Shown here: piece by piece, positions 1 through 51,009 of the stretch
Position numbering within the stretch: the first letter of the stretch is position 1
How the letters are laid out: each line of letters starts with the position of its first letter
DNA from: an uncultured archaeon
Lineage (GTDB): Archaea > Asgardarchaeota > Lokiarchaeia > Sigyniarchaeales > SOKP01
Assembly (NCBI GenBank): GCA_964632315.1
Contig: CAZWEM010000034.1
Coordinates: 1 to 51,009, forward strand
Direction: 5' to 3'
DNA: 51,009 bases
Program-made: the position numbers and the translations under genes
Notes under the pieces: generated by a model
What the model was told of the DNA's origin: nothing
Databases searched by the model: none
The model's input: the letters and a program-made list of their open reading frames with translations, nothing else

Positions 1-258
1 AAAACTCATTAGGAAAGCAAGAAGAGCTGGAACTCCGATAGTTCGAAAAGAAAAAGGATAATATCCAAAATAGGAGAATGGAGAGATTAACCACGTAGTT
101 TTTGAAAATAAAGCACCATTTCGAAGTGCTTGAGCCATCCACATGACTTGAAATGCATCCTTACCATACAAACGAGGATAATTAGCAAATAAAATAACGA
201 TTGCTGCCAATACAAGTATATAATAATAAAGATCAGTTTTCTGGAAATTCACTTTCAT
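1..258 (-). CDS. Partial (runs off window) integral membrane protein, GT-C-like glycosyltransferase
   Basis: Not in the ORF track. ATG at 258 opens MKVNFQKTDLYYYILVLAAIVILFANYPRLYGKDAFQVMWMAQALRNG...FGYYPFSFRTIGVPALLAFLMSF to the window edge. A TM helix followed by a GxD loop and a YP motif, as in the two other membrane proteins of this locus. Starts 10 nt after the stop of the NosD gene. Confidence 0.7.
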   Translation of the reverse strand, partial: MKVNFQKTDLYYYILVLAAIVILFANYPRLYGKDAFQVMWMAQALRNGALFSKTTWLISPFSYFGYYPFSFRTIGVPALLAFLMSF

Positions 259-268
259 AGAATTTGGC

Positions 269-2143
269 TCAAGAATTTTTCTTTTTTCTTTTAATTACAA
301 TTTTTTTAAAAGTTTTCAGGGTAATTTCTTTTTTTGAAATGATTTTATAGGATATAAAAGCGATATATAGACATAAACCAATGAGAAACACAATAGTGGC
401 AATAAAGAACACGTCAGGATATTTTTTATTCTCCAATATCCTTTCATAAATAGTACCGATTCCATTCCCGATTAGCATATTACCAGATATCGTATTATAT
501 GTACTATTATCAAGATATATCCCGTATTTTTGGTTATAACTGGCAGAATTTTCACTTATAGTATTATAATGGGAATCTAACAACCAAAATCCATGTTGAT
601 CGTTATTATTCGCACTATTATTGAAAAAAATGTTGAGATTAGAAGAACTAATGGTGAAACCGTTGAGATTTCCAGTAGCATTATTTTTTTTAAGAGTATT
701 GTTAAAGGAGGAGCTTATATAGAAGCCAAGGTATGTATTATCTTTCACTTGATTAGATGAAACGGTATTATTAGAAGAAGATTCAAGGCAGAAGCCATGT
801 CGGTTATTAGTGATGAAATTGCAGGTCAAATTATTATGAGCAGAATAATTTAAAGTCAAACCATTAATATTTCCAAAGGCTGTATTTCCAATTAAAGTGT
901 TGTTAAAGGAGTCTTTGAGATAAAACCCATATCGGTTATTAAATGCTATATTTTCTTCCAATCGCCCATTGGTGACGTTTTCAAGGAAGAATCCATTATA
1001 ATCACTTGTTTTACCTTCGCTTATGGTTACATTTCTTATAACGAAATAGAGGTTAGTATTCTTAATATAGATGCCGTGATCTATTGTAGCATAAATTGTG
1101 TAATTTTCGATAATATAGGGATTGGATATACTACCGTCCCCCGTAAAATTATTATCCATGGCTTTTTGATGAAAATCTTGGTTTCCATTAATGTAAATGA
1201 GGAATTTTACAGTAACTCTTATATGATTAGAATCGACATATCCATTAATATTAAATGCCCTTACATAATATCGATACGTTCCAACAGCAAGATCGGTGAG
1301 AGTATAATTAGTAGTGATTAAATTCTCTGCTAATATTACTCCATTTTGATACAGAGTATAATTATCGGCACCCCCTGAAACAGTCCAAGTTAAGTTAAAA
1401 GACCCATCAGCGTCGAATTCTCCACAATCAGAAGTTAAGAAAAAGGTCTCAGGGTTATACACGTTATCTTTAAAATAATTTCCCACACAATTGACTTCAA
1501 AAATGCTTCTGAATTGATTGAAAAAGAGTGAATTTCCCGTAATATTATTGTAGTTGCTATTATCCAAGTAAATCCCATATTCTAAATTGCTATTAATGGT
1601 ACTGTTGGCCAATGTGTTATCATGAGAATGCAAGAAGCGAAAGCCGTGCAGGTTACTATTTGCTCTATTATCAGTAAAGGTGTTATTAAAAGAATCCGTG
1701 AGGATAAAACCTGCGAGGTTGTTATTTGCGGTATTATTTTTGAAAATTCCATTAGATACATTAAACAAATAAAAACCATGAAAATAATTGGATAACCCAT
1801 TTGTTATGGATACATTTTGCACGATAAAATGGAGATTTGTATTTCGAATTTCTATTCCGTTTTTGGTTGACGCGGAAATGTTATAATATTCAATAATATA
1901 GGGATTATTAGGCGTTCCATCTCCATTCCATCCCTCACTTGTTGCTGTTGCTACAAACATCGGATTTCCATTAATATAGATTGATTCATTAAATCCAGAT
2001 AGATGTGGGGTAATTGGAGATTTACTATCAAATGAATTGTAGTCGGAACTTTCTGGATAAGGGAAGATGGAAAGAAATAAAGGGGTTCCTATTACAAATG
2101 TTGTGAGAAATAAAACAATAATAGGGAATTTTTTACTTTTCAT
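269..2143 (-). CDS. Membrane-anchored surface protein with two NosD/CASH parallel beta-helix modules separated by an FN3-like domain
   Basis: N-terminal signal/TM. Two copies of IYINGN...GDG(T/S)xxNPYIIExYxI followed by GxxLxxSxNNT beta-helix repeats. Central WT...Y.LYQNG...Y.YYVRAFN FN3-like segment. C-terminal TM plus basic tail. Confidence 0.85.
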   Translation of the reverse strand: MKSKKFPIIVLFLTTFVIGTPLFLSIFPYPESSDYNSFDSKSPITPHLSGFNESIYINGNPMFVATATSEGWNGDGTPNNPYIIEYYNISASTKNGIEIRNTNLHFIVQNVSITNGLSNYFHGFYLFNVSNGIFKNNTANNNLAGFILTDSFNNTFTDNRANSNLHGFRFLHSHDNTLANSTINSNLEYGIYLDNSNYNNITGNSLFFNQFRSIFEVNCVGNYFKDNVYNPETFFLTSDCGEFDADGSFNLTWTVSGGADNYTLYQNGVILAENLITTNYTLTDLAVGTYRYYVRAFNINGYVDSNHIRVTVKFLIYINGNQDFHQKAMDNNFTGDGSISNPYIIENYTIYATIDHGIYIKNTNLYFVIRNVTISEGKTSDYNGFFLENVTNGRLEENIAFNNRYGFYLKDSFNNTLIGNTAFGNINGLTLNYSAHNNLTCNFITNNRHGFCLESSSNNTVSSNQVKDNTYLGFYISSSFNNTLKKNNATGNLNGFTISSSNLNIFFNNSANNNDQHGFWLLDSHYNTISENSASYNQKYGIYLDNSTYNTISGNMLIGNGIGTIYERILENKKYPDVFFIATIVFLIGLCLYIAFISYKIISKKEITLKTFKKIVIKRKKKNS

Positions 2144-2465
2144 GGTAGAAGCAAATAGTTGTAATTGTGATGATATTAAAAATGAATTGATTTACTGTGC
2201 AATGTTCTGGCTTTATTTTAAGTAAATAATTGAGATATATTTAATTTATTATTGAAGATAATAAAATTTGAAATATTAAAAAAATTCTTATTTGCTGAAA
2301 ACTAACCGAGTTATCACAATCTTTTAAGGTTGGGATTTGATACCTATTTAATTGGTATCTCTTTTTCGAGGAAAACAAGTAAAAGCAAGCAAAATAGAAG
2401 CATTACTAACTCAATCCTTATTTTATTGTTCAAATTTATATAACGATCTTTCTTTCTATTTTGTA

Positions 2466-4394
2466 ATGTCAATTATCCTACAAATTGTAATTACCTATAG
2501 TTTATTTTTTTCATTTGTAGTGATGGTGAGCATCTTAGGGGTTGTAGTTCTCAAGATTGTCAAACCCTTAATAAAATTGAAGGATGAACTGTTCCACGTG
2601 AGATATTTTTATATCTTTTTTTTGGTAGGTCTTATTCTATACCTTACTTGGGGGTATGTCTCGATTTTTTTTAATTCTTTTAACTTTTATACGATCTACT
2701 TACCGTTGCTCGTTAATTCCTCAATATATATAGTAATAAAATTCTTGAAAGGACATCCGATCGATAAAAAATTAAAGCAGATGAGGTTATTCGTAAAAAA
2801 TAATCGAAATAATCTTTTACAAATATTACTCATTTTTATTAGCATAATTATACTTCAATTTTTACTGATGGGTCCCATATTATTCCAGAATATCTCCTTA
2901 CTAAGTAAAGACCCATATTATTGGACGAAAAGTGTTCTTTTTTTGAAACAAAATGGGTTTATAAACACGGCGAGACAGGGGGGTGGTTATCCCCTTGGAT
3001 TCAATTTATTTTGTGGTGCTTGCACGCTGATAAGCCCTGATTTTATCACTACATACTATTTCATGAAATTGGGGGGACTTCCCTTCCTCACGCTATATTT
3101 AATTCTAATATTCATTGTGTTAAAGAAAGTGATAAAAAATAAGGGTATCTTATTCTTATCTTTAGTTCTGTGTATTTCCAATGTTTATTTCATGTATCGT
3201 ATAACCATGTTCTTGTCGTCATCGCTTTCAGTCTTATTAATTCTCATTGGAACATTAATTTTCATCACACCTGAAATTCATAACTATCTATTAGGATTTG
3301 TATTAGCGGGTTCATTTTTATTTAATCCGGTGTACACTCTCTTTTTTATAATTACGTTGTTAATTTTTTATGGCATAGAGTTCTTTAAGAAGAAAGGGAT
3401 GAGAAAGGATATCTTCAAGGAAATATTGTTTTTAGGTATCATTGCGTTAGGATCTTTAGTTAGTTACTTTTTGAGTTTAGGATTGATTTTCAACACGAAC
3501 CTTCTTAGCGTTATCATGAATTACATCAGGTTAGTGAATCTTCCAGGTAAGGTTCAAACCATATTTTCCGTTAATTTAGAGGTGATTAATGAAACCTTTT
3601 CGATAAATATCCCCCAGCTGATTTCAGATATTTTATATTATGGATTATTACACGTCGTTCCAATCTTTTTGGTGATGATGAAATTTCGCATTGATCAAAC
3701 CGAGAATAAACAAGTAAAGACAGATTTTAAGCTCTTTCTGCAGATAACGGTTATACTTATTCCCATAGTCTTGGTAATTACATCTTTTTTGACTTTAAAC
3801 ACCTTTTTTGAAATCTTTTTCTTGAGAATTGTTGAGGGATTTAATGTATTTATTGTGGTTGCATTAGGATTAGTTTTTTCAAGATTCTATTCGAAGTTAA
3901 TTTCATTTAAGGCTAAGTTTAGGTTTAACTTGTCAAATAAACAAGTTAAAGCGGCAATGAGGGTTTTTCCTAAAAATAGCTGGAAGGCAATATCAATGGT
4001 GATCTTGTTTCTTTTCACATTTTTAGCATATACATATGCCTATAATAATTTCATATATATATACTTGTATGATGATTCAATGACAAATTGCGTGTTTTAC
4101 ATACAGCAGAATTATGAGCCAAACACGAAAGTAGGCACGTATGAAATTAATACTACCTCTCATGATGTATATGATTTATTGTTTGATTATGACTTGTACT
4201 TTTATAACCAGTTTGATCATTGGACATTTGAAGATTTTTGGAATTATACCCAAGTCAATAGCCTCCAAGCGGTGATAATTAAGCTGGATTTTTTCAATGC
4301 TACATTTATTGAAAAATTTTATAACGAATCTAGCTTTGAGCAAGTTGCGGGTGGGAAGAATTTAGTTGATTATCAATTATTTGAAATTCTTTGA
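2466..4394 (+). CDS. Polytopic membrane protein, putative GT-C glycosyltransferase
   Basis: More than 12 hydrophobic segments, SKDPYYW and GYPLGF loop motifs, C-terminal soluble domain. ORF is open from TTG 2352; ATG 2466 chosen as the more plausible start. Confidence 0.6.
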   Translation: MSIILQIVITYSLFFSFVVMVSILGVVVLKIVKPLIKLKDELFHVRYFYIFFLVGLILYLTWGYVSIFFNSFNFYTIYLPLLVNSSIYIVIKFLKGHPIDKKLKQMRLFVKNNRNNLLQILLIFISIIILQFLLMGPILFQNISLLSKDPYYWTKSVLFLKQNGFINTARQGGGYPLGFNLFCGACTLISPDFITTYYFMKLGGLPFLTLYLILIFIVLKKVIKNKGILFLSLVLCISNVYFMYRITMFLSSSLSVLLILIGTLIFITPEIHNYLLGFVLAGSFLFNPVYTLFFIITLLIFYGIEFFKKKGMRKDIFKEILFLGIIALGSLVSYFLSLGLIFNTNLLSVIMNYIRLVNLPGKVQTIFSVNLEVINETFSINIPQLISDILYYGLLHVVPIFLVMMKFRIDQTENKQVKTDFKLFLQITVILIPIVLVITSFLTLNTFFEIFFLRIVEGFNVFIVVALGLVFSRFYSKLISFKAKFRFNLSNKQVKAAMRVFPKNSWKAISMVILFLFTFLAYTYAYNNFIYIYLYDDSMTNCVFYIQQNYEPNTKVGTYEINTTSHDVYDLLFDYDLYFYNQFDHWTFEDFWNYTQVNSLQAVIIKLDFFNATFIEKFYNESSFEQVAGGKNLVDYQLFEIL

Positions 4395-4539
4395 CCCATA
4401 CTAAAATTAAATAAGATAGGCATACCTTATAATCTAGAATAAAGATTCTTTATAAGATTTTAAATACCTTAATAATCATCAAGATAAAGATTCAGTTCGA
4501 AAAATAGTCTGAGCTTTTTGATTGTTAAAGTATGGTTAA

Positions 4540-5478
4540 TTGAAAAAATTGAAAGCAAAAGAAATTAAAAGCGGAAAGGGGCAATTCGATACTGATTTCA
4601 AATTTCTCTTTGAATTGTTAGGAAGAAATGGAGTAAAATCCAATGGAGCATTAATTTCAATTGTGATTCCTGTTTATAATGAGGAAAAATCCGTAAAAGC
4701 AGTCCTATCTAATTTACCGAATCATGAAAGTATCGAAGTTATAGTAGTAGATGATAATTCTACGGATAATAGTCTAAAGGAGATTAAAGCAGTTCAAGGG
4801 GATTATAATCTAAAGTTAAAAATAATAAAACATAAAAAGAATCAAGGATATGGAAGGGCTTTACTCACGGGAATTGCAAAATCAACCGGAGAAATCATCC
4901 TCACCATGGATTCTGATGGTCAGCACCGTGCTGAGGATCTTTTCAACTTGGTTGAGCCCATTCTCGCGAACGGCGCAGATATTACCGTGGGCTCGCGCTA
5001 TATGGGAACATATAACTATAAACTTCCTCTTTCCACAAGAATTGGAGAAGCTGTTATTGAAAAGTTCATTTCAATTCTTTTCAGACAAAAAATCATGAAC
5101 AATCAAGGGGGATTTCGGGCGTTTCATAAAAAAACGCGAAAGATATTCGAAGATATTAGGTTTGAGGATTATGCATTTACTACTGAACTATTACTAAAGG
5201 CAGCATTATCTAAATTTAAAATAAAGGAAGTACCGATACATTTACTAGATCGAGAGCATGGTTCCTCAAAAATTATTCTCACAAAGCTGATCTTGCATAT
5301 AATGTTATGTGTTGTCTATTACACCATTCAATGGGTAAATAGACCATACATAAACAAATGGATGATAAAGCGAGTAAGCTTTCTTAAAAAGCTTCCTATA
5401 TATGGCAAGCCTAAAAGGATTCAGAGGATACCTTCAGAGGGAGATAAGATAATTTCTGTAGCGTACTATGTGAAATAA
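4540..5478 (+). CDS. GT2 glycosyltransferase, DPM1/polyprenol-phosphate glycosyltransferase-like
   Basis: SIVIPVYNEE, VVDDNSTD, NQGYGRAL, MDSDGQH, GSRY, GFRAF and EVPI..R..G.SK motifs. Confidence 0.9.
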   Translation: MKKLKAKEIKSGKGQFDTDFKFLFELLGRNGVKSNGALISIVIPVYNEEKSVKAVLSNLPNHESIEVIVVDDNSTDNSLKEIKAVQGDYNLKLKIIKHKKNQGYGRALLTGIAKSTGEIILTMDSDGQHRAEDLFNLVEPILANGADITVGSRYMGTYNYKLPLSTRIGEAVIEKFISILFRQKIMNNQGGFRAFHKKTRKIFEDIRFEDYAFTTELLLKAALSKFKIKEVPIHLLDREHGSSKIILTKLILHIMLCVVYYTIQWVNRPYINKWMIKRVSFLKKLPIYGKPKRIQRIPSEGDKIISVAYYVK

Positions 5479-5599
5479 AGTTAAGCGTGAGCTTGATACT
5501 CATATTAAGGGATATCCAATAAATTTAAATTTTATTTTCCTCTCTTCTTATTAAATCTTACTTTTTAAATTCGATATAATTCAAAAGGGAGTGTGAATC

Positions 5600-6439
5600 G
5601 TGGGCACATATAATTCGGAAACGGATTTCGGTTTGCACTCTCAGAAAAAAAGATCAAATGAACTAAGGGGGAATGGTTCATATAAAAAGTTATATGAGCA
5701 CTTAGACAAGCATGCAAATGGAAAAATTCCCCTTTTATCGATCATTCTACCGGTTTATAATGAACAAAACACGATTAGGAGATTATTGGAGAGATTACCC
5801 CATCATGATGCGATAGAAATCATTGTGGTTGATGATCACTCTACGGATAATAGTTTAGCAGAAATTAAGAAAGTTAAAGATCATGGAATTCTCCACGTTC
5901 TTGAGCATAGGACGAATAGAGGTTATGGAGCGGCGCTAAATACAGGTATTCACTATTCAAAAGGGGAAATATTTCTTACCATGGATTCTGATGGACAACA
6001 TCGCCCAAAGGATATTTTTACTCTGGTTGAACCAATCCTTAAAGGTGAAGCAGACATTACAATTGGATCTCGCTACAAGGGCTCTTACAATTATGAACTC
6101 CCGATCGTAAAGCGGTTTGGAGAGGCAATTTTAGAGATTGGGATAAGATTCTTTTTTGGTCAAAAGGTGAAAAATAATCAAAGTGGATTTCGAGCGTTTC
6201 ACAGGAAGACTTTTTCTATTTTTGAGAATATTCGCTTTGAGGGGTATGCGTTTACCACGGAATTGATATTAGCTGCTGCTTTGCGAGATTTACGCATTAA
6301 AGAGGTCCCGATCGATTTATTAGGGAGAAAACATGGCTCTTCATATATAATATTATACAAGCTGTTAGCTTCACTATTTATATGCATGTACATGTACATC
6401 TTATTAAATGCGAAACGTTTAGTTAAAAAACGATTTTAA
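5600..6439 (+). CDS. GT2 glycosyltransferase, DPM1-like; tandem paralogue of the upstream gene
   Basis: SIILPVYNE, VDDHSTD, MDSDGQH, GSRY, SGFRAF motifs; long shared stretches with 4540..5478. Confidence 0.9.
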   Translation: MGTYNSETDFGLHSQKKRSNELRGNGSYKKLYEHLDKHANGKIPLLSIILPVYNEQNTIRRLLERLPHHDAIEIIVVDDHSTDNSLAEIKKVKDHGILHVLEHRTNRGYGAALNTGIHYSKGEIFLTMDSDGQHRPKDIFTLVEPILKGEADITIGSRYKGSYNYELPIVKRFGEAILEIGIRFFFGQKVKNNQSGFRAFHRKTFSIFENIRFEGYAFTTELILAAALRDLRIKEVPIDLLGRKHGSSYIILYKLLASLFICMYMYILLNAKRLVKKRF

Positions 6440-6504
6440 GCTTTGAAAATTTCAAGTTTATTCTAGACCAGGTAAAATTTTAAGGTTAAAGTTTATCGAA
6501 AAGT

Positions 6505-8115
6505 TTAATCTTTAATCTTTTCTCGTTTTCTTATAAAAAAATTAGCTACTTTAATTAATGTAGGTAGAAACTTATTCAGTAGGGGAATTTTTTGAAATTC
6601 CTGCATAAAAAATTTGATTTCAGTGTAGTTTATCAAGTTTATCCTTATCAATACTAAAAAATACGAGAAATAATAGAGAATAAACGCTAATCCACAAATT
6701 AACAAAATCATAAATTCATTATTCAGTACAATAAATTTTTCGACTAAAAGATATCCAAGGAGCATGATAAAGCTTAGTACTCCAGAAATAAGAATTGTTA
6801 ATGAAATTTGTCTACCCTCTGAAAGAAGAGCCCTTCCAAATTTCTTTTTGAGAAGAACTAGTCCAAAAATTAAACCTAAAAAAGCACCTAAACTAATTCC
6901 GAAAGCATATCCATTACTCTGAAAAATTAATGAAAACAGTATAGCGAGGGAGATGCTAAAGACAAAAGATAGAAACTCAATGTGAAAGGCTAAACGAGGC
7001 TTTTTTTGCCCAAAAAAGAAAGGGGGTATTACATTCATTCCAAAAGCAAGTGGGAAAAACGAGATTAAAAATGTTGATATGAATTGGCTACTTGCTGAGT
7101 AATTTGAACCGAAGAACACAGGGATTAATTTACTCGCAAAAAACACGCTGTAGAATACTACAGGAGTGATAAATAGGATTGAAAATTTGAGGGAATAATG
7201 AAAAACTTGAATTAAATTCTTTCTTTCTTCAGGTTTATCCCATGAGAGTCTAGTAAACATGGGAGTGACTGAAAGTCTTATAGGTCGTAAAATGAGATAA
7301 AATATGCTTGAAACAGAAACAGCTGCTTTGAGATAACTCACTTCAGAAAAAAAGCTAAACAACGTCAAAGTCAGAATAAAGAAGTAATTCTTGGTATTAC
7401 TGATGATTGAATTTAGCGAATAAAAAAAGCCCCTTTTAATTATAAGAGAGGTAAAGGCCCATTCAATTTTTTCCTTCCTTCTTTTGTGTAATAAGCCCTT
7501 TTTATAGAGATACAATATGCCCAACAATCCAACACAAAAAGTTGAAATTACTAATGCTACTATCGCTCCATAAAATCTGATGCCAAAAAAGACGAAAAAA
7601 AGCGTTATAATGAATTGAAGCGCAATTTGAATGTTTTTTAGAGAAACTAAAATCCCCATACTCATTAATCCTTGTAAGATTGCTAGTACCGCTTCAAATA
7701 TGTTTTTTGCAAATAATAATAGGGAAGAAAATTGTACGATTTCAATTATAGATTGAAGATGTATTCCAAGGAGAGGTGAAATGACTGATTGGGAAAGAAA
7801 AAATATGATAAGAGATAAAATTAACCCAATTAGTGATTTCGTAATCAAAGTAATTTTCATTATATTCCGAGTCTTATGCTTTTGGTTTGTTTTACTGAAC
7901 CGAGCCACATAATACACACAACCATAAAATAGACCCAGATCAGTCATATATGCCAAGATCATGGGAAAAATTAAAATTCGATTAAAGTAACTGTATTCTG
8001 CTACAGAAAGAAAACGAATAAGAAAGAGATTGAAAGCCATCAAGAGAATAAAATTGATGGACTCTCCAATTAATAGAATTTTTGTATTTCGCGTAAATTC
8101 CCTTGTTTCTCCCAT
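6505..8115 (-). CDS. Oligosaccharide flippase (Wzx/MOP superfamily)
   Basis: About 14 TM segments; R.LS..EY, DLGL and FG..Y patterns typical of polysaccharide biosynthesis exporters; lies in a GT cluster. Confidence 0.8.
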   Translation of the reverse strand: MGETREFTRNTKILLIGESINFILLMAFNLFLIRFLSVAEYSYFNRILIFPMILAYMTDLGLFYGCVYYVARFSKTNQKHKTRNIMKITLITKSLIGLILSLIIFFLSQSVISPLLGIHLQSIIEIVQFSSLLLFAKNIFEAVLAILQGLMSMGILVSLKNIQIALQFIITLFFVFFGIRFYGAIVALVISTFCVGLLGILYLYKKGLLHKRRKEKIEWAFTSLIIKRGFFYSLNSIISNTKNYFFILTLTLFSFFSEVSYLKAAVSVSSIFYLILRPIRLSVTPMFTRLSWDKPEERKNLIQVFHYSLKFSILFITPVVFYSVFFASKLIPVFFGSNYSASSQFISTFLISFFPLAFGMNVIPPFFFGQKKPRLAFHIEFLSFVFSISLAILFSLIFQSNGYAFGISLGAFLGLIFGLVLLKKKFGRALLSEGRQISLTILISGVLSFIMLLGYLLVEKFIVLNNEFMILLICGLAFILYYFSYFLVLIRINLINYTEIKFFMQEFQKIPLLNKFLPTLIKVANFFIRKREKIKD

Positions 8116-8360
8116 ATTTTTATCTATAGTAGGTGTAGGATCGATAATCCTTAAAATTATTGATTGGTTAAGTGATTAGTCAATGATTTGATCACACTTG
8201 TAAAATCGAACTTTAGCACCATAATAATACGTTTGAGTGGGTTTTTACTAATATACTAGCGTTTTAGTTTATTAATAAAAAACCAAATTATTATCCCCAA
8301 ATTTCATTAATTAAAAACAATTTCACATTGAATTTGAAAAGAGTTATTCTTTCGTTAAGT

Positions 8361-9869
8361 TTAACTCGTTTTTTGCGAATCTTTAGAGAGTTTCCGATTT
8401 TTTGTATTGGTAATGGTTTCTTCTTTGATATAATCTATCATTTCTTTTGGATTGATCACGCTAATGAGATATCTAAAGTCTTTTTTTGTAAAGAGTTTTG
8501 TGAAAATAAGGAATCCTAAATAAATAGCTAAAATCACCAAAATGATGATAATCCGGAAGAAAAAAGGAAAGTTAAAACTAAACAAGAAGAGGCTGATAAG
8601 AATCATGCCTAAAATGACGAGTAGATTAAGTCCATATTTTAAGTTCATTTTCCCTGATCCAAAGTATTTAAAACAGTAATATCGTATAAATATAGCTTGG
8701 GGAATAATAGAAATCCAACTTCCTAAATTGATGCCGACGATGTTAAATAATGGGATGAAAAAAATCCAAGAAGCTATTGCGAACACTAAAGAAAGAAGCA
8801 GATTAAAAGTATAAACTTTAAATTTTGCAGCTGCAACAATTAAAGGGGTATAAGGTCCTATTAATGAAAAACTCATTAAGCTTATGAGATATCCCACGTA
8901 TAGGATTAAACCAGAATCTATATCAAGTAAATGTAAGAAATAATCCCCGAACATAATACCCACTACTATAATGGTTCCATTTAGTATAGCCATGTATTTT
9001 TCGAATAAGACCATGGACTTCTTGATGTCGTCAAATTTCTTATTCTGTATTAATATTGAGTAATTAGGTATGAGTAATGAACGAAATACTTGCTGTATTC
9101 CTAAGATCATGAGAAAGAAATTTGAAATGATATTATACACGCCAAGTAAGTTTTCATTATAATTTTGAAGAAAAATTAGCGGTCCTAAATTATTTATTAT
9201 CACATTCAAAAAGAATGGTAAAACAAAAACGATATCTAATTTAAAATACCTTAAGAGAAGAGGTTTATTGATTTTGGTTAATTTAAATTCTCTTCCATTG
9301 TAAATGCATAAAGCCAAAGTAAATAGATTGGAAACAATGGTATTTAATAAATATAAAATGAAGTTATGTAGGATAAGAATTGCAATTAATCCAAATACCA
9401 AACCAAATATCTGACCAATAATTGTAGCCATTTCCTTTTTAGCGATTTTGAATGTTGCTTGAAAACTATAATAATATACCATGAGAATGCTTATTATCAT
9501 GCGATCAAAGAAGACAACTATTACGATGGTAATTTGTTGTATATTGTTAGAAATTATGTAAGCATTTAAAGAGAATATAATGATAAATATGAAGGTAATA
9601 CTCGAGATAATTAAAAGGAAGATTTTTAAGTAAAAGTATGTTGAAAAAGCAATACTCTTCTCCTTCTGCTCAGCCATTAATTTTAAGTGAGCAGTTGACA
9701 AATTGAGATCAGAAAAAAACAAAAAGAATGCTAATAGTGATTGTGCGACTGTTAAATAACCAAATTCAAAATGCTGAAAATTATTTGCTGCAAGGATCAA
9801 AATTATACCTTGAGCAAAACGAATGAAGAGTAAAGAGAACACAGATAAAAATGTTTTTCTTCCCAGCAT
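8361..9869 (-). CDS. Oligosaccharide flippase (Wzx/MOP superfamily), second copy
   Basis: 12-14 TM segments; EFGYL..A, FSDLNL and LGVY motifs. Confidence 0.8.
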   Translation of the reverse strand: MLGRKTFLSVFSLLFIRFAQGIILILAANNFQHFEFGYLTVAQSLLAFFLFFSDLNLSTAHLKLMAEQKEKSIAFSTYFYLKIFLLIISSITFIFIIIFSLNAYIISNNIQQITIVIVVFFDRMIISILMVYYYSFQATFKIAKKEMATIIGQIFGLVFGLIAILILHNFILYLLNTIVSNLFTLALCIYNGREFKLTKINKPLLLRYFKLDIVFVLPFFLNVIINNLGPLIFLQNYNENLLGVYNIISNFFLMILGIQQVFRSLLIPNYSILIQNKKFDDIKKSMVLFEKYMAILNGTIIVVGIMFGDYFLHLLDIDSGLILYVGYLISLMSFSLIGPYTPLIVAAAKFKVYTFNLLLSLVFAIASWIFFIPLFNIVGINLGSWISIIPQAIFIRYYCFKYFGSGKMNLKYGLNLLVILGMILISLFLFSFNFPFFFRIIIILVILAIYLGFLIFTKLFTKKDFRYLISVINPKEMIDYIKEETITNTKNRKLSKDSQKTS

Positions 9870-9959
9870 TTAAGATTTTAAATCGCTGAAGGAATAAAAA
9901 CTTAATTGCATCCCAAAAGTTTTTCTAACTTATAATTCTCTAATTAAGACGCATCGTTT

Positions 9960-11342
9960 TTATGTATTAAGCACCATTTTTACAAAATTCTTATAATTTT
10001 CTTTCCACATTGGATCAAAATAAATTTCTCGATCCTGTAAAGTATCAAATTTTATTTTGTTAAGATCTAATTCTTGAGGTGTTTTAAACCATACTCCAAT
10101 GTCTTCTGGAATCTCGTTTTGGGACAATTCATTGTCTAAAATTAGCAATTTCTTATTGAACCCTAAAGCTTCAAAAATGGCTGTTGAATAACAACCAATT
10201 ATGTATTCTGATTCCGCAAAATATTGGTATATGTCTCCAGACTTAGCAATTTCAATGTTTGGATAATCATATAATTCTTTATACCTGTTTTCAAATGGAA
10301 CTTCTCCAGGATGGAGTTTGAATATAATTTTATAATTCGGATAATTTTGTGACAAGTATTTAGCAATTTGCACGAACTCATCAGTAATAGTACCTTGAGA
10401 TATTATTAAAATTGAGTGCGGGATTTCTTTAAGTGTCTGGTATGTTTTTATACTTTCATAAAAATGAGGATTTCCTATCGTGATTTTCTTAGATGGAATT
10501 TTTATGTTTGCATTCCAGTAATCTCCAAATGTCAGAATGTAATCGGGAAGATATTTTTTATATTTTTCATTTTTAAAAATCTCATCGCCATAATTATATG
10601 CAATATGATGTTTAGAAATGACTCCATGTTGAAATTCTGCCGTGGTGATACCAAATTTTTTTGCCGTTTTTAATAACATCGCTTTAAATCCCGTATAAGT
10701 TGAAGTATGAACAAAAATTATTCGTGGTTTTAGCTTTTTAAAGGTCTTGGTTATATAGGATTCATAAGAATCATATTCTGCGTGATAAAAATATAATTCT
10801 TTTTTGACCCTTTCAATGAAAGGTTTCTCAAAGTCATTGTAAGATTTCAGAAAATCAATAAATCTCTCTATTACCTCGTTATTTTGTCTCGATATGATCT
10901 TTTTAATTTGATAAATAATGCGGGTTTTAAATTCACCAAATTCTCCTGTTGCAAAGTCTTGCGTGTCATTGGGAATCTCATAACGACCTCTATATGCACT
11001 ATCCATCGTTAGTGTTTTAGGAAATAAAGGAGAATAATAATCAGTAAATATGTTGAAATCTTTATTTATTAAGCGCCCTCTTGCACTAGAATAAAAAATT
11101 ATGTCATATGGTTTTTTTAATCTATGGGGAGCGTATTTAAAAGAATGATAGAGTAATTTAATATTATTCAACGAAAGTTTATTAAGGCGAGAGTGAGGAA
11201 CTGTTAGATTTTGTGCTTTAAAGTTTAAATAGGATAAAACCATCCATCTGACTAAGGGCCAGATCATTAGATCTTTTTCTTTAATGATAAATTCCTGTTT
11301 AAGGATTTGATTGTCTAGGTCAAAAAATTCTGGAGTGGTCAT
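9960..11342 (-). CDS. Putative GT-B surface-polysaccharide transferase (sialyl/nonulosonate- or CDP-polyol-transferase-like)
   Basis: EFQHG, PDYILTFG..W, IGNP, ISQG, FKLHPGE and YSTAIFEAL motifs. Confidence 0.6.
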   Translation of the reverse strand: MTTPEFFDLDNQILKQEFIIKEKDLMIWPLVRWMVLSYLNFKAQNLTVPHSRLNKLSLNNIKLLYHSFKYAPHRLKKPYDIIFYSSARGRLINKDFNIFTDYYSPLFPKTLTMDSAYRGRYEIPNDTQDFATGEFGEFKTRIIYQIKKIISRQNNEVIERFIDFLKSYNDFEKPFIERVKKELYFYHAEYDSYESYITKTFKKLKPRIIFVHTSTYTGFKAMLLKTAKKFGITTAEFQHGVISKHHIAYNYGDEIFKNEKYKKYLPDYILTFGDYWNANIKIPSKKITIGNPHFYESIKTYQTLKEIPHSILIISQGTITDEFVQIAKYLSQNYPNYKIIFKLHPGEVPFENRYKELYDYPNIEIAKSGDIYQYFAESEYIIGCYSTAIFEALGFNKKLLILDNELSQNEIPEDIGVWFKTPQELDLNKIKFDTLQDREIYFDPMWKENYKNFVKMVLNT

Positions 11343-11356
11343 TGTAGCTTCCTAAT

Positions 11357-11878
11357 CTAATGAAATTTCTTAAGTTTTTTTAATCTTTCATAATGCTCTT
11401 TATCTCTGTAGGAAAAAACTTTCGCAGGATGTCCTCCTGCTATAGCATATTTTGGAATATCGCTCACAACTATGCTTCCCGCTTGGATAATGGCTCCTTC
11501 ACCGATTGTAACACCACCTAATATAATAACTCCAGTTCCAACCCAAACGTTATCCTCAATTATTACATCTTTGTAGATGTAAGTGGAATCATAAGGAATT
11601 TTTGTTCCAGTATCGTAATTATGATTTTGAGTGATAACATGGATGTCGGTACCTGAGTGAAAATTATCTCCTATAATTAACTTTCCTCCTCCCTCCACTT
11701 TAATCCCATTAAAATTACAATTCTTTCCAAGCTGCGTGTTTAAATTGAAGATTGTATTTGAAAATGGTCTTATATAAGGAACTGTTTTGTAACTCACTAA
11801 TCTCTTGAGATTATATCTTGTAATTAAAACTTGGGCTATATGTCTTACAGCGTTAATTATTTTGTTTGAAAAAGCCAC
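11357..11878 (-). CDS. Left-handed beta-helix (hexapeptide) sugar O-acetyltransferase
   Basis: VIIEDNVWVG..VIILGGVTIGEGAIIQAGSIVVSDIPKYAIAGGHPAKV; TQNHNY. Confidence 0.9.
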   Translation of the reverse strand: MAFSNKIINAVRHIAQVLITRYNLKRLVSYKTVPYIRPFSNTIFNLNTQLGKNCNFNGIKVEGGGKLIIGDNFHSGTDIHVITQNHNYDTGTKIPYDSTYIYKDVIIEDNVWVGTGVIILGGVTIGEGAIIQAGSIVVSDIPKYAIAGGHPAKVFSYRDKEHYERLKKLKKFH

Positions 11879-12008
11879 CAGCTTACTATAACACCTTTAC
11901 GCGTAGATATAGGTAAATAAACGATGAAAAAGTTTTAAACTTATTTTTTAAAATAAATTATTAATTGCAAAAATCATTTATTATACACAAATTTAAATCT
12001 CATCTGAT

Positions 12009-12839
12009 ATGAATAACCCTTTAGTCTCTATAATAATTCCAACCTATAACCGACCAGATTATCTTGAAAGAGCAGTTACTTCTGTGCTAAAACAAACATA
12101 TGAGAAGATAGAAATCATAATCATTGACGATCATTCTGTTAATGATCTTTCAAAGATAATTAACAAATTCCAAGATCCCCGGATAAAATTTTATAGGAAT
12201 AAAACAAATCGAGGTTCAGTTTACAGTAGAAATCGAGGAATTTCACTTTGCAAGGGAGACTATATCAATTTTCTTGATGATGATGATGAATTGTTACCTA
12301 ACAAAATAGAATTTCAATTAAGAAAATTTAAGCAATCTAAGATTCAGAATCTCGGAGTAATAGTTTGTGATATGGCATATAGTCGAAGAGACATAAATCA
12401 AGTCAAGCAAAATCATTTGAAAGGACAAATATACAAGAAATTACTTGCTCAATATTGTGTTTATGGAATCCACAGCATGTTAATCAAGCGAACGTATTGT
12501 CCAAGATTTGATAATAATCTTACTTCTAATCAGGAATATGATTTAGCAATTAGATTGGCCAAAATCTGTTCCTTTGATTACATCCCAAAAGTATTAGCCA
12601 TTACTCACGAATCAGAAGATCAGATCAGTTTTAATTACAGGAAGAAAAAAGAAGGAACCATTTACCTTTTCACGAAATACAAGCACGAATTCATAAAATT
12701 TGGAATCAGATTCTATGTTTATAATTGGTTTAGATTTCGATATTTGCTCTTTAGATATTTTATAACCTTAAAAATCGGTAATGTGAAAATTAATAAAATC
12801 ATGCATGACTTTCATAATAGATTTTTGAAAAACTTGTGA
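12009..12839 (+). CDS. GT2 family glycosyltransferase
   Basis: VSIIIPTYNR, IDDHS, SRNRG, FLDDDD, EYDLAIR. Confidence 0.92.
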   Translation: MNNPLVSIIIPTYNRPDYLERAVTSVLKQTYEKIEIIIIDDHSVNDLSKIINKFQDPRIKFYRNKTNRGSVYSRNRGISLCKGDYINFLDDDDELLPNKIEFQLRKFKQSKIQNLGVIVCDMAYSRRDINQVKQNHLKGQIYKKLLAQYCVYGIHSMLIKRTYCPRFDNNLTSNQEYDLAIRLAKICSFDYIPKVLAITHESEDQISFNYRKKKEGTIYLFTKYKHEFIKFGIRFYVYNWFRFRYLLFRYFITLKIGNVKINKIMHDFHNRFLKNL

Positions 12840-12844
12840 CCAAA

Positions 12845-13663
12845 ATGAGCGATCTCCCATTTATTACTGTATTCACTCCTAATTACAACAAATCAGACTT
12901 TTTATCTGAGACGATCGAAAGCATACTCAATCAAACCTATAGTAATTTTGAATATGTTATAGTTGATGATTGTTCTACCGATAATAGTTGGGAGATAATT
13001 CAATCGTATGCTTCAAAAGATAACAGAATAAAAGCATATAGAAATGAATTGAATTGTGCGATCGTGGAAACTCGAAATAGAGGATTGAATCACAGTTCAG
13101 ATGATGCAAAATATTTTGCAATCATCGATAGCGATGATGTGGCAACTCCAGAAAGATTACAATCTCAGGTTAAATTTTTAGAAGAAAATCTTGAATATGG
13201 ATTGGTAGGGAGCGATGCAATCATTATTGATGAAGATTCACAAAAAATTGGATATCGTACTTACCCGCATACAGATGCGGAAATCAGAGAAAAGATTGTT
13301 CGGTTTAATCCTTTTACTCAATCCAGTATAACTATCCGAAAGGAAGCCATACGAGAAATTGGTCCCTATGATGAGCAATGGAAGGTTTGTCAAGATTATG
13401 ATTATTGGTTACGGGTAGGGAAGGATTGGAAATTACAGAATTTGGAAGAGCCACTTATTAAATATCGATTAAGTCGTAGCCAGGTGAAAAGTACTCATCT
13501 TAAAGAAACAATCCAAAACACGTATCGCATCCAAAAAAAAGCAATAAATGAATACGGGTATAAAGATAATTTTAAGAATAAGTTTAATAGGTTCTTGTTA
13601 AGAGTTTCATTGCTATATCCAAAAATAGCTTATGTATTTTATAAAAAATTTATAGTAACTTAA
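12845..13663 (+). CDS. GT2 family glycosyltransferase
   Basis: PNYN, VDDCSTD, RNRG, IDSDD, QDYDYWLR. Start is ATG 12845, or GTG 12836 overlapping the upstream stop. Confidence 0.92.
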   Translation: MSDLPFITVFTPNYNKSDFLSETIESILNQTYSNFEYVIVDDCSTDNSWEIIQSYASKDNRIKAYRNELNCAIVETRNRGLNHSSDDAKYFAIIDSDDVATPERLQSQVKFLEENLEYGLVGSDAIIIDEDSQKIGYRTYPHTDAEIREKIVRFNPFTQSSITIRKEAIREIGPYDEQWKVCQDYDYWLRVGKDWKLQNLEEPLIKYRLSRSQVKSTHLKETIQNTYRIQKKAINEYGYKDNFKNKFNRFLLRVSLLYPKIAYVFYKKFIVT

Positions 13664-13678
13664 AGAAAAGATGAAATC

Positions 13679-14644
13679 ATGATAAAAAACAAGAGAGTAT
13701 TAGTAACTGGAGGAGCAGGATTCATTGGGATCAATCTATGTCAAAAATTGCTTCAAGAGAGTAATCTTGTAGTGATAATTGATAATTTTAACCAGTATTA
13801 TGGTGGGAAAGAAGCAAGGCTTCAGAATACCTTGAGCGAATTCGAGGTCGGTAAGGAGTATTTTGTTCACAACAAAGATCTCATAAATCAAACCGCGTTT
13901 GATCAAATTGATCAAGATTTCGATTACATATTCCATTTAGCTGCTCAGGCAGGAGTTCGCTATTCCATACAAAATCCGGTAGAAGTTACGAGAAACAATA
14001 TTGAAAGTAGTGTGAATGTTTTCGAGCATGCAAGCAAATTACAACCAAAAAAAGTCATTTATGCATCATCTTCGTCAGTATATGGAAATCCAACATACAC
14101 TCCTTTAGATGAAAATCACCCTAAAAATCCAATCTCGCCATACGCGGTTTCAAAACTAGCCGGGGAAATGTATGCAGATTATTATTTTCGCGAAAAAAAG
14201 TTACCAGTCTCCTCACTTCGGTTCTATACCGTTTATGGACCGAGGGGACGTCCCGATATGGCAATCAGAAAATTTTTCAATTTGATGTTGCAAGATAAAG
14301 AAATCATGATCTATGGGGATGGGGAACAATTAAGAGATTTTACATATATCTCTGATATCGTAAATGGTTTGATATTAGCTGCTGAAAATCCCAAATCTAT
14401 GGGAAAAGTCTTTAATTTGGGATGCTCAAACCCAATTAAGGTGATCGATTTAGTCGCGAAAATGTATGAGATATCGGGAAAGAAACAAAAGTTAAAATTT
14501 GTTGAAAAACAAGAGGGAGATGTAGATATAACGCATTCAGACATTACAAAAGCAAAAGAAATATTAGGGTACTCTCCTAAAGTATACATTGATGAGGGAT
14601 TGCAGAAAACCTTTAAATGGCAATCCAAATTCACACCGACATAA
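13679..14644 (+). CDS. NAD-dependent NDP-sugar epimerase (UDP-glucuronate 4-epimerase-like)
   Basis: TGGAGFIG, HLAAQAGVRYS, ASSSSVYG, PYAVSK, LRFYTVYGPRGRPDMA. Confidence 0.9.
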   Translation: MIKNKRVLVTGGAGFIGINLCQKLLQESNLVVIIDNFNQYYGGKEARLQNTLSEFEVGKEYFVHNKDLINQTAFDQIDQDFDYIFHLAAQAGVRYSIQNPVEVTRNNIESSVNVFEHASKLQPKKVIYASSSSVYGNPTYTPLDENHPKNPISPYAVSKLAGEMYADYYFREKKLPVSSLRFYTVYGPRGRPDMAIRKFFNLMLQDKEIMIYGDGEQLRDFTYISDIVNGLILAAENPKSMGKVFNLGCSNPIKVIDLVAKMYEISGKKQKLKFVEKQEGDVDITHSDITKAKEILGYSPKVYIDEGLQKTFKWQSKFTPT

Positions 14645-14714
14645 AGGTTACTTTATGAAAAAACTCAAATTAAATAGATGATAAAAAAATTAATGAATAA
14701 TAAGGAAACTTAAA

Positions 14715-15683
14715 ATGGAATTTCAAGATAAAAGGATTGTAGTAACGGGAGCTGCAGGGTTTATCGGTAGTAATTTAGTTGATAGATTACTTGATTTGGG
14801 AGCAGAAGTTATAGGAATAGATAATTTATATAATGGTAGGATAGAAAATTTAGAACTCGCTTCCCAAGACCCCAAGTTCAAGTTTTATCGTGGTGATATA
14901 AGAGATTTAAATTTCTTAATTGATGTGTTCGAAGGTGTGGACGTTATATACCATCAAGCAGCATTCACAAGCGTACCTCAGTCCGTTATTATGCCTAGTA
15001 ATTGCAATGATGTAAACGTGAATGGCACACTAAACGTGTTAAATGCAGCACGAAAATGTGATGTGAACAAAATTATATATGCTTCTAGCTCCTCAGTATA
15101 TGGAGATACCCCAACGCTTCCCAAAAGGGAAGATATGCCTCGTGTTCCAATTTCACCATACGGTGTAGCTAAATTAGCATGTGAGGCATACATGGAAGCG
15201 TATCATAATGTATACGGATTGAATACTACTTCATTGCGATATTTTAATGTTTTTGGACCAAGACAAAAGGATTCTCCGTATAGTGGAGTAATAGCAATTT
15301 GGTTAGGTTGCATTCTCCGGGATGAGGATTTGGCAATATTTGGAGATGGTAAAAATTCAAGAGATTTTACATACATCAAAGATGTGTTGGAAGCAAACAT
15401 ATTAGCAGCAACGCATAATACACCTGGAGAAATCCTGAATATTGGGGCAGGTTCTCCCATAACATTGACAGAGTTAGCCAAGATAATGCTTAAACTAGCT
15501 GGTAAAGAAAATCTTAGCATCAATTATGCAGATCCAAGACCAGGAGATATTATTCACAGTTATGCTGATATTTCTAAGGTAAAGAAGTTATTAAAATTTG
15601 AGCCAAAATATAATCAAGAAGAAGGATTAAAAGATTATTTTAAATGGTATCAACAGAAATATGATGTTCACTTGATAAAATAA
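14715..15683 (+). CDS. NAD-dependent NDP-sugar epimerase (UDP-GlcNAc/GlcNAcA 4-epimerase, WbpP/TviC-like)
   Basis: TGAAGFIGS, HQAA..SVP.S, ASSSSVYG, PYGVAK, LRYFNVFGPRQ, Y.GVI, SRDFTYI. Confidence 0.9.
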   Translation: MEFQDKRIVVTGAAGFIGSNLVDRLLDLGAEVIGIDNLYNGRIENLELASQDPKFKFYRGDIRDLNFLIDVFEGVDVIYHQAAFTSVPQSVIMPSNCNDVNVNGTLNVLNAARKCDVNKIIYASSSSVYGDTPTLPKREDMPRVPISPYGVAKLACEAYMEAYHNVYGLNTTSLRYFNVFGPRQKDSPYSGVIAIWLGCILRDEDLAIFGDGKNSRDFTYIKDVLEANILAATHNTPGEILNIGAGSPITLTELAKIMLKLAGKENLSINYADPRPGDIIHSYADISKVKKLLKFEPKYNQEEGLKDYFKWYQQKYDVHLIK

Positions 15684-15702
15684 AGTTCTATAGAGTCTTA
15701 GG

Positions 15703-17988
15703 ATGATGCTAAAAGTGAAATTTAATAAAGGTGTTTTGGTTTTATGGAGAAATTTTAACCTAGTCTTAATTCTAATTTCTTATGTTTCACTTTTCGTTAT
15801 TTTCCTTCAGATTATTGGATTAAACAATTTACTCCAAGCAAATGGTTTAATATTACTTAAACATATTTTTAATAGTTTTGATCTAATGTGTACTGCGTTT
15901 GTACTTTTGTTTTTACCCTCCTACCCAATTTTCTTTTTCCTTGTCAGATATGATGGATTTAAACTCATGGAGAAGATCAGTTTAACAATCATCACAAATC
16001 TTTCTTTTTACATTATTTCAGGAATTATTGCGCAAGATCTAAACGCTCCACTGGTGTCTACATATTTTTTCACATTTACTTTTTATCTTTATTCGGGATT
16101 AATGGTGATTTCTTTCTTTTTGGGTTCAAGATTTCTCCAAGTGAATGGGATGCACACTAAAATGAGAGAAATAAATCAAGAGCAGTTTATTTCAACTTTT
16201 TCGATTAAAAGATTATTCAAAAAATACTTCTCTCTTAATCAATTACTTTTGATTCTATTCATATTCCTTTTTATATTGTTGGATTTTGCTCGTGGAGGAT
16301 TTTTCGTGGGGACGGACCCATGGGTTCATTTAAGCATAATTAAAAGTGCGAGTATAACCCATCAACTTCCGATGGATGAATATTATGGAGCCATGGGGCT
16401 GCATGTATTTAGTTTGATCTTTTACTACTTTACTGGGACGGATCTGCTCTTAATTCCTCGCGTTTATCTTTTTTATTCCTTTCCAGTTTCAGGACTAATC
16501 TCATATTGTCTTTTTAAAAGAATCTTTAAAAATAAAAATCTCGCCGTCCTCGGGGTCTTCATACTCACTTTTAGTTCCTTAGGTTTCACCTACATGATGT
16601 ATCAATATTGGCCTTCAGGACTCGCACTACTCCAGATGCTCATGGTATTCTTAATTCTATACATTAGGCAACCCATTTTTATTGGTGAAAAGCCACCTAC
16701 TAAGAAAACAATCCGGGAGCATCTTATCGAACATTATGTTCCAATAATTTTGATTTTCACCAGTTCATTGATCACGCATTCACTTATTACAATGATTATC
16801 TTAATATCGTATTTATGGATTTATTTAGTATTTTTTGTGGTCAACTTTAGGCGAGGATTCGATCTCTTCCTCCTATTAGGATTGGTTGGGATCTTTTTAG
16901 GTTTTCTCCTTTCTGGAATGAATACTGGGCACTTTAGGGTATTTAACTATATTTTTGAAGTATATCCCATTTTTATTATCATTTTAGGATTAGTAGGAGG
17001 CGCTGCACTCTTATTACTCCCCTTGTGGTTTTTTAAAAAGCACACATCGTTTTCTAAAGGTAAGTATGGTTTGATTGTTTCAGGGAAGAAGCGTGATATT
17101 TTTACTCGGATCTCAGATAAACATCTTTTTCTTGGAGTGGCTATTTTAGGTATAATTTTCACAATAAGTTATTTTATTATAAATTTAATTGTCTTAAATG
17201 CTGATCTAAGTTTCGTGCTTGTAGGTTTTGAACTCATCCTTATAATACTATTTTCGTTATTTGGGATTGGAATTTTTCAATATAAACCGAGAGGTAAGTC
17301 TTTGTGGTTGTGGTTTTTAGCATTATTGTTCTTGGTCCTTGCAGGTATCTTGTTTAATAGTCTAACAGAAACGCTGAATTTCTTTACACGTATTTTTTAC
17401 ATATCCTCAGTTGCCATAGTAATTGGATTCGTTTCATATATCTATAAACTAATTCGTAATGGAGTAATTCGTGAGTGGAAGGCGAAAGTTTTTATTGGAT
17501 TTATTGTCTCATATTCCCTTGTCGCCGCATTTATAGATCTTAATAATTCTGTAGAATTTTTTAGCTTGAAGAACTATGAAGTAGATGCTATTGAATGGTA
17601 TTCAAATTATACATCTAATAAGAACGTGATTATTGCGGAATACGGATGGGAACATGTGTTTGTATATTATGATTATCCTTTTGAAAGCAATACTGTTTCT
17701 TTCAAAGGGATTTTCGTTTACATCTATGCTGATAATCAATACATGATTCCAAGCAAACATATTCTTCCAAATGGGACTAATATTTTAAGACAGTTAAAAA
17801 AACAGAATCCTGGTTCCAACGTGTACTTATTTTTATCGGATTATTATCTCTTACCATCAGGTTCAAGTTTATTTGGGAGATTAACCAACGAACAAGTAGC
17901 AGCTTACTATAACCTGACTTATTTAAATAAAGTTTTTTCTGCTAAACTTGAAACGGGAGTAGAGTTGCCCATTTACTGGGTCATTTGA
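15703..17988 (+). CDS. Polytopic membrane protein, putative GT-C glycosyltransferase
   Basis: Many TM segments, GTDPWVH loop motif, C-terminal extracellular domain; overlaps the convergent downstream gene by 8 nt. Confidence 0.6.
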   Translation: MMLKVKFNKGVLVLWRNFNLVLILISYVSLFVIFLQIIGLNNLLQANGLILLKHIFNSFDLMCTAFVLLFLPSYPIFFFLVRYDGFKLMEKISLTIITNLSFYIISGIIAQDLNAPLVSTYFFTFTFYLYSGLMVISFFLGSRFLQVNGMHTKMREINQEQFISTFSIKRLFKKYFSLNQLLLILFIFLFILLDFARGGFFVGTDPWVHLSIIKSASITHQLPMDEYYGAMGLHVFSLIFYYFTGTDLLLIPRVYLFYSFPVSGLISYCLFKRIFKNKNLAVLGVFILTFSSLGFTYMMYQYWPSGLALLQMLMVFLILYIRQPIFIGEKPPTKKTIREHLIEHYVPIILIFTSSLITHSLITMIILISYLWIYLVFFVVNFRRGFDLFLLLGLVGIFLGFLLSGMNTGHFRVFNYIFEVYPIFIIILGLVGGAALLLLPLWFFKKHTSFSKGKYGLIVSGKKRDIFTRISDKHLFLGVAILGIIFTISYFIINLIVLNADLSFVLVGFELILIILFSLFGIGIFQYKPRGKSLWLWFLALLFLVLAGILFNSLTETLNFFTRIFYISSVAIVIGFVSYIYKLIRNGVIREWKAKVFIGFIVSYSLVAAFIDLNNSVEFFSLKNYEVDAIEWYSNYTSNKNVIIAEYGWEHVFVYYDYPFESNTVSFKGIFVYIYADNQYMIPSKHILPNGTNILRQLKKQNPGSNVYLFLSDYYLLPSGSSLFGRLTNEQVAAYYNLTYLNKVFSAKLETGVELPIYWVI

Positions 17989-18766
17989 GCATTTCATAAT
18001 CCTCTGGGAACGCAGTTTCAAACTTATCTTTTAGAAGTTTCGCTTTATCTCCTTCAATCTTGAAGATTTGAGGTAATTTCCCAGCATATCCTACGTTATT
18101 ACCCCTACAGATTAAGGCGCCTCTTATACTTGGAAAATCATCTACCGCATCCAAAGCAGTTTTAATAGATTTCTCTATGTCATCACCCTTTACTAAATTT
18201 GCAATCATAGTTGCCGCCGCATCAGCATTAGTAGCATTATCACAAAAAATTGTTGCGGCATCAGCTCTCCCAAGGCTAACGGCATGTCCAACAGTTGCAG
18301 AACTTGTCGCAATCCCCAAAGGACAGTCGTTATTGGTTATTAAAAATCCGATATTTAGATTCAATCGATTTTCACCAGCATACAATGCAATCTTCATGTC
18401 AGTTTCAGAATCGATGGCAATTTCTCCACCATTTTCAACCAAGGCAGTTTTAGCGGGAATAAACTCAGGTTTTTTAGATTTCATGTCTAATAACATTAGA
18501 TCTGCTAATGCTCCAGCAACAGCAGCCATTGGACCAACCTTGTACAATTCGGACGCTTTATTCATGATCTGAATAATAGGTTCAGAACTATAGATTTCCA
18601 CGGGTTCAAAAGATCGTTCGAATAACGGATATTTGCTGACATAATTTTCTAAAATGGTTCTATCACGATAAAAACCTTGCTTAGCACGGTTAATAGCCAC
18701 TTTTGAGTCTGAGATAATGGTAATATCCGATTCTTTTTCAGTAAAGTGGTGTTTGAAGACTTTCAA
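17981..18766 (-). CDS. UPF0280 / ApbE-like family protein
   Basis: VGPMAAVAGA, VENGGEI, GIATSSATVGHAVSLG.ADAA, ADAAAT..AN motifs. Confidence 0.9.
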   Translation of the reverse strand: MKVFKHHFTEKESDITIISDSKVAINRAKQGFYRDRTILENYVSKYPLFERSFEPVEIYSSEPIIQIMNKASELYKVGPMAAVAGALADLMLLDMKSKKPEFIPAKTALVENGGEIAIDSETDMKIALYAGENRLNLNIGFLITNNDCPLGIATSSATVGHAVSLGRADAATIFCDNATNADAAATMIANLVKGDDIEKSIKTALDAVDDFPSIRGALICRGNNVGYAGKLPQIFKIEGDKAKLLKDKFETAFPEDYEMLK

Positions 18767-18870
18767 TTCAAAGAAGTATTATTTTTAAATTTGTAGGTTA
18801 ATTTAAGCAATCATAAAAATATAAATAAATTTAATACTATTAACTATTCAAGACTTTCGGCTGTTGAATC

Positions 18871-19362
18871 ATGAAAAAGGGTAATTATGACCAAATCATC
18901 TCTGAACTGAAAAAGGAATTAGATTCAGAATGCGCTATTGCTAGTAAGTATGGAATTGTTTTAGCGACAAAGATTAAGGAATTTTCGAAAGCGAAAATAA
19001 TTCCTCAAAAAATACTATCTGTAATTAAAAATTCTCAAGACATTGCAAAAGAACTTGGGTTGAAGCAAATTAACTCCTTTGCTTTAGAGGCAGAGAAGTA
19101 TAATTATCTATTTACATTTAGCTCAGAATTAATCTTAATCTCCAAGTTGAAGTTAGACGTGAATTTAAGCAAGTTCATGCCAAACGTGAGTGCATTTTTG
19201 AATCAATTAAGTGAGAATTTAAAGGAAGATGAGATAAAGGAATTTTCAGAGTTTGATTTTAAAAAGGAGATTCAAAATATTGAAGAGAGTATTAAAAAAG
19301 ATGAGTCGAAAGAGAAGAAATATTCGATTATAAAGGATCTTGTAAGTTTCATTTCAAACTAA
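18871..19362 (+). CDS. Roadblock/LC7-like domain protein with acidic/helical C-terminal extension
   Basis: Helix, then CAIASKYGIVLAT hairpin, helix ending ELGL, beta-strands, and VNL..F final helix: the roadblock/MglB pattern. Confidence 0.65.
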   Translation: MKKGNYDQIISELKKELDSECAIASKYGIVLATKIKEFSKAKIIPQKILSVIKNSQDIAKELGLKQINSFALEAEKYNYLFTFSSELILISKLKLDVNLSKFMPNVSAFLNQLSENLKEDEIKEFSEFDFKKEIQNIEESIKKDESKEKKYSIIKDLVSFISN

Positions 19363-19386
19363 ATTAACTATAAAAGGTAGATTATA

Positions 19387-21609
19387 ATTTTACGGCAAGT
19401 TTATATTTTAAAAGATGGAAATCTCATCTATTATCGCCACTTTGGCAAAGCATTGAAAAAGGAAATGTTTGATTCGATAATTGATGATTTATTGGTAGAT
19501 GCTTTTGGAAAAAGTGGGAATAAAATTGACTATCATGATTATTATAAATATAGAATATCCTTTACCACTCAAGATGAGTTAAATCTAATCTTTATTTTTG
19601 TCACAGGGTTAACAGACAACTTTGATAATATTAAAAAAGAGTTATTTAAATGTAAGAAAGAATTTCTCAATCTATTTGAAGATATTTTACTCCATAAATA
19701 TGATTCTAAAACGTTTGAAGTATTTGATCCTACGATTGATTCAATACATAGAAACCTACGTCCTAAAATTTCTTTAGTTGGATTTTCTGGGGTAGGTAAA
19801 ACTACAATTACTCGTTTAATCAAAGCTGAAGAAATCCCAATGCAACACATCCCAACAATTACAGGAGACATCGCAACAATTAGAATTGGCAAGCTTTATT
19901 TTCATCTTTGGGATTTTGCAGGACAAGAACAATTTAGTTATTTATGGAACAATTTTATTAAAGGGAGTGACGCAGTTTTATTAATTACTGATTCGTCATT
20001 AGAAAACATTGAAAAAAGCAAATTTTTCTTGGAGCTTATTAAGGAACAAGCAGCACAGGCTCACACTGCGATAATCGCAAACAAACAAGATCTAGCTGAT
20101 GCAATGAAGCCAGAACAAGTTGAAAAAATCCTGGGATTAAAAACTTATTCCATGATCGCAAAAGAATCAAAAAATCGAGATAAAATGATTCAAATTATTG
20201 CTGATATTTTAGAAATGAGTGCAGAAGTTTCACCATTACTTAAACCACTTTTAGAAAGAGACACGTTGATAGAGAAGGCGACAAACAGCTTGGAGAATGC
20301 TGAGTTTGCTGAAGCAGCTGGTTTATTCGAAAAAATTAGTGATCTATGCATAGAATTAGGAGATGATTCTTTAGGTAGAGAATTTTTTCAAAAGGCTCAA
20401 AAAATTAAGGCGATGCTCGAGAAAACCACCAAACCAGTCCAAGTACCATCAGAGCCAGAAAAAGTGCCTCCACCCGTAGAGAAAGTTAAAAAAGCTCCAA
20501 CACCAATGCCTCCTCCAATAAAAACTGATAAGAAACCAATAGTCCAAGATCTCCCTCCTCAAACTACTAAAAAGCCAGAAGTGCCTTCAAGTCCTCCTTC
20601 TATTCCCAAGGAGCCCGTGAAAACGATTTCTACGGATAATGTAAAAAAACCTACACTTCCAAGCACTCCTGAACCATCGTTCCAGTCACCTCCTCCACCA
20701 CCGCCCCCTTCTTTAAAAAAACCAGAACTTGCATCTGTTCCTGCTACAAATAAGGAGTTAAAGGCACCTCAAGCATCTCCTCCAAAAGTCTTCTCAACTC
20801 TTGAGAGAACTTTAGATGGGTCAACTATGAAGGAAGGTGAAAAAGAGAAACTAACTTCTCCAATTAGTCAAGGAAAATCAATAAAAACCCCAGAGACCCC
20901 AAAATCTCCAGAGGATGAAAATTTAATTGATGCGAATATTAATTTGGAGCATGCTGGCCTAAAACTAAACCCAGATGACTTCATTGTTAAGCAAAGGCCT
21001 AAAACAGTAACAAATGTTCCCAAAGATGCTAAGAATAAATTAAAGACCTCCCCATACGATCTTGTCTCCAATAAACCGAACGGTCCTCCACCTTCTCCTC
21101 AACCAGTTGCTCCATTTAAGTTAATAGAAAAGGAACAAGCTGAAGTTCCAAAGACGCCTCTTATTCCACAAAATGAGCAAAATTCTGAAAAAACAGCACC
21201 ACCCCCTATCATTAAGCATCCAAAAGTAACTACAGTTCCGATTCAAAAGCACCCTGTCCCCCCACAAAGCCCAGGAACTCTACCAACACCCCCTCAACCG
21301 ATCAAACCCGCATCTGTTCCAGCAACTCCCTCTCAAGTTGAGGAACAAGAGATCAGTGCCGTTAAAGAGCAATCACCAGGTAAAGCGTCTCAAGAAATGA
21401 GTCAACAACAAAAATCGGAGTTAGAAAAGTCTCTAATGGATCTTAAAATAAAGAAAGCAAATTTATCGAAGATCGCTTTAGATTATGACATGAAGGAGTT
21501 AACTGGAGAAATTACGAGTGATGAGTTAAATGAAAAAAAGCAGAAGTTAGAAAAGATCGTAGAAAGCGTGAATAAGCAAATTGAGGATCTTGAGGGAATG
21601 TTAAAATAA
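19387..21609 (+). CDS. Multidomain small GTPase: longin-like, Arf-like GTPase, helical bundle, Pro-rich linker, C-terminal coiled coil
   Basis: G1 GFSGVGKT, G2 PT, G3 WDFAGQ, G4 NKQD. The frame is open upstream of TTG 19453 to ATT 19387, giving (M)LRQVYILKDGNLIYYRHF, a longin-type N-terminal beta-hairpin. Confidence 0.85.
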   Translation: MLRQVYILKDGNLIYYRHFGKALKKEMFDSIIDDLLVDAFGKSGNKIDYHDYYKYRISFTTQDELNLIFIFVTGLTDNFDNIKKELFKCKKEFLNLFEDILLHKYDSKTFEVFDPTIDSIHRNLRPKISLVGFSGVGKTTITRLIKAEEIPMQHIPTITGDIATIRIGKLYFHLWDFAGQEQFSYLWNNFIKGSDAVLLITDSSLENIEKSKFFLELIKEQAAQAHTAIIANKQDLADAMKPEQVEKILGLKTYSMIAKESKNRDKMIQIIADILEMSAEVSPLLKPLLERDTLIEKATNSLENAEFAEAAGLFEKISDLCIELGDDSLGREFFQKAQKIKAMLEKTTKPVQVPSEPEKVPPPVEKVKKAPTPMPPPIKTDKKPIVQDLPPQTTKKPEVPSSPPSIPKEPVKTISTDNVKKPTLPSTPEPSFQSPPPPPPPSLKKPELASVPATNKELKAPQASPPKVFSTLERTLDGSTMKEGEKEKLTSPISQGKSIKTPETPKSPEDENLIDANINLEHAGLKLNPDDFIVKQRPKTVTNVPKDAKNKLKTSPYDLVSNKPNGPPPSPQPVAPFKLIEKEQAEVPKTPLIPQNEQNSEKTAPPPIIKHPKVTTVPIQKHPVPPQSPGTLPTPPQPIKPASVPATPSQVEEQEISAVKEQSPGKASQEMSQQQKSELEKSLMDLKIKKANLSKIALDYDMKELTGEITSDELNEKKQKLEKIVESVNKQIEDLEGMLK

Positions 21610-21746
21610 GACTAACATAAATCTATTTCCTAAGACTTTTTATTTATTTTTCTTACTTACAAAAGAGATATAATCCAATTCTTCATTAATATACTCAATG
21701 TAGTGTATTTTCATTATAAACTTTTTAAAGATTAATCGAAAATCTC

Positions 21747-22526
21747 ATGGATGATAGGGAAGTAGGGAAATATTGGGAATCAAATGCAGAGAATTGGACT
21801 AAATTGGCAAGATTGGGGTATGATCGTTGCCGAAATTTGATTAATACCCCTGCTTTTTTCAAAATGTTACCAAATATTAAAGGATTAAAAGGATTAGATA
21901 TCGGTTGTGGCGAAGGATATAACACAAGGATTGCGGCAAAGAAAGGGGGACACTTAACTGCGATTGACATCTCCGAATCTTTCATTAATTATGCAATAGA
22001 AGCCGAGAAAACGGATCCTTTAGGAATAAAATATCAGATCGCAAGTGCAGTAGATCTTCCATTTCCAGAAAATCATTTCGATTTTATAATGGCTACAATG
22101 AGCATGATGGACATAGCAGATAATGAAAAAGCTTTCAAAGAAGCATTTAGAGTGCTTAAACCCGGTGGATTTTTTCAATTTTCTATCAGCCATCCAGTCG
22201 CATCAGCTAAATGGGAATGGGTGAGAGATAAAAACGGAAGAAAAACAGGCCTTATACTGAGAGACTACTTTAATAGAATTGAGGGTGAACTCGACGAGTG
22301 GATCTTTGGTGCAGCACCAAAAAAGATTACAGAAAATATGGAAAAATTTAAGATACCACGATTTCATCATACTGTCTCTGATTGGTTGAACATGTTGATA
22401 AAAGCGGGTTTTACCTTAGAAGAACTTTGCGAACCCCATGTGGAGGAAGAGGAATTAAAGAAACATCCTGAAGAGTATGATTCTTTAATAGCCCCTTTAA
22501 TCTTGATAATTCGATGTAAAAAATAG
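21747..22526 (+). CDS. Class I SAM-dependent methyltransferase
   Basis: LDIGCGEG, AIDIS, LPF....FD, RVLKPGG.F.FSISHP. Confidence 0.92.
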   Translation: MDDREVGKYWESNAENWTKLARLGYDRCRNLINTPAFFKMLPNIKGLKGLDIGCGEGYNTRIAAKKGGHLTAIDISESFINYAIEAEKTDPLGIKYQIASAVDLPFPENHFDFIMATMSMMDIADNEKAFKEAFRVLKPGGFFQFSISHPVASAKWEWVRDKNGRKTGLILRDYFNRIEGELDEWIFGAAPKKITENMEKFKIPRFHHTVSDWLNMLIKAGFTLEELCEPHVEEEELKKHPEEYDSLIAPLILIIRCKK

Positions 22527-22630
22527 CTTCTATTATCAAAATTATATAATAAAAGATTAAAGTGAATTCTGCTTTTCATATTAATTAAATAAGTAGAACT
22601 CATTAAAGCATGTAAAAAGTTGAGTTTACC

Positions 22631-24058
22631 ATGACTATAGTTATCATGAAATTTGGTGGGAGTTGTCTCGTAGATGAAAAAGCATTCCAAACAATCTTAC
22701 AAATTTCTAAAATCTATGAAGATAAAAAGAAGATATATGTCGCATCTGCTCTAAATAAAGTGACAGATCTGCTTCTTGTAACAGCGCAAAATGTTGACAA
22801 TTCAATCCTACTTGATAATAACATGGCAATTATTGAAAAAATGCATTTTGATATAATTGAGCAAATTTTTGAGGAGGATTCTGAACACTACAATTCAGTT
22901 AAGAAGTGGATTGATGAAAAGTTGAGTGATTTGGAAGATATTTTTTCTGATATTCGAGAATTTGGATTAGAACCGTATTATCAAGATTTAGTTTTAAGTT
23001 ATGGCGAAACTTTGTCAACCTATATTCTATATGAGTTCTTGCTTAGTAAGGGATTAGATTCAGTATTCATTCCCTCTAAAGACATCATCATCACCAACGA
23101 TGAATTTAATAACGCTTATCCTCTCTATGCCTGGACTAACCCTCGTATTGAAAGATCAGTAATACCATTACTTGAAAATCAAAAAAAAAATATCATTATT
23201 TGCATAACAGGATTTATTGGGAGGAATAAAATCGGGAATATCACCACATTAGGAAGAGGAGGTTCAGATTATACGGCAACCATTTTAGCTCACTCAATTT
23301 ATGAAGTTGGGAATGATAAGGATATTTCTGTTATTTTATGGAAGGACGTCAGTGGATTGCTAGCAATTAATCCAAAATATATACCAAATTCTGCTTTAAT
23401 TCGAAACTTAGATTATGATGAAGCAAAGCACGTCGCGAATTTTGGCGCTAAAGTATTGCATCCTAAATGCTTGGAAGCTATTGAAAAGCATCTAATTCCC
23501 CTAGAAATCAGGAACTTTGATAACCCCTTAGAAAAATTGAATTACACTCTAATTTCTGAACACTCAGATAGAAAGGAAATTAAGGGAATTTCTGCTGAAG
23601 AAAATGCTACCATAATCACTATAGCTTCTGGAACTTTAGTAGATGTCCCGGGGGTACTTGCTAAAATGTTCAAGGTGATGAGTAAAAAAAACATAAGCGT
23701 ATCGTTAGTGGCCCAAAGTGCATCAGAGATTAGTACATCTTTCATCATCAACACGGAAGATACTGATATAGCTTTAAAAGCATTACGAGATTCGGAGTTT
23801 TTTTCTGATTTCTTTGAGATCAAACATGAGGAAGTTGCTATTTTGAACATCACGGGAGCAAAAGTACTAGAAAATTTAACAAAAGTATCAATATTCAAGG
23901 CTCTCGATGAAAAAGACATACACGTTAAAGCAATAACCCAAGGAACAGAAGAATTAAATCTTTCACTTGTGCTTAAAAGAGAGGATTTAACTTCTGCCGT
24001 AAACTTGATACATAAACATCTTTGTGAAAATTCAGAAACGGGATTTTGTAAAGAATGA
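22631..24058 (+). CDS. lysC: Aspartate kinase with ACT domains
   Basis: MKFGGS, VASAL..VTD, SYGE, TGFIG, TTLGRGGSDYTAT, WKDV.G, FGAKVLHP; C-terminal ACT repeats. Confidence 0.95.
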   Translation: MTIVIMKFGGSCLVDEKAFQTILQISKIYEDKKKIYVASALNKVTDLLLVTAQNVDNSILLDNNMAIIEKMHFDIIEQIFEEDSEHYNSVKKWIDEKLSDLEDIFSDIREFGLEPYYQDLVLSYGETLSTYILYEFLLSKGLDSVFIPSKDIIITNDEFNNAYPLYAWTNPRIERSVIPLLENQKKNIIICITGFIGRNKIGNITTLGRGGSDYTATILAHSIYEVGNDKDISVILWKDVSGLLAINPKYIPNSALIRNLDYDEAKHVANFGAKVLHPKCLEAIEKHLIPLEIRNFDNPLEKLNYTLISEHSDRKEIKGISAEENATIITIASGTLVDVPGVLAKMFKVMSKKNISVSLVAQSASEISTSFIINTEDTDIALKALRDSEFFSDFFEIKHEEVAILNITGAKVLENLTKVSIFKALDEKDIHVKAITQGTEELNLSLVLKREDLTSAVNLIHKHLCENSETGFCKE

Positions 24059-24186
24059 TCTCACAAGAGTTACATGATAATTTTAACTTTTATCAACTGT
24101 ATCTCTTTAAGGCATTTATTTTGTAATATATTAAATACCTCTTTTCCAAGTGAAAATTTAAAAGCATTAATCACTACTATTATCCC

Positions 24187-24639
24187 ATGCCTTATTGTAC
24201 AGAATGTGGAAGCGAAGTAGAACAAGAAGCACGGTTCTGCCCTAATTGTGGACATGATTTATCTCAAGAGGCTTCGGCTAGTTCTCCTAATACTGTAGGA
24301 AACCCTCCTACTCAGTACTCTACGCAACCTGCTCAATACTCAGCACAACCTACTCAATACTCTGCGCCATCAATATACCAGCAGTATCATAAAACTGATA
24401 ACACAAAGGGCATTATCGCATTAGTATTCGGAATTTTGGGTCTTGTCCTTTTACCATTCATCGGAAGTATTGTTGCCATCATTCTTGGAGCGCTTTCACG
24501 TTCTCAAGAAGAAGATACCTCTTTAGGAACGATTGGTATTGTACTTGGCATATTAGGGATGGTATGCTGGGTCATTTTCTTCGTCTTTCTTTTCGGTTGG
24601 ATTTTCAGCATGATGGGATCTTATCCTTACTACTATTAA
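24187..24639 (+). CDS. Zinc-ribbon, low-complexity linker and DUF4190-like two-TM membrane protein
   Basis: CTECG...ARFCPNCG; P/Q/Y/S-rich linker; IIALVFGILG..GSIVAIILG..GIVLGILG. Confidence 0.8.
   Translation: MPYCTECGSEVEQEARFCPNCGHDLSQEASASSPNTVGNPPTQYSTQPAQYSAQPTQYSAPSIYQQYHKTDNTKGIIALVFGILGLVLLPFIGSIVAIILGALSRSQEEDTSLGTIGIVLGILGMVCWVIFFVFLFGWIFSMMGSYPYYY
24307..24369 (+). repeat. 3 x 21-bp imperfect tandem repeat encoding the heptad P(T/A)QYS(T/A)(Q/P)
   Basis: cctactcagtactctacgcaa / cctgctcaatactcagcacaa / cctactcaatactctgcgcca. Confidence 0.85.
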
Positions 24640-24757
24640 ACCTATTATAAGAGGAAAGGACGCGTAGGGGATAAAGGGAATTAAGAATTGATCAGTCCTC
24701 AAATTGGAAAAAATTCTTAAATGGTTCAAATTTATAACTTTAAGAGGTGTATTAGTA

Positions 24758-25225
24758 ATGGGAATGACTTTATTTGAATTAGTGAAAGACCAAAAAGTTG
24801 AGCAAATTGGCTATTTGTATAAAGATGCTGAAAGACAAGCTAAGATAATGGAGGAAGCCTTTGGAATGCCGAGTTTTGCATTCATCCCAAGCCAAAAGTC
24901 CGAGCTTACCTATCGAGGAAAAATTTCAGAAGTTGAGGTTAAATTAGGAATAAGTAGGTTAATGAATACTCAAATTGAACTTATCCAGTGGATTTCTGGT
25001 GAATGTTATCATAAAGAACATTTAGAAAAATATGGAGAGGGCTTTTACCATATTAGCCTATTTGTCGATGATCTGAATAAATATCTCGAACTCTTTAAAA
25101 GCTTAAATATAGGAGTGTTGCAAGAAGGATGGATAGGGAAACAGCATTTTGCCTACTTTGATACAAAAGATGTTTTCGGATTAGTAATTGAGGTCCAAGC
25201 AACAGAGAGAAAACGCAAGAAATAA
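24758..25225 (+). CDS. VOC/glyoxalase family protein (methylmalonyl-CoA epimerase-like)
   Basis: QIG...KD, IELIQ...G, GEGFYHI...VDD, YFDT....G..IE. GAGGTG RBS precedes ATG 24758. Confidence 0.85.
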   Translation: MGMTLFELVKDQKVEQIGYLYKDAERQAKIMEEAFGMPSFAFIPSQKSELTYRGKISEVEVKLGISRLMNTQIELIQWISGECYHKEHLEKYGEGFYHISLFVDDLNKYLELFKSLNIGVLQEGWIGKQHFAYFDTKDVFGLVIEVQATERKRKK

Positions 25226-25367
25226 TCATCAAATTTCTTTTTCTTTTTGTTTGAATGAGATCTTCATAGATCATTCAATCATCTCAAAATTAAGCTTTAA
25301 ATAGATGCATAACCTATATTATGTTATTATCAATTGACTAAAAATCAATTTTAAATTAGGATTTGTA

Positions 25368-26726
25368 TTAGAATCTATTTTTTTCCCTTTTTACAGTTTT
25401 ATTTTGAATCAAACGTAAAGAAAAAACACTAATTATTACAATACATGCTACTACTACTATATTTTCTTTAAAAAATAGATCAAATTTGTCTGGAGAATTG
25501 TCTGGAGTGTCATTTTTAATGTCTAAATACATATTCATTAACTTGAATATATCGGTATTATCAATAACACTGAGGTTAGTAAAACCAGAAAACTCTGTGT
25601 TATATCCAAAAAAGGGAACATTAGAATTAGAATGAGAAGTAGTTGACCAATCAACAGAAATATTATTAACTCTCTCAATTCTTATTAATTTATTTTCTTC
25701 TAGCGTGTTATTTGGCAGGGGGATATTATTATTCAAGGTGCTGTTTAAAATTTTTAAACCTCCTGTTTCATGATCAGCGGTAACTAACAATAAAACATCA
25801 TTATGCTCTTTGGAGAAAGAAATAGCCATATCTACTGCGTGAGTGAATTCAATTGTCTCTAAAGCCATATTAATTTCATCATTAGCGTGACAAGCGTGAT
25901 CAATTCTTCCTCCTTCGACCATTAAAAAAAAACCGTCTGGATCCTGAGATAGTATTTCGATGGCCTTCATTGTCATCTCAGCCAATGATGGAATCACTTC
26001 TTGCTCACGATCAATCTCATATGGCAGGTGAGAAGGTGCAAATAGTCCTATTAAATTATCCGAATCTGTCTCCATTAATTCAGAGCGATTACTTACAACG
26101 TCATATCCTCGTGCGTCTAATTGAATGAGTTGTGAAGTGGAGAAATAGTTACTACCTCCACCAAATAGAACATTAACAGTCGAATTCTCAGCAATCTGTC
26201 GTGAGATCTCGGTGGTATCGGATCTAGATTGCACATGAGTCATAAAAGCAGCAGGAGTCGCATGAGTTATCTCAGTTGTCGTGACAATTCCAGTGGATTT
26301 TCCAAGTTTATAAGAAATTTCCAGAATTGTTTCTAAAATCTCCGATAATGGAGAAATTGAAAGCATTCCATTATTTGTCTTATTCCCGGTTGCGATTGCA
26401 GTTGCCGCTGCCGCTGAATCCGTGATTAAATTATCTGCACTTCGGGTTGTTACATTTAACTGCATTGGTAACTGTTCAAGCGGAAATCGATTGTCCTTTC
26501 CAAGTTCTACCCATCTTGCAAGTTTCAAGTGTTCAAAACCCATTCCATCTCCTATCATTAATATTATACTTTTATTTGTTGTACTATTTGAGGATTTAAC
26601 ATCTCTTTTCGATTCTTGAGGATGATAAAATTCAAATTTTGCAATGAAATGTGTTTGACTTATGGTTAGTATTAAAAAGAAAACCAAAAGTGATTTTATG
26701 AATGAATAGGTATGGTTAGCTTTCAT
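25368..26726 (-). CDS. phoA: Alkaline phosphatase (PhoA family), secreted and C-terminally membrane-anchored
   Basis: IGDGMG, TDSAAAATA (catalytic Ser), THATPAAF, EGGRIDHACH, TADHETGG. Confidence 0.92.
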   Translation of the reverse strand: MKANHTYSFIKSLLVFFLILTISQTHFIAKFEFYHPQESKRDVKSSNSTTNKSIILMIGDGMGFEHLKLARWVELGKDNRFPLEQLPMQLNVTTRSADNLITDSAAAATAIATGNKTNNGMLSISPLSEILETILEISYKLGKSTGIVTTTEITHATPAAFMTHVQSRSDTTEISRQIAENSTVNVLFGGGSNYFSTSQLIQLDARGYDVVSNRSELMETDSDNLIGLFAPSHLPYEIDREQEVIPSLAEMTMKAIEILSQDPDGFFLMVEGGRIDHACHANDEINMALETIEFTHAVDMAISFSKEHNDVLLLVTADHETGGLKILNSTLNNNIPLPNNTLEENKLIRIERVNNISVDWSTTSHSNSNVPFFGYNTEFSGFTNLSVIDNTDIFKLMNMYLDIKNDTPDNSPDKFDLFFKENIVVVACIVIISVFSLRLIQNKTVKREKNRF

Positions 26727-26933
26727 ACAAGTCTATATCTCTTATATATATGATTTATACCTTAATACAGATTTAAATTTATTGAGTGCGATAAAATAGA
26801 TTCAAATTGAAGAAATAACTATTAATGTGAGAGTATCTAATTCGCTTAGTTGCAATTTTTACCTCATAATTCCCAAAAAATGCAAATTAAATTAAATATA
26901 TGAAATAGTAAGCCAATCAAAAAGGAGCGAATT

Positions 26934-27461
26934 TTATTGAGAACGGGAATCAATTATTCTTCTGGTTAGCTCAGTAAAAGCCTCATCAACTTGTTGACCG
27001 GTTTTTGCAGAGGTCTCTATGTAGATACTACCTTCACTTTCAGCGAATTTCCGAGCTTCGTCTCGATCGATGACCACTCCAACGTCTTCTACTAAATCTA
27101 ATTTATTCCCAATCAAAACAAATGGGATTTTTTCTCCAGCGAATTGCCGTATTTCAGTTAACCATTTTCGAGTTTCTGTATACGTTTGTTCACGTGTTAA
27201 ATCAAAAACTAATAAGGCTCCTGCAGCTCCCTTATAGAATGTAGATCGGATGAATTCAAATCTTTGTTGTCCTCCAATATCCCATATTGAGAGGGTGGCA
27301 ACTTCTTGGGGTTTAAATTCTACATCTTTTGTCAGGATATCGACTCCAACCGTGAGTTTATAATTTGCTGCAAACCGGTTTTTGATGAATCTTTGAACCA
27401 AACTAGTTTTTCCTACAGCCGCAGCACCAGTAAGTAGAACCTTGAGTTTAAAACTTGACAT
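26934..27461 (-). CDS. Rab-like small GTPase
   Basis: G1 GAAAVGKT, G2 T, G3 WDIGGQ, G4 NKLD, G5 SAK; no C-terminal cysteines. Confidence 0.93.
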   Translation of the reverse strand: MSSFKLKVLLTGAAAVGKTSLVQRFIKNRFAANYKLTVGVDILTKDVEFKPQEVATLSIWDIGGQQRFEFIRSTFYKGAAGALLVFDLTREQTYTETRKWLTEIRQFAGEKIPFVLIGNKLDLVEDVGVVIDRDEARKFAESEGSIYIETSAKTGQQVDEAFTELTRRIIDSRSQ

Positions 27462-27846
27462 GGTAATCTTTAACCTTAATAATTTTAAAAATTGTATATT
27501 AGTTTTCTTGTATATTAATTATTATCTTAACGTTTATTTAAGAATTTATTTAATTCTTTTTTAAAGGTAATAATGTATGTGTTAAAAATTTAATATATTT
27601 ATTTCTTAAATACTTTTACCAATTTTTTGTATAGATACTTTAGTCTGAGTGGACTTTAACTCTCTCAACTCTTATTTTCCATCATTTTAAAAAAGATTGA
27701 AATCTGAATAATTTGTCTTAAGTCGTATAATCTTCGAGACCTTGTAAAATGAAGATCCCCTCATAAATACGCCTTTCATTATATAATTTAACTCTCCTAG
27801 GAAAAATCATACCATAAAAATTGAAATAGTCTATTGGTAATTTTGA

Positions 27847-28119
27847 ATTTTAGAACCTAAAGATCCGGGAGTGTCTTACGAAACTTTATTATTTAGAGAT
27901 GCAGATGGTCTCGATTTCTTAGGATTTATTGGAATTTTTCGTGATTTCTCCCATGCTCCATATAACCTTAAGAAAGCGTTTCAGCGAATAAAGTGACATC
28001 GAAACTATTTAGCCACTATTGTAGAGTAAGATTCTGCAAAAGCGATCATACAAGAAAAACTCCTAGAGATGGATAATTTTATCTAAGTGTTTGAGAAAGA
28101 ATTCATTACATTTTATTGA
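27847..28119 (+). pseudogene. Degraded HD-domain phosphohydrolase (C-terminal remnant)
   Basis: One frame reads ILEPKDPGVSYETLLFRDADGLDFLGFIGIFRDFSHAPYNLKKAFQRIK*HRNYLATIVE*DSAKAIIQEKLLEMDNFI*VFEKEFITFY*. DADxLDxLGxxGxxR is the HD-domain C-terminal motif. Internal stops at 27994, 28027 and 28084. Confidence 0.7.
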
Positions 28120-28211
28120 TTGCAATAAAATTGTGTCATCTCCATTTACTTAAAATCAAATAACCAAGTGTTAAGAATTGAATGCTCTCATCTAAGCACT
28201 TTTTTTTGGAA

Positions 28212-29036
28212 TTAATATTCAATCTCTTTTCCACAGCGAGGACAATACTTTTCTACTCGTTTGAGTTTGTAACCACACCAAGCACAATATGAAACTACAT
28301 CTCTATTACTTAAAGATTCATATCTATACTTAAGTTTAGGGATCTCTTCGGTATGGTTTTTGAAATGACTCCTTGATACACTAAGTATTATTATAATAAT
28401 CCCCATAAATATCGACATAATAATAAACATCAACACAATTGGATTAAATAGATATGGTAATCCATCATCACTCGATGTGGGATTATCATCTGGAGGTTCT
28501 GATGTTGTCGAGTCAGAGGAAGGATAGAACTCAAGCTGATAAGATACTTTAATTGTTGTTTGATTGGGCTCAAGATTGACGAATACTAAATACATTGGAG
28601 ATCCCGTCTTGAAATAATAGCCCATACAATAATGAGCTGTATCGAAGTATACTAGATTTTTGAAGGGATATACCTTTAGGATTTGTTCAAGATTACCCGT
28701 GCGATTATAATAATCTCTAAGAAGATCGTAATTATTACCGGACATGACCCGATATAAAATATCAACGTATTTACTATTGTTACTTAAATCATAAGATTTA
28801 AAATTAAATTTAAGATTCATGTTCTTGACACCTCCTACTCCAAAATATTCATTATAACTTAGTTGGACTGTCCCGCTCTTGGAAGATGAAGAACCACTAG
28901 TGTTTAATTGAGATCTATTATTTTTGGTATCAAAAGAGGAGAAATTTATAAAATAAAATGAGAAAGGTATTAAGAATCCTAAGAAAACTATAATTAGAAA
29001 TGATCTCCTTAATGCTTTCTTCATTTTTAAACCCAT
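28212..29036 (-). CDS. Membrane protein: extracellular beta-rich domain, TM, cytoplasmic zinc ribbon
   Basis: N-terminal signal anchor, S/T/P/D linker, TM helix, C-terminal CAWCG...YCPRCG. Confidence 0.75.
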   Translation of the reverse strand: MGLKMKKALRRSFLIIVFLGFLIPFSFYFINFSSFDTKNNRSQLNTSGSSSSKSGTVQLSYNEYFGVGGVKNMNLKFNFKSYDLSNNSKYVDILYRVMSGNNYDLLRDYYNRTGNLEQILKVYPFKNLVYFDTAHYCMGYYFKTGSPMYLVFVNLEPNQTTIKVSYQLEFYPSSDSTTSEPPDDNPTSSDDGLPYLFNPIVLMFIIMSIFMGIIIIILSVSRSHFKNHTEEIPKLKYRYESLSNRDVVSYCAWCGYKLKRVEKYCPRCGKEIEY

Positions 29037-29180
29037 ATGATAGTTGTTACTGAATTGATTCTTATGATTTGCTCCAAAAGATCATAGATAAGAAACTATA
29101 AAAATATTTGTTCTAAAAGTTTGTATAAAACTAAAAAAAATCATAAAAAGGAGAGTTTTCATTTTGGGGAATCAAGATAA

Positions 29181-29846
29181 CTAAGCTTCGACCGATATTT
29201 CACTTGATTCCGAAAAAGGTAGTTTCACCATTAGTTTGGTAGCGACCAAAGTAAGGCGATGCCCCAAGTGTCTCGCTAAGTTCAATTCATTCTCACTGGG
29301 CTTCCTTTCACCATTTTTACCTGCAATAGTTGAAGCTCCATAGGGAGAACCACCTGTAATCTGATCCATTCTCCTTTGCTCATCAAAAGAGTAAGGTAAT
29401 CCAACAAAAATCAAACCGTGGTGCAATAATGTGATTAAAGTCGTAATAATGGTAGTTTCTTGACCACCGTGTTGAGTTGCTGTACTTGTAAATACTGAAA
29501 CTGGTTTTCCAATGAGAGTACCCTTCATCCAATCTCCGCCAGTTTGATCCCAAAAATTTCTCATTTGCGCTGTCATATTTCCATATCGTGTAGGAGTTCC
29601 TACAATTATTCCATCAATGCCCTCTAAATCATTACGAGGATCCGCAATTGGCACCTCTTTCATGAGATTTTTAGCCTTTCTTACATTTTCATCCCAATAT
29701 TTTTCTGGCATGAGTTCTTCAACTGTCTTTATAATTGGTATTCCTCCTGCTTCTCTTACACCTTCTGCTACAGCTTTAGCCATTGTAAAGATATGTCCGT
29801 ACATGGAATAAAATAGAATCAGAATTTTCGGATGTGCTCTGCTTAT
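29181..29846 (-). CDS. wrbA: NAD(P)H:quinone oxidoreductase WrbA (flavodoxin-like)
   Basis: YSMYGH, GTPTRYGNM, FTSTATQHGGQE, GGSPYGAS. The ORF-track GTG at 29855 lies inside the GAGGTGA RBS; ATA 29846 proposed as start. Confidence 0.93.
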   Translation of the reverse strand: MSRAHPKILILFYSMYGHIFTMAKAVAEGVREAGGIPIIKTVEELMPEKYWDENVRKAKNLMKEVPIADPRNDLEGIDGIIVGTPTRYGNMTAQMRNFWDQTGGDWMKGTLIGKPVSVFTSTATQHGGQETTIITTLITLLHHGLIFVGLPYSFDEQRRMDQITGGSPYGASTIAGKNGERKPSENELNLARHLGHRLTLVATKLMVKLPFSESSEISVEA

Positions 29847-30095
29847 AAAAATCACCTCTTCATTTACTATATATTATTAATAATTAATCTGAGATTACTC
29901 ATTTCTTAAGAAGTTTAATTTCCCTTGAACAATTTCTTATTAAAAAATCAGTAATCGTCTCGTTTCACTATATCTAGGTGAAATTACTAATATATACCTC
30001 GTTATTATAGTTAAAATTCGTTTTCAAAGTTTTGCTTAATTTCAATATGCTTTTATTCGATAAAAAAGCAACCTAATCTCCCTTTTTCCAAGTCT

Positions 30096-30977
30096 TTATG
30101 TGTTTAAAGGCCATTCATGCAATGATTTAATTAAATTCATAATTGATAAATCTCCATTAGTTAACTTTCCTATTGCTGTTTCTCTACCAAAAGTCTTTCT
30201 AAGGATCTTCTTTAAAATTTTTGGTTGATCATATCCTTCCTCAGAAAATTTTAAATAGAGACCATGTACTCTTACATGAAGTTCTTGTATCTCTTCAATT
30301 TTTTGTTCTATAATCTCTCGCCCATAAACACCATGTCCGCTGATAAATACTTTAAGATCGCTGAATTTTTTAGTATATTCAAGCAAATTTTTCATGGACT
30401 TTATAATTTCAGAAAGATTTTCTTGAATATCGCTATTATGACCAAATAACATCTTATATCGCGGTTGAATGGCATCAGATACAAAAGCCCATTGTTGGGA
30501 TTTTTCTACTAATGCGATGAGTTCAGGGGCATGACCTGGCATTGGAAATATCTCAAATGTGAATTTATGAACAGAAGATTTTAAATGATTTGGTACTTCT
30601 TTGGCAATAACTGGTTTTCTTTTCTCACCCCATGCTAGTTGGCGATATTGAGGATAATTTGATTCATTTTTTAGAATGGGAATTGCTTCTTTATGGGCAT
30701 AGATAGGAATATTGAATTCTGAATTAAGCAAATGAGCCCCTCCGGAATGGTCTTCGTGAGAATGAGTTATTATGCATTGTATTATTCTTTGCTGTTTAAA
30801 TAGTGATTTTATGAAGGCTTTTAAGTCATTCACGCTTGCGGGAGCTCCAGAATCAATTAAAATTCCATCAACAAAATAACAAGATGTGAAAAATGGACTT
30901 GGGATTAATTTATTGTCAGAAGCCCATTTCCATTCTAAAATCTTCCCATCTTCATACGTATTTAATTGAATTACCAA
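30096..30977 (-). CDS. Metallo-beta-lactamase fold hydrolase
   Basis: LIDSG, THSHEDHSGG, PGH, SD, SGHG. GGGAGG RBS precedes TTG. Confidence 0.9.
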   Translation of the reverse strand: MVIQLNTYEDGKILEWKWASDNKLIPSPFFTSCYFVDGILIDSGAPASVNDLKAFIKSLFKQQRIIQCIITHSHEDHSGGAHLLNSEFNIPIYAHKEAIPILKNESNYPQYRQLAWGEKRKPVIAKEVPNHLKSSVHKFTFEIFPMPGHAPELIALVEKSQQWAFVSDAIQPRYKMLFGHNSDIQENLSEIIKSMKNLLEYTKKFSDLKVFISGHGVYGREIIEQKIEEIQELHVRVHGLYLKFSEEGYDQPKILKKILRKTFGRETAIGKLTNGDLSIMNLIKSLHEWPLNT

Positions 30978-31018
30978 AAAATAACCTCCCGACTACATAT
31001 ATGAAAAAACATTAGATA

Positions 31019-32968
31019 CTATCTTTTTGGAATTTCAAGATATTCAGGTAAAGAAGGGAAATTCTCAAGCTTTAAATGAGGAAAGTACATGGCCTCTGCG
31101 TATTCCCTTTGAAAGTTCTCTTGAACGGCGATTTCTACATATTTAATTTTCTTTAACAACTCTTGCGTCTTCTGTCGTAACTTTGTATTTATCAAGCAAT
31201 GTTGTGCACCCATACCTGCGGCATTTCCAATTTGATAGATTTTTTCATCAGAGATATCAGGAATCATCCCAATGAATTTTGCATTCTTTTTATCAATGTA
31301 ATTGCCAAATGCTCCTGCTAAAAAAATTTGATGGATTTTATGATGTTTTTCTCTCGTGCGATTTAAAAAATTAAGGATTAAATTCGTTCCCGAATAAAAC
31401 GCTCCTTTTGCCATTTGAATTTCTCTAATATCTTTTTGCGATATGACTATGGGTTTTCCAGAAGCTGTATCTTCTTTGGGGGCTAATATGAATTGAAAAT
31501 TTTTCTCTTTTTGTATAAATCTTTCATGGTCTATAAATTCCTTGTTGAAACGTCCACTTCGAGTAATAATCTTAGACCGTAGCATTTCGGCAACAGCATC
31601 AATCAAACCAGAACCGCAGATTCCCATTGGCTTTTTATCGTTAATTGTTGTATACTCAACATAAAAGGTATCGGGATCTATTTTCACAGAGTCAATTGCT
31701 CCTGCTGCTGCTCGCATTCCATTTGAGATATGAGCCCCTTCTAAAGCAGACCCTGCAGCACAAGAACCTGTTATTAATACATCTCTATTTCCAATAATGA
31801 TTTCACCATTAGTTCCTATATCTATGGCAAGTGTTAATTCTTTTTCTTTATCAATTTCAGAAGAAAGAATTACTCCTACCGTATCTGCTCCAACAAAGCC
31901 CGCTATCAAGGGTAGTACATAAGTGTTACCGTTTCGAGCCATATTTAACCCTAAGGAGTGAGAATCAAAATTTAGTCCCGTTTGAATAGCTGGAACATAT
32001 GGACTTAAACCAATATAGCTTGGATTGATTCCTAAAAAAAGATGATGCATGACAGAATTACCAACGATGGTAGCTTCATAGATATTTGAAATTGAAACTT
32101 TTGTTTCTTTACTGGTTTTTTCAATTATTTTGTTTAGTGCATCAATTACTAATTTGTTTAAAGTTTCTAGTCCCTTGGGGGTGTCTCTTGCATAAGTGAT
32201 CCTGGTGACAACATCCTCTCCAAAAGCAGTTTGGGGGTTGAGTGTTGAAGAAACAGAATAAGTTTTACCATCATTAAGATTCATTAAATACCCCACTATG
32301 GTTGTTGTTCCTATATCAAAGGCAATTCCATAGTTATCTTGAGAAGTATCACCCGATTCAATATCAATAATCGTTTCTTTTTCTTTAAAAGTCAAAGTTA
32401 AATCATGATCCTTATGCCTAAGAATATCGGGTAATCTCTTTAGGGCATCATATTCAATCTGTATTGGTGTTCTTCCCATTGGTTGATAAGATCTCAATAT
32501 TCTTTCAAAATCGGGTACAGGATCATTCAATGAAGGTTTTTTTACATTTACATAGAACTTTTTTATGTTAGGAAGAAGCTTTATTCTTTTTTCTACTCCC
32601 GAGGTTAGTATCTTGAAATCTTCAATTAGAATCTCGTCTGGCAAAAAGATTCGAATTTCTAAGGGTTTATTATTCGATTTTTCAATTTTTTTTGGATCTA
32701 ATTTTACTTGGCAAGCTAATCTCCAACCATCTTCTATTTCAGTTTTAGTTAACTTTTCCAACTCCGAGTTTGATGGATTATTGAGATGCTGGGATCCTTT
32801 TTGAATTAAAACCTTACATTTTCCACACGTTCCTTTTCCCCCACATAGAGAGCTAATTCTCACTCCTGCGTGAGAGAGTGCGTCATAAATTGATAAATCA
32901 TCTGCATATAAGATCCTTCTGGAGATTGGTTCGAAATCTAAAATTATATTCCTATTATTTTGAGTCAT
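31019..32968 (-). CDS. RACo/ASKHA-type ATP-dependent reductive activator of corrinoid proteins (DUF4445) with N-terminal [2Fe-2S] domain
   Basis: CGGKGTCGKC...RLACQ; DIGTTT; FGEDV.TR; GFVGAD; DIGTNGE; CAAG.ALEG; GICGSG; LAGAFG; GNAA..GA. Confidence 0.93.
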   Translation of the reverse strand: MTQNNRNIILDFEPISRRILYADDLSIYDALSHAGVRISSLCGGKGTCGKCKVLIQKGSQHLNNPSNSELEKLTKTEIEDGWRLACQVKLDPKKIEKSNNKPLEIRIFLPDEILIEDFKILTSGVEKRIKLLPNIKKFYVNVKKPSLNDPVPDFERILRSYQPMGRTPIQIEYDALKRLPDILRHKDHDLTLTFKEKETIIDIESGDTSQDNYGIAFDIGTTTIVGYLMNLNDGKTYSVSSTLNPQTAFGEDVVTRITYARDTPKGLETLNKLVIDALNKIIEKTSKETKVSISNIYEATIVGNSVMHHLFLGINPSYIGLSPYVPAIQTGLNFDSHSLGLNMARNGNTYVLPLIAGFVGADTVGVILSSEIDKEKELTLAIDIGTNGEIIIGNRDVLITGSCAAGSALEGAHISNGMRAAAGAIDSVKIDPDTFYVEYTTINDKKPMGICGSGLIDAVAEMLRSKIITRSGRFNKEFIDHERFIQKEKNFQFILAPKEDTASGKPIVISQKDIREIQMAKGAFYSGTNLILNFLNRTREKHHKIHQIFLAGAFGNYIDKKNAKFIGMIPDISDEKIYQIGNAAGMGAQHCLINTKLRQKTQELLKKIKYVEIAVQENFQREYAEAMYFPHLKLENFPSLPEYLEIPKR

Positions 32969-33140
32969 GAGCTTGAAATCCGGAGATCTATTTTTTTAAA
33001 AAAGATTTGAAATGAGATACTGTTTAATTTTTAAAAAATATTATTAATCTATAAAATTTTCTTAATAAAATAGAAAGAGCATTTTTTAGAATGCAATATC
33101 TTCTATTATTATAAGAATAATCCAATTGGTTAATAAAATC

Positions 33141-36100
33141 ATGGAAAGAAATGAAAGTACAGCTCAAGAGGCTTTGAAATATTTAGATAATGCCCAAATA
33201 TTAGAAGAAAACGGGAAGCTAGAAGAAGCAATCGAAAATTACTTAACAGCTGCTGATTTTTTGAAAAAAAGTGGTTTCGCGGTTACAAGAGTAAATGATA
33301 TTTACGAGAGGGTTCAAGAATTAAAAGATTTTATTAGTAAGGAAAAAACATTAAGGCAAGCTCAGCTTGGTGCTCAATTAGAACAATTGCAAGAAAGAGC
33401 ATTTTCACTTTTAGACGCTGCTAATAAATTTGAAATTAGAGGTCAACTCAACGAAGCTATTGGGCAATATAATTCTGCCATTAATTTACTAGTTAACGCT
33501 GGATGGTCTGATATGCAATTAGAGAATTTGAGAGAAAAGGTGAATTCTCTTACTCTAAAACATGCTAAGAGCCAACAACAAAGCACCCAAAACATTGAAG
33601 GGGCGGAAACACAATTATCTCAGGCCCAAGTTGTTGGAGCATTTGGTAAGAAAAAAGACGCTGTAAAGGCTGAGGAACTACGTAAATTTTCAGAAGCTAA
33701 AGCCAAAGAAGAGAAAATCCAAAGTGATGCTTTCATTTACATTGATAACGCAAAATTTTATGAGCAAGATAGAAAATATGATAAAGCTATCGAGGCTTAT
33801 AAAAATGCAATTAATTTATTAAATTCTATAGGATGGCATAGTCAAACAAGTCAACTAGAATCAATTGTAGCCAAATTGGAAATAGATAAACGGAATTATG
33901 ATTCATTCAAGGAATCAAAGAAAGTTCGTAGTGGTGGAATTGAATATATTGAAGACTCTACTACAGAAAAAGAGAAAGAATTTCAAAAATCAGTAAAAAT
34001 TATTGAAGAACAGAAGGTAAATGAAGAGAAAATTCAATCGGAGGCTTTCAACCTTATTGATGAAGGGAAAAGCATGGAAAAAGAGCAAAATTATGATGAA
34101 GCTTTGAAGAAGTTCAGCGCAGCAATAAATTTATTTAATTCGATTGGATGGGATTCTTACATCCAGCCTGTAAGAAATTTAATCAAAGATATTAATGAAA
34201 AAGTTGCTCAAGAAGATAAGTTCAGAACTTTGAAGGAAAAGAGAGAAGTTGAATTAAAAAAAGTACAAGATTCCATTTATTTAAAAGAACAAGACGAAGT
34301 TCACAAAGAAACGAAAGAAATGGAAGAAAAACGAAAACTATTTGAGAAGAAAAGGGAACATGATTTACAAAAGGAAAAGGAACTTTTAGAGTTAATCGAA
34401 GAAGCAGATAAAATCGTCAAAAATGAGGATTTTGATGGAGCTATCACTAAATATCGGGAAGCTTTAAATCTAATAGGAAACTTGGGGCCTGGTTGGGAAT
34501 CATATAAAAATATGATTAACACAACCATCGATAACATAAAGAACCTTAAAGAAAAAAAATTATCTAGGGAAATCGAAACACAAAAGAAATTGGAGGAGCA
34601 AAATAAGCGAGACATGGAATTTCAAAAGCAAATGAATGAATTACTTAATCGAGAGCGTTCTCGCTTGAAAAAGGAAGAAGTTTCCATGCAAGCAAAAGAA
34701 GAATTATTCAAAAAAAGAGAACAAGGTAAAAAAGAGGCTTTTGAAATTTTGGAAAAAGCCCAAAATTATGTCAAATCTGGAGATCTAGATAATGCAATCC
34801 TCTCTTACCAAAAAGTAGCAAATAAATTTGCTGAAATACAATGGACTGATGAAATTCCAGTCATTGAAAATTCAATTCAAGAACTTCAAAAGAAAAAGGA
34901 AGAAAAAAAAGAATTAAAAAAAAGAGAGATGGAACGATCTATCCAGAAGATGAAAGAAGAGCAGGAATTTCAAGTACAAATTTTCAAGCAACTTAAATTA
35001 GAACGCAATAAGATTAAAGAAAAAGAGATTTCCATAAAAATAAAGGAGGAAGAAAAAAGTCATCAAGAACAACGGAAAAAAGGATTGTTTAGCATATTGG
35101 AACAAGCACAAGATCTTTTAATCCAAGGCGATTTTGATGATGCTATCAACAAGTATAATGAAGTCGTAAAAGTAATGGCAGAAATGCAATGGCATGACGA
35201 AATTGCACTGATACAAAATTCGATCTTAGATATCGAGAGAAAAAAGCGTGATTCACAATTACAAAAAGAAAAAGAATTAAGACAGAAAATCAAGAGAGAA
35301 CAAGAAGAACAAGAGTTTCAGAACCAAATAATTGACCAAATGCGTATACATCAAGAAAACTTAAAACAAAAGCAAATAGTAATTCGAGAAAGAGAAAAGG
35401 AGTTAGCGCACAGAGAAAAAATGAAGGGAAAAGCATTTGAATTATTGAATAAAGCTCAAGATTATTTGGCTATTACAAAATTTGATGAGGCCATTGATTT
35501 ATATCGAGATATAGCAAAAATATTTGCCCAAATTCAGTGGAAGGAGGAAATAGCATTAATTCAGCAATCAATTCAAGAGATTGAAAGAAAAAAAGTAGAA
35601 AAAGAAGAATGGAAACAAAAAACCATGCAGGATACCATAAAAAGAGAAAATGCTTACAAAGAATTTATCGATCAGATAAAACATCAAAGAGAAATTGAAC
35701 AAATTAGAATAGAAAAAGAGCTTGAATTGGTTGAGAAAAAGAAACTCCTTGATGCTGATAGTATTAAGAGACAAGATAATGCACTTAAATTGATTGAAGA
35801 AGCAGATGAGTTAATTCAACAAGAGAATTACAATCTTGCAATAATTAATTATGAAAATGCAGTGAAAATCCTAGAGGAGATTGGTTGGACAGGAGGGTAT
35901 TTGAATTTGTTACAAGAGACATTAGACACTATTAGTGCGAGGCAAAGAGAAAAGTTAGCTGAAAAGCAAAAGCAAGAAAAAATCTTAAAAGAAAAGCAAA
36001 AATCAGAAGAAGCCTTCCAAAAGAAATTGAGAGCAACAATGGAAGCAGAACAAAAACGCTTGCGATCAAAAGTAATTGAAATTCAAAAAAAGGAAGAAGT

Positions 36101-39100
36101 AAAGGTTCACGCAGAAAATCAAAAAGAAAAAGCGTTTAATTTATTAGAGGATGCTGAAAGATTACTAAATCAAAGAAATTATGAGGATTCAATAAAGCTG
36201 TATAGAGAATCGGAAATTATTTTAGCTGAAATTGAATACCCTACGGATATAATTAGAGAAATGATCCGCAAAATAGAGGTTCGAAGAAAAGAGGAAGAAC
36301 TTGCAAAAATTAAAGAGTCGGAGAAAGCCATTTTAGAGGAGAAAGAAGAAGCTGAGTTTCAAGAAAAAATTCAAAAGGTAATGCAGGAAGAGACTAAAAA
36401 ACTTCGAGATAAGCAGATAAAATTAGAAGAACAAGAAAAGCGCAAAAAATTATTAGAAGAAAGAAAGCAAGAGGCTTTTGAAATTTTAAATAAAGCAGAA
36501 GAAGAAGTCAGTATAAAAGCATACGAAAAAGCCCTTGCTTTGTATCGTAAAGCAGAGTTGATTTTAAATGAGATTCGATTTCCAACAGATTTATTAAAAG
36601 ATACAATTCGAAAGTTACAAATTAAAAAGAGCGATGAAGATCTTCTTAAGCAACAACAACTTGAACGTCAGATTGAAAAACAAAAAGAGGAAACAATTTT
36701 CCAAAATAAGATCTCGGATGGAATAAGAAGGGAAAAGAAGAGATTACGAGAAAAAGCAATGCTTTTAGAGAAAAAAGAGGAAATGACGAAAATTCATGAA
36801 AAATTACAAAATGAAGCTTTTAAGTTATTAGATTTAGCTCAAGAGATGACAGTTACGAGTGATTTAGAAGGTGCAATAAACAATTATAAGAAAGTAATGT
36901 CAATTTTTGAAGATATCGGTTGGAAGGATGAAATTCCCTTATTGAAAGAATCGATCCAAGTCTTAAGAATGAAACAAAATGAACAACAGACCTCTCAACA
37001 AAGTCAATTAGAGCAAAACCTGAAAATAGAAAAAGAAAACTCTGAATTTAACAGGATAATAGCTGAGCAGTCTCAACTTGAAAGAGAAAGATTATTAAAA
37101 CAACAAATTGAGTTAAGAGAAAGAGAAGAGGAGTTACAATTCCGAGAAAAAAGAAAAAATGAAGCCTTTATTAAAATTGATGAAGCTAATGAACTGGTTG
37201 AACTGGGCAAGTTTGAAGAAGCAAAGAGATTATATCTTGAGGTAGAAGATATCTTTGCAGAAATCCAATGGATAGATGAAATAGATATGATTCATAATTC
37301 AATAATAGAGATTGAGAAGAGAAAATGGGATAATCTTGTCAAAAAGCAAAAAGAATTGCAAGAGGATTTATATTTTGAGAAACTTGTACAAGATTTTCAA
37401 AACCAAATAGCACAAGAAACTCAAATTGAACAAGAAAAAATTAGAGAGAAAGAAGTAACGCTAAGGGAAAGAAAAGCAGAACTCAAATTGAGAGAAAATG
37501 AAAGAATTAAAGCATTTGAACTGCTTGATAAAGCAAGCAATTTGGTTGAATTGAAGAATTATGAAGAAGCTATAAGTATATATCGTGATGTTTCGCTAAA
37601 GTTTGCTCGAATCGGTTGGACTGAAGAAATTTCCGTAATAAATCAAGCAATTTATGATGTAGAGAAGAAGAGGACCGAAGCTGAATTGCTAAAACAAAGA
37701 GAGATCACAGAATCAGGTAAAAAAGAGAGAGAACGCTTACAGTTCATTAATAAGATTAAAATCGAAAGGGAGAAAGAAAAAGAAAAACTGAAGGAACAGA
37801 GAGAAAGAGTTGAAAAATTAGCAAAGCTTAAGGAATTAGGGAGTAAAAAACAAGAAATAGCATTTAAAAAGATAGAAGATGCAGATGATCTTATAAGACG
37901 TGAAGATTTTAATGAAGCAATTCAACTATATGGTCAAGCTCGTGATATCTTAAGTGAGATTGGCTGGACAGGCAGTTATATAAACCTGATCAATGAGAGC
38001 ATTGAATTTTCAAAGCTAAAAGTAATAGAAGTAGAACGTAGAAAAGAAAAAGAGAAAGCTTTAATCCAGAAACAAGCAGAAGAGCAAAAGATTTTTGAAG
38101 AAAGGTTAAAAAAGCAAGCAGTGGATGAACAAGAGAGATTGAAAAAGAAACGATTTGAAATTCAAAAAAGAGAAACGTTCACTAAATTATTGGAACAAAG
38201 AAAAGAAGAAGCTTTTAAAATAATGACACAAGCAGAATCTTTGTTGGAACAAGGATTATATGAAGAGTCATTAGGAAAATATAATGATGCTGAATTGATC
38301 CTCAGCGAAATTAATTTTCCAACAGATGCTGTACAAGAAATGGTTCAAAAAATTCGATCTAAAATTCAAGAACGAATCTTAAATGAACAAAGGGATTTGG
38401 AACTAAAAATACGAAAGGAAGAAGAAGATAAGAAATTCCTTAAGAAAGTATCAGAAGAAACACACAGAAAGGAGGAGGAGCTAAGGAAAAAGAAAGTTCA
38501 ATTAAAGAAACAAGAAGAACTTAGAGATTATATGGAAAAAAGAAAAACTGAAGCTTTTGATTTGTTAGATAACGCAGAAAGTTTAGTGAAAGAAAATGCA
38601 TATGATAGAGCTCTAGAATATTATAATAGGGCAGAAGTGATATTAAATGAAATCCAATTTCCAACTAATACTATCCGTGGTATGAGAGAAAAAGTAGCAT
38701 TTATGCAAAAGAAGAAACAGACCGCAGTATATAATGATCTCCAAACAAGGTTACGAAAGTCTCATGAAGAAAAAGAATTCCAACAGAAACTAGCAGAAGA
38801 AACCCTCAGAGAAAAACAAAGACTTGAAAATAAGAAGATCGAAGTCAGAGAAAAAGCATTTAAACAAGCAGAAATCGAAAAGCAAAAAGAAAGGGCATTT
38901 TCACTTTTAGATGATGCTAAATCCCTAATAGAAAAAGAAGATTTTGATGAAGCAATTGAGTTATATCGTAAAGCCATGCTTATTTTAAATGAGGTTCAAT
39001 TTCCTACAGGAGCTTTAGATGATATGATTAGAAAAATAATGCTGAAGAAAAAAGAGAAGGAAGAAATGGAAGAACTCGAATATCAACGTAAAGTTGATGC

Positions 39101-40163
39101 ATTTAAACGAGATAAGCAAATGGAAGTCATGATTCAAGAAAGAAAACGACAAGAAAGGGAACAAGCAGCAGCAAGAGCAGCGGCATTAAAGGAAAAAGAA
39201 AGATTGGTCCAAGAACAGATTAATTTTCGAGAAGCTGCATATTCTCTCTTAGAAGATGCCGATAAACACTTAAAAAAACAGGTTCCAGATTATGACAGAG
39301 CAATTTCACTCTACATTCAAGCCAGAAACACTTTATCTGAAAAAGTCGGATGGGAACCCGAAATCAACAATATCACCATGCTTATTAAGGATCTAGAAAA
39401 AGAAAAGAAGAATTATATTGAACGGAAGCAGTTAGAACGGGATTTAGCACTAAAAAGACAGAAAGAGTATGAAATTTTTCAAAACGAAGTAAAAAAGCGA
39501 AAGGAAGAATATGAGAAACAAAAAGCACAACAAGAACAAAAATTGCGTGATCTTTATCTTTCAAAAAGAAAGGCAGAAAAAATGAAAGAAGAGGGGTTAG
39601 CGTTAATAGACAGTGCCAAAGAATACGTAATTAACAGGGAATTTAATAAAGCATATGATGAATTTAATGATGCCATTAAAAAATTCACACAAATAGGTTG
39701 GACGGAACAGGCAAAATATATCAAAAAAGAAATAGAAAATGCTAAAGAAATAGAACAAAAGTTTAAGGATGAACGTTTAAAGTTAAAACAAGTACATGAA
39801 GACTTGTTAAGAAAGAAACAGAAGGAAGAGAGATTAATTAAAAAGAAAGAGCAAGAACTAAAATCGACTATTTCTGATGTAAGTGATCTGACTGGAGAGA
39901 TATCGGATGTAATTAAAACTAAAAAGCTGGAAATCGAAAAGAAAGAAAAAGAAAGGAAAGAAAAGATCAAACTAGATGCTAAAGATTATAGAAAAAGCAT
40001 GTCCGAAATGATACAGTTAAAGCAAGAATTGATTGAGGAAATTAAAAATTCGGAAGTAATGCTCAAAAAAGAACGAGAAAAGCATGAGATTGAAAAGGAT
40101 AAGGAAAAAGCAGAAGAAATTAAAAGAATGTTGAAGGATATATCAAAGAATAAAAAAACTTGA
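33141..40163 (+). CDS. Giant (about 2340 aa) alpha-helical repeat protein: 20 TPR/MIT-like units joined by charged coiled-coil segments
   Basis: Recurring AFxxLxxA...(Y/F)xxAIxxY...I(G/Q)W or I.(F/Y)P motif about every 115 aa, with E/K/Q/R-rich spacers. No TM or signal peptide. ORF is open from TTG 33126. Confidence 0.85.
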   Translation: MERNESTAQEALKYLDNAQILEENGKLEEAIENYLTAADFLKKSGFAVTRVNDIYERVQELKDFISKEKTLRQAQLGAQLEQLQERAFSLLDAANKFEIRGQLNEAIGQYNSAINLLVNAGWSDMQLENLREKVNSLTLKHAKSQQQSTQNIEGAETQLSQAQVVGAFGKKKDAVKAEELRKFSEAKAKEEKIQSDAFIYIDNAKFYEQDRKYDKAIEAYKNAINLLNSIGWHSQTSQLESIVAKLEIDKRNYDSFKESKKVRSGGIEYIEDSTTEKEKEFQKSVKIIEEQKVNEEKIQSEAFNLIDEGKSMEKEQNYDEALKKFSAAINLFNSIGWDSYIQPVRNLIKDINEKVAQEDKFRTLKEKREVELKKVQDSIYLKEQDEVHKETKEMEEKRKLFEKKREHDLQKEKELLELIEEADKIVKNEDFDGAITKYREALNLIGNLGPGWESYKNMINTTIDNIKNLKEKKLSREIETQKKLEEQNKRDMEFQKQMNELLNRERSRLKKEEVSMQAKEELFKKREQGKKEAFEILEKAQNYVKSGDLDNAILSYQKVANKFAEIQWTDEIPVIENSIQELQKKKEEKKELKKREMERSIQKMKEEQEFQVQIFKQLKLERNKIKEKEISIKIKEEEKSHQEQRKKGLFSILEQAQDLLIQGDFDDAINKYNEVVKVMAEMQWHDEIALIQNSILDIERKKRDSQLQKEKELRQKIKREQEEQEFQNQIIDQMRIHQENLKQKQIVIREREKELAHREKMKGKAFELLNKAQDYLAITKFDEAIDLYRDIAKIFAQIQWKEEIALIQQSIQEIERKKVEKEEWKQKTMQDTIKRENAYKEFIDQIKHQREIEQIRIEKELELVEKKKLLDADSIKRQDNALKLIEEADELIQQENYNLAIINYENAVKILEEIGWTGGYLNLLQETLDTISARQREKLAEKQKQEKILKEKQKSEEAFQKKLRATMEAEQKRLRSKVIEIQKKEEVKVHAENQKEKAFNLLEDAERLLNQRNYEDSIKLYRESEIILAEIEYPTDIIREMIRKIEVRRKEEELAKIKESEKAILEEKEEAEFQEKIQKVMQEETKKLRDKQIKLEEQEKRKKLLEERKQEAFEILNKAEEEVSIKAYEKALALYRKAELILNEIRFPTDLLKDTIRKLQIKKSDEDLLKQQQLERQIEKQKEETIFQNKISDGIRREKKRLREKAMLLEKKEEMTKIHEKLQNEAFKLLDLAQEMTVTSDLEGAINNYKKVMSIFEDIGWKDEIPLLKESIQVLRMKQNEQQTSQQSQLEQNLKIEKENSEFNRIIAEQSQLERERLLKQQIELREREEELQFREKRKNEAFIKIDEANELVELGKFEEAKRLYLEVEDIFAEIQWIDEIDMIHNSIIEIEKRKWDNLVKKQKELQEDLYFEKLVQDFQNQIAQETQIEQEKIREKEVTLRERKAELKLRENERIKAFELLDKASNLVELKNYEEAISIYRDVSLKFARIGWTEEISVINQAIYDVEKKRTEAELLKQREITESGKKERERLQFINKIKIEREKEKEKLKEQRERVEKLAKLKELGSKKQEIAFKKIEDADDLIRREDFNEAIQLYGQARDILSEIGWTGSYINLINESIEFSKLKVIEVERRKEKEKALIQKQAEEQKIFEERLKKQAVDEQERLKKKRFEIQKRETFTKLLEQRKEEAFKIMTQAESLLEQGLYEESLGKYNDAELILSEINFPTDAVQEMVQKIRSKIQERILNEQRDLELKIRKEEEDKKFLKKVSEETHRKEEELRKKKVQLKKQEELRDYMEKRKTEAFDLLDNAESLVKENAYDRALEYYNRAEVILNEIQFPTNTIRGMREKVAFMQKKKQTAVYNDLQTRLRKSHEEKEFQQKLAEETLREKQRLENKKIEVREKAFKQAEIEKQKERAFSLLDDAKSLIEKEDFDEAIELYRKAMLILNEVQFPTGALDDMIRKIMLKKKEKEEMEELEYQRKVDAFKRDKQMEVMIQERKRQEREQAAARAAALKEKERLVQEQINFREAAYSLLEDADKHLKKQVPDYDRAISLYIQARNTLSEKVGWEPEINNITMLIKDLEKEKKNYIERKQLERDLALKRQKEYEIFQNEVKKRKEEYEKQKAQQEQKLRDLYLSKRKAEKMKEEGLALIDSAKEYVINREFNKAYDEFNDAIKKFTQIGWTEQAKYIKKEIENAKEIEQKFKDERLKLKQVHEDLLRKKQKEERLIKKKEQELKSTISDVSDLTGEISDVIKTKKLEIEKKEKERKEKIKLDAKDYRKSMSEMIQLKQELIEEIKNSEVMLKKEREKHEIEKDKEKAEEIKRMLKDISKNKKT

Positions 40164-40166
40164 GTC

Positions 40167-41666
40167 TCATTTTCTCTGACGTTTCCAATATAAACTGCTA
40201 ATATAGACCAAACCTGCTATGTTAAAAATCATAACACCAAGAAGAATTAGGCTTCTTAAATCAATGATCAATATGATCTCAAACCCTCCAGAACTTTTAA
40301 CACGAGATTTTAATACCAAGTAATAATCATGAGTATCAGTTAAAAATACTCCCATCCTTTTAGATATATCGATGCTATTTATTGAATTTGATACTAATTC
40401 AGGGGTACCATCTTGATTAGGTGTCTTATCAAAAAGATATAGTTCTGCTGGAAGGGAATCTTTTTGAATTACCTCAAAAAAATAGTGATTTGGATTTAAC
40501 CGAACAGGTTGGCAAAATACACTATAATTTTCATTAAGTTCGACTTGGAATTTAGTATTTTGAGTTAACGTGAGAGGTGGATCTAATGCTGCTAAAGCCG
40601 CATATCCTTGGATTATACCCCATCCCTGACGATTGTCGCTTATAAACAAGGGATCAATTGTCCGATAAGACGAAAGAGAGATGATATTTTTTAATTCAAA
40701 AGGATTTAAGTTTGGATTTTTTTCTAACATTAATGCTGCTAATCCGGACACAAAAGGGGTTGATGCTGAAGTTCCTGAGGCATAGGCAAATGAATTGCCA
40801 GGATATGCTCCATAAATAGATACACCTGGTGCACAAACATCTGGTTTTCTATAACCCTTATATGTCGGCCCTATACTACTTTTAGAATACATTCCACCAC
40901 TATTATCCACTCCTCCAATAGTGAGAACTGATTCTGAAGACCCTGGTGCGTTAATAGTTCTAATTCCCTGATCTCCATCATTTCCAGCAGCAGCAACTAC
41001 CAAAATTCCAGCATTTACAAGTTTCTCCACAGCGGTATCTATTTGATTGATGTATTGCAAATCATTTGTAGTTGGTTTTATCCCAAAACTCATGCTCGCA
41101 ATACTGACATTATAGAGATCTTTATTATTAAGCAACCAATCTACAGCCCGTTCCAATATGGAGGGTGTAGTCACTACTTGACCACCCCCAATATCTTTAA
41201 ATATTTGCATTATCACGAATTTTACTCCTGGGGCTACTCCTTGATAAGCTGTAGAGTTACCTCCTAAAATTGAAGCCGCCCACGTGCCATGCCATAGGAC
41301 TTCTGTCGGATTTGGAGATAATCCATCAGTTGATTCACTATAAAATGCAATTATTCGTTCTGACCAATTTATCTTCCCATCATTAGTAAATACTTGATGA
41401 TTTGGGGAGATGCCTGTATCTAACACGGCAACTGTGACTCCTTTTCCAGTCAAATTACCGTTCCATAGACTGGGAGACAATCCAATAAGATCTTGGGCAT
41501 CGAAACAAACTTTCATATCATCTGAAGATCTTATCATCTCATCATGATTTACGTTTTGCGAGGGAGCATCTATTGACACAAATGTTTGCTGAGATGGTTG
41601 GAGAAAAATTATTCCTAAAAGAGGTGAGAAGATGATGAAAAATTGGATAAGATGGATTCTGTTCAA
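40167..41666 (-). CDS. Subtilisin-like S8 serine peptidase, signal peptide plus C-terminal TM anchor
   Basis: Catalytic triad VAVLDTG / HGT / GTSASTP; oxyanion AAGN; KPDVCAPG. Confidence 0.93.
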   Translation of the reverse strand: MNRIHLIQFFIIFSPLLGIIFLQPSQQTFVSIDAPSQNVNHDEMIRSSDDMKVCFDAQDLIGLSPSLWNGNLTGKGVTVAVLDTGISPNHQVFTNDGKINWSERIIAFYSESTDGLSPNPTEVLWHGTWAASILGGNSTAYQGVAPGVKFVIMQIFKDIGGGQVVTTPSILERAVDWLLNNKDLYNVSIASMSFGIKPTTNDLQYINQIDTAVEKLVNAGILVVAAAGNDGDQGIRTINAPGSSESVLTIGGVDNSGGMYSKSSIGPTYKGYRKPDVCAPGVSIYGAYPGNSFAYASGTSASTPFVSGLAALMLEKNPNLNPFELKNIISLSSYRTIDPLFISDNRQGWGIIQGYAALAALDPPLTLTQNTKFQVELNENYSVFCQPVRLNPNHYFFEVIQKDSLPAELYLFDKTPNQDGTPELVSNSINSIDISKRMGVFLTDTHDYYLVLKSRVKSSGGFEIILIIDLRSLILLGVMIFNIAGLVYISSLYWKRQRK

Positions 41667-41764
41667 TTGATATCCTTTAAGAGCGTATATTTATTTATTT
41701 TTATTTATATACTTATATTTAATTGTTTTCATTAAAATAACTAAAAAAGATTGCGGTGTTTAAA

Positions 41765-43348
41765 ATGGTAGAAAATAAAGACGAGATTTATAAATCTCGA
41801 ATGTTTGCTCGTCAACAATTGATTGAGGGATGGAATCAAGCCACTCTTGAAAATGGTTGTATAATGATTGTCGGAGTTGGTGCTCTTGGATGTGAAATTG
41901 CGAAAGATTTTGCATTGATGGGTATTGGGAAACTCATTCTGGTTGATTTAGATACGATCGAGATTTCAAATCTATCCCGACAGATGTTATTTCGCCCAGG
42001 AGATGAAGGAAAACCGAAGGCAGAGGTTGCAGCTGAGCGTATCAAAGAAATGAATCCATACTTGAAAGTTGATTTTTACTTTGAAAAATTGCAGAAGCTC
42101 CCTGTTGCTGTCTTTGAAGAAGCTGATGTAATAATTGCCGCTTTAGATAATTTTAACGCTCGAATGGATTTGAATAAATTGTGCCTAAGACTAAAGAAGC
42201 CAATGGTGGAAGGAGGAACTGTAGGATTTGAAGGTCATGTCCAAATCGTGATTCCCGAAGGATCGGGAATACAATATAAAGAAAGGGAAAATGAAGTAGA
42301 AAAAATAGTTCAAGCTAAGCTATGGGAACTTGATGATGTTGAAAATACTCAATATTACAATGCTTTGCGAGAGATCGAGGATTTAGAAGAAAAGATTGAA
42401 ACTATTAAAAAAAATAAAATTCAGCCCATTATAAATAGCGTTCGTGCTCAGGTGGAAGAGGAATTCGACAGAGTTTACGCCGAAAAAGTCTTAAATGTTA
42501 CTCCTTGTTATCGTTGTTTAGTACCTATACCTCCTGCGGATGATAAACTTGTCGCGGCATGTACTCTTAAAGGCTTACCGAGAAATAGGAATCATTGTGT
42601 TATAAAAGCAGAGGTAAATTTTGAAAAAGAAAATGGGTTTAAACCAGATATGAATTTAGATGAAGATGTTCTCAAATTAAAAGAATTAGCTCAAAAAGAA
42701 TTAGAGCAGCTACGTGAGAGAGTATTTAAGGAAAATATTCCTGAAGAAAAACTTGAAAGTCTTAGTCCTGAAGAAATTCAAAGTTGGAAAGAAAACATAG
42801 AAAATACTTTTGGTCCTGATTTTAAATTTGAAGAGATGGAAAATATCTTAGGTAATAAAATAGCTGCCGTACAGACTGTTAGCTCGGTCATTGCTAGTAT
42901 TCAATCACAAGAGGCATTGAAGCTATTGTTTAGAGTTAATGGTCGAGATATTGGAGGGCCCATGGATCCTCCCTATGTGAATTATAATGGGGTATATGGT
43001 TTATTTGATCATCTCGATATATTAAAAAGGGACGATTGTTTAGCATGTGGGAAAATTGAAGGAGAAGAAAATGTTCAATTAGTAGTGCCATTTGATGCGG
43101 ATATCGGATACATTTTCAAGGCAATGAGGATCATAGGCTATAATTTAGATCCTATATTGTGGATGATAACTAATCCCGTATCTAAAGAGATCTATTGGAA
43201 TCCTTACATGCCTTCCATGAAAGATAGTAGCATTCTTTTAAATTCATTGGACGTGAAAAATAATGACATCTTATCCCTCACCCCCCTTGGAAAAGCAAAA
43301 ATAGAATCTGAAATCAAGAAATTTAATTTAATAATCACTTACATGTAA
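41765..43348 (+). CDS. Ubiquitin-like protein activating enzyme E1 (ThiF/UBA family, UBA2/UBA3-like)
   Basis: F.RQ, GVGALG.E, DLDTIEISNLSRQMLF, ALDN..AR; zinc pairs CYRC and CLAC; catalytic ACTLKGLPRNRNHC; GNKIAAV..V.SVIA. Confidence 0.88.
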   Translation: MVENKDEIYKSRMFARQQLIEGWNQATLENGCIMIVGVGALGCEIAKDFALMGIGKLILVDLDTIEISNLSRQMLFRPGDEGKPKAEVAAERIKEMNPYLKVDFYFEKLQKLPVAVFEEADVIIAALDNFNARMDLNKLCLRLKKPMVEGGTVGFEGHVQIVIPEGSGIQYKERENEVEKIVQAKLWELDDVENTQYYNALREIEDLEEKIETIKKNKIQPIINSVRAQVEEEFDRVYAEKVLNVTPCYRCLVPIPPADDKLVAACTLKGLPRNRNHCVIKAEVNFEKENGFKPDMNLDEDVLKLKELAQKELEQLRERVFKENIPEEKLESLSPEEIQSWKENIENTFGPDFKFEEMENILGNKIAAVQTVSSVIASIQSQEALKLLFRVNGRDIGGPMDPPYVNYNGVYGLFDHLDILKRDDCLACGKIEGEENVQLVVPFDADIGYIFKAMRIIGYNLDPILWMITNPVSKEIYWNPYMPSMKDSSILLNSLDVKNNDILSLTPLGKAKIESEIKKFNLIITYM

Positions 43349-43363
43349 TATCTAAAATAAAAT

Positions 43364-43381
43364 TGAGTTTTTCTTAACTCA
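43364..43381. terminator. Short inverted repeat between the convergent E1 and HAD genes
   Basis: TGAGTT-tttctt-AACTCA, flanked by A/T tracts. Confidence 0.3.
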
Positions 43382-43398
43382 TTTTCCTTAATTAACTA

Positions 43399-44007
43399 TT
43401 ATGTTTGATAATTTCTTACATATTCAATGAGTTCGTCCACATAGTAGGAATCTACGTTAGCCGCTTCACCAGCTATTAGATCTTTCTTCATATCTCCAAA
43501 AAAGATTAGTTCATCGGGTGAAATTGAGAAATGATTTATTAATTTAATTAAACCCTCGGGTTCGGGTTTCCAACTGCGTACATCTTCTCTGCCTATCACT
43601 TTCTCAATAGAATCTGAAAGTCCTGCGATCATTAATGATTCTTTAATAGTTTGTCTTGTATTCAATGATAATACAGCGATTTTCATATCATTTGAAATTC
43701 CAAATCTTTCTTTATTTTTGATAAAATCTACGATTTCAGGGATGATTTCAGTTTCAGTTATATTCTCAAGCTCATATTGACGAATAATCTTAAAATTTTT
43801 TTGTAATTCTTCTTCATCCCCTTTTTTCACTATATTACTCAAGCATTCAGAGATGCTTGAAAAAGCACAACTTTCTTGATTTTTTTCAGAATAGCGCTTA
43901 GAGAGCACATCCTTTAATGCATGCCAATTTGCTTTTAATCTCACTATAGTTCCGTCTAAATCAAAGACTATAACTTTTTTACCTTTAAAGATGTTTTTTT
44001 GTTTCAT
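43399..44007 (-). CDS. HAD-superfamily hydrolase (phosphoglycolate phosphatase-like)
   Basis: FDLDGT, LSLN, KPEPEG, FGD...D..AG..A. ATG 44007 preferred over 44052. Confidence 0.88.
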   Translation of the reverse strand: MKQKNIFKGKKVIVFDLDGTIVRLKANWHALKDVLSKRYSEKNQESCAFSSISECLSNIVKKGDEEELQKNFKIIRQYELENITETEIIPEIVDFIKNKERFGISNDMKIAVLSLNTRQTIKESLMIAGLSDSIEKVIGREDVRSWKPEPEGLIKLINHFSISPDELIFFGDMKKDLIAGEAANVDSYYVDELIEYVRNYQT

Positions 44008-44273
44008 TTCATTCAGATTGTATAATATTAGGGGAAAATTAAACACGCTCATTTGAGGGATTTCGGATGAGTTCTATATCATACACACATTATCAATTTT
44101 ATCAAAAAAAATGTTCTCAATTAATAAAATATTCAATTGAAATTTACGAAAAGCAACTAATTTTTTAAAACTATATGTGAAATTTTAGTTCGTGACTAAA
44201 AACTAAAGTATTAATGGTTCTATAAATTGACATGAGTATCTTTATATGTTATTTTTAGTATTTCTTTAATAGA

Positions 44274-44624
44274 ATGGGAGAAAATAAGTCATATTATGAA
44301 ATTCTTGAGATAGAAAAAAACGCTTCTGAGAAAGAAATTAAGCTAGCATATCATAGATTAGCTAAAAAGTATCACCCTGATCTTAATAAAAACGATCCAA
44401 AAGCTAAAGAAAAATTTATTGAGATTAAGAATGCTTATGATACCCTAATTGATCCAGAGAGGAGAAAAATTTATGATCAGTTAGGATACACTCCAAGAAA
44501 TATTGATTTTAGTGATATCTTTCAAAGATATGACTATAGAAGCATAAGAGAGATTCTGAGAGAAATTTTTGGAGTACGTCATTCTTATTATAATAAACCA
44601 CCTCCAGAAGGTATGTACGTTTAA
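44274..44624 (+). CDS. Stand-alone J-domain (DnaJ-like) protein
   Basis: YYEILEI...[16 protein letters not shown]...A.EKF.EI..AY..L.DP..R..YD; no zinc finger or C-terminal domain. Confidence 0.92.
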
Positions 44625-44727
44625 ATTATCTTCTTTTTAAAGGTTTTTTAAATTATAACCTAATTTTATAGTTAGATTATTTTACTAACGAGATTCATTA
44701 AAAAATACACTTTACTGTTTAGAATTT

Positions 44728-45324
44728 ATGGATTATGTGAAAGTATATAAAAAGAAAGTCGTTTTTAATGGAGAAGTGCTTAATTTAGAAAGCTACAAAA
44801 TTAAAAAAATAAATGATATCAAGAAGCTCCAAAAGCATTATAATTTAAGAGAATTATATTTAGAAAAAAACCAAATACCTAATTTGCAGGGTTTAAAGCC
44901 CCTTATTAATCTGGAAAAACTGCATTTAGAAGCGAATAAGATTAGCAAAATTGAGGGTTTAAAATATTTGGGGAATCTTAAAGAACTCGAGTTGAGGGGA
45001 AACCAAATTACACAAATCGAAGGATTAGAAACATTGACTAATTTGAAAGATCTTGACTTATCTTATAATCAAATCAGAGAAATTGAGGGCTTAGAGACAT
45101 TACTCAACCTCGAGAGATTAAACTTGAGTCATAATAACCTTTTAGAAATAAAAGGTTTAAACAACTTAAAAAACTTGAAGCAATTATATCTTTCTCACAA
45201 TAATATTTCCTCCATAAAGGGCTTAGAAAATCTACCCAGTTTAAATCATATTGAATTGAATGACAATCCCATTTCAAATAAAAACATTATCTCAAATTTT
45301 AAAGATTTAGAAGTAATAATTTGA
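44728..45324 (+). CDS. Leucine-rich repeat protein (SDS22-like 22-aa repeats)
   Basis: About 7 repeats of LxxLxLxxNxIxxIEGLxxLxN. Confidence 0.92.
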   Translation: MDYVKVYKKKVVFNGEVLNLESYKIKKINDIKKLQKHYNLRELYLEKNQIPNLQGLKPLINLEKLHLEANKISKIEGLKYLGNLKELELRGNQITQIEGLETLTNLKDLDLSYNQIREIEGLETLLNLERLNLSHNNLLEIKGLNNLKNLKQLYLSHNNISSIKGLENLPSLNHIELNDNPISNKNIISNFKDLEVII

Positions 45325-45373
45325 ATAAAAAATAAGGATTAAAATTAATAAAAAAGAGTAGTTGCTACAGTAT

Positions 45374-46570
45374 TTAAAATTCAATTAATTTGTGTAATTT
45401 TTCACGTGAAACCTTATTTCCCTCGGATATTATTATTTTGGCTTCATCAACTTTATCCCAAACATTCCAGAATAATACACCTTTTACTTTATCGTCCTTT
45501 AAGTAATAAAGGATGCCTTCCTCGAACGGTTCTTTCCATACTTCTTCAATCTTTAATCTAGGATCTAATAGTCCAACTGCTTCATAACCATAATCGAATA
45601 AATCGGAATAAAAATATGATAATAGGTGATACTCATTTTCCTGACCCGTCATATTTTGACCGGCGGTCCATCCCATATTGATCGCATTGTCTTCATGCTC
45701 TACTCGTATTTTGGTATCTAAGGCCGGCACATAATAGCGAACAACATCTCCAGCAGCATATATATTTTTATCTCTTGTTTGAAGATACTTATTTACGACT
45801 ATTCCATCGTCAACTTCCAAATTCATTTCTTTTGCTAGTTTAGTATTAGGATTAATGCCTAAACCGGCGATAACCGCATCAAATTCCATCTTTTTCCCAT
45901 TCTTGGTCTCAACAATATATTTCTCCCCTTGTTTTTCTACTCGTGAGACGAATTCTCCAGAGAGAACATTTATCCCCTTCTCTTGATAATATTCATTCAG
46001 AAATTTGCTTAATTTCTCGGGGAAAATGAGACCACCAATCCCATATTCAGGAAAGATAATCGTAATCTCTGCGCCTGGTTTGTAGATTTTAATTCCAGCA
46101 GCTATTTCAGATCCTATGAAACCTCCTCCTATGACTCCAAAACTGTTCTTTTCATTAACTTTTTTGCGTAGTGTTTCAAAATCTGCTAAGGATCGGTAAT
46201 AGATAATTCCTGGGACTTTAATATTTGGAATTTCTTTCGGCGTTCCGCCCGTTGCAATAAGTAGTTTTTCATAGCTATATTCATCTCCATTCTCAACAAA
46301 TGCTTTTTTTTTGTCAGGATCAATTTTGGATACGGTTTGATTAAGATGGAATTCAACATCAACTTCAGCAGTTCCTAAATAAATATCATCCAACTCTTCT
46401 TCACCTTTCCATAAATCCTTCGATAATGGTGGACGAGCATATGGTTCCGAATTCTCTTTGCTGATTATCCCAATAGTTCCTTCTGAATCAATTTCACGAA
46501 TAGCTTGAGCCGCTGAATCAGCAGCCATTCCACCACCAATGATTAAATACTTGTAATTATAAACGGTAAT
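45374..46570 (-). CDS. FAD-dependent pyridine nucleotide-disulfide oxidoreductase (ferredoxin reductase / MDAR / AIF-like)
   Basis: PY.RPPLSK, LLIATGG, IGGGFIGSE, IYAAGD, RVEH, YFYSD. The FAD-binding YLIIGGGMAA lies upstream of ATG 46528 and needs a start at ATT 46570. Confidence 0.9.
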   Translation of the reverse strand: MTVYNYKYLIIGGGMAADSAAQAIREIDSEGTIGIISKENSEPYARPPLSKDLWKGEEELDDIYLGTAEVDVEFHLNQTVSKIDPDKKKAFVENGDEYSYEKLLIATGGTPKEIPNIKVPGIIYYRSLADFETLRKKVNEKNSFGVIGGGFIGSEIAAGIKIYKPGAEITIIFPEYGIGGLIFPEKLSKFLNEYYQEKGINVLSGEFVSRVEKQGEKYIVETKNGKKMEFDAVIAGLGINPNTKLAKEMNLEVDDGIVVNKYLQTRDKNIYAAGDVVRYYVPALDTKIRVEHEDNAINMGWTAGQNMTGQENEYHLLSYFYSDLFDYGYEAVGLLDPRLKIEEVWKEPFEEGILYYLKDDKVKGVLFWNVWDKVDEAKIIISEGNKVSREKLHKLIEF

Positions 46571-46943
46571 GTTTTTTCAACTCCTTTTGTGTCAAGTTTT
46601 TTACTATTTCTAAAATAGTTCTCATTTCAATATGATCATAATTAGACTTATTTATCTATAGCTTATGAACTATATACGATAATGTGACAAAAGTTTAATT
46701 TAAAAACCTATAAGCTCAAAATCAACTTTATTTAATAAAATTCTTTTAATAATCTTTCAATCGAGTCATTCATTATCCATGTCAAGATAAATCGATATCG
46801 ATATAAGTGAATGATATTAGAATTCTTATCAAAATTAATAATAACCTTTTTTTCTGTAAATCAACATGTATAATATGGAAAGAACGAGTAGATCCATTTA
46901 TTCATAAGGATTCATATATTGGGGGATAAAAATAAACGTAAGG

Positions 46944-47852
46944 GTGCAGAAATCTAAATCGAGTCACCATCAATTTTATGAAAGAGAAAATTGTTGCGAT
47001 AATCCGAGTTATAGAATTAAGAATGGACAAATAGTGTGTATCAATTGCGGAATGATTTCAGGACAGTGCTTTGTCACCCATGAAAAAAGAGCTTATACAA
47101 AATTAGAGGTTAATAATAGGAGACACAATGAACCCGCTTGGAGAGAATTTGGTCCAAGAACAATGTTATCAACAAATAACTGTGATTTCCAAGGAAAAAC
47201 TTTGAGTGCTAAGAGCCGAACTTTGATGACAAGATTGATAAAAATCCAAAGATCATTAGTAAATTCATTAGAACGAAATTTTTGGGAAGCAAAGCCAAAA
47301 TTGAAAAAACTTGCTTATAAAATTAACATACCAGCTTATATTCAAGATACCGCTTGGAGAATATATTGCGAGGTTGCAAAAAAGAGATTAACAATGGGGA
47401 GGTCAATTGATGGATTTGTAAGTGCCTCCTTGTATGCTGCGATTAGAGTTCATGGGTATCCCAAATTACTTGAAGAAGTGTGTGAAGGTTCAATGGTACC
47501 CCAACGTACCTTCTTTCGTTCCTTAGGAATGATTGTCAGAGATATATTACCCATTTTGGATTATCATTACCAACCGATTTCTGAAGACCAGCTTATTTTC
47601 TTGATTGGGAATAAGCTAGGTTTTCCGATGGATGTACAGATGGAAGCGCTTAAAATAATGAATCGTGCTTTTAAGAACAATTCTGCCACAATCGGAAAAG
47701 ATCCTAAGGGTATAGCTGCTTCAACCCTTTATGTAGCTGCTAAGAGATTCCACATGAATAAAACTCAAACGGAAATTTCAGATGCAGCAAAAATCACGGA
47801 AGTAACTCTAAGAAGTCGGTTAAACGATATCAAACATTTTATAAGCTATTAA
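46944..47852 (+). CDS. tfb: Transcription initiation factor IIB (TFB) paralogue
   Basis: Zinc ribbon CC...VCINCG; two cyclin repeats (GRSI...A.LY.A.R; GKDPKGIAA..LY); C-terminal TQ.EI..AA.ITEVTLRSR. Confidence 0.92.
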   Translation: MQKSKSSHHQFYERENCCDNPSYRIKNGQIVCINCGMISGQCFVTHEKRAYTKLEVNNRRHNEPAWREFGPRTMLSTNNCDFQGKTLSAKSRTLMTRLIKIQRSLVNSLERNFWEAKPKLKKLAYKINIPAYIQDTAWRIYCEVAKKRLTMGRSIDGFVSASLYAAIRVHGYPKLLEEVCEGSMVPQRTFFRSLGMIVRDILPILDYHYQPISEDQLIFLIGNKLGFPMDVQMEALKIMNRAFKNNSATIGKDPKGIAASTLYVAAKRFHMNKTQTEISDAAKITEVTLRSRLNDIKHFISY

Positions 47853-47961
47853 AGAAAGTGAAATTGCATCCTCCTCATTAAGATTTTTTATGACTCATCT
47901 TAAAAACTTTTAAGAATATAATGATCTTAAAATAGAATAATTAGAACTAAGTGTGAAAAAA

Positions 47962-48183
47962 ATGACCAATGTGAAAAAATGGGAGGATAACGATCTTTGG
48001 GTTGAAATTGATTTAGATTTATGCGTTGGCGCTGAAGAATGCATTAACGTGTGCCCAGCAGAGGTGTACGACCTCGTGGATGGAAAAGTTATTGCAGAAA
48101 ACATCGGAGAATGCACTGAATGCATGGCTTGTCAGGATGTATGCCCTACTGGAGCAATATTGAGGCATTCTGCTTGGACTTAA
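47962..48183 (+). CDS. Dicluster-type 4Fe-4S ferredoxin
   Basis: CVGAEECINVCP and CTECMACQDVCP. Confidence 0.92.
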   Translation: MTNVKKWEDNDLWVEIDLDLCVGAEECINVCPAEVYDLVDGKVIAENIGECTECMACQDVCPTGAILRHSAWT

Positions 48184-48347
48184 TACCATTAAAAGAATTA
48201 GGAGAGTTTCTCAATAGATTTTTAAAATGCATTGATTTAAGTTAGAAAAAACTCATCATCATTTTTTATTTTTTAATGCTTATTCTTGATTAAATTTGGA
48301 CTCCAATTTTTTTTTTAATATATTTGTTTATTTTAGAGTTAAAGGAA

Positions 48348-48455
48348 ATGTCAATATCAATTCCTTTATGGGGTGGGATTTTAATCGTACTTTCTTATTC
48401 CATTGCTTTTATAATACTCGGTATTGTAATATTTCAAAAGAAGACTAAATTTTAA
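48348..48455 (+). other. 35-aa single-TM small ORF or remnant of a permease C-terminus
   Basis: MSISIPLWGGILIVLSYSIAFIILGIVIFQKKTKF*, preceded by AAGGA. Confidence 0.4.
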
Positions 48456-48589
48456 TGTCTCTATTAATAATGTATGAATAATTAGAAAATTGCCAATCAA
48501 GTATGATTATCCAGTATTAGACTTAAGAACTAGTTTTATATAGAAAATATGTTTATTCTTCATTATTAAAACTTTAAAGGATAAAAAAA

Positions 48590-49384
48590 ATGATATTTCC
48601 TTCCTATCTAATCGTTTTACTGTATTTTTCTTTTTATACTCTTTTACTTGTTGGCATAGTAATTTTATTTCGAATGATACAAAAAAAGATGGTTAATCTT
48701 TTAGGTTTATTTCTCTTCTTCATTTTATTTGCCCTTCAAACAAATCCTCCCGCTTTTTTGCCCGATTACTTCATTATAATATTTGCATATTTTGCCCTCT
48801 TTTGCTTAGCTTTTTTTATAAAATTTACTTTTTATCAACGAAGAAAAAGCTTGTTTCCCTTAATTATTGTATTATTGACTATTTTGAGAGGTTTAGAACT
48901 TATATTAAAATTGATATTTAACTTTCAACCCGGTTTTTCATATCCTTCAAATCCAGGAGAAATCCCATATTTTTTCGTATATATACTTGTAATAGTATCT
49001 CAATCATTACTTGTAATGGTGTGGTATTCGTATTCAGTCTTTAAAAGTTATAATAATTTTAGAAAGCTCAAGATAGGGGTATGGCTAAAGATACGATACT
49101 TAATGTTGGGAATAAGTACGATAATATTTTCGATAGACACCTCTCTCTCAATTTTACTTGTAATCGATAACTTTTTGATCATTTTATTCTTAGCTTATGC
49201 TTCAATTTTCGATATCTTGCTATTTACAGTGGTCAATTTTATCGCGTGGGTTATCCCTTTTAAATCGTTAATTCAATATGTTAAGGGTGAAACCAAAGAA
49301 AAGTTAGATGATATTAGTGAAGCAAAAATTATAGGAAAGGTAAAGTCTGAGCTTTCGGAGGATAAACAAGGTGGAAATTCTTAA
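48590..49384 (+). CDS. Seven-TM membrane protein of unknown function
   Basis: About 7 hydrophobic helices, FTFY.RRK loop, W..P after the last helix, charged cytoplasmic tail. Confidence 0.75.
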   Translation: MIFPSYLIVLLYFSFYTLLLVGIVILFRMIQKKMVNLLGLFLFFILFALQTNPPAFLPDYFIIIFAYFALFCLAFFIKFTFYQRRKSLFPLIIVLLTILRGLELILKLIFNFQPGFSYPSNPGEIPYFFVYILVIVSQSLLVMVWYSYSVFKSYNNFRKLKIGVWLKIRYLMLGISTIIFSIDTSLSILLVIDNFLIILFLAYASIFDILLFTVVNFIAWVIPFKSLIQYVKGETKEKLDDISEAKIIGKVKSELSEDKQGGNS

Positions 49385-49640
49385 CTTATTAGCTTCCATA
49401 ATTTCAAAGGAGATAAGTATAAGTTTTCCCGCAGCTCGGGGGCTTTTAAAGTTGTCAATAATAGATGAATTTGGTCCCTTTAAAGCACTCAAAGAAATTA
49501 AATTTTCGGACATGACATTAGTAGTCAATGAATCTTTGAAAAAACGGTTAATCGACCTCAATGTAAAAAATTACGCACAACTCATATCTATCCTAATTGT
49601 TGAACTGAAAAATAATCAATCTCTATTTACACTTGGTTAA
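49371..49640 (+). CDS. Small helical soluble protein overlapping the 7TM gene
   Basis: GTG start overlaps the upstream 3' end by 14 nt and follows GGAGG; amphipathic helices, AARGLLKLSI.DE.GP. Confidence 0.7.
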   Translation: MEILNLLASIISKEISISFPAARGLLKLSIIDEFGPFKALKEIKFSDMTLVVNESLKKRLIDLNVKNYAQLISILIVELKNNQSLFTLG

Positions 49641-49744
49641 TGAATAATTGGAAAGATAAAAAAAATTGAAGTGAGTTTAGCATTTCTATATCTTGCTCTT
49701 GTTTTGCTAATAATACTCACTTTAATTTACATAAAGGTTTTAAA

Positions 49745-50764
49745 TTAGTTATATAGACTATTTTTATCCAAGATCAAAAGACGGTTAAGCCCCATTATGC
49801 AACCAAGTACATAGATGTTATTACCTTGAATTTCTACGGCATCAATTTGTGAAAAGGGAGGATTGTACGAATATATCTGAATTGGATTTAATAAATCAGA
49901 TAAATTATACACTAAAAAGCCATCTTTCCCCGAAGTACAATATAAGAGATCAGAATCAATCCAAACTTTCTCAATGTCTCTTGAGTCAATCTTCCAAATT
50001 AATTCTGGAATAAAAGGGTTGGAGATGTTGATTGCATACAAGTTGTGGTTATATTTGTATGGATCCTCGGTAAAGTTATCGAAATGATCAGTAATAAAAG
50101 CTACATCGCCATAAATTTCAATGCATTGACCAGCATGCCTTCTTATTCCTTTATCAAAATATGTAGATACAATACTAATATTGTTAGGATTGCTTAAATT
50201 GACGATGGTTAACAATGCGGGACCACCTACGATGTAACCAAAATTATCTTTTATCGTAAAATCTTTAGACCAAGATATCACAGCATTCCTTTCGGATATT
50301 AATGAAAGTTCGTTTGGGGAAGAGAAATTATACACGGCAAATTCTCCCGAATGCAGGGTATTAGGTGATCGAATCGAGTAAAGGAGTCCATCACGTAACG
50401 CAACGGTACCACCTTGAGATAATATATTTAAAACCGCTGGATTATATGGATCGTTAACATCAATAATCTGAAGATTTCCATCTCCTTCTTGCAAAAATAA
50501 AAATCCTTGTTCATACAATATCCATTGTGGGTTTAACATGTCTATTATTTTATAAATATTTGGGGTTGAAGGATTACTCACATCGATGATTGTTAATGAT
50601 TCATCGCATACATAAACAAAATCTCCGTTCACTTCCATATCTTTTATACCTCCTGGTAATCCAGTTACGTTTCCTACAGCAAAGAAATTAGGAAATAAGA
50701 AAAAAACTGGAATAGCTCCTATAATGGAGATCAAACCTAAGGTTAACGCTGTTTTTTTTAACAT
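49745..50764 (-). CDS. LVIVD-repeat beta-propeller secreted/surface protein
   Basis: Signal anchor; repeated L.IIDVS.P..P units; GGAGG RBS. Confidence 0.85.
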   Translation of the reverse strand: MLKKTALTLGLISIIGAIPVFFLFPNFFAVGNVTGLPGGIKDMEVNGDFVYVCDESLTIIDVSNPSTPNIYKIIDMLNPQWILYEQGFLFLQEGDGNLQIIDVNDPYNPAVLNILSQGGTVALRDGLLYSIRSPNTLHSGEFAVYNFSSPNELSLISERNAVISWSKDFTIKDNFGYIVGGPALLTIVNLSNPNNISIVSTYFDKGIRRHAGQCIEIYGDVAFITDHFDNFTEDPYKYNHNLYAINISNPFIPELIWKIDSRDIEKVWIDSDLLYCTSGKDGFLVYNLSDLLNPIQIYSYNPPFSQIDAVEIQGNNIYVLGCIMGLNRLLILDKNSLYN

Positions 50765-50885
50765 ATTGCCCTCCTATTTTTGTTATTCAAGATTTAATTA
50801 TTTTTTGGTTATTTAAACTTTTAGACAAAAAATATGCTATACAAATCAAGATTTATGGTTTAAATTTTTGTGAGATCTAAAGCCA

Positions 50886-50901
50886 TTTCAGCTTGCTGAA
50901 A
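50886..50901. promoter_or_regulatory. 16-bp inverted repeat, possible operator
   Basis: TTTCAGC-TT-GCTGAAA between divergent genes. Confidence 0.3.
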
Positions 50902-50953
50902 GTTCGTTTTTCATCCCTATTCCCAATTTTGCTAATAATTTATATAATTCTAT

Positions 50954-51009
50954 TCAAAAATAACGTGCCATTTATGGTTTGATAAAGAAGCTAAAGAAGC
51001 TGCTGAGTT
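50954..51009 (+). CDS. 5' fragment of a VOC/PhnB (3-demethylubiquinone-9 3-methyltransferase-like) gene; no canonical start
   Basis: Frame reads SKITCHLWFDKEAKEAAE, matching the family N-terminus (M.KITP.LWFD..A.EAA.FY). In-frame TAA at 50945 and no ATG/GTG/TTG before the motif. Confidence 0.6.

Follow-up and report, generated by a model that had tools for sequence, protein, structure and literature searches.

We found that, in one order of Loki-type Asgard archaea ('Promethearchaeota' in public records), a gene for a protein with the predicted roadblock fold lies directly upstream of a gene for a tailed longin-Arf-like GTPase, and that this pair is near-universal and essentially single-copy in the order. 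Because this gene context is conserved (the argument being one of context only), we lean towards the reading in which the roadblock protein is a dedicated platform or regulator of the longin-Arf-like GTPase, as MglB is for MglA.

Two-gene unit and its roadblock protein

The features of the unit, given in coordinates of the window (the whole stretch of DNA analysed, 51,009 nt), are as follows.

18820-18827, + strand: putative TATA-like box (TATAAATA), read from the sequence
18871-19362, + strand: gene 1, roadblock-fold protein, 163 aa (ORF listing)
19376-19380, + strand: Shine-Dalgarno-like GGTAG, 6 nt 5' of the ATT; GGTGA in most relatives
19387-19389, + strand: ATT start codon of gene 2, at the homologous position in orthologues
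19387-21609, + strand: gene 2, longin-Arf-like GTPase with tail, 740 aa (stop codon 21607-21609)
19387-19755, + strand: longin domain, aa 1-123 (AF2 secondary structure, VIA-align)
19756-20229, + strand: Arf-type G domain, aa 124-281 (Pfam Arf, PDB profile search, VIA-align)
19780-19806, + strand: G1 motif
19909-19926, + strand: G3 motif, WDFAGQ
20080-20091, + strand: G4 motif, NKQD
20230-20433, + strand: conserved SPLLKPLL motif, then TPR/MIT-like helical unit, aa 282-349 (AF2 model, alignment A5)
20434-21402, + strand: poorly conserved proline-rich linker, aa 350-672 (composition, alignment A3)
21403-21606, + strand: conserved C-terminal helical module, aa 673-740 (alignments A3 and A4)
21636-21654, + strand: T-rich run 3' of the gene 2 stop, a possible archaeal terminator

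The two genes are separated by 24 nt, and their coordinates agree exactly with the original prediction of a roadblock-like gene ending 24 nt before a protein of about 740 residues. The TATA-like box lies 44-51 nt 5' of the gene 1 ATG, inside a 104-nt divergent intergenic region. Gene 1 and gene 2 most likely form a two-gene operon.

AF2 models of the two proteins were of moderate confidence (pLDDT 77 for gene 1 and 73 for gene 2, the switch region being poorly modelled). The gene 1 model has the element order a-b-b-a-b-b-b-a of the roadblock fold (H6-17, E20-25, E29-33, H46-61, E69-73, E78-83, E87-93, and H99-116), the core spanning approximately residues 6-116 and being followed by a conserved C-terminal helical extension (approximately 117-163) that ends in KKYSIIKDLV..IS (alignment A1). 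The top Foldseek matches in the PDB were MK-D1 Roadblock3 (9jue; E 6e-6, TM 0.75 by target), MglB, a Thorarchaeota roadblock protein, and LAMTOR2, with a Foldseek probability of 1.00 for 9jue, 1j3w, 6h5b, 7f8m, and 5y3a. The fold on which the original prediction had staked its reading of the upstream protein was thereby recovered in the model, both in element order and in structural matches. No Pfam family matched gene 1 at E<=1, Robl_LC7 (PF03259) included, nor did any NCBIfam model, and its placement in the Roadblock/LC7/MglB superfamily is by predicted fold only. Some sources label relatives of gene 1 'Roadblock/LC7/MglB family' or 'Roadblock/LAMTOR2 domain', and its positional counterpart in a sister family matched Robl_LC7 at E 0.0068, under the cut-off. 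A roadblock-like ORF located upstream of the sister-family orthologue (L051:1954-2487) gave no significant match to profile A1 with hhalign, the terminal helix alone being aligned (E 0.11).

Identity among relatives of the roadblock protein falls to 25-33% (alignment A1); the most distant of them, P0161, lies on a contig that ends at the gene. The family is small and restricted to the order, with only 45 cluster representatives (50% identity) in a set of 1.84 billion proteins, and no paralogue of gene 1 was found in its own genome; therefore, the roadblock family exists only alongside the tailed GTPase.

Start codon and domains of the GTPase

The last three bases of GGTAG form an in-frame stop codon (TAG, 19378-19380), no stop interrupts the gene 2 frame from 19381 onwards, and the alignments of all orthologues begin at the codon preceding 'LRQV', which is the ATT at 19387. 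Every sampled genus of family f1 starts gene 2 with ATT, ATA, or ATC, and in sister families f2-f4 ATG or GTG occupies the same codon; over 78 loci the count was ATT 49, ATA 18, ATC 4, ATG 6, and ACG 1. GGTGA or GGTGG stands 6 nt 5' of the start codon in nine genera, and at one locus (L025) a TAA directly precedes the ATT start. The conserved weak AUU/AUA/AUC start probably holds GTPase output below that of the roadblock protein, leaving the GTPase sub-stoichiometric to its neighbour.

Two other accounts of the start were rejected. Initiation at TTG 19453, the start given in the ORF listing (19453-21609, 718 aa), would remove the first two longin strands and was discarded because relatives preserve the amino-acid sequence of these strands while their codons change synonymously. 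An assembly error at the start codon was dismissed on the identity of contigs from four independent runs at this site.

In the AF2 model of gene 2, which stops at residue 330, residues 1-123 have the longin order b-b-a-b-b-b-a-a, and VIA-align with residues 1-126 gave Z scores of 14.1 for VAMP7 (4afi), 13.7 for synbindin (2zmv), 13.6 for Sec22 (3egd), and 11.8 for SRX (5ck3), the sedlin longin domain also being among the matches within this range (Z 11.8-14.1). The longin-like N-terminus foreseen in the original prediction is borne out by this order and these scores. Pfam gave no longin-type match in the region, the only match being SRP-alpha_N at E 2. The longin is connected to the G domain by a linker of only about 4 residues in the model; the N-terminal amphipathic helix that Arf-type proteins insert into the membrane upon binding GTP is absent, and the 123-residue longin joins strand 1 of the G domain directly.

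The G domain scored 81.3 bits with Pfam Arf (PF00025), whose cut-off is 22.3, and beneath this stronger match it reached 26.9 bits with Gtr1_RagA (cut-off 22). Arl1, Arf1, and Arl8 led the PDB profile search (E about 4e-17), and VIA-align gave Z scores of 14.3 for Arf1, 12.1 for SRbeta (21% identity), and 12.0 for MglA. In a published classification, an ArfR clade, which holds eukaryotic Arf, Arl, Sar1, and SRbeta, is set against the prokaryotic ArfL and Rag groups (bioRxiv 10.1101/2024.02.28.582541). GFSGVGKTT, IPTITGD, WDFAGQ, and NKQD are invariant in 19 aligned orthologues from four families (alignment A2), confirming the expected Arf-type GTPase with its G motifs (the motif first written PT.G reads PTITG). 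Since these motifs are invariant, including the catalytic Gln of DFAGQ, the G domain is probably a switch-competent, active GTPase.

The helical unit that follows (aa 282-349) has helices at 285-303 and 307-324 in the AF2 model; of the three-helix bundle proposed for this region, two helices are thus modelled and the third is suggested by the sequence, the model ending at 330. It gave only weak matches (E 0.005-3) to TPR designs and the MIT domains of Vps4B and calpain-7. The linker, predicted as about 300 residues rich in proline, measures 323 aa with 22% Pro, 25 PxxP motifs, and one P7 run, and contains a motif conserved at the genus level, LNPDDF.VKQRPKTVT.VPKDAKNKLKTSP; neither a tandem DNA repeat nor a TM segment was found in it. 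The C-terminal module of approximately 65 aa follows the pattern DLKIK...LD.DM..(L/I)TGE(I/L)(T/S).(D/E)E...K, with an invariant Gly in mid-module (alignments A3 and A4). Because of this Gly, the module is more likely a helical hairpin than a continuous coiled coil; the terminal coiled coil of the original prediction therefore stands as a conserved helical module rather than as a single coil.

The function of SHOCT, GvpG, and CdvA modules is itself poorly known. The C-terminal module of gene 2 has in common with hairpins of this type the pattern L..G.I(S/T)..E(F/Y)..K...L, but it reaches no curated threshold: sub-threshold Pfam matches among 13 members were to GvpG (8/13), the CdvA-like coiled coil (7/13), and SHOCT (3/13), and the module in the window matched SHOCT alone (E 0.075, likewise sub-threshold). 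A protein atlas search with residues 280-352 and 668-740 of gene 2 returned no usable match. When the module was compared with small genes located 3' of tail-less relatives in other classes, BLASTP gave E 0.093 in one case and nothing in the other; a profile matched one such small gene at E 0.0036 in a tiny database, which we take as a lead and not as a finding.

Conservation of the pair

Four families contributed 31 loci, and all 31 have the roadblock gene directly upstream of the GTPase gene and on its strand. In a public collection of 185,579 species, the two genes again stand side by side and co-oriented, 12-55 nt apart, at 78 of the 80 best loci. About 60 additional genomes of the order gave matching coordinates for the pair, and this order includes closed single-contig genomes (G044, G050, and G055). 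Relatives of the GTPase numbered 365, and natural pairs run to several hundred. Chance is ruled out for both ORFs and for their order because they are conserved in more than 100 genomes. Conservation of the neighbourhood had been proposed as a check on the pair, and the synteny across four families and in the public loci bears it out; together with the ORFs and the predicted folds, it also upholds the tight two-gene arrangement and the domain order.

Adjacency persists despite the divergence of the roadblock protein to 25-33% identity, and the flanking genes change: loci L033 and L036-L040 of the sister family lack the divergent PRK04334-like gene. As an exception, genome G180 has a roadblock gene without an adjoining GTPase, and its tailed GTPase lies behind a different gene. 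No roadblock gene precedes the tail-less and more distant GTPase paralogues, so the link is specific to the tailed orthologue. The genome gave at least 50 matches to small GTPases, the others being without such a fixed neighbour, and a 683-aa paralogue combines in one chain a longin, a G domain, a helical unit, a weak roadblock match, and a Ras-like GTPase.

Proposed role of the roadblock protein and relation to known systems

In the mechanism that we favour, the roadblock protein would dimerize into a flat platform of the kind typical for roadblock/longin proteins, pairing either with a second copy or laterally with the cis longin domain. Docked on the G domain's switch face, this platform would modulate GTP hydrolysis, nucleotide exchange, or both, and the tail would keep the switch at some distance from the binding or oligomerization partner of the terminal hairpin. 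The precedent for this model is the MglB dimer, with its C-terminal helix, acting on MglA: the dimer is a GAP on MglA and, via the C-terminal helix, promotes exchange (PMC6785124). Binding, the direction of the effect (GAP or GEF), and the role of the tail are inferences. A complex prediction for GTPase residues 1-330 and the roadblock protein (alignments A2 and A1), run without controls, scored 0.00 and carries no weight either way. No roadblock protein is known to us to act as a GAP or GEF on an Arf-type GTPase, and this counts against the regulator reading.

Among known systems, the mglBA genes of Myxococcus and Thermus likewise place a roadblock gene directly upstream of a small GTPase gene; gene 1 has MglB among its top structural matches, and, as MglB has a functional helix beyond its roadblock core (PMC6785124), gene 1 has a conserved helix there. 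MglA is Ras-like, however, whereas the GTPase of gene 2 is Arf-like with a fused longin and a 460-residue tail; gene 1 differs in having no match to Pfam Robl_LC7. In Rag/Ragulator, too, a roadblock platform goes with a small GTPase, and LAMTOR2 matches gene 1, but the Rag GTPases have their roadblock domain C-terminally in the same chain, whereas here it is a separate protein and the GTPase continues instead into a helical unit and then a disordered tail. Moreover, the Arf model is far stronger here (81 bits versus 26.9 for Gtr1_RagA), and there is no LAMTOR1-like anchor. SRX-SRbeta resembles gene 2 in pairing a longin fold with an Arf-family G domain, gene 2 differing by its single-chain longin-then-GTPase fusion and by having neither a TM anchor nor the NG domain of the SRP receptor. 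A further point against the regulator reading is that the cis longin could itself cover the face to which a platform would bind, in the way that SRX sits on SRbeta.

Operons of roadblock and GTPase genes have long been known, and Asgard fusions of longin with Arf-like or Rag-like GTPases have been in print since 2016 (Klinger 2016, as summarized in PMC4917890), with further reports in bioRxiv 10.1101/2020.10.19.343400 (Liu 2020), PMC10933270 (Tran 2024), and PMC11914678. In MK-D1, 26 GTPases are fused to roadblock or longin domains, and longin-GTPase-roadblock chains have been reported; as a rule, GTPase genes do not share operons with roadblock or longin genes (Tran et al., PMC10933270). Gene 2 shares the longin-GTPase architecture of these fusions, in the 'Rag-like but annotated Arf' class; the papers are surveys of architecture, and the gene 2 orthologue differs by its order-wide operon with a roadblock gene. 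Descriptions of its helical unit, its proline-rich spacer, or its terminal hairpin were not found in searchable papers. The original prediction had taken the full architecture as uncharacterized; this holds for the orthologous pair with its tail and non-AUG start, undescribed in searchable papers, and not for the longin-GTPase fusion or the mglBA-like gene order, both already known.

The original prediction further placed regulator, switch, and tail in one self-contained unit. Folds, order, and synteny speak for the unit, whereas 'self-contained', like the novelty of the architecture, was overstated, as GTPase relatives repeatedly adjoin a third protein, a longin/winged-helix-like adaptor of approximately 380 aa. 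This adaptor gene lies beside GTPase relatives in five families (f12, f13, f24, f5, and f1), in f1 adjoining both tailed and tail-less copies, and in six of eight sister-family loci an adaptor-N-like domain is encoded no more than about 2 kb away from the pair. The roadblock protein might accordingly serve only as a scaffold, forming with itself or with the cis longin a Ragulator-type platform for anchoring or assembly that leaves the nucleotide cycle unaffected, GAP and GEF being other proteins such as the adaptor family. The LAMTOR roadblock dimers among the structural matches of gene 1 and the recurrent adaptor are consistent with this, but the adaptor was not found near the pair in the window, neither protein has a membrane anchor, TM segment, or lipidation signal that we could find, and MglB, the prokaryotic roadblock partner known in most detail, does affect the nucleotide cycle; we consider the scaffold account unlikely.

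Quite improbable, in our judgement, is an arrangement in which the G domain has its true partner in the cis longin, intramolecularly and in a manner like SRX-SRbeta or a longin GAP, and the roadblock protein is merely co-expressed and has another target. The short connection between longin and G domain, the matches to both SRX (Z 11.8, 18% identity) and SRbeta, and the retention of the longin in tail-less paralogues that have no roadblock gene would fit it, yet the roadblock family occurs solely together with the tailed GTPase, and more than 50 other small GTPases of the genome have no such fixed neighbour. Adjacency without joint function, with a promoter shared for historical reasons only, is scarcely credible: tight spacing could reflect genome compaction, but order, strand, and spacing are kept across families while the flanks change.

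Returning to the roadblock protein as dedicated partner, Asgard genomes encode dozens of small GTPases, but gene order seldom reveals their regulators (PMC10933270), and the pair is a rare case in which a small GTPase and its likely regulator are matched from the genome alone. The AUU/AUA/AUC start across the family offers a clean natural case of archaeal non-AUG initiation. We give very little credence to a more elaborate scheme, in which the roadblock protein and the cis longin form a heterodimer, an undescribed type of platform, that gates the Arf-like switch, the polyproline spacer and the CdvA/SHOCT-like hairpin linking its GTP state to profilin-actin or ESCRT-III and the recurrent adaptor linking it to the tails of giant surface proteins; if it were true, the unit would be an archaeal forerunner of GTPase-controlled membrane-cytoskeleton coupling. 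As it stands, the pair is a candidate for the first biochemical test of an archaeal roadblock protein regulating an Arf-like GTPase, and of what the cis longin contributes.

A roadblock gene paired with a longin–GTPase gene

The window, contig C34, comes from a genome of 4.45 Mb and 32% G+C with at least 50 small-GTPase matches, whose relatives are labelled Promethearchaeota (Loki-type Asgard archaea) in public records. It carries two genes in the same orientation, hereafter designated the pair.

18871–21609, +, the pair
18871–19362, +, gene 1, roadblock-fold protein, 163 aa
19387–21609, +, gene 2, longin–Arf-like GTPase, 740 aa, starting 24 nt past gene 1
19387, +, ATT start codon of gene 2, from the orthologue alignment

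Gene 1 gave no match in Pfam and NCBIfam searches. Its predicted structure, based on a 19-sequence alignment (pLDDT 77), has the order a-b-b-a-b-b-b-a followed by C-terminal helices, and Foldseek matched it to MK-D1 Roadblock3 (9jue; E 6e-6, TM 0.75 by target length), MglB, a Thorarchaeota roadblock protein and LAMTOR2. The terminal helix outside the roadblock core is strongly conserved in the alignment, and identity of the roadblock protein between families is 25–33%.

The neighbourhood conservation proposed as a check on the original prediction was borne out: the roadblock gene lies immediately upstream of the GTPase gene in all 31 loci from four families. The same arrangement recurs in 78 of the 80 top-ranked loci in a public collection spanning 185,579 species, the two genes being 12–55 nt apart. 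One of the remaining two loci sits at the end of its contig; the other is the second member of a tandem duplication. With a roadblock profile, the gene was detected in 64 of 68 genomes from the window's own family and 5 of 7 from a sister family, whereas some 225 further genomes sampled from the phylum yielded only one weak partial match (E 1.9e-6). At 50% identity, the roadblock family amounts to only 45 representatives in a set of 1.84 billion proteins. No paralogue of gene 1 was found in the host genome, and no roadblock gene upstream of the ~350-aa tail-less GTPase paralogues in related genomes or of the more distant longin–GTPase paralogues in the own genome.

The divergent neighbour (17981–18766, −) scores 222 bits against NCBIfam PRK04334-type 'hypothetical protein' models, under the equivalog cut-off; it adjoins the roadblock gene genus-wide and in two sister-family loci, with no evident link to the pair. 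At 20001–22000, over the proline-rich linker of gene 2, G+C climbs to 0.377 and the GC skew turns negative; CCN codons, rather than foreign DNA, account for the shift.

Domains, start codon and tail of the GTPase

In a model of residues 1–330 of gene 2 (pLDDT 73), residues 1–123 show the longin order b-b-a-b-b-b-a-a, with structural matches to the longin domain of VAMP7 (Z 14.1), synbindin (13.7), Sec22 (13.6), SRX (11.8) and also sedlin. Residues 125–281 match Arf1 (Z 14.3), Sec4, Arf6, Arl13B and an Asgard ArfR. At the sequence level the G domain is likewise Arf-type: Pfam Arf gives 81 bits (cut-off 22), and Arl1, Arf1 and Arl8 top a profile search against PDB sequences (E ~4e-17). Since the P-loop, the switch-I Thr, DFAGQ and NKQD are invariant in an alignment over four families, the product looks like a working switch. 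Between families, identity is 41–50% in the longin domain and about 70% in the G domain.

The automatic ORF listing begins gene 2 at TTG 19453, but the frame is open from 19381, directly past an in-frame TAG, and all orthologues align from the codon preceding a conserved 'LRQV'. This homologous start codon is ATT, ATA or ATC in 9/9 sampled genera of the family, each 6 nt past GGTGA, and ATG or GTG in three sister families; 78 public loci have ATT (49), ATA (18), ATC (4), ATG (6) or ACG (1). The TGA of GGTGA is usually in frame, so that an upstream start is impossible; one relative has TAA immediately before its ATT. The first 22 codons vary synonymously with the peptide conserved, and the start-codon stretch is identical in contigs of four independent salt-marsh runs. 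Together, the orthologue alignment and codon evidence define gene 2, and the originally stated 24-nt gap is correct with the start at ATT 19387. The weak start codon would plausibly set a low GTPase-to-roadblock ratio.

Window 19376–19389; L014–L044, L066–L085, L091–L170, non-AUG GTPase start, 6 nt past GGTGA, family-wide

The G domain is followed by a conserved SPLLKPLL motif, then by a helical unit (two helices modelled, a third inferred) weakly resembling a TPR or MIT unit (E 0.005–3). The following linker of 323 residues (22% Pro, 25 PxxP motifs, one P7 run) contains neither a tandem DNA repeat nor a hydrophobic segment, and is poorly conserved in the alignment apart from one genus-level motif. 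Conservation across families returns in the final ~65 residues, which have an invariant Gly midway. When 13 members were scanned singly, this module matched Pfam GvpG (8/13), CdvA-like coiled coil (7/13) and SHOCT (3/13), all sub-threshold; we interpret it as a helical hairpin patterned like SHOCT, GvpG and CdvA, with a probable role in oligomerisation or docking.

In other Asgard classes, a small separate gene encoding a Pro/Ala-rich stretch and a coiled coil follows a tail-less longin–GTPase gene; in one, the coil ends G.I..EE(Y/F)..K, as in the C-terminal module of gene 2, with marginal statistics. Fusion with a neighbour gene of this type may be how the tail originated.

L055:3595–3930, L056:1221–1562, L057:3734–4348, small genes after tail-less longin–GTPase genes

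Relatives and a third recurrent neighbour

One fused relative is a 683-aa chain (L089:257–2308, G180:C53) comprising a longin domain, a degenerate G domain (RDFADDEK vs WDFAGQEQ), a helical unit, a weakly matching roadblock/LAMTOR3-like segment and a Ras/Rab-like GTPase (Ras match 1.8e-44); its gene is convergent to an orphaned roadblock gene copy. A 508-aa paralogue in the own genome (L005:931–2457, G000:C38) begins MLRQIHVF and has the P-loop GPTNSGKTS and WDFELKD for WDFAGQ, hence no catalytic Gln, and probably represents a pseudo-GTPase bearing a helical unit and tail of its own. In related genomes, a ~310-aa Gtr1/RagA-type GTPase gene (Pfam 4.2e-24) precedes tail-less paralogues; the tail-less paralogue occurs in tandem copies in genome G248.

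L060:4097–5014, L062:2306–3253, Gtr1/RagA-type genes before tail-less paralogues

Beside relatives of the GTPase in many lineages lies a ~380-aa adaptor-like protein (hereafter the adaptor), whose N-terminus is longin-like and whose winged-helix matches are weak; it begins MP.G..V..WD....G.....KYP and matches no Pfam family above threshold. In a sister family of the class, it comes after a roadblock-like gene and the GTPase; three other families in the phylum have it immediately before the GTPase, and within the window's family it adjoins tail-less and tailed copies. In 6 of 8 sister-family loci, a 120-aa adaptor domain is no more than about 2 kb from the pair. The adaptor is absent from the window; its own-genome copy comes after a large surface protein on contig C2. 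Some genomes place it behind a large TM-anchored surface protein or fuse it to one. In the one genome forming a true exception to the pairing, other genes come after the roadblock gene, and the tailed GTPase is on another contig, behind a surface-protein/adaptor gene. Because the adaptor recurs beside GTPase relatives, we do not accept that the switch is 'self-contained', as had been proposed.

L051:4307–5437, L055:1510–2712, L056:2429–3517, L057:1616–2773, L058:4001–5134, L059:3943–5052, L090:3553–4650, adaptor loci
G000:C2:78597–79700 (L063:1438–2610), own-genome adaptor

Proposed role of the pair

A roadblock gene beside a GTPase gene is an old prokaryotic theme, and roadblock and longin dimers are established binders of the small-GTPase switch face. 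On the best-supported reading, the GTPase would have its own platform or regulator in the roadblock protein, since the pairing is exclusive and persistent, such dimers habitually bind that face, fused relatives join longin, G domain and roadblock-like segment in one chain (PMC10933270), and MglB offers a parallel (PMC6785124). The MglB gene lies upstream of that for MglA, and its product, a roadblock dimer, acts as a GAP and promotes exchange through a C-terminal helix (PMC6785124); gene 1 likewise has a conserved terminal helix beyond its core. The effect on the GTPase may be GAP-like, GEF-like or purely structural.

The view that the architecture had not been characterised holds in part. Longin fusions with Arf-like GTPases were counted in Lokiarchaeum in 2016 (PMC4917890), and a 2020 preprint noted fusions of the longin–Rag-like type (bioRxiv 10.1101/2020.10.19.343400). 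MK-D1 architectures containing longin domains, roadblock domains or both were modelled in 2024 (PMC10933270), and Asgard Arfs with longin N-termini were mentioned in 2025 (PMC11914678). In the searchable literature, we did not find the pair as a fixed operon, the tail of helical unit, spacer and hairpin, or the family-wide non-AUG start. The pair is less a surprise than a good starting point for experiments.

Follow-up and report, generated by a model that had tools for sequence, protein, structure and literature searches.

A predicted giant periodic rod of MIT-like units in Lokiarchaeia and its possible place in the archaeal actin cytoskeleton

MIT domains (PF04212) of Vps4/CdvC, katanin p60, MITD1, NRBF2/Atg38, USP8 and, in tandem, calpain-7 and Vta1/LIP5 are asymmetric three-helix bundles of about 70 residues, found singly or in pairs beside a catalytic or other domain. 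In NRBF2 the MIT domain is followed by a long helix. The same type of bundle, here about 60 residues long, is predicted to recur as a "knob" along a giant rod protein encoded in the 51,009-nt stretch of Sigyniarchaeales DNA analysed here (the window), and a TPR-like G-x-Y-D-x-A-I-x-x-Y hairpin is common to both. Unlike known MIT proteins, rods of this kind carry 7-25 strictly periodic bundles on continuous helices and nothing else, and their single units stay below the Pfam MIT threshold. Several other architectures offer partial parallels. Spectrin rods, with a repeat of ~106 aa against ~110 aa here, likewise consist of three-helix bundles, the last helix of each passing without a break into the first of the following repeat, but three helices of ~30 residues make up the whole spectrin repeat, whereas in the modelled rod ~20 residues per helix are bundled and ~52 between bundles are not; no spectrin sequence or structure occurs among the rod's matches. 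Nebulin and titin rulers share with it giant size, simple modules, super-repeats, strict module size, length change by whole modules and a hinted association with actin, although there is no homology, the 116-residue helical units differ from 35-residue nebulin repeats or Ig/Fn3 modules, and an actin or ruler role of the rod is putative. Like ER/K single alpha-helices and coiled-coil tethers, the rod has long, highly charged, Gly/Pro-free helices enriched in i/i+4 salt-bridge pairs; unlike ER/K helices it bears a conserved stripe, with hydrophobic residues at 23%, and a folded knob interrupts it every 116 residues. With coiled-coil tethers or rulers such as golgins, EEA1 and ROCK it can also be compared as a rod of 0.1-0.3 micrometres whose gene has a small GTPase gene for a neighbour. 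Finally, the hairpin of helices 1 and 2 fits the TPR consensus over ~21 residues, but each unit has a single such hairpin, capped by helix 3, and consecutive repeats do not stack as in TPR solenoids.

The gene is a single open reading frame, 33126-40163 on the forward strand, with an in-frame TTG at 33126 (Table 1). The coordinates given in the first-pass annotation, 33141-40163, are exact, because the ATG at 33141 yields the 2,340-aa form of the protein database entry. The absence of a transmembrane segment, of a signal peptide and of an enzyme domain, all proposed there, is borne out: the Kyte-Doolittle maximum over 19 residues is 0.77, hence no membrane span; the N-terminus is hydrophilic; and the Pfam scan recognised MIT and TPR families only. 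A PDB sequence search with a two-unit query gave no match at E<=1, and the ESM Atlas returned generic TPR or hypothetical clusters only.

Table 1. Coordinates of the rod gene, its segments and the neighbouring genes in the window.
Feature	Coordinates	Strand	Remarks
Ras-family small GTPase, 175 aa	26934..27461	-	synteny and ortholog comparison
RACo-type reductive activase gene	31019..32968	-	divergent from rod gene
Rod protein gene	33141..40163	+	2,340 aa from ATG; 280.3 kDa; pI 6.2
Head, units 1-5	33162..34718	+	aa 13-531, TTG-numbered translation
Super-repeat copy 1, units 6-11	34719..36797	+	covered in part by AF2 model aa 532-950
Super-repeat copy 2, units 12-17	36798..38876	+	extra 6-unit block
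Tail units 18-20	38877..39779	+	orthologous to units 12-14 of 14-unit forms
C-terminal helical tail	39780..40160	+	AF2 model
Conserved C-terminal motif	40095..40160	+	D-E-I-K-(K/R)-M-L-K-D-I-S-K, then oligo-Lys
Subtilase S8 gene	40167..41666	-	between rod and E1 genes
ThiF/E1-like gene	41756..43348	+	conserved neighbour downstream of rod gene

The repeat count of the first-pass annotation, 20 units of ~115 aa, is reproduced exactly and far beyond chance by an HMM built on 10 seed units (per-unit E-values 1e-9 to 1e-28), the units starting at residues 13, 86, 196, 301, 415, 532, 648, 764, 880, 997, 1111, 1225, 1341, 1459, 1574, 1690, 1804, 1918, 2033 and 2151. The bundle and linker motifs originally quoted are also real in a 978-unit profile, whose bundle consensus is A7 F8 .. 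L11 .. A14 ... Y23 D24. A26 I27 .. Y30 ... I40. W/F/Y42 and whose linker consensus is E80 E81 .. F84 (98%) Q85 .. I88 (97%). Two AlphaFold2 models (pLDDT 85 and 86, linker pLDDT up to 93-96) support bundles spaced along a rod: each unit has a helix 1 of 19 residues and a helix 2 of 17, after which helix 3 runs unbroken for ~91-93 residues into helix 1 of the next bundle. Judged by the helix lengths, neighbouring knobs would be separated by roughly 11 nm, and a straight molecule would measure ~0.2 micrometres. The 11-nm spacing and the straight shape are estimates, and the monomer models (pTM 0.31-0.41) are of a kind biased to straight single helices when these are amphipathic.

On these models, each unit is predicted to be a short MIT-like three-helix bundle. 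Each has the asymmetric arrangement of the MIT type and superposes on nearly the full length of MIT chains (rmsd 1.2-2.4 A for 60-67 residues), with Z 8.9-10.3 (values below ~13 being, by the tool's own warning, common for helical bundles) and Foldseek probabilities of 0.96-1.0. The best matches are the katanin p60 N-domain (Z 10.3, 2.0 A) and MITD1 (Z 9.3, 1.7 A), followed by calpain-7 (Z 9.1, 1.2 A), NRBF2 (Z 9.0, 1.3 A) and Sulfolobus Vps4 (Z 9.0, 1.6 A). The bundle profile matches the VPS4A MIT domain over positions 5-54 (E 0.003). A compact canonical TPR solenoid, which would have spoken against the original proposal, is rejected, as TPR structures align at rmsd 45-120 A only and one hairpin per 116-residue unit gives way to the long helix. 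Nor are these spectrin repeats: no Pfam spectrin family was found, and the bundle helices are 17-19 residues long.

A fold of this kind raises the question of whether the rod reads ESCRT-III, its knobs binding MIM-type C-terminal helices of ESCRT-III subunits as canonical MIT domains do. Its task would then be to template, cross-link or measure polymers of ESCRT-III; alternatively, its own C-terminus, which is MIM1-like, would let Vps4 recruit it or take it apart. The protein as a whole scores 77.6 bits with Pfam MIT (cut-off 30 bits, summed over 8 stretches), its fold matches the MIT domains of Vps4/CdvC, MITD1 and calpain-7, and the genome has a Vps4 with a 52-bit MIT domain together with two ESCRT-III genes, both of whose products end in helices with Leu/Ile at i, i+4 and i+7. 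MIM1-like motifs have been described in Asgard archaea (PMC7240154), and the extreme C-terminus of the rod shows, after acidic residues, the hydrophobic i, i+4, i+7 pattern of those ESCRT-III helices. Yet no single stretch attains the gathering score (best 24.5 bits, and only in units 1-4 of the head), an hhalign comparison with the MIT domain of the Vps4 in this genome extends over 28 columns only (61% probability), and conservation within the bundle is highest in its core. Moreover, the ESCRT locus lies on another contig, unlinked to the rod gene, and in the AlphaFold2 model the C-terminal motif is not packed against any knob, the terminus having pLDDT 50-69. We consider a multivalent ESCRT-III reader unlikely.

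The spacing of the units is strictly kept. Core spacings number 1,208 in 114 relatives, and 1,206 of them equal 114, 116 or 117 residues to the residue; the order of spacings is identical in 44 18-unit, 43 14-unit and 14 of 16 20-unit proteins at 33-57% identity. The differences between 114, 116 and 117 are confined to the loop between helices 2 and 3, and the connecting helix is therefore of constant length; since it is equally long in all core units of all relatives, the register of the knobs along the rod is fixed, axially and rotationally. The head departs from this regularity: units 1 and 2 are 76 residues apart in all 114 relatives, and the linkers that follow units 2 and 3 are of variable length, with Gly/Ser/Gln breaks. 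It is also the most MIT-like part by Pfam. The first super-repeat has unit types QW, QW, QW, GWTG, FP and FP at spacings of 116, 116, 116, 117, 114 and 114, and the second is 35-41% identical to it, unit for unit; the 20-unit protein is the 14-unit form to which duplication has added a block of 6 units. Unit numbers across the family are 7, 9, 14, 18, 20 and 25, head and tail being conserved while the middle varies; rod length evolves only by the gain or loss of whole units. Residue-exact spacing and whole-unit length change have few ready explanations other than a structural role that depends on register.

The linkers between knobs had been described as charged helical spacers. Charged they are (53% charged, 1% Gly+Pro), but they are not separate elements, each being continuous with helix 3 and with the next helix 1, nor do they look like passive spacers of the ER/K kind: they carry a conserved, Phe-led hydrophobic stripe and are conserved nearly as well as the bundles (top-residue frequency 0.54-0.61 vs 0.59-0.70), F84, I88 and L106 at 95-98%. 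These traits would also suit a self-assembling skeleton, in which linker stripes pair between chains, in parallel, antiparallel or staggered fashion, into two-stranded ropes, filaments or a lattice like those of spectrin or intermediate filaments, the knobs serving as structural nodes and not as binding sites. With 23% large hydrophobic residues the linkers approach coiled-coil density; the stripe recurs at i+7 (unit positions 92, 99, 106 and 113), Gln is conserved at positions 68 and 85, helical-wheel arithmetic puts the stripe in phase with the core-facing sides of helix 3 and the next helix 1, and a lattice needs a fixed register such as that of the rods. Over much of the linker, however, there is only one hydrophobic position per heptad, the partner "d" positions being charged, and i/i+3,4 pairs of opposite charge occur more often than in shuffles (0.37 vs 0.28 per residue), a trait of single alpha-helices. 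In Lokiarchaeum ossiferum, moreover, rods are expressed at middling abundance, below the level of a bulk skeleton. On balance such self-assembly is doubtful. A partial MIM1-like match at linker positions 95-107 (Leu at 0/+7, basic at +3/+8, hydrophobic at +5 instead of +4) was not counted, because E/K/L-rich helices yield such patterns by chance.

The rod constitutes an undescribed protein family of Loki-type Asgard archaea: our literature search found no paper characterising it, which leaves standing the original supposition that it was not an already characterised family. It is not Asgard-wide: rods were found in one order of Lokiarchaeia only, where they are present in 68 of 68 genomes of the host's family and shorter relatives are spread across the order. 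A locus search with the Lokiarchaeaceae-type rod returned only itself. In three families (f1, f2 and f3) a specific ortholog of the Ras-like GTPase (66-88% identity) adjoins the rod gene, a synteny that lies within one order and may partly reflect shared ancestry. The C-terminal tail consists of an extended helix 3 of unit 20, a low-confidence break around S-D-V-S-D-L-T-G and a final helix of ~85 residues, and its terminal motif, a short amphipathic helix with a polybasic end, is kept family-wide. It may serve in membrane targeting or in docking of the MIM1-like kind; its docking on one of the rod's own knobs finds no support in the AlphaFold2 model.

GTPase and C-terminus would also suit a long tether or spacer, one end of which is recruited by the Ras/Rab-like GTPase while the polybasic amphipathic C-terminus binds membrane, two structures being held at a set distance and actin being an indirect neighbour only. 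Golgins, EEA1 and the ROCK coiled-coil ruler are analogues. That the GTPase ortholog persists beside the gene in three families although rods diverge to ~22% identity, that whole-unit changes are confined to the middle between a conserved head and tail, and that the amphipathic helix with oligo-Lys resembles membrane-targeting sequences all fit such a device. A pure spacer, on the other hand, has no need of conserved linker stripes, unit-specific residues or an exact rotational register, the Pfam scan recognised no GTPase-binding domain in the rod, and near-invariance, as seen in the C-terminal motif, is commoner where proteins are recognised than where lipids are bound. Nor was the neighbouring GTPase seen in the part of the Lokiactin co-immunoprecipitation sheet that was covered. 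A GTPase-recruited tether or spacer has a low probability.

Indirect experimental support for a cytoskeletal function comes from this co-immunoprecipitation. A 6,035,313-bp genome of family f2 (G333) encodes two rods with monoisotopic masses of 270.50 and 124.58 kDa, equal to those of GNAMCCOK_04068 and GNAMCCOK_04434, respectively, in the published L. ossiferum tables. The family of L. ossiferum is a sister to that of the host, and identity to the 2,340-aa rod is only ~22-24%; the 124.58-kDa protein is the positional ortholog, because it shares with that rod the C-terminal motif and the Ras neighbour, and the 270.50-kDa protein is a paralog with a 127-residue period. Both are enriched ~4-fold with Lokiactin, at log2 2.00 (adj. 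p 0.0015, 82 peptides) and 2.04 (adj. p 0.017) when listed in the order of the two identifiers above (bioRxiv 10.1101/2025.11.30.690169, Suppl. Table 2). The cells had been crosslinked with formaldehyde, log2>=2 was reached, by our reading of the part of the table covered, by ~40 non-contaminant proteins of ~570 tested, other long proteins were likewise enriched, and the 270-kDa rod was present in the IgG control as well. Neither rod is mentioned by the authors.

Because the Lokiarchaeum counterpart was pulled down with archaeal actin, the rod is tentatively assigned to the Lokiarchaeial cytoskeleton, where it would be a periodic docking scaffold or a ruler of quantised length and most likely an associate of Lokiactin filaments, a reading that we rate at slightly short of an even chance. 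It would be a cytoplasmic, all-alpha, segmented rod with 20 MIT-like knobs set on unbroken helices of ~91-93 residues, in which conserved linker stripes and knob faces may serve as repeated contact sites, the conserved amphipathic, polybasic C-terminus as an anchoring end and the neighbouring Ras-like GTPase as a likely regulator or recruiter. The rigidity and dimensions of this rod, its partner and the roles of GTPase and C-terminus are all features that we infer. If the actin link is true, no earlier example of such a giant, periodic scaffold or ruler would exist for the actin cytoskeleton of prokaryotes, and MIT-like bundles would act as structural modules outside the ESCRT pathway. A stricter version seems improbable, namely a counterpart of nebulin or titin that lines Lokiactin filaments or bundles and touches them once in every unit of 116 residues, the unit number of 7 to 25 setting a cellular dimension (e.g., the length of a protrusion or bundle segment) under control of the neighbouring GTPase. 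The correspondence of one unit to four actin subunits, which 116 residues would match, was rejected as a rule for all rods, because the L. ossiferum paralog has a period of 127 residues.

A similar bundle had been proposed after a GTPase domain at ~20260-20415; a weak resemblance is found there, a 28-column profile match of 6.2 bits, and Pfam detects nothing at E<=0.001. A rod-E1 operon is weakened by the f3 locus, where E1 is encoded on the other strand, and by the subtilase S8 gene, which intervenes there and in 3 of 7 f1 loci. In the other 4 of 7 f1 loci and in g11 the E1 gene is directly adjacent to and co-directional with the rod gene. The RACo-type activase gene keeps its place near the rod gene in f1 and f3, probably without a functional link to the rod.

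Several features of the rod protein are well supported, namely its repeat anatomy, its predicted segmented-rod fold, the conservation of unit spacing, length changes by whole units, and a distribution that is restricted but universal. Its putative function is more tentative: in the favoured reading, which we place slightly short of an even chance, the rod would act as a scaffold or ruler of the cytoskeleton that depends on register, would probably lie on Lokiactin, and would have a GTPase as its partner and its C-terminus as an anchor. The open reading frame runs from a TTG at 33126 to 40163 on the forward strand, and the ATG at 33141, chosen as the start in the first-pass annotation, yields exactly the 2,340-aa form held in the protein database for this contig. 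A search with an HMM built on ten clear-cut seed units recovered precisely the 20 units that had been claimed (per-unit E-values 1e-9 to 1e-28), and units 5-19 align nearly without gaps across the full 115 residues. Pfam matches were limited to MIT (77.6 bits) and families of the TPR type, an NCBIfam scan gave no meaningful match, and a search for hydrophobic segments found none (maximum KD19 0.77); the protein contains no Cys, 0.5% Pro and 1.9% Gly. No tandem repeat was detected in the gene at the DNA level, and the unit array is therefore old and diverged rather than a recent expansion. The coding strand is strongly purine-rich (GC skew 0.26-0.31 and AT skew 0.35-0.39 over window positions 34001-40000) because of its load of Glu and Lys codons (GAA/AAA/AAG); these skews are limited to the rod gene and are not a replication signal.

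Units 6-9 (aa 532-950) were modelled with AlphaFold2 on aligned four-unit frames, 15 of them orthologous and 5 paralogous (mean pLDDT 85, pTM 0.31). In this model every unit begins with two short helices of 19 and 17 residues (helices 1 and 2), followed by an unbroken helix of 91-93 residues in which helix 3 runs through the charged linker into helix 1 of the unit that follows. The same architecture appears in a second model, which covers units 19-20 and the tail and uses a separate alignment; linker pLDDT there is 93-96. The bundles are thus spaced along the rod, as first proposed, but are not strung on a flexible thread, since the long helix is continuous in both models. Helix connectivity between repeats is similar to that of spectrin, with short bundles separated by a predicted ~52 residues of unbundled helix. 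With a rise of 0.15 nm per residue over the 72 residues that separate the beginnings of helix 3 and of the following helix 1, the rod is estimated to measure ~11 nm per unit and ~0.2 micrometres overall.

A compact TPR solenoid, against which the first-pass annotation had set its proposal, does not describe the model: in Foldseek such solenoids align only at rmsd 45-120 Å, and the low-rmsd matches are local only and all MIT domains (NRBF2, Sulfolobus Vps4, VPS4A/B, MITD1; probability 0.96-1.0). An independent all-against-all structure search returned the katanin p60 N-domain and the MIT domains of MITD1, calpain-7, NRBF2, Vps4 and USP8, covering nearly whole chains at rmsd 1.2-2.4 Å with Z 8.9-10.3, values common for helical bundles. 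At the sequence level the VPS4A and SKD1 MIT domains match unit positions 5-54, and the TPR consensus matches only a 21-residue hairpin. The MIT domain of the genome's own Vps4 aligns with the unit profile over just 28 columns, and no single unit reaches the Pfam MIT cut-off; given these weak per-unit scores, the knobs, as the three-helix bundles are called here, are best labelled MIT-like rather than members of the MIT family with a known function. A rod that reads ESCRT-III through MIM motifs would suit the fold of the knobs better than their sequence scores, and we consider it unlikely.

The linkers are not passive. Across a profile of 978 units their conserved hydrophobic positions are sparse (65, 71, 75, 84, 88, 92, 99, 106 and 113, the last four spaced i+7), with conservation of 98% for Phe at 84, 97% at 88 and 95% at 106; two Gln (68 and 85) are conserved as well, and the junction has an invariant Glu. 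Charged residues make up 53% of the linkers, large hydrophobic ones 23% and Gly plus Pro 1%, opposite-charge i/i+3,4 pairs are enriched (0.37 versus 0.28 in shuffles), and conservation among orthologs nearly equals that of the bundles. Calculated on a helical wheel, the stripe in the first half shares its phase with the core-facing side of helix 3, and the stripe in the second half with that of the following helix 1. Judged from sequence, these stripes look like docking or pairing surfaces. Such surfaces would also serve a skeleton that assembles from the rod itself, an explanation that seems improbable.

Spacings were measured by anchoring each unit on its invariant Tyr. Units 1 and 2 lie 76 residues apart in 114/114 complete proteins, and core spacings are exactly 114, 116 or 117 residues in 1,206 of 1,208 cases, unlike the linkers behind units 2 and 3, which vary from 93 to 120 residues. 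An identical spacing pattern is found in 44 of the 18-unit, 43 of the 14-unit and 14 of the 16 20-unit proteins, which are only 33-57% identical. The 114/116/117 variation arises in the helix 2-helix 3 loop, of which there are three types (FP, QW/GW and GWTG), and the long helix is therefore of constant length. One residue inserted into a continuous helix would turn everything downstream by ~100 degrees; together with the conserved spacing, this points to selection on the three-dimensional register of the knobs. In the giant paralog of the L. ossiferum-type genome G333 (L075; G333:C1:4704823 onward), eleven units in a row have a period of exactly 127 residues, with 116-residue units on either side; this second fixed period exceeds the first by 11 residues, or about three turns of helix.

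Length has changed by whole units. Among ~140 matching database clusters, all from Loki-type Asgard MAGs and every one annotated as hypothetical or TPR protein, 14 units (47 clusters), 18 (44) and 20 (16) predominate, and 16, 17, 19, 21 and 25 are single cases. Units 6-11 and 12-17 correspond in order at 35-41% identity, and the 14-unit orthologs map onto the window's rod as head (1-5), a single six-unit block and tail (18-20). The window's rod is thus the 14-unit form in which one block of six units (A A A B C C by type) has been duplicated; other duplications of blocks gave rise to the 18- and 25-unit forms. Most members of the genus have 14 units, and a subclade (G016, G001, G268) has the 20-unit form.

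G333 encodes two rods, of 2,274 aa (19 units) and 1,077 aa, whose monoisotopic masses (270.50 and 124.58 kDa) equal those of GNAMCCOK_04068 (270.5) and GNAMCCOK_04434 (124.58) in a Lokiactin co-immunoprecipitation from L. ossiferum (Supplemental Table 2, bioRxiv 10.1101/2025.11.30.690169, published as PMC13716822); the GNAMCCOK gene numbers agree with G333 genome positions. The shorter rod carries the C-terminal motif of the family (E-I-D-A-F-K-R-M-I-Q-A-A-V-K-K-K) and a divergent Ras neighbour, and is therefore the positional ortholog of the window's gene. GNAMCCOK_04068 was enriched over IgG at log2 2.00 (adjusted p 0.0015, 82 peptides, 325 spectra), being present in the IgG control too, and GNAMCCOK_04434 at log2 2.04 (adjusted p 0.017, 21 peptides), being quantified in no IgG replicate; the cells were crosslinked and further long proteins were enriched as well (bioRxiv 10.1101/2025.11.30.690169). 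The whole-proteome data contain both rods at intermediate abundance, and neither is discussed by the authors (bioRxiv 10.1101/2025.11.30.690169). They rank ~35th and ~38th by ratio in our own count of non-contaminant proteins among the rows listed, and back-calculation from the adjusted p-values suggests that ~570 proteins were tested. The enrichment is an experimental hint of Lokiactin association, and the rod would accordingly be placed, if it is a register-dependent scaffold or ruler of the cytoskeleton, probably on Lokiactin. Several further large proteins of the CoIP Lokiactin sheet are significantly enriched and go undiscussed in the paper: GNAMCCOK_00864 (101 kDa), 03049 (118 kDa), 02871 (95 kDa) and 03758 (94 kDa).

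The gene order Ras-like GTPase, RACo, rod, (subtilase), E1-like, HAD is kept at seven loci of four genera and also in a third family of the order (f3), but most of this conservation says little, because the whole block is syntenic.

Neighbours of the rod gene in the window
Feature	Position	Strand	Remarks
Ras-family GTPase gene	26934-27461	-	adjoins rod gene, usually divergently transcribed
Subtilase gene	40167-41666	-	between rod and E1-like genes in the window's genome, G016 and G170; absent there in four other loci
E1-like gene	41756-43348	+	conserved downstream neighbour of rod gene; opposite strand in f3

The GTPase linkage differs from the rest of the block, as it persists in the sister family where RACo and E1 do not: rods there have diverged to ~22% identity and have neither gene alongside, and in 4 of 5 genomes the specific Ras ortholog (66-71% identity) adjoins a rod gene. 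Across the order this ortholog is 66-88% identical (G333:C1:5145324-5145830, G026:C1:3351256-3351762, G336:C1:1535792-1536301, G024:C22:51273-51776), each genome holding 8-11 Ras paralogs (E<=1e-30). The linkage would fit a tether recruited by the GTPase, which we regard as doubtful beside the conserved register of the knobs; in the scaffold or ruler reading, the Ras-like GTPase may be the rod's partner. Between the GTPase and RACo genes lie genes for a Zn-ribbon protein, a WrbA-like flavodoxin and a metallo-beta-lactamase-fold protein (28212-30977, reverse strand), an insertion unique to the window's genome against the six other loci compared.

The last ~20 residues are the best-conserved non-repeat part across the whole family (D-E-I-K-(K/R)-M-L-K-D-I-S-K or D-N-L-K-R-M-I-K-E-A-G-K, then oligo-Lys). 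The motif reads as a predicted short amphipathic helix with a polybasic end, is consistent with a membrane-targeting sequence, and equally resembles the Leu/Ile i, i+4, i+7 helices that end the genome's own two ESCRT-III proteins; MIM1-like motifs are described in Asgard archaea (PMC7240154). In the AlphaFold2 tail model it is not docked onto any knob. The C-terminus might serve as the rod's anchor.

A four-unit query (E<=1e-5) run on genomes across the phylum matched 68/68 genomes of the window's family, weakly 6/7 of the sister family, and 0/226 from 28 other families; a profile search found shorter relatives in 13/14 sister-family genomes. The longest syntenic orthologs reach 2,927 aa, and those at the short end measure 899 aa (7 units, f3) and ~1,078 aa (genus g11). 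The window's rod is a new member of a family of which no description was found in the literature searched. Diverged paralogs of 1,575 and 362 aa occur in the same genome; the C-terminal half of the longer one (L055, G000:C12:41527-46251) has ~7-9 weak units of the rod type, and its N-terminal ~900 aa have no Pfam match. Another protein of this genome (L057, G000:C4:87700-90045; 781 aa) joins an N-terminal SIR2_2 domain to a long TPR_12/TPR_10 array, an architecture typical of NAD-depleting defence or signalling proteins.

Follow-up and report, generated by a model that had tools for sequence, protein, structure and literature searches.

Descriptions of ubiquitin systems in Asgard archaea usually deal with a single operon, and a gene on contig C34 of an uncultured Lokiarchaeia genome raises the question of whether such an archaeon also uses a further ubiquitin-type activating enzyme. 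The gene lies at positions 41765 to 43348 (+) of the analyzed window, which is a stretch of 51,009 nucleotides of this contig. As the genome also has a complete Ub-E1-E2-JAB operon on another contig (C29), the gene specifies a second E1, termed E1-B here. Its open reading frame starts at 41756 (GTG) or 41765 (ATG) and, counted from the ATG, encodes 527 aa plus a stop codon. The motifs on which a sequence-only reading had based its proposal of an orphan eukaryote-style E1 were all present at their places, namely RQ (aa 16-17), GVGALG (from aa 37), TPCYRC (aa 246), ACTLKGLPRNRNHC (aa 265), GNKIAAV (aa 363), DCLAC (aa 424) and NNDIL (aa 499); the Cys codon TGT at 42560-42562 encodes C266. The family is named 'molybdopterin/thiamine biosynthesis adenylyltransferase' in public sources and is confined to one order, or to one class when shorter forms are counted. 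Full-length orthologues form more than 120 clusters at 73-92% identity, a conservation beyond chance, and this identity together with short end branches in the tree indicates that E1-B is under selection.

Pfam assigns the protein to ThiF (9e-59), with the match split by inserts. The N-terminal part of the adenylation domain (aa 1-167; 41765..42265, +) contains R16-Q17, the ATP loop G37xG39xxG42, D61, D63, K85 and D128, all of which are invariant or nearly so in our alignment (A2). The adenylation core superposes on MoeB (1jw9_B) with a Z score of 31.9 and an rmsd of 1.7 Å over 234 residues, and E1-B thus belongs to the ThiF/MoeB-fold adenylation domains with a Gly-rich ATP loop and Mg-binding Asp. 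It is followed by a charged helical insert (aa 168-245; 42266..42499, +), whose helices at 174-186 and 196-242 are modeled at a low pLDDT of 50-66. Insert residues 170-244 are filled in 23 of 23 family members and in none of 31 shorter archaeal E1-like proteins, and the insert of about 75 aa is limited to members of two families (f1 and f2). The first CxxC of a presumed zinc site (C248, C251; 42506..42517, +) is nearly invariant in A2 and aligns with C158/C161 of SAE2. A helical catalytic Cys domain (aa 258-360; 42536..42844, +) carries the candidate catalytic C266, which is invariant in 54 aligned sequences and aligns with Cys173 of SAE2; the Cys-motif fragment alone matched PDB sequences at a weak E-value of 0.9. 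The C-terminal part of the adenylation domain (aa 361-431; 42845..43057, +) contains the second CxxC (C425, C428; 43037-43048), and a C-terminal ubiquitin-fold domain (UFD; aa 432-527; 43058..43345, +) was modeled with a pLDDT of 91.2.

When the UFD was folded alone, the top 27 Foldseek rows were all UFDs of E1 enzymes (TM 0.54-0.68) at weak E-values of 3e-3 to 2.5e-2. The best matches were SAE2 (3ong, 4w5v, 5fq2; TM 0.65-0.68), UBA6 and UBA3, and recruitment of an E2 by this predicted domain is putative. The full-chain model (pLDDT 80.6) had UBA3 (2nvu_B, 2e-26) as its best match and aligned over its entire length with UBA3 and SAE2, which adds to the evidence for an inserted Cys domain with a putative thioester-forming Cys. 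Searches of PDB sequences retrieved the active domain of UBA1 (1e-40), UBA3 (1e-29), UBA2 (1e-27) and MoeB (1e-23). The E1-specific Pfam models UBA_E1_SCCH, E2_bind, UAE_UbL and E1_UFD did not match E1-B, for which ThiF alone was found; these models do recognize the eukaryotic controls P0143 and P0257. As the E-values of the Cys fragment and of the lone UFD are weak, the main grounds for an E1 are that the top rows agree with one another and that the chains align as a whole. Together these provide solid support for an E1 role, with catalysis predicted by homology with MoeB, UBA3 and SAE2.

A quick tree search, which did not include UBA3, placed E1-B among archaeal E1-like proteins of about 400 aa (SH-aLRT 93-99), in a clade separate from the E1 of the genome's own operon. 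The end branches of the E1-B clade measure 0.04-0.12 versus a median of 0.8 in the tree, and the MoeB-like genes as well as the eukaryotic E1s of this sampling branch apart from it. The eukaryote-style architecture with Cys domain and beta-grasp UFD that had been proposed from the letters is thus borne out by structure prediction and Foldseek comparison, and phylogeny, fold and UFD agree that E1-B does not group with MoeB or ThiF. The reported charged helical insertion of about 80 aa ahead of TPCYRC was also recovered, as the family-specific segment of 75 aa. The further suggestion that E1-B is an intermediate between MoeB-like enzymes and canonical E1s did not hold as a distinction, since the operon E1 and all archaeal E1-like proteins of about 400 aa are likewise single chains with an N-terminal RQ. 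It is the 75-aa insert that sets E1-B apart. The N-terminal arginine of MoeB reaches into the ATP site of the partner chain, and the presence of the RQ arginine on the same chain of E1-B suggests a homodimer. No gene for a partner subunit recurs near E1-B in 84 loci.

The surroundings of E1-B are conserved to different degrees. On the same strand upstream lies a giant MIT/TPR-repeat protein of 2345 aa (33126..40163, +; Pfam MIT 7.5e-22 plus TPR families), which is found upstream of E1-B in 74 of the 84 loci. A subtilase (40167..41666, -; Peptidase_S8 9e-49) separates the two genes and occupies this position in 17 loci. Further upstream a RACo-like Fe-S/ASKHA protein (31019..32968, -; RACo_C_ter 3e-93) is conserved in 60 of 84 loci. 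Downstream follows a HAD-family hydrolase (43399..44052, -; HAD_2 7e-24) that is weakly PpaX-like, with 74.7 bits and thus below the cut-off; it is present in 64 of 84 loci, usually between E1 and E2. Matches to ubiquitin, UQ_con, JAB and RING are absent from contig C34, in agreement with the earlier statement that no ubiquitin, E2, E3 or JAB gene is adjacent, and E1-B is accordingly not part of a Ub-E1-E2-(RING)-JAB cluster; the cluster of this genome is the one on C29, with its own E1.

Comparison with relatives provided a partner enzyme. In 63-65 of about 84 loci, an E2 gene (E2-B) is located 0.03-8 kb downstream of E1-B, and its orthologues are 84-99% identical. E2-B matches UQ_con (3e-26), has kept the HPN motif and the catalytic Cys and is 39% identical to the operon E2. 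It was detected in 62 of 68 genomes of family f1, six of seven of f2, the single one of f3 and none of 224 elsewhere, which matches the range of E1-B. The genome's own copy has moved to contig C3 (G000:C3:12520-13117(-)) and is not linked to E1-B. Synteny and shared range make a strong case for the pairing of E1-B with E2-B. The description as an orphan is therefore true of the window only. A possible identity of E2-B as a NEDD8-pathway-like E2 was considered and rejected, as the best matches were Ubc1 and Ubc4/UbcH5 and the NEDD8 E2 UBE2F was no closer.

The E2-B gene of the source genome has an unusual structure. Its reading frame is broken three times within 520 nt by stop- or frameshift-bearing inserts of 30-31 nt each, which have the features of tRNA-type bulge-helix-bulge (BHB) introns. 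As a BHB we required a 4-bp central helix, two flanking 3-nt bulges and cuts after the second bulge nucleotide that restore the frame. Among 12 inserts in E2-B genes, 11 have four of four central pairs and one has three of four, and the conserved frame is restored in all; the introns occupy four sites and their presence differs among genomes. Public RNA contigs of at least 99% identity, from two runs of one study, join position 6835 of L118 back to 6670. These two positions are where intron C was predicted to be cut at its 3' end and intron D at its 5' end, and a DNA run reads through both. Internal exon 3 was thus released precisely where predicted and circularized. The RNA runs cover part of the gene; in them, cleavage was seen at two of six predicted cut sites, and neither the other four nor a linear spliced E2-B message of the source strain was seen. 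In run X20, a contig with 93% identity has continuous exons and may represent spliced RNA or an intron-less relative.

A candidate modifier is encoded elsewhere in the genome. Ubl-B (84 aa; G000:C8:32905-33156(+); Pfam ubiquitin 4.8e-10) has an invariant G82-G83 followed by 0-2 variable residues. It is present in 58 of 68 genomes of f1, seven of seven of f2 and the single ones of f3 and f4, the same narrow range within one Lokiarchaeia class as that of E1-B and E2-B; a range shared inside a single clade reflects very few independent events. In the source genome Ubl-B is unlinked to E1-B, the 84 loci show no recurrent Ubl gene around E1-B, and neither a protease nor an E3 or other pathway gene was found around the genome's own E2-B and Ubl-B loci. 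On a single metagenomic contig (L030), an orthologue of Ubl-B with 86% identity lies upstream of P0123 at a distance of 0.7 kb; P0123 is a fused two-domain E1 relative, which is not E1-B itself and falls inside the E1-B clade. Nothing closer than about 35% identity to this fused enzyme was found in 301 genomes. With 17% identity, the L030 Ubl shows no relationship to that of the operon. Complex prediction for E1-B and Ubl-B scored 0.18 against a mark of 0.32, a result that counts neither for nor against binding. The modifier had been called unknown; range, Gly-Gly tail and the P0123 adjacency narrow this to Ubl-B on C8 as a strong candidate, which these sequence features make the probable, although not assured, modifier of E1-B.

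Three other explanations of these data were weighed. The public name, the N-terminal RQ motif and an adenylation core nearest to MoeB and ThiF (Z 31.9 and 31.8, 30% identity) would be expected if E1-B were an activator of sulfur carriers of the MoeB/ThiF/Uba4 type, serving molybdopterin, thiamine or tRNA thiolation, with the extra domains as decoration. Its scores remain far below every NCBIfam MoeB/ThiF cut-off (best 137.3 bits versus 275 for ThiF; UbaA 109.5 versus 450), which does not place E1-B with MoeB, ThiF, MoeZ or UbaA, and the protein is no compact ThiS/MoaD-linked enzyme: it contains a Cys domain and a UFD and is syntenic with an E2, and C34 has no ThiS match. Two compact MoeB-like genes are encoded in the genome as well, of which one neighbors a ThiS-like gene on C5, and the MoeB-like genes take tree branches of their own. 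A function in sulfur transfer is scarcely credible on this evidence. Decay of the pathway in the source genome, with E1-B deprived of its E2 neighbor and the displaced E2-B reduced to a pseudogene by its three inserts, is very unlikely as well. The triple interruption, the location on another contig and the unseen linear message would fit such a decay, but outside the inserts E2-B is 95% identical to its orthologues (residues 70-173), removal of the inserts at their BHB structures restores the frame exactly, the RNA both ends and joins at two predicted cut sites, and the E1-B frame is intact with 80% identity to the nearest same-genus orthologues.

The remaining alternative concerns the modifier. 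E1-B and E2-B could form a second enzyme pair for Ubls of the operon type, and the operon E1 would then activate Ubl-B, unless Ubl-B is never conjugated. Four more Ubl paralogues of the operon type are encoded in the genome, among them those at C29:17446-17775, C39:14032-14358 and C29:19598-19936 and including a membrane-anchored one, and the lack of a recurrent Ubl neighbor of E1-B is compatible with a shared modifier. Eukaryotic UBA6 offers a precedent for a second E1 that shares its modifier with the first (PMC9378703). The operon Ubl is however spread much more widely, across many Asgard families that have neither E1-B nor E2-B, whereas the range of Ubl-B is as narrow as that of the two enzymes, and it is Ubl-B, with its low identity to the operon Ubl, that adjoins an enzyme of the E1-B clade in L030. 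This second-pair explanation is unlikely, if less so than the two preceding ones.

Since a separate E2, and probably also a separate Ubl, belongs to the family, a second protein-tagging pathway beside the Asgard ubiquitin operon is likely, and E1-B would probably serve a pathway separate from that of the operon, as the sequence-only reading had surmised. We put a probability of roughly 70% on E1-B being a working ubiquitin-type E1 in a second Ubl-B/E1-B/E2-B cascade of one Lokiarchaeia class, next to the operon on C29. In such a cascade, the adenylation domain would bind ATP-Mg and the Gly-Gly tail of Ubl-B to form an acyl-adenylate, presumably in a homodimer whose ATP sites are each completed by R16 of the partner chain. 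Next, C266 within the inserted Cys domain would accept the Ubl as a thioester, and the UFD would recruit the E2, to whose catalytic Cys the Ubl would be passed; in the source genome this would be E2-B, spliced free of its three BHB introns. What the data show directly are the domain architecture, the conservation, the synteny, the co-distribution and the cleavage of E2-B RNA at two of its six predicted sites; catalysis, dimer state, the pairing of E1-B with E2-B and with Ubl-B, and any function of the insert or of the MIT/TPR neighbor are inferred. A broader picture is tentative and on balance doubtful: Lokiarchaeia might run two separate ubiquitin-type cascades, comparable to eukaryotic ubiquitin, NEDD8 and SUMO, of which the second would be a hyper-conserved dispersed trio with a unique helical arm on its E1, a tie to the MIT/TPR giant (and thus a possible link to ESCRT-III) and a dependence of E2 production, and in some relatives of E1 production, on tRNA-type mRNA splicing. 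No earlier description of a second E1/E2/Ubl set was found in the literature, whose coverage was partial and gives no proof of absence. If such an independently conserved second set exists, modifier-specific cascades, a hallmark of eukaryotes, would have diversified within Asgard archaea too, and three small, highly conserved proteins would be open to in vitro testing. An orthologue of Ubl-B carries a name from Ca. Lokiarchaeum ossiferum, and the closed 4.4-Mb genome G213 of a sister family contains all three genes, so that in vivo tests can be envisaged. Unexpected layers of control are suggested by the tie to the MIT-repeat giant and by the splicing of the E2 mRNA.

Comparison with known systems delineates what is shared and what is particular. 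The short tRNA-type introns within the coding sequence of E2-B resemble the BHB intron of the cbf5 pre-mRNA in Crenarchaeota (PMC2738675); in both cases the tRNA splicing endonuclease is presumed to do the cutting. E2-B differs from cbf5 in its three introns within 520 nt, the varying presence of its sites and the circular internal exon in the RNA data. With MoeB and ThiF, E1-B has the adenylation fold, the tetracysteine zinc site and the N-terminal arginine motif in common; it differs from them by its Cys domain, UFD and helical insert and by linkage to an E2 rather than to ThiS or MoaD. The operon-type archaeal E1-like proteins, of which the Caldiarchaeum subterraneum system has been reconstituted (PMC5654768), resemble E1-B in that one chain combines the RQ motif, the CxxC pairs, the AACT..PR..HC motif and a beta-grasp-like C-terminal tail, as is also the case for the operon E1 on C29. 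In contrast to these enzymes, E1-B is about 115 aa longer through its 75-aa insert plus an extended Cys domain, stands outside the Ub/E2/JAB operon in its own clade with far shorter branches, and is paired with a different E2. The closest likeness over the whole chain is to UBA3, the catalytic subunit of the NEDD8 E1, and to UBA2/SAE2 of the SUMO E1, with an identity of merely 17-28%. The domain order is the same, with adenylation domain, CxxC, Cys domain with a CT...PR..HC-type motif, adenylation domain, CxxC and UFD. Unlike these subunits, E1-B has no evident APPBP1- or SAE1-like partner, bears the arginine motif on its own chain, lacks matches to Pfam E2_bind, UAE_UbL and SCCH, does not group with eukaryotic E1s in the tree and carries the extra helical insert ahead of its first CxxC.

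Translation of the open reading frame at 41765-43348 (+) yielded a protein of 527 aa, here called E1-B, and each motif quoted in the sequence-only reading was found at its position; C266 is encoded by the TGT codon at 42560-42562. The low GC content of the window (about 32%) is that of its archaeal source, a TFIIB gene lies at 46944-47852, and homologues of E1-B carry the names Lokiarchaeota or Promethearchaeota. Pfam recognized a single ThiF domain split by inserts (9e-59), and the scores against the NCBIfam MoeB, ThiF and UbaA models were all far under the cut-offs. The top PDB sequence match was the active adenylation domain of UBA1 (1e-40), followed by UBA6 and UBA7, UBA3 (1e-29), UBA2 (1e-27) and MoeB (1e-23).

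A structural model was obtained with AlphaFold2 from 54 aligned sequences, comprising 23 E1-B family members and 31 shorter archaeal E1-likes (mean pLDDT 80.6). Foldseek ranked UBA3 first (2nvu_B, 2e-26), then UBA6, SAE2 and UBA1. In VIA-align, the adenylation core was superposed on MoeB (Z 31.9, rmsd 1.7 A, 234 residues), and residues 6-527 were matched end to end to both UBA3 and SAE2. SAE2 residues 155-195 aligned to the segment around TPCYRC...ACTLKGLPRNRNHC, which places C248/C251 on C158/C161 and C266 on Cys173. The last 96 residues, modelled in isolation, reached a pLDDT of 91.2 and matched the ubiquitin-fold domain (UFD) of SAE2 with a TM of 0.65-0.68 as well as those of UBA6 and UBA3. 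The Foldseek E-values of this isolated domain were weak (3e-3 to 2.5e-2); all 27 top rows were E1 UFDs, and the proposed C-terminal ubiquitin fold is therefore upheld against a domain of non-beta-grasp type. A charged helical insert, for which model confidence was low, spans residues 170-244; it was present in 23/23 family members but in 0/31 shorter archaeal E1-likes, and a functional role for it is speculation.

A MoeB/ThiF sulfur-transfer enzyme was one rival identity. In a quick maximum-likelihood tree, calculated without UBA3, the E1-B family formed a clade (SH-aLRT 100%), joined at 99% by the type found in sister family f2 and by an 800-aa fused form, and this group was nested among archaeal E1-likes of about 400 aa. 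The clade stood apart from the operon E1 of the source genome, from UBA1/UBA2 of eukaryotes and from the MoeB-like genes of the outgroup, so that a grouping with the sulfur-transfer enzymes was not recovered; nor was E1-B, in this tree lacking UBA3, the archaeal lineage nearest to the eukaryotic E1s. Full-length identity was 73-92% across more than 120 clusters defined at 90% identity. Among 301 sampled genomes of the phylum, f1 (the window's own family) and 7/7 genomes of f2 (49-55% identity) had the full-length form, and two more families of the class had a shorter relative only. We regard E1-B as a working E1 with a probability of about 0.9.

The description of E1-B as an orphan holds at its own locus but fails genome-wide. 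The source genome encodes six ThiF-family proteins and a complete ubiquitin operon on contig C29, with Ubl (17446-17775), E1 (16133-17374), E2 (about 15546-16091) and JAB (about 14942-15283) genes. As this operon has its own E1, the window protein is a second E1. Extra Ubl paralogues occur at the operon region (C29:14900-20400), one of them (C29:18775-19581) as a fusion with a predicted membrane segment in front of it, and another lies at C39:14032-14358. The protein encoded at one contig edge (C95:3-587) bears a weak likeness to E2/RWD proteins (UQ_con, 19 bits) and ends in a Cys-rich, RING-like C-terminus.

The gene neighbourhood was conserved over 84 orthologous loci. It comprises a RACo-like protein (- strand, 60/84), a giant MIT/TPR protein (window 33126-40163, + strand, upstream of E1-B in 74/84), an optional subtilase (- strand, 17/84), E1-B itself (+ strand, 84/84), a HAD hydrolase (window 43399-44052, - strand, kept between E1 and E2 in 64/84) and a UQ_con E2, here E2-B (- strand, 63-65 of 84). 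The giant consists of 2345 aa of MIT and TPR-like repeats, and its gene has a strong G and A strand skew. MIT domains are ESCRT-III binders; a pathway role with a possible ESCRT-III link is speculation, as is pyrophosphate removal by the weakly PpaX-like hydrolase. Past the hydrolase gene, window 44274-46528 encodes a protein with only a J domain, a small LRR protein and an AIF-like FAD reductase; this DnaJ arrangement is common to just 4 related loci and marks the site of neighbourhood rearrangement and of E2 loss from the E1-B locus in this genome.

E2-B is encoded elsewhere in the source genome, outside the window and unlinked to E1-B, at C3:12520-13117 (-), which corresponds to L118:6521-7118. 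Its identity among f1 genomes is 84-99%, it retains HPN and the catalytic Cys, which is followed by a 13-residue insert, and its nearest likeness is to Ubc1 and Ubc4/UbcH5. Its range parallels that of E1-B (f1 62/68, f2 6/7, one f3 genome, 0/224 elsewhere), and E1-B probably pairs with it. The frame is interrupted by three inserts (31, 30 and 30 nt, at residues ~68, ~78 and ~134), all of which fit the archaeal bulge-helix-bulge (BHB) motif of tRNA-type introns, and cutting each after the second bulge nucleotide exactly restored the conserved frame. Nine further inserts in other genomes behaved likewise and kept their hairpins despite differing sequences; relatives use four sites (~61, ~68, ~78, ~134) in varying combinations, and the gene is uninterrupted in 53 loci. 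Two metatranscriptome runs from a single study contained RNA contigs of at least 99% identity that covered only L118:6670-6835 of the E2-B region and joined 6835 back to 6670, head to tail. These positions are the exact predicted ends of the 166-nt exon between introns C and D, and a DNA run read through intron D without interruption; in vivo, cleavage at the predicted sites therefore releases the internal exon, which becomes a circle. A linear, spliced transcript of this strain did not appear among the RNA contigs of these two runs. A second contig type, 91% identical, represents an exon 2+3 circle from a relative without intron C. In five E1-B orthologues (L092, L105, L102, L107, L059), codon 41 is likewise followed by a BHB-like insert of 30 nt that contains stops, interrupts the ATP-binding loop (GVGAL|GCE) and shows compensatory changes between genomes in its inner helix; the window's own gene is uninterrupted.

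No Ubl gene recurred near E1-B among the 84 loci. The modifier, considered unknown in the sequence-only reading, now has a candidate in Ubl-B (84 aa, C8:32905-33156; Pfam ubiquitin, 4.8e-10), in which G82-G83 is invariant among 26 aligned orthologues and followed by 0-2 variable residues. Ubl-B is 92-98% identical inside f1 and was found in f1 (58/68), f2 (7/7), f3 and f4, with just weak 1e-6 matches in one family beyond these; the operon Ubl, used as a control, reached many more Asgard families (f7, f12, f16, f18, f24, f30). On one metagenomic contig, a Ubl-B orthologue (L030:351-608) that is 86% identical and has no relation to the operon Ubl lies 0.7 kb upstream of the fused 800-aa E1 with two ThiF domains (P0123, L030:1291-3693), which falls inside the E1-B clade; nothing similar to this fusion was present in 301 Asgard genomes. 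The narrow range and this adjacency, a single case among relatives that are not independent, suggest a pairing with E1-B, and Ubl-B is somewhat favoured as its modifier. E1-B would adenylate the Gly-Gly Ubl, which would then move onto C266 and be handed to E2-B through the UFD. We infer solely from the MoeB precedent that E1-B may be a homodimer, in which R16 of one chain would complete the ATP site of the other.

Published work already covers the Asgard E1-likes and the operon system (PMC5654768, PMC9192718), and a literature search found no published description of a second set of E1, E2 and Ubl. The operon E1 on C29 has the CxxC, AACT..PR..HC, CxxC and C-terminal layout in common with E1-B but lacks the insert, and P0123, 46% identical to E1-B, has the layout of a UBA1-like fused pseudo-dimer.

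Follow-up and report, generated by a model that had tools for sequence, protein, structure and literature searches.

Introduction

NCBI translation table 11 includes ATT, ATC and ATA among its alternative initiators, and AUU-started genes in bacteria amount to a handful per genome. Escherichia coli pcnB is an AUU-initiated gene that stands behind a Shine-Dalgarno (SD) box. The AUU codon of infC and its role in bacteria have been reviewed (PMC4705826); bacterial infC is autoregulated via this codon, and eIF1 via a poor start context (PMC4705826). In archaea, GUG and UUG are permitted besides AUG according to reviews (PMC4705826, PMC7531240), and aIF1, the homologue of eIF1, rejects AUU in Sulfolobus (PMC4705826). 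SD sequences are described as not prevalent in a cultured Lokiarchaeon (PMC7531240). No report of routine AUU, AUA or AUC starts in Asgard archaea was found in open papers and preprints.

The locus analyzed here belongs to a Lokiarchaeial Asgard archaeon and lies in a window of 51,009 nucleotides, the whole stretch of DNA under analysis. The window is contig C34 of an assembly (G000) of 4.45 Mb with 33% GC, 99.5% completeness and 8.6% contamination. It carries what is very probably a working gene for an AIF-like FAD oxidoreductase whose translation starts at the AUU at 46570. Four lines support this assignment: orthologs keep the start position invariant, ATT is retained across a clade, the SD box stands at the usual spacing and no canonical codon is available instead.

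The focal gene and its product

The features of the focal gene are as follows.

45374-46570, minus strand: coding sequence of the AIF-like FAD-dependent pyridine-nucleotide oxidoreductase, 398 codons from ATT, with the stop codon at 45374-45376
46568-46570, minus strand: ATT, the putative start codon, 8 codons before the Leu of LIIGGG
46577-46584, minus strand: Shine-Dalgarno box GGAGtTGA, a 7/8 match to the genome motif GGAGGTGA, ending 6 nt before ATT
46577-46579, minus strand: in-frame TGA that closes the frame upstream; its three bases end the SD box
46578-46580, minus strand: out-of-frame TTG inside the SD box, not a start
46526-46528, minus strand: internal ATG, codon 15, the start in public gene calls and residue 4 of the G-x-G-x-x-A motif
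46529-46537, minus strand: GGT GGT GGA, the glycines of the FAD dinucleotide-binding loop, kept in all orthologs with only synonymous changes

Read on the minus strand from 46586, the leader consists of AAGGAG (46586-46581), TTG (46580-46578), a run of six A residues, one C and ATT (46570-46568), after which the sequence continues with ACC GTT TAT AAT TAC AAG TAT TTA ATC ATT GGT GGT GGA ATG. The local frame across the leader is TGA AAA AAC ATT. TTG 46580 stands one base out of this frame, and its own frame meets TAA after 7 codons. When the stretch from TGA 46579 to ATG 46528 was read codon by codon, zero in-frame ATG, GTG or TTG codons were counted; the only in-frame canonical codon is the Met inside the G-G-G-M-A-A dinucleotide-binding motif. 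A mechanical list of open reading frames holds the 384-residue ATG form alone.

The 398-codon product matches the Pfam family Pyr_redox_2 with an E-value of 6.8e-55 and 187 bits (cut-off 26.1), and AIF_C with 2.9e-16 and 60.6 bits, above the curated cut-off. The best solved relatives in the PDB are AIFM1, the mitochondrial apoptosis-inducing factor (1.5e-64), and putidaredoxin reductase. Position 1 of the Pyr_redox_2 profile falls on residue 8 of the stop-bounded frame, within YKYLIIGGG and upstream of the internal ATG, and in the alignment with human AIF the GGGMAA of the query lies opposite the FAD loop GGGTAA, Met pairing with Thr. The N-terminal GxGxxG/A FAD loop that follows strand beta-1 in Pyr_redox_2 and AIF-like FAD oxidoreductases is thus present in the longer frame, and a start at the ATG would remove strand beta-1 together with the glycines. 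The protein shares with AIFM1 and the ferredoxin/putidaredoxin reductase family the fold of two Rossmann domains, the GGGxAA FAD loop, the GGGFIG NAD(P)H loop and an AIF_C-type C-terminal domain. It differs from AIF in its prokaryotic size of 398 residues and in having neither the N-terminal targeting segment nor the membrane segment of that protein. A gene of the TFIIB family (archaeal TFB-type) adjoins the focal gene.

A preliminary description of this region, made from the letters of the DNA, had read positions 46526-46586 exactly to the base, and its TGA, its out-of-frame TTG and its 398 codons were all recovered here. Its claim that a start at ATG would cost the enzyme the FAD loop is borne out by the profile start and the AIF alignment. 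The N-terminal mis-annotation that it predicted is found in the databases, where the 384-residue form stands in the NCBI and JGI/IMG entries, for a named Promethearchaeota MAG as well as for this genome.

Position of the start codon in orthologs

Orthologs were collected from related genomes and metagenomes, with frames read from the upstream stop and near-identical records left out of the search for related loci. Those with 57-72% identity align over residues 1-398, and in all 16 loci of this range the start stands exactly 8 codons before the Leu of L-I-I-G-G-G. The codon at this position is ATG in seven loci (L009, L010, L011, L012, L062, L064 and L065) and ATT in nine, namely the window, the group of the related genome G016 (L008/L061/L068 and L063/L074) and L066/L075/L076. 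The frame is closed upstream 0-31 codons before the start across the 16 loci. In more distant orthologs, whose identity does not exceed 50%, the start is an ATG or GTG located two codons deeper in the frame.

The leaders compare as follows. In L066/L075/L076 it reads GAGGTGA gaa TAA CTC ATT AAA, with a perfect SD box and a stop two codons before ATT; no canonical start precedes the internal ATG there, and TTG is absent. The G016 leader reads AAGGAG TTG ATT ATT AAC ATT, in which TTG is in frame, 4 codons ahead of ATT. L062, a sister of G016, has AAGGAG TCG AAT AAT AAA ATG, so that ATG occupies the site at which G016 and the window have ATT, and the TTG is gone. A maximum-likelihood tree groups all ATT genes together (one clade, support 99/97), and L062 within it is the only return to ATG. 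Protein divergence in the clade reaches about 36%, and its members belong to several GTDB species. Comparison of the window with G016 over the codons of Y-x-Y-L-I-I-G-G-G shows four synonymous differences and a change of residue at x only. Throughout the clade, the 14 codons upstream of the internal ATG are conserved as protein and change synonymously. Retention of ATT over such divergence, accompanied by synonymous change, is unlike an assembly error or a dying gene, and ATT has thus been retained while the protein stayed under selection.

The same data bear on the annotated start. ATG 46528 is the sole canonical in-frame start and, as noted above, the one on which the database entries rest; if it were used, the protein would be truncated and probably inactive, or the gene would be decaying after the loss of an ATG. 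This is highly improbable, as ATG 46528 sits within the G-x-G-x-x-A loop and has no SD ahead of it, the codons before it are those conserved as protein across the ATT clade, and the frame of 398 codons is intact in a genome of 33% GC, with ATT kept across several species.

The ribosome-binding signal

The SD motif was derived from the 5-mers upstream of the first ATGs in 3,329 long open reading frames. GGAGG, GAGGT, AGGTG and GGTGA were found to be enriched 2.3-2.6-fold in these regions. The 3' end of the 16S rRNA was not found in the assembly, and the anti-SD is for this reason deduced from the enriched upstream 5-mers only. GGTGA starts at -10 to -12 before first ATGs, and the GtTGA of the focal gene, whose sequence AAGGAGTTGA includes GGAGtTGA, starts at -11 of ATT. 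The box ends 6 nt before ATT, which is the modal spacing of this genome, so that the focal ATT is spaced from its SD as canonical starts of this genome are. Among the orthologs the spacing varies from 6 to about 10 nt. The layout of an SD ending in TGA, two codons and a start recurs genome-wide, with a peak of ATG at that place after TGA-ending boxes. The box GGAGTTGA followed by 6 nt also precedes a CTG start on contig C1, where the G016 ortholog has GTG. Use of SD boxes is modest overall, with about 5% of first ATGs preceded by a box at 2 or fewer mismatches. Because GGAGtTGA spans both, the nearby TTG and the in-frame TGA of the focal leader are parts of the SD box.

This overlap weighs on the possibility that the true start is TTG 46580, reached either because the A6 run holds one A too many or by a one-base slip of the ribosome or polymerase on G-AAA-AAA-C. 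A run of five A residues would bring the TTG into frame, homopolymer runs are typical sites of assembly error, and a TTG does stand in frame at the same place in G016 and its near relatives, 4 codons before ATT. The TTG of the focal leader, however, lies within the SD box and is itself preceded by no SD, L062 replaces it by TCG while carrying ATG at the position of ATT, and the L066/L075/L076 clade uses ATT where any TTG is lacking. The upstream TTG is therefore not conserved as a start with a ribosome-binding signal of its own. As for slippage, the zero-frame codons form no X-XXY-YYZ heptamer, and an A6 run is short for transcriptional slippage. Two strain variants of 99% identity (P0002 and P0003; four other contigs) are likewise called at 384 residues, not longer, which counts slightly against an erroneous A. 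The single-nucleotide indel in A6, which the preliminary description had named among the findings that could overturn its reading, is accordingly disfavored by the SD overlap, the TCG of L062 and the TTG-less L066 clade, and we regard a start at TTG 46580 as very unlikely.

Other routes to the N-terminus were also considered. The near-cognate codons ATC 46543 and ATT 46540 are in frame just before GGT GGT GGA, but neither has an SD and initiation at either would cut strand beta-1. The presence of a tRNA-Sec in the genome lends some plausibility to read-through of TGA 46579; this was rejected, as further TGA, TAA and TAG stops lie in frame within 20 codons upstream. A small mRNA intron leading to an upstream ATG might be imagined in a genome in which one gene or more contains a small out-of-frame insert; such an upstream exon was rejected as well, since the ATG-bearing orthologs start exactly at the position of ATT and no extra exon is needed. 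Taken as a group, these routes are scarcely probable, and AUU 46570 is retained as the very probable start.

Two further genes of the window

The preliminary description had named two companion sites, at 19387 and 29846, and both sequences were as it described them. The corresponding genes are listed below.

19387-21609, plus strand: Arf-like small-GTPase-domain protein with an ATT start (Pfam Arf, 8.3e-23)
29181-29846, minus strand: FMN-reductase/flavodoxin-like protein with an ATA start (Pfam FMN_red, 6.4e-12)

The product of the 19387 gene carries its Arf domain at residues 125-257, preceded by a conserved N-terminal stretch of about 120 residues that matches no Pfam family. The window reads TAG ATT ATA ATT TTA at this site. 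Among 14 orthologs from the genus, the codon before LRQV is ATT, ATC or ATA (ATH) in 13 and ATG in one, and five genomes of other families have ATG (four) or a GVG-type GTG (one) at the same codon. The orthologs share an arrangement of (G)GTGA, one codon, the start and then L-R-Q-V-Y-I, in which the TGA of the box is an in-frame stop. The start codon lies 6 nt after the GTGA-type box in the 13 relatives; the window differs in having AAGGTAG, where an in-frame TAG lies 6 nt ahead of the codon. Use of the first canonical start in the window would cost the product of this gene 22 conserved residues. The 19387 case is as strong as that of the focal gene.

At 29846 the window reads GAGGTGA TTTTT ATA, with ATA 5 nt behind the box and aligned with the ATG of the ortholog in genome G037. 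An in-frame GTG at 29855 lies inside the SD of this gene, and for that reason ATA 29846 is a probable start only. Of the two companion sites, the first is therefore upheld by its 14 genus orthologs, and the second is plausible. The estimate that about 3 of 40 genes in the window start with ATT or ATA holds for the focal and 19387 genes and probably for the third; such a rate is above the genome average and not implausible.

Probable near-cognate starts across the genome

A 6-nt spacer puts the start in the frame of the TGA that ends GGTGA, and the codons behind such stops could be counted directly. GGTGA bounds 55 of the 3,316 non-shadow open reading frames that have 150 codons or more. Two codons past the TGA, 19 of these carry ATG, GTG or TTG, 17 carry ATT, ATA or ATC, 4 carry CTG or ACG, and 5 carry a codon from a set of five AT-rich controls. 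At the five neighboring positions the ratio of ATH to control codons is 30:81 (Fisher odds ratio 9.2, p=1.4e-5). Behind AGTGA, GATGA and TGTGA no ATH enrichment was seen (odds ratio 1.1), and since the weaker boxes give none, the near-cognate codons go with the strongest boxes. When up to 2 mismatches to the genome motif were allowed, 21 frames, the focal gene included, had a near-cognate codon at that position versus 33 with a canonical one. In pre-start regions, an SD at 5-7 nt accompanies 1.5% of ATA and 1.2% of ATT codons, compared with 0.5% for AAT/TAT/TTA, 5.3% for ATG and 5.6% for TTG. In a strict SD-anchored scan, which covered 163 sites with no more than 1 mismatch, ATT and ATA did not stand out from the AT-rich background. 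The GGTGA test on a 717-kb sample of G016 yielded n=5 only and was underpowered.

We further compared homology-defined N-termini with the available start codons, a check that the preliminary description had proposed, by pairing stop-bounded frames from 717 kb of G016 with those of the window genome. Among the resulting 451 robust pairs, the protein alignment extends ahead of the first canonical start by 8 or more codons in 30 genes of the window genome. Between 9 and 11 of these are clean cases of an SD with ATT, ATA, ATC or CTG, and in most of them the two species agree in the kind of codon; the rest, about two thirds, reflect an overlap with the upstream gene or a conserved SD region before an ordinary start. 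Clean near-cognate starts thus make up about 2% of the pairs. The figure is a minimum, as this approach misses genes in which a canonical codon follows shortly after. These counts support the view that dozens of genes in this genome, roughly 1-4%, have near-cognate starts.

The aIF1 genes of related genomes

The SUI1 family, which comprises aIF1, was detected in 22 of 31 relatives. The preliminary description had singled out aIF1 for inspection. It was not found in the G000 assembly by a SUI1 profile or by tblastn with the G016 protein, an absence that may come from a gap in the assembly or from genuine loss. In relatives the outcome was positive. Starts were compared in 20 aIF1 loci fetched from them, and 12, all of the genus of the window, carry AGGTTGTGA, three codons and then ATT AAA GA; the stretch ahead of the CxxC zinc knuckle holds no canonical start. 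In another genus (g5), two loci have ATA 6 nt after TGA and likewise lack a canonical start up to the zinc knuckle. In other genera of the order, aIF1 starts with ATG or TTG. Within the genus of the window, the fidelity factor's own gene therefore has a weak start.

These genes complete the evidence on whether the genome-wide pattern could be an artefact, in which ATH codons are simply common in AT-rich leaders, overlapping genes and conserved untranslated regions mimic upstream extensions, and use of ATT is limited to isolated genes. Of the 30 long upstream extensions, about two thirds are indeed false positives, the strict SD-anchored scan gave no separation from background, the weaker boxes showed no enrichment and the G016 replicate lacked power. 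Against this, the enrichment is position-specific, appearing 6 nt after GGTGA only and relative to composition-matched codons; in the clean cases the corresponding codon is ATH in both species; the 19387 gene has ATH in 13 of 14 genus orthologs where other families have ATG or GTG; and 14 of the 20 aIF1 loci from relatives lack a canonical start before the zinc knuckle. We consider an artefact of this kind unlikely. The lineage-wide use of ATT, ATA and ATC put forward in the preliminary description is thus supported by the GGTGA test, the survey of 451 pairs, site 19387 and the aIF1 genes of the genus.

Discussion

Initiation at the focal gene may be envisaged as follows. A short leader would pair through its SD box, GGAGUUGA, with the 3' end of 16S rRNA, and this pairing would set AUU, 6 nt downstream, in the P site. 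The ordinary initiator Met-tRNA, with anticodon CAU, would be accepted at AUU despite the third-base mismatch, and the product would begin Met-Thr-Val-Tyr and keep strand beta-1 and the glycine loop. Three elements of this scheme we infer: the decoding of AUU by the initiator tRNA, the compensation of the weak codon by a strong SD, and the setting of the tolerance by aIF1, whose own gene is AUU-started in the genus. ARAGORN returned 11 tRNAs from the assembly, or 29 with introns allowed, among which there was none with anticodon CAT and no tRNA-Met.

The use of ATH codons may reflect a relaxed fidelity of aIF1. Because the aIF1 gene is itself AUU-started, as the weak starts of infC and eIF1 serve autoregulation, a feedback loop on aIF1 is suggested by analogy. 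In its broadest form, this would make lowered-stringency initiation a regulated system of Lokiarchaeial Asgard archaea, in which dozens of genes, among them enzymes, small GTPases and aIF1, start with AUU, AUA, AUC, ACG or CUG behind the strongest SD boxes and are co-tuned by the level of aIF1, with feedback on its own AUU. We offer this proposal tentatively and think it on balance doubtful. The association with the strongest SD boxes and the AUU-started aIF1 gene do suggest a regulatory loop that can be tested.

The practical consequence concerns annotation. Gene callers limited to ATG, GTG and TTG cut or mis-start such proteins. If the start is ATT, and the gene one of dozens of its kind, public databases hold a shortened enzyme devoid of its FAD loop. 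Asgard proteomes are heavily used in work on the origin of eukaryotic cell biology, and truncations would distort analyses of domains and families, since small GTPases are among the affected genes. A percent-level use of AUU, AUA and AUC in archaea with homologues of eIF1 and eIF2 would also bear on the evolution of start stringency from prokaryotes to eukaryotes.

A comparison with described systems reveals both parallels and differences. The focal gene resembles E. coli infC (IF3) and pcnB in having a near-cognate AUU at the normal distance behind an SD, where orthologs have AUG, and the codon is presumably read as Met by the initiator tRNA. In infC, by contrast, AUU serves autoregulation, whereas here it heads an ordinary redox enzyme. 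Bacterial AUU genes differ further in scale and setting: the present cases appear to number dozens (roughly 1-4%), they occur in an archaeon with aIF1 and aIF2 rather than IF3, and the near-cognate codons stand behind the strongest SD boxes. Archaeal starts as described, AUG, GUG or UUG on leaderless or SD-led mRNAs, are matched in the SD-led mRNA with its GGAGGUGA-type box, but AUU, AUA and AUC go beyond their repertoire. With the autoregulated fidelity factors infC and eIF1, the aIF1 gene of the genus shares a weak start of its own; it differs from them in that its feedback is a prediction from the gene layout and in that aIF1 of other genera of the order starts with ATG or TTG. ATT starts are thus known from bacteria, and what differs here is their percent-level scale, their occurrence in Asgard archaea, their link to the strongest SD boxes and their extension to aIF1 itself.

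Genes around the FAD oxidoreductase gene

The gene for the AIF-like FAD oxidoreductase (45374-46570, minus strand), with an inferred ATT start at 46570, shares the window with the following features.

44728-45324, plus strand: gene for a 198-residue protein composed almost entirely of leucine-rich repeats (LRR_4, LRR_8)
46908-47852, plus strand: TFB gene, adjoining the oxidoreductase gene and called from GTG 46944
33126-40163, plus strand: 2,345-residue ORF with a strong G-over-C and A-over-T skew

The start of the TFB gene is ambiguous between the called GTG 46944 and ATA 46932, an in-frame codon that lies 5 nt 3' of a GGGGGA box and would lengthen the protein by 4 residues. The leucine-rich repeat gene is located immediately downstream of the oxidoreductase gene on the opposite strand. 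Across 34-40 kb, the region of the large ORF, the GC skew is about 0.26-0.31.

Candidate near-cognate starts elsewhere in the assembly

Outside the window, a 381-codon gene of the same assembly (contig C1, plus strand, 93752) carries ATT at the position of the ATG of its counterpart in the related genome G016 (TAT TAT ATT ATT versus TAT TAC ATG ATT). No Shine-Dalgarno box is visible at this gene start and the AT-rich stretch upstream is conserved; the ATT may represent a near-cognate start that lacks such a box. A small-GTPase gene on contig C10 (plus strand, about 26035-26110) has ATA as its apparent start codon, 6 nt 3' of GGTGA. Its P-loop is interrupted by a frame-breaking insert of 32 nt, located between GCT AAA and GAC GTA GGG AAA ACC, which contains a CCGA...TCGG hairpin and looks like a small mRNA intron; the G016 counterpart reads A-G-A-K-D-V-G-K-T without the insert.

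Initiation components

The anticodon CAT is absent among the only 29 tRNAs found in the whole assembly with introns allowed. On contig C35 (150-304), ARAGORN predicts a tRNA-Ile(TAT) gene interrupted by an intron of 59 nt. A profile search and tblastn with the G016 protein found no SUI1/aIF1 family member in the whole assembly, which is rated 99.5% complete; this could reflect either an assembly gap or a loss. The family is present in 22 of the 31 relatives. At the aIF1 loci fetched from relatives (L103-L118), the genus of the window begins aIF1 at ATT (AGGTTGTGA plus 9 nt); the start is ATA in two genomes from a different genus and ATG or TTG in other genera.
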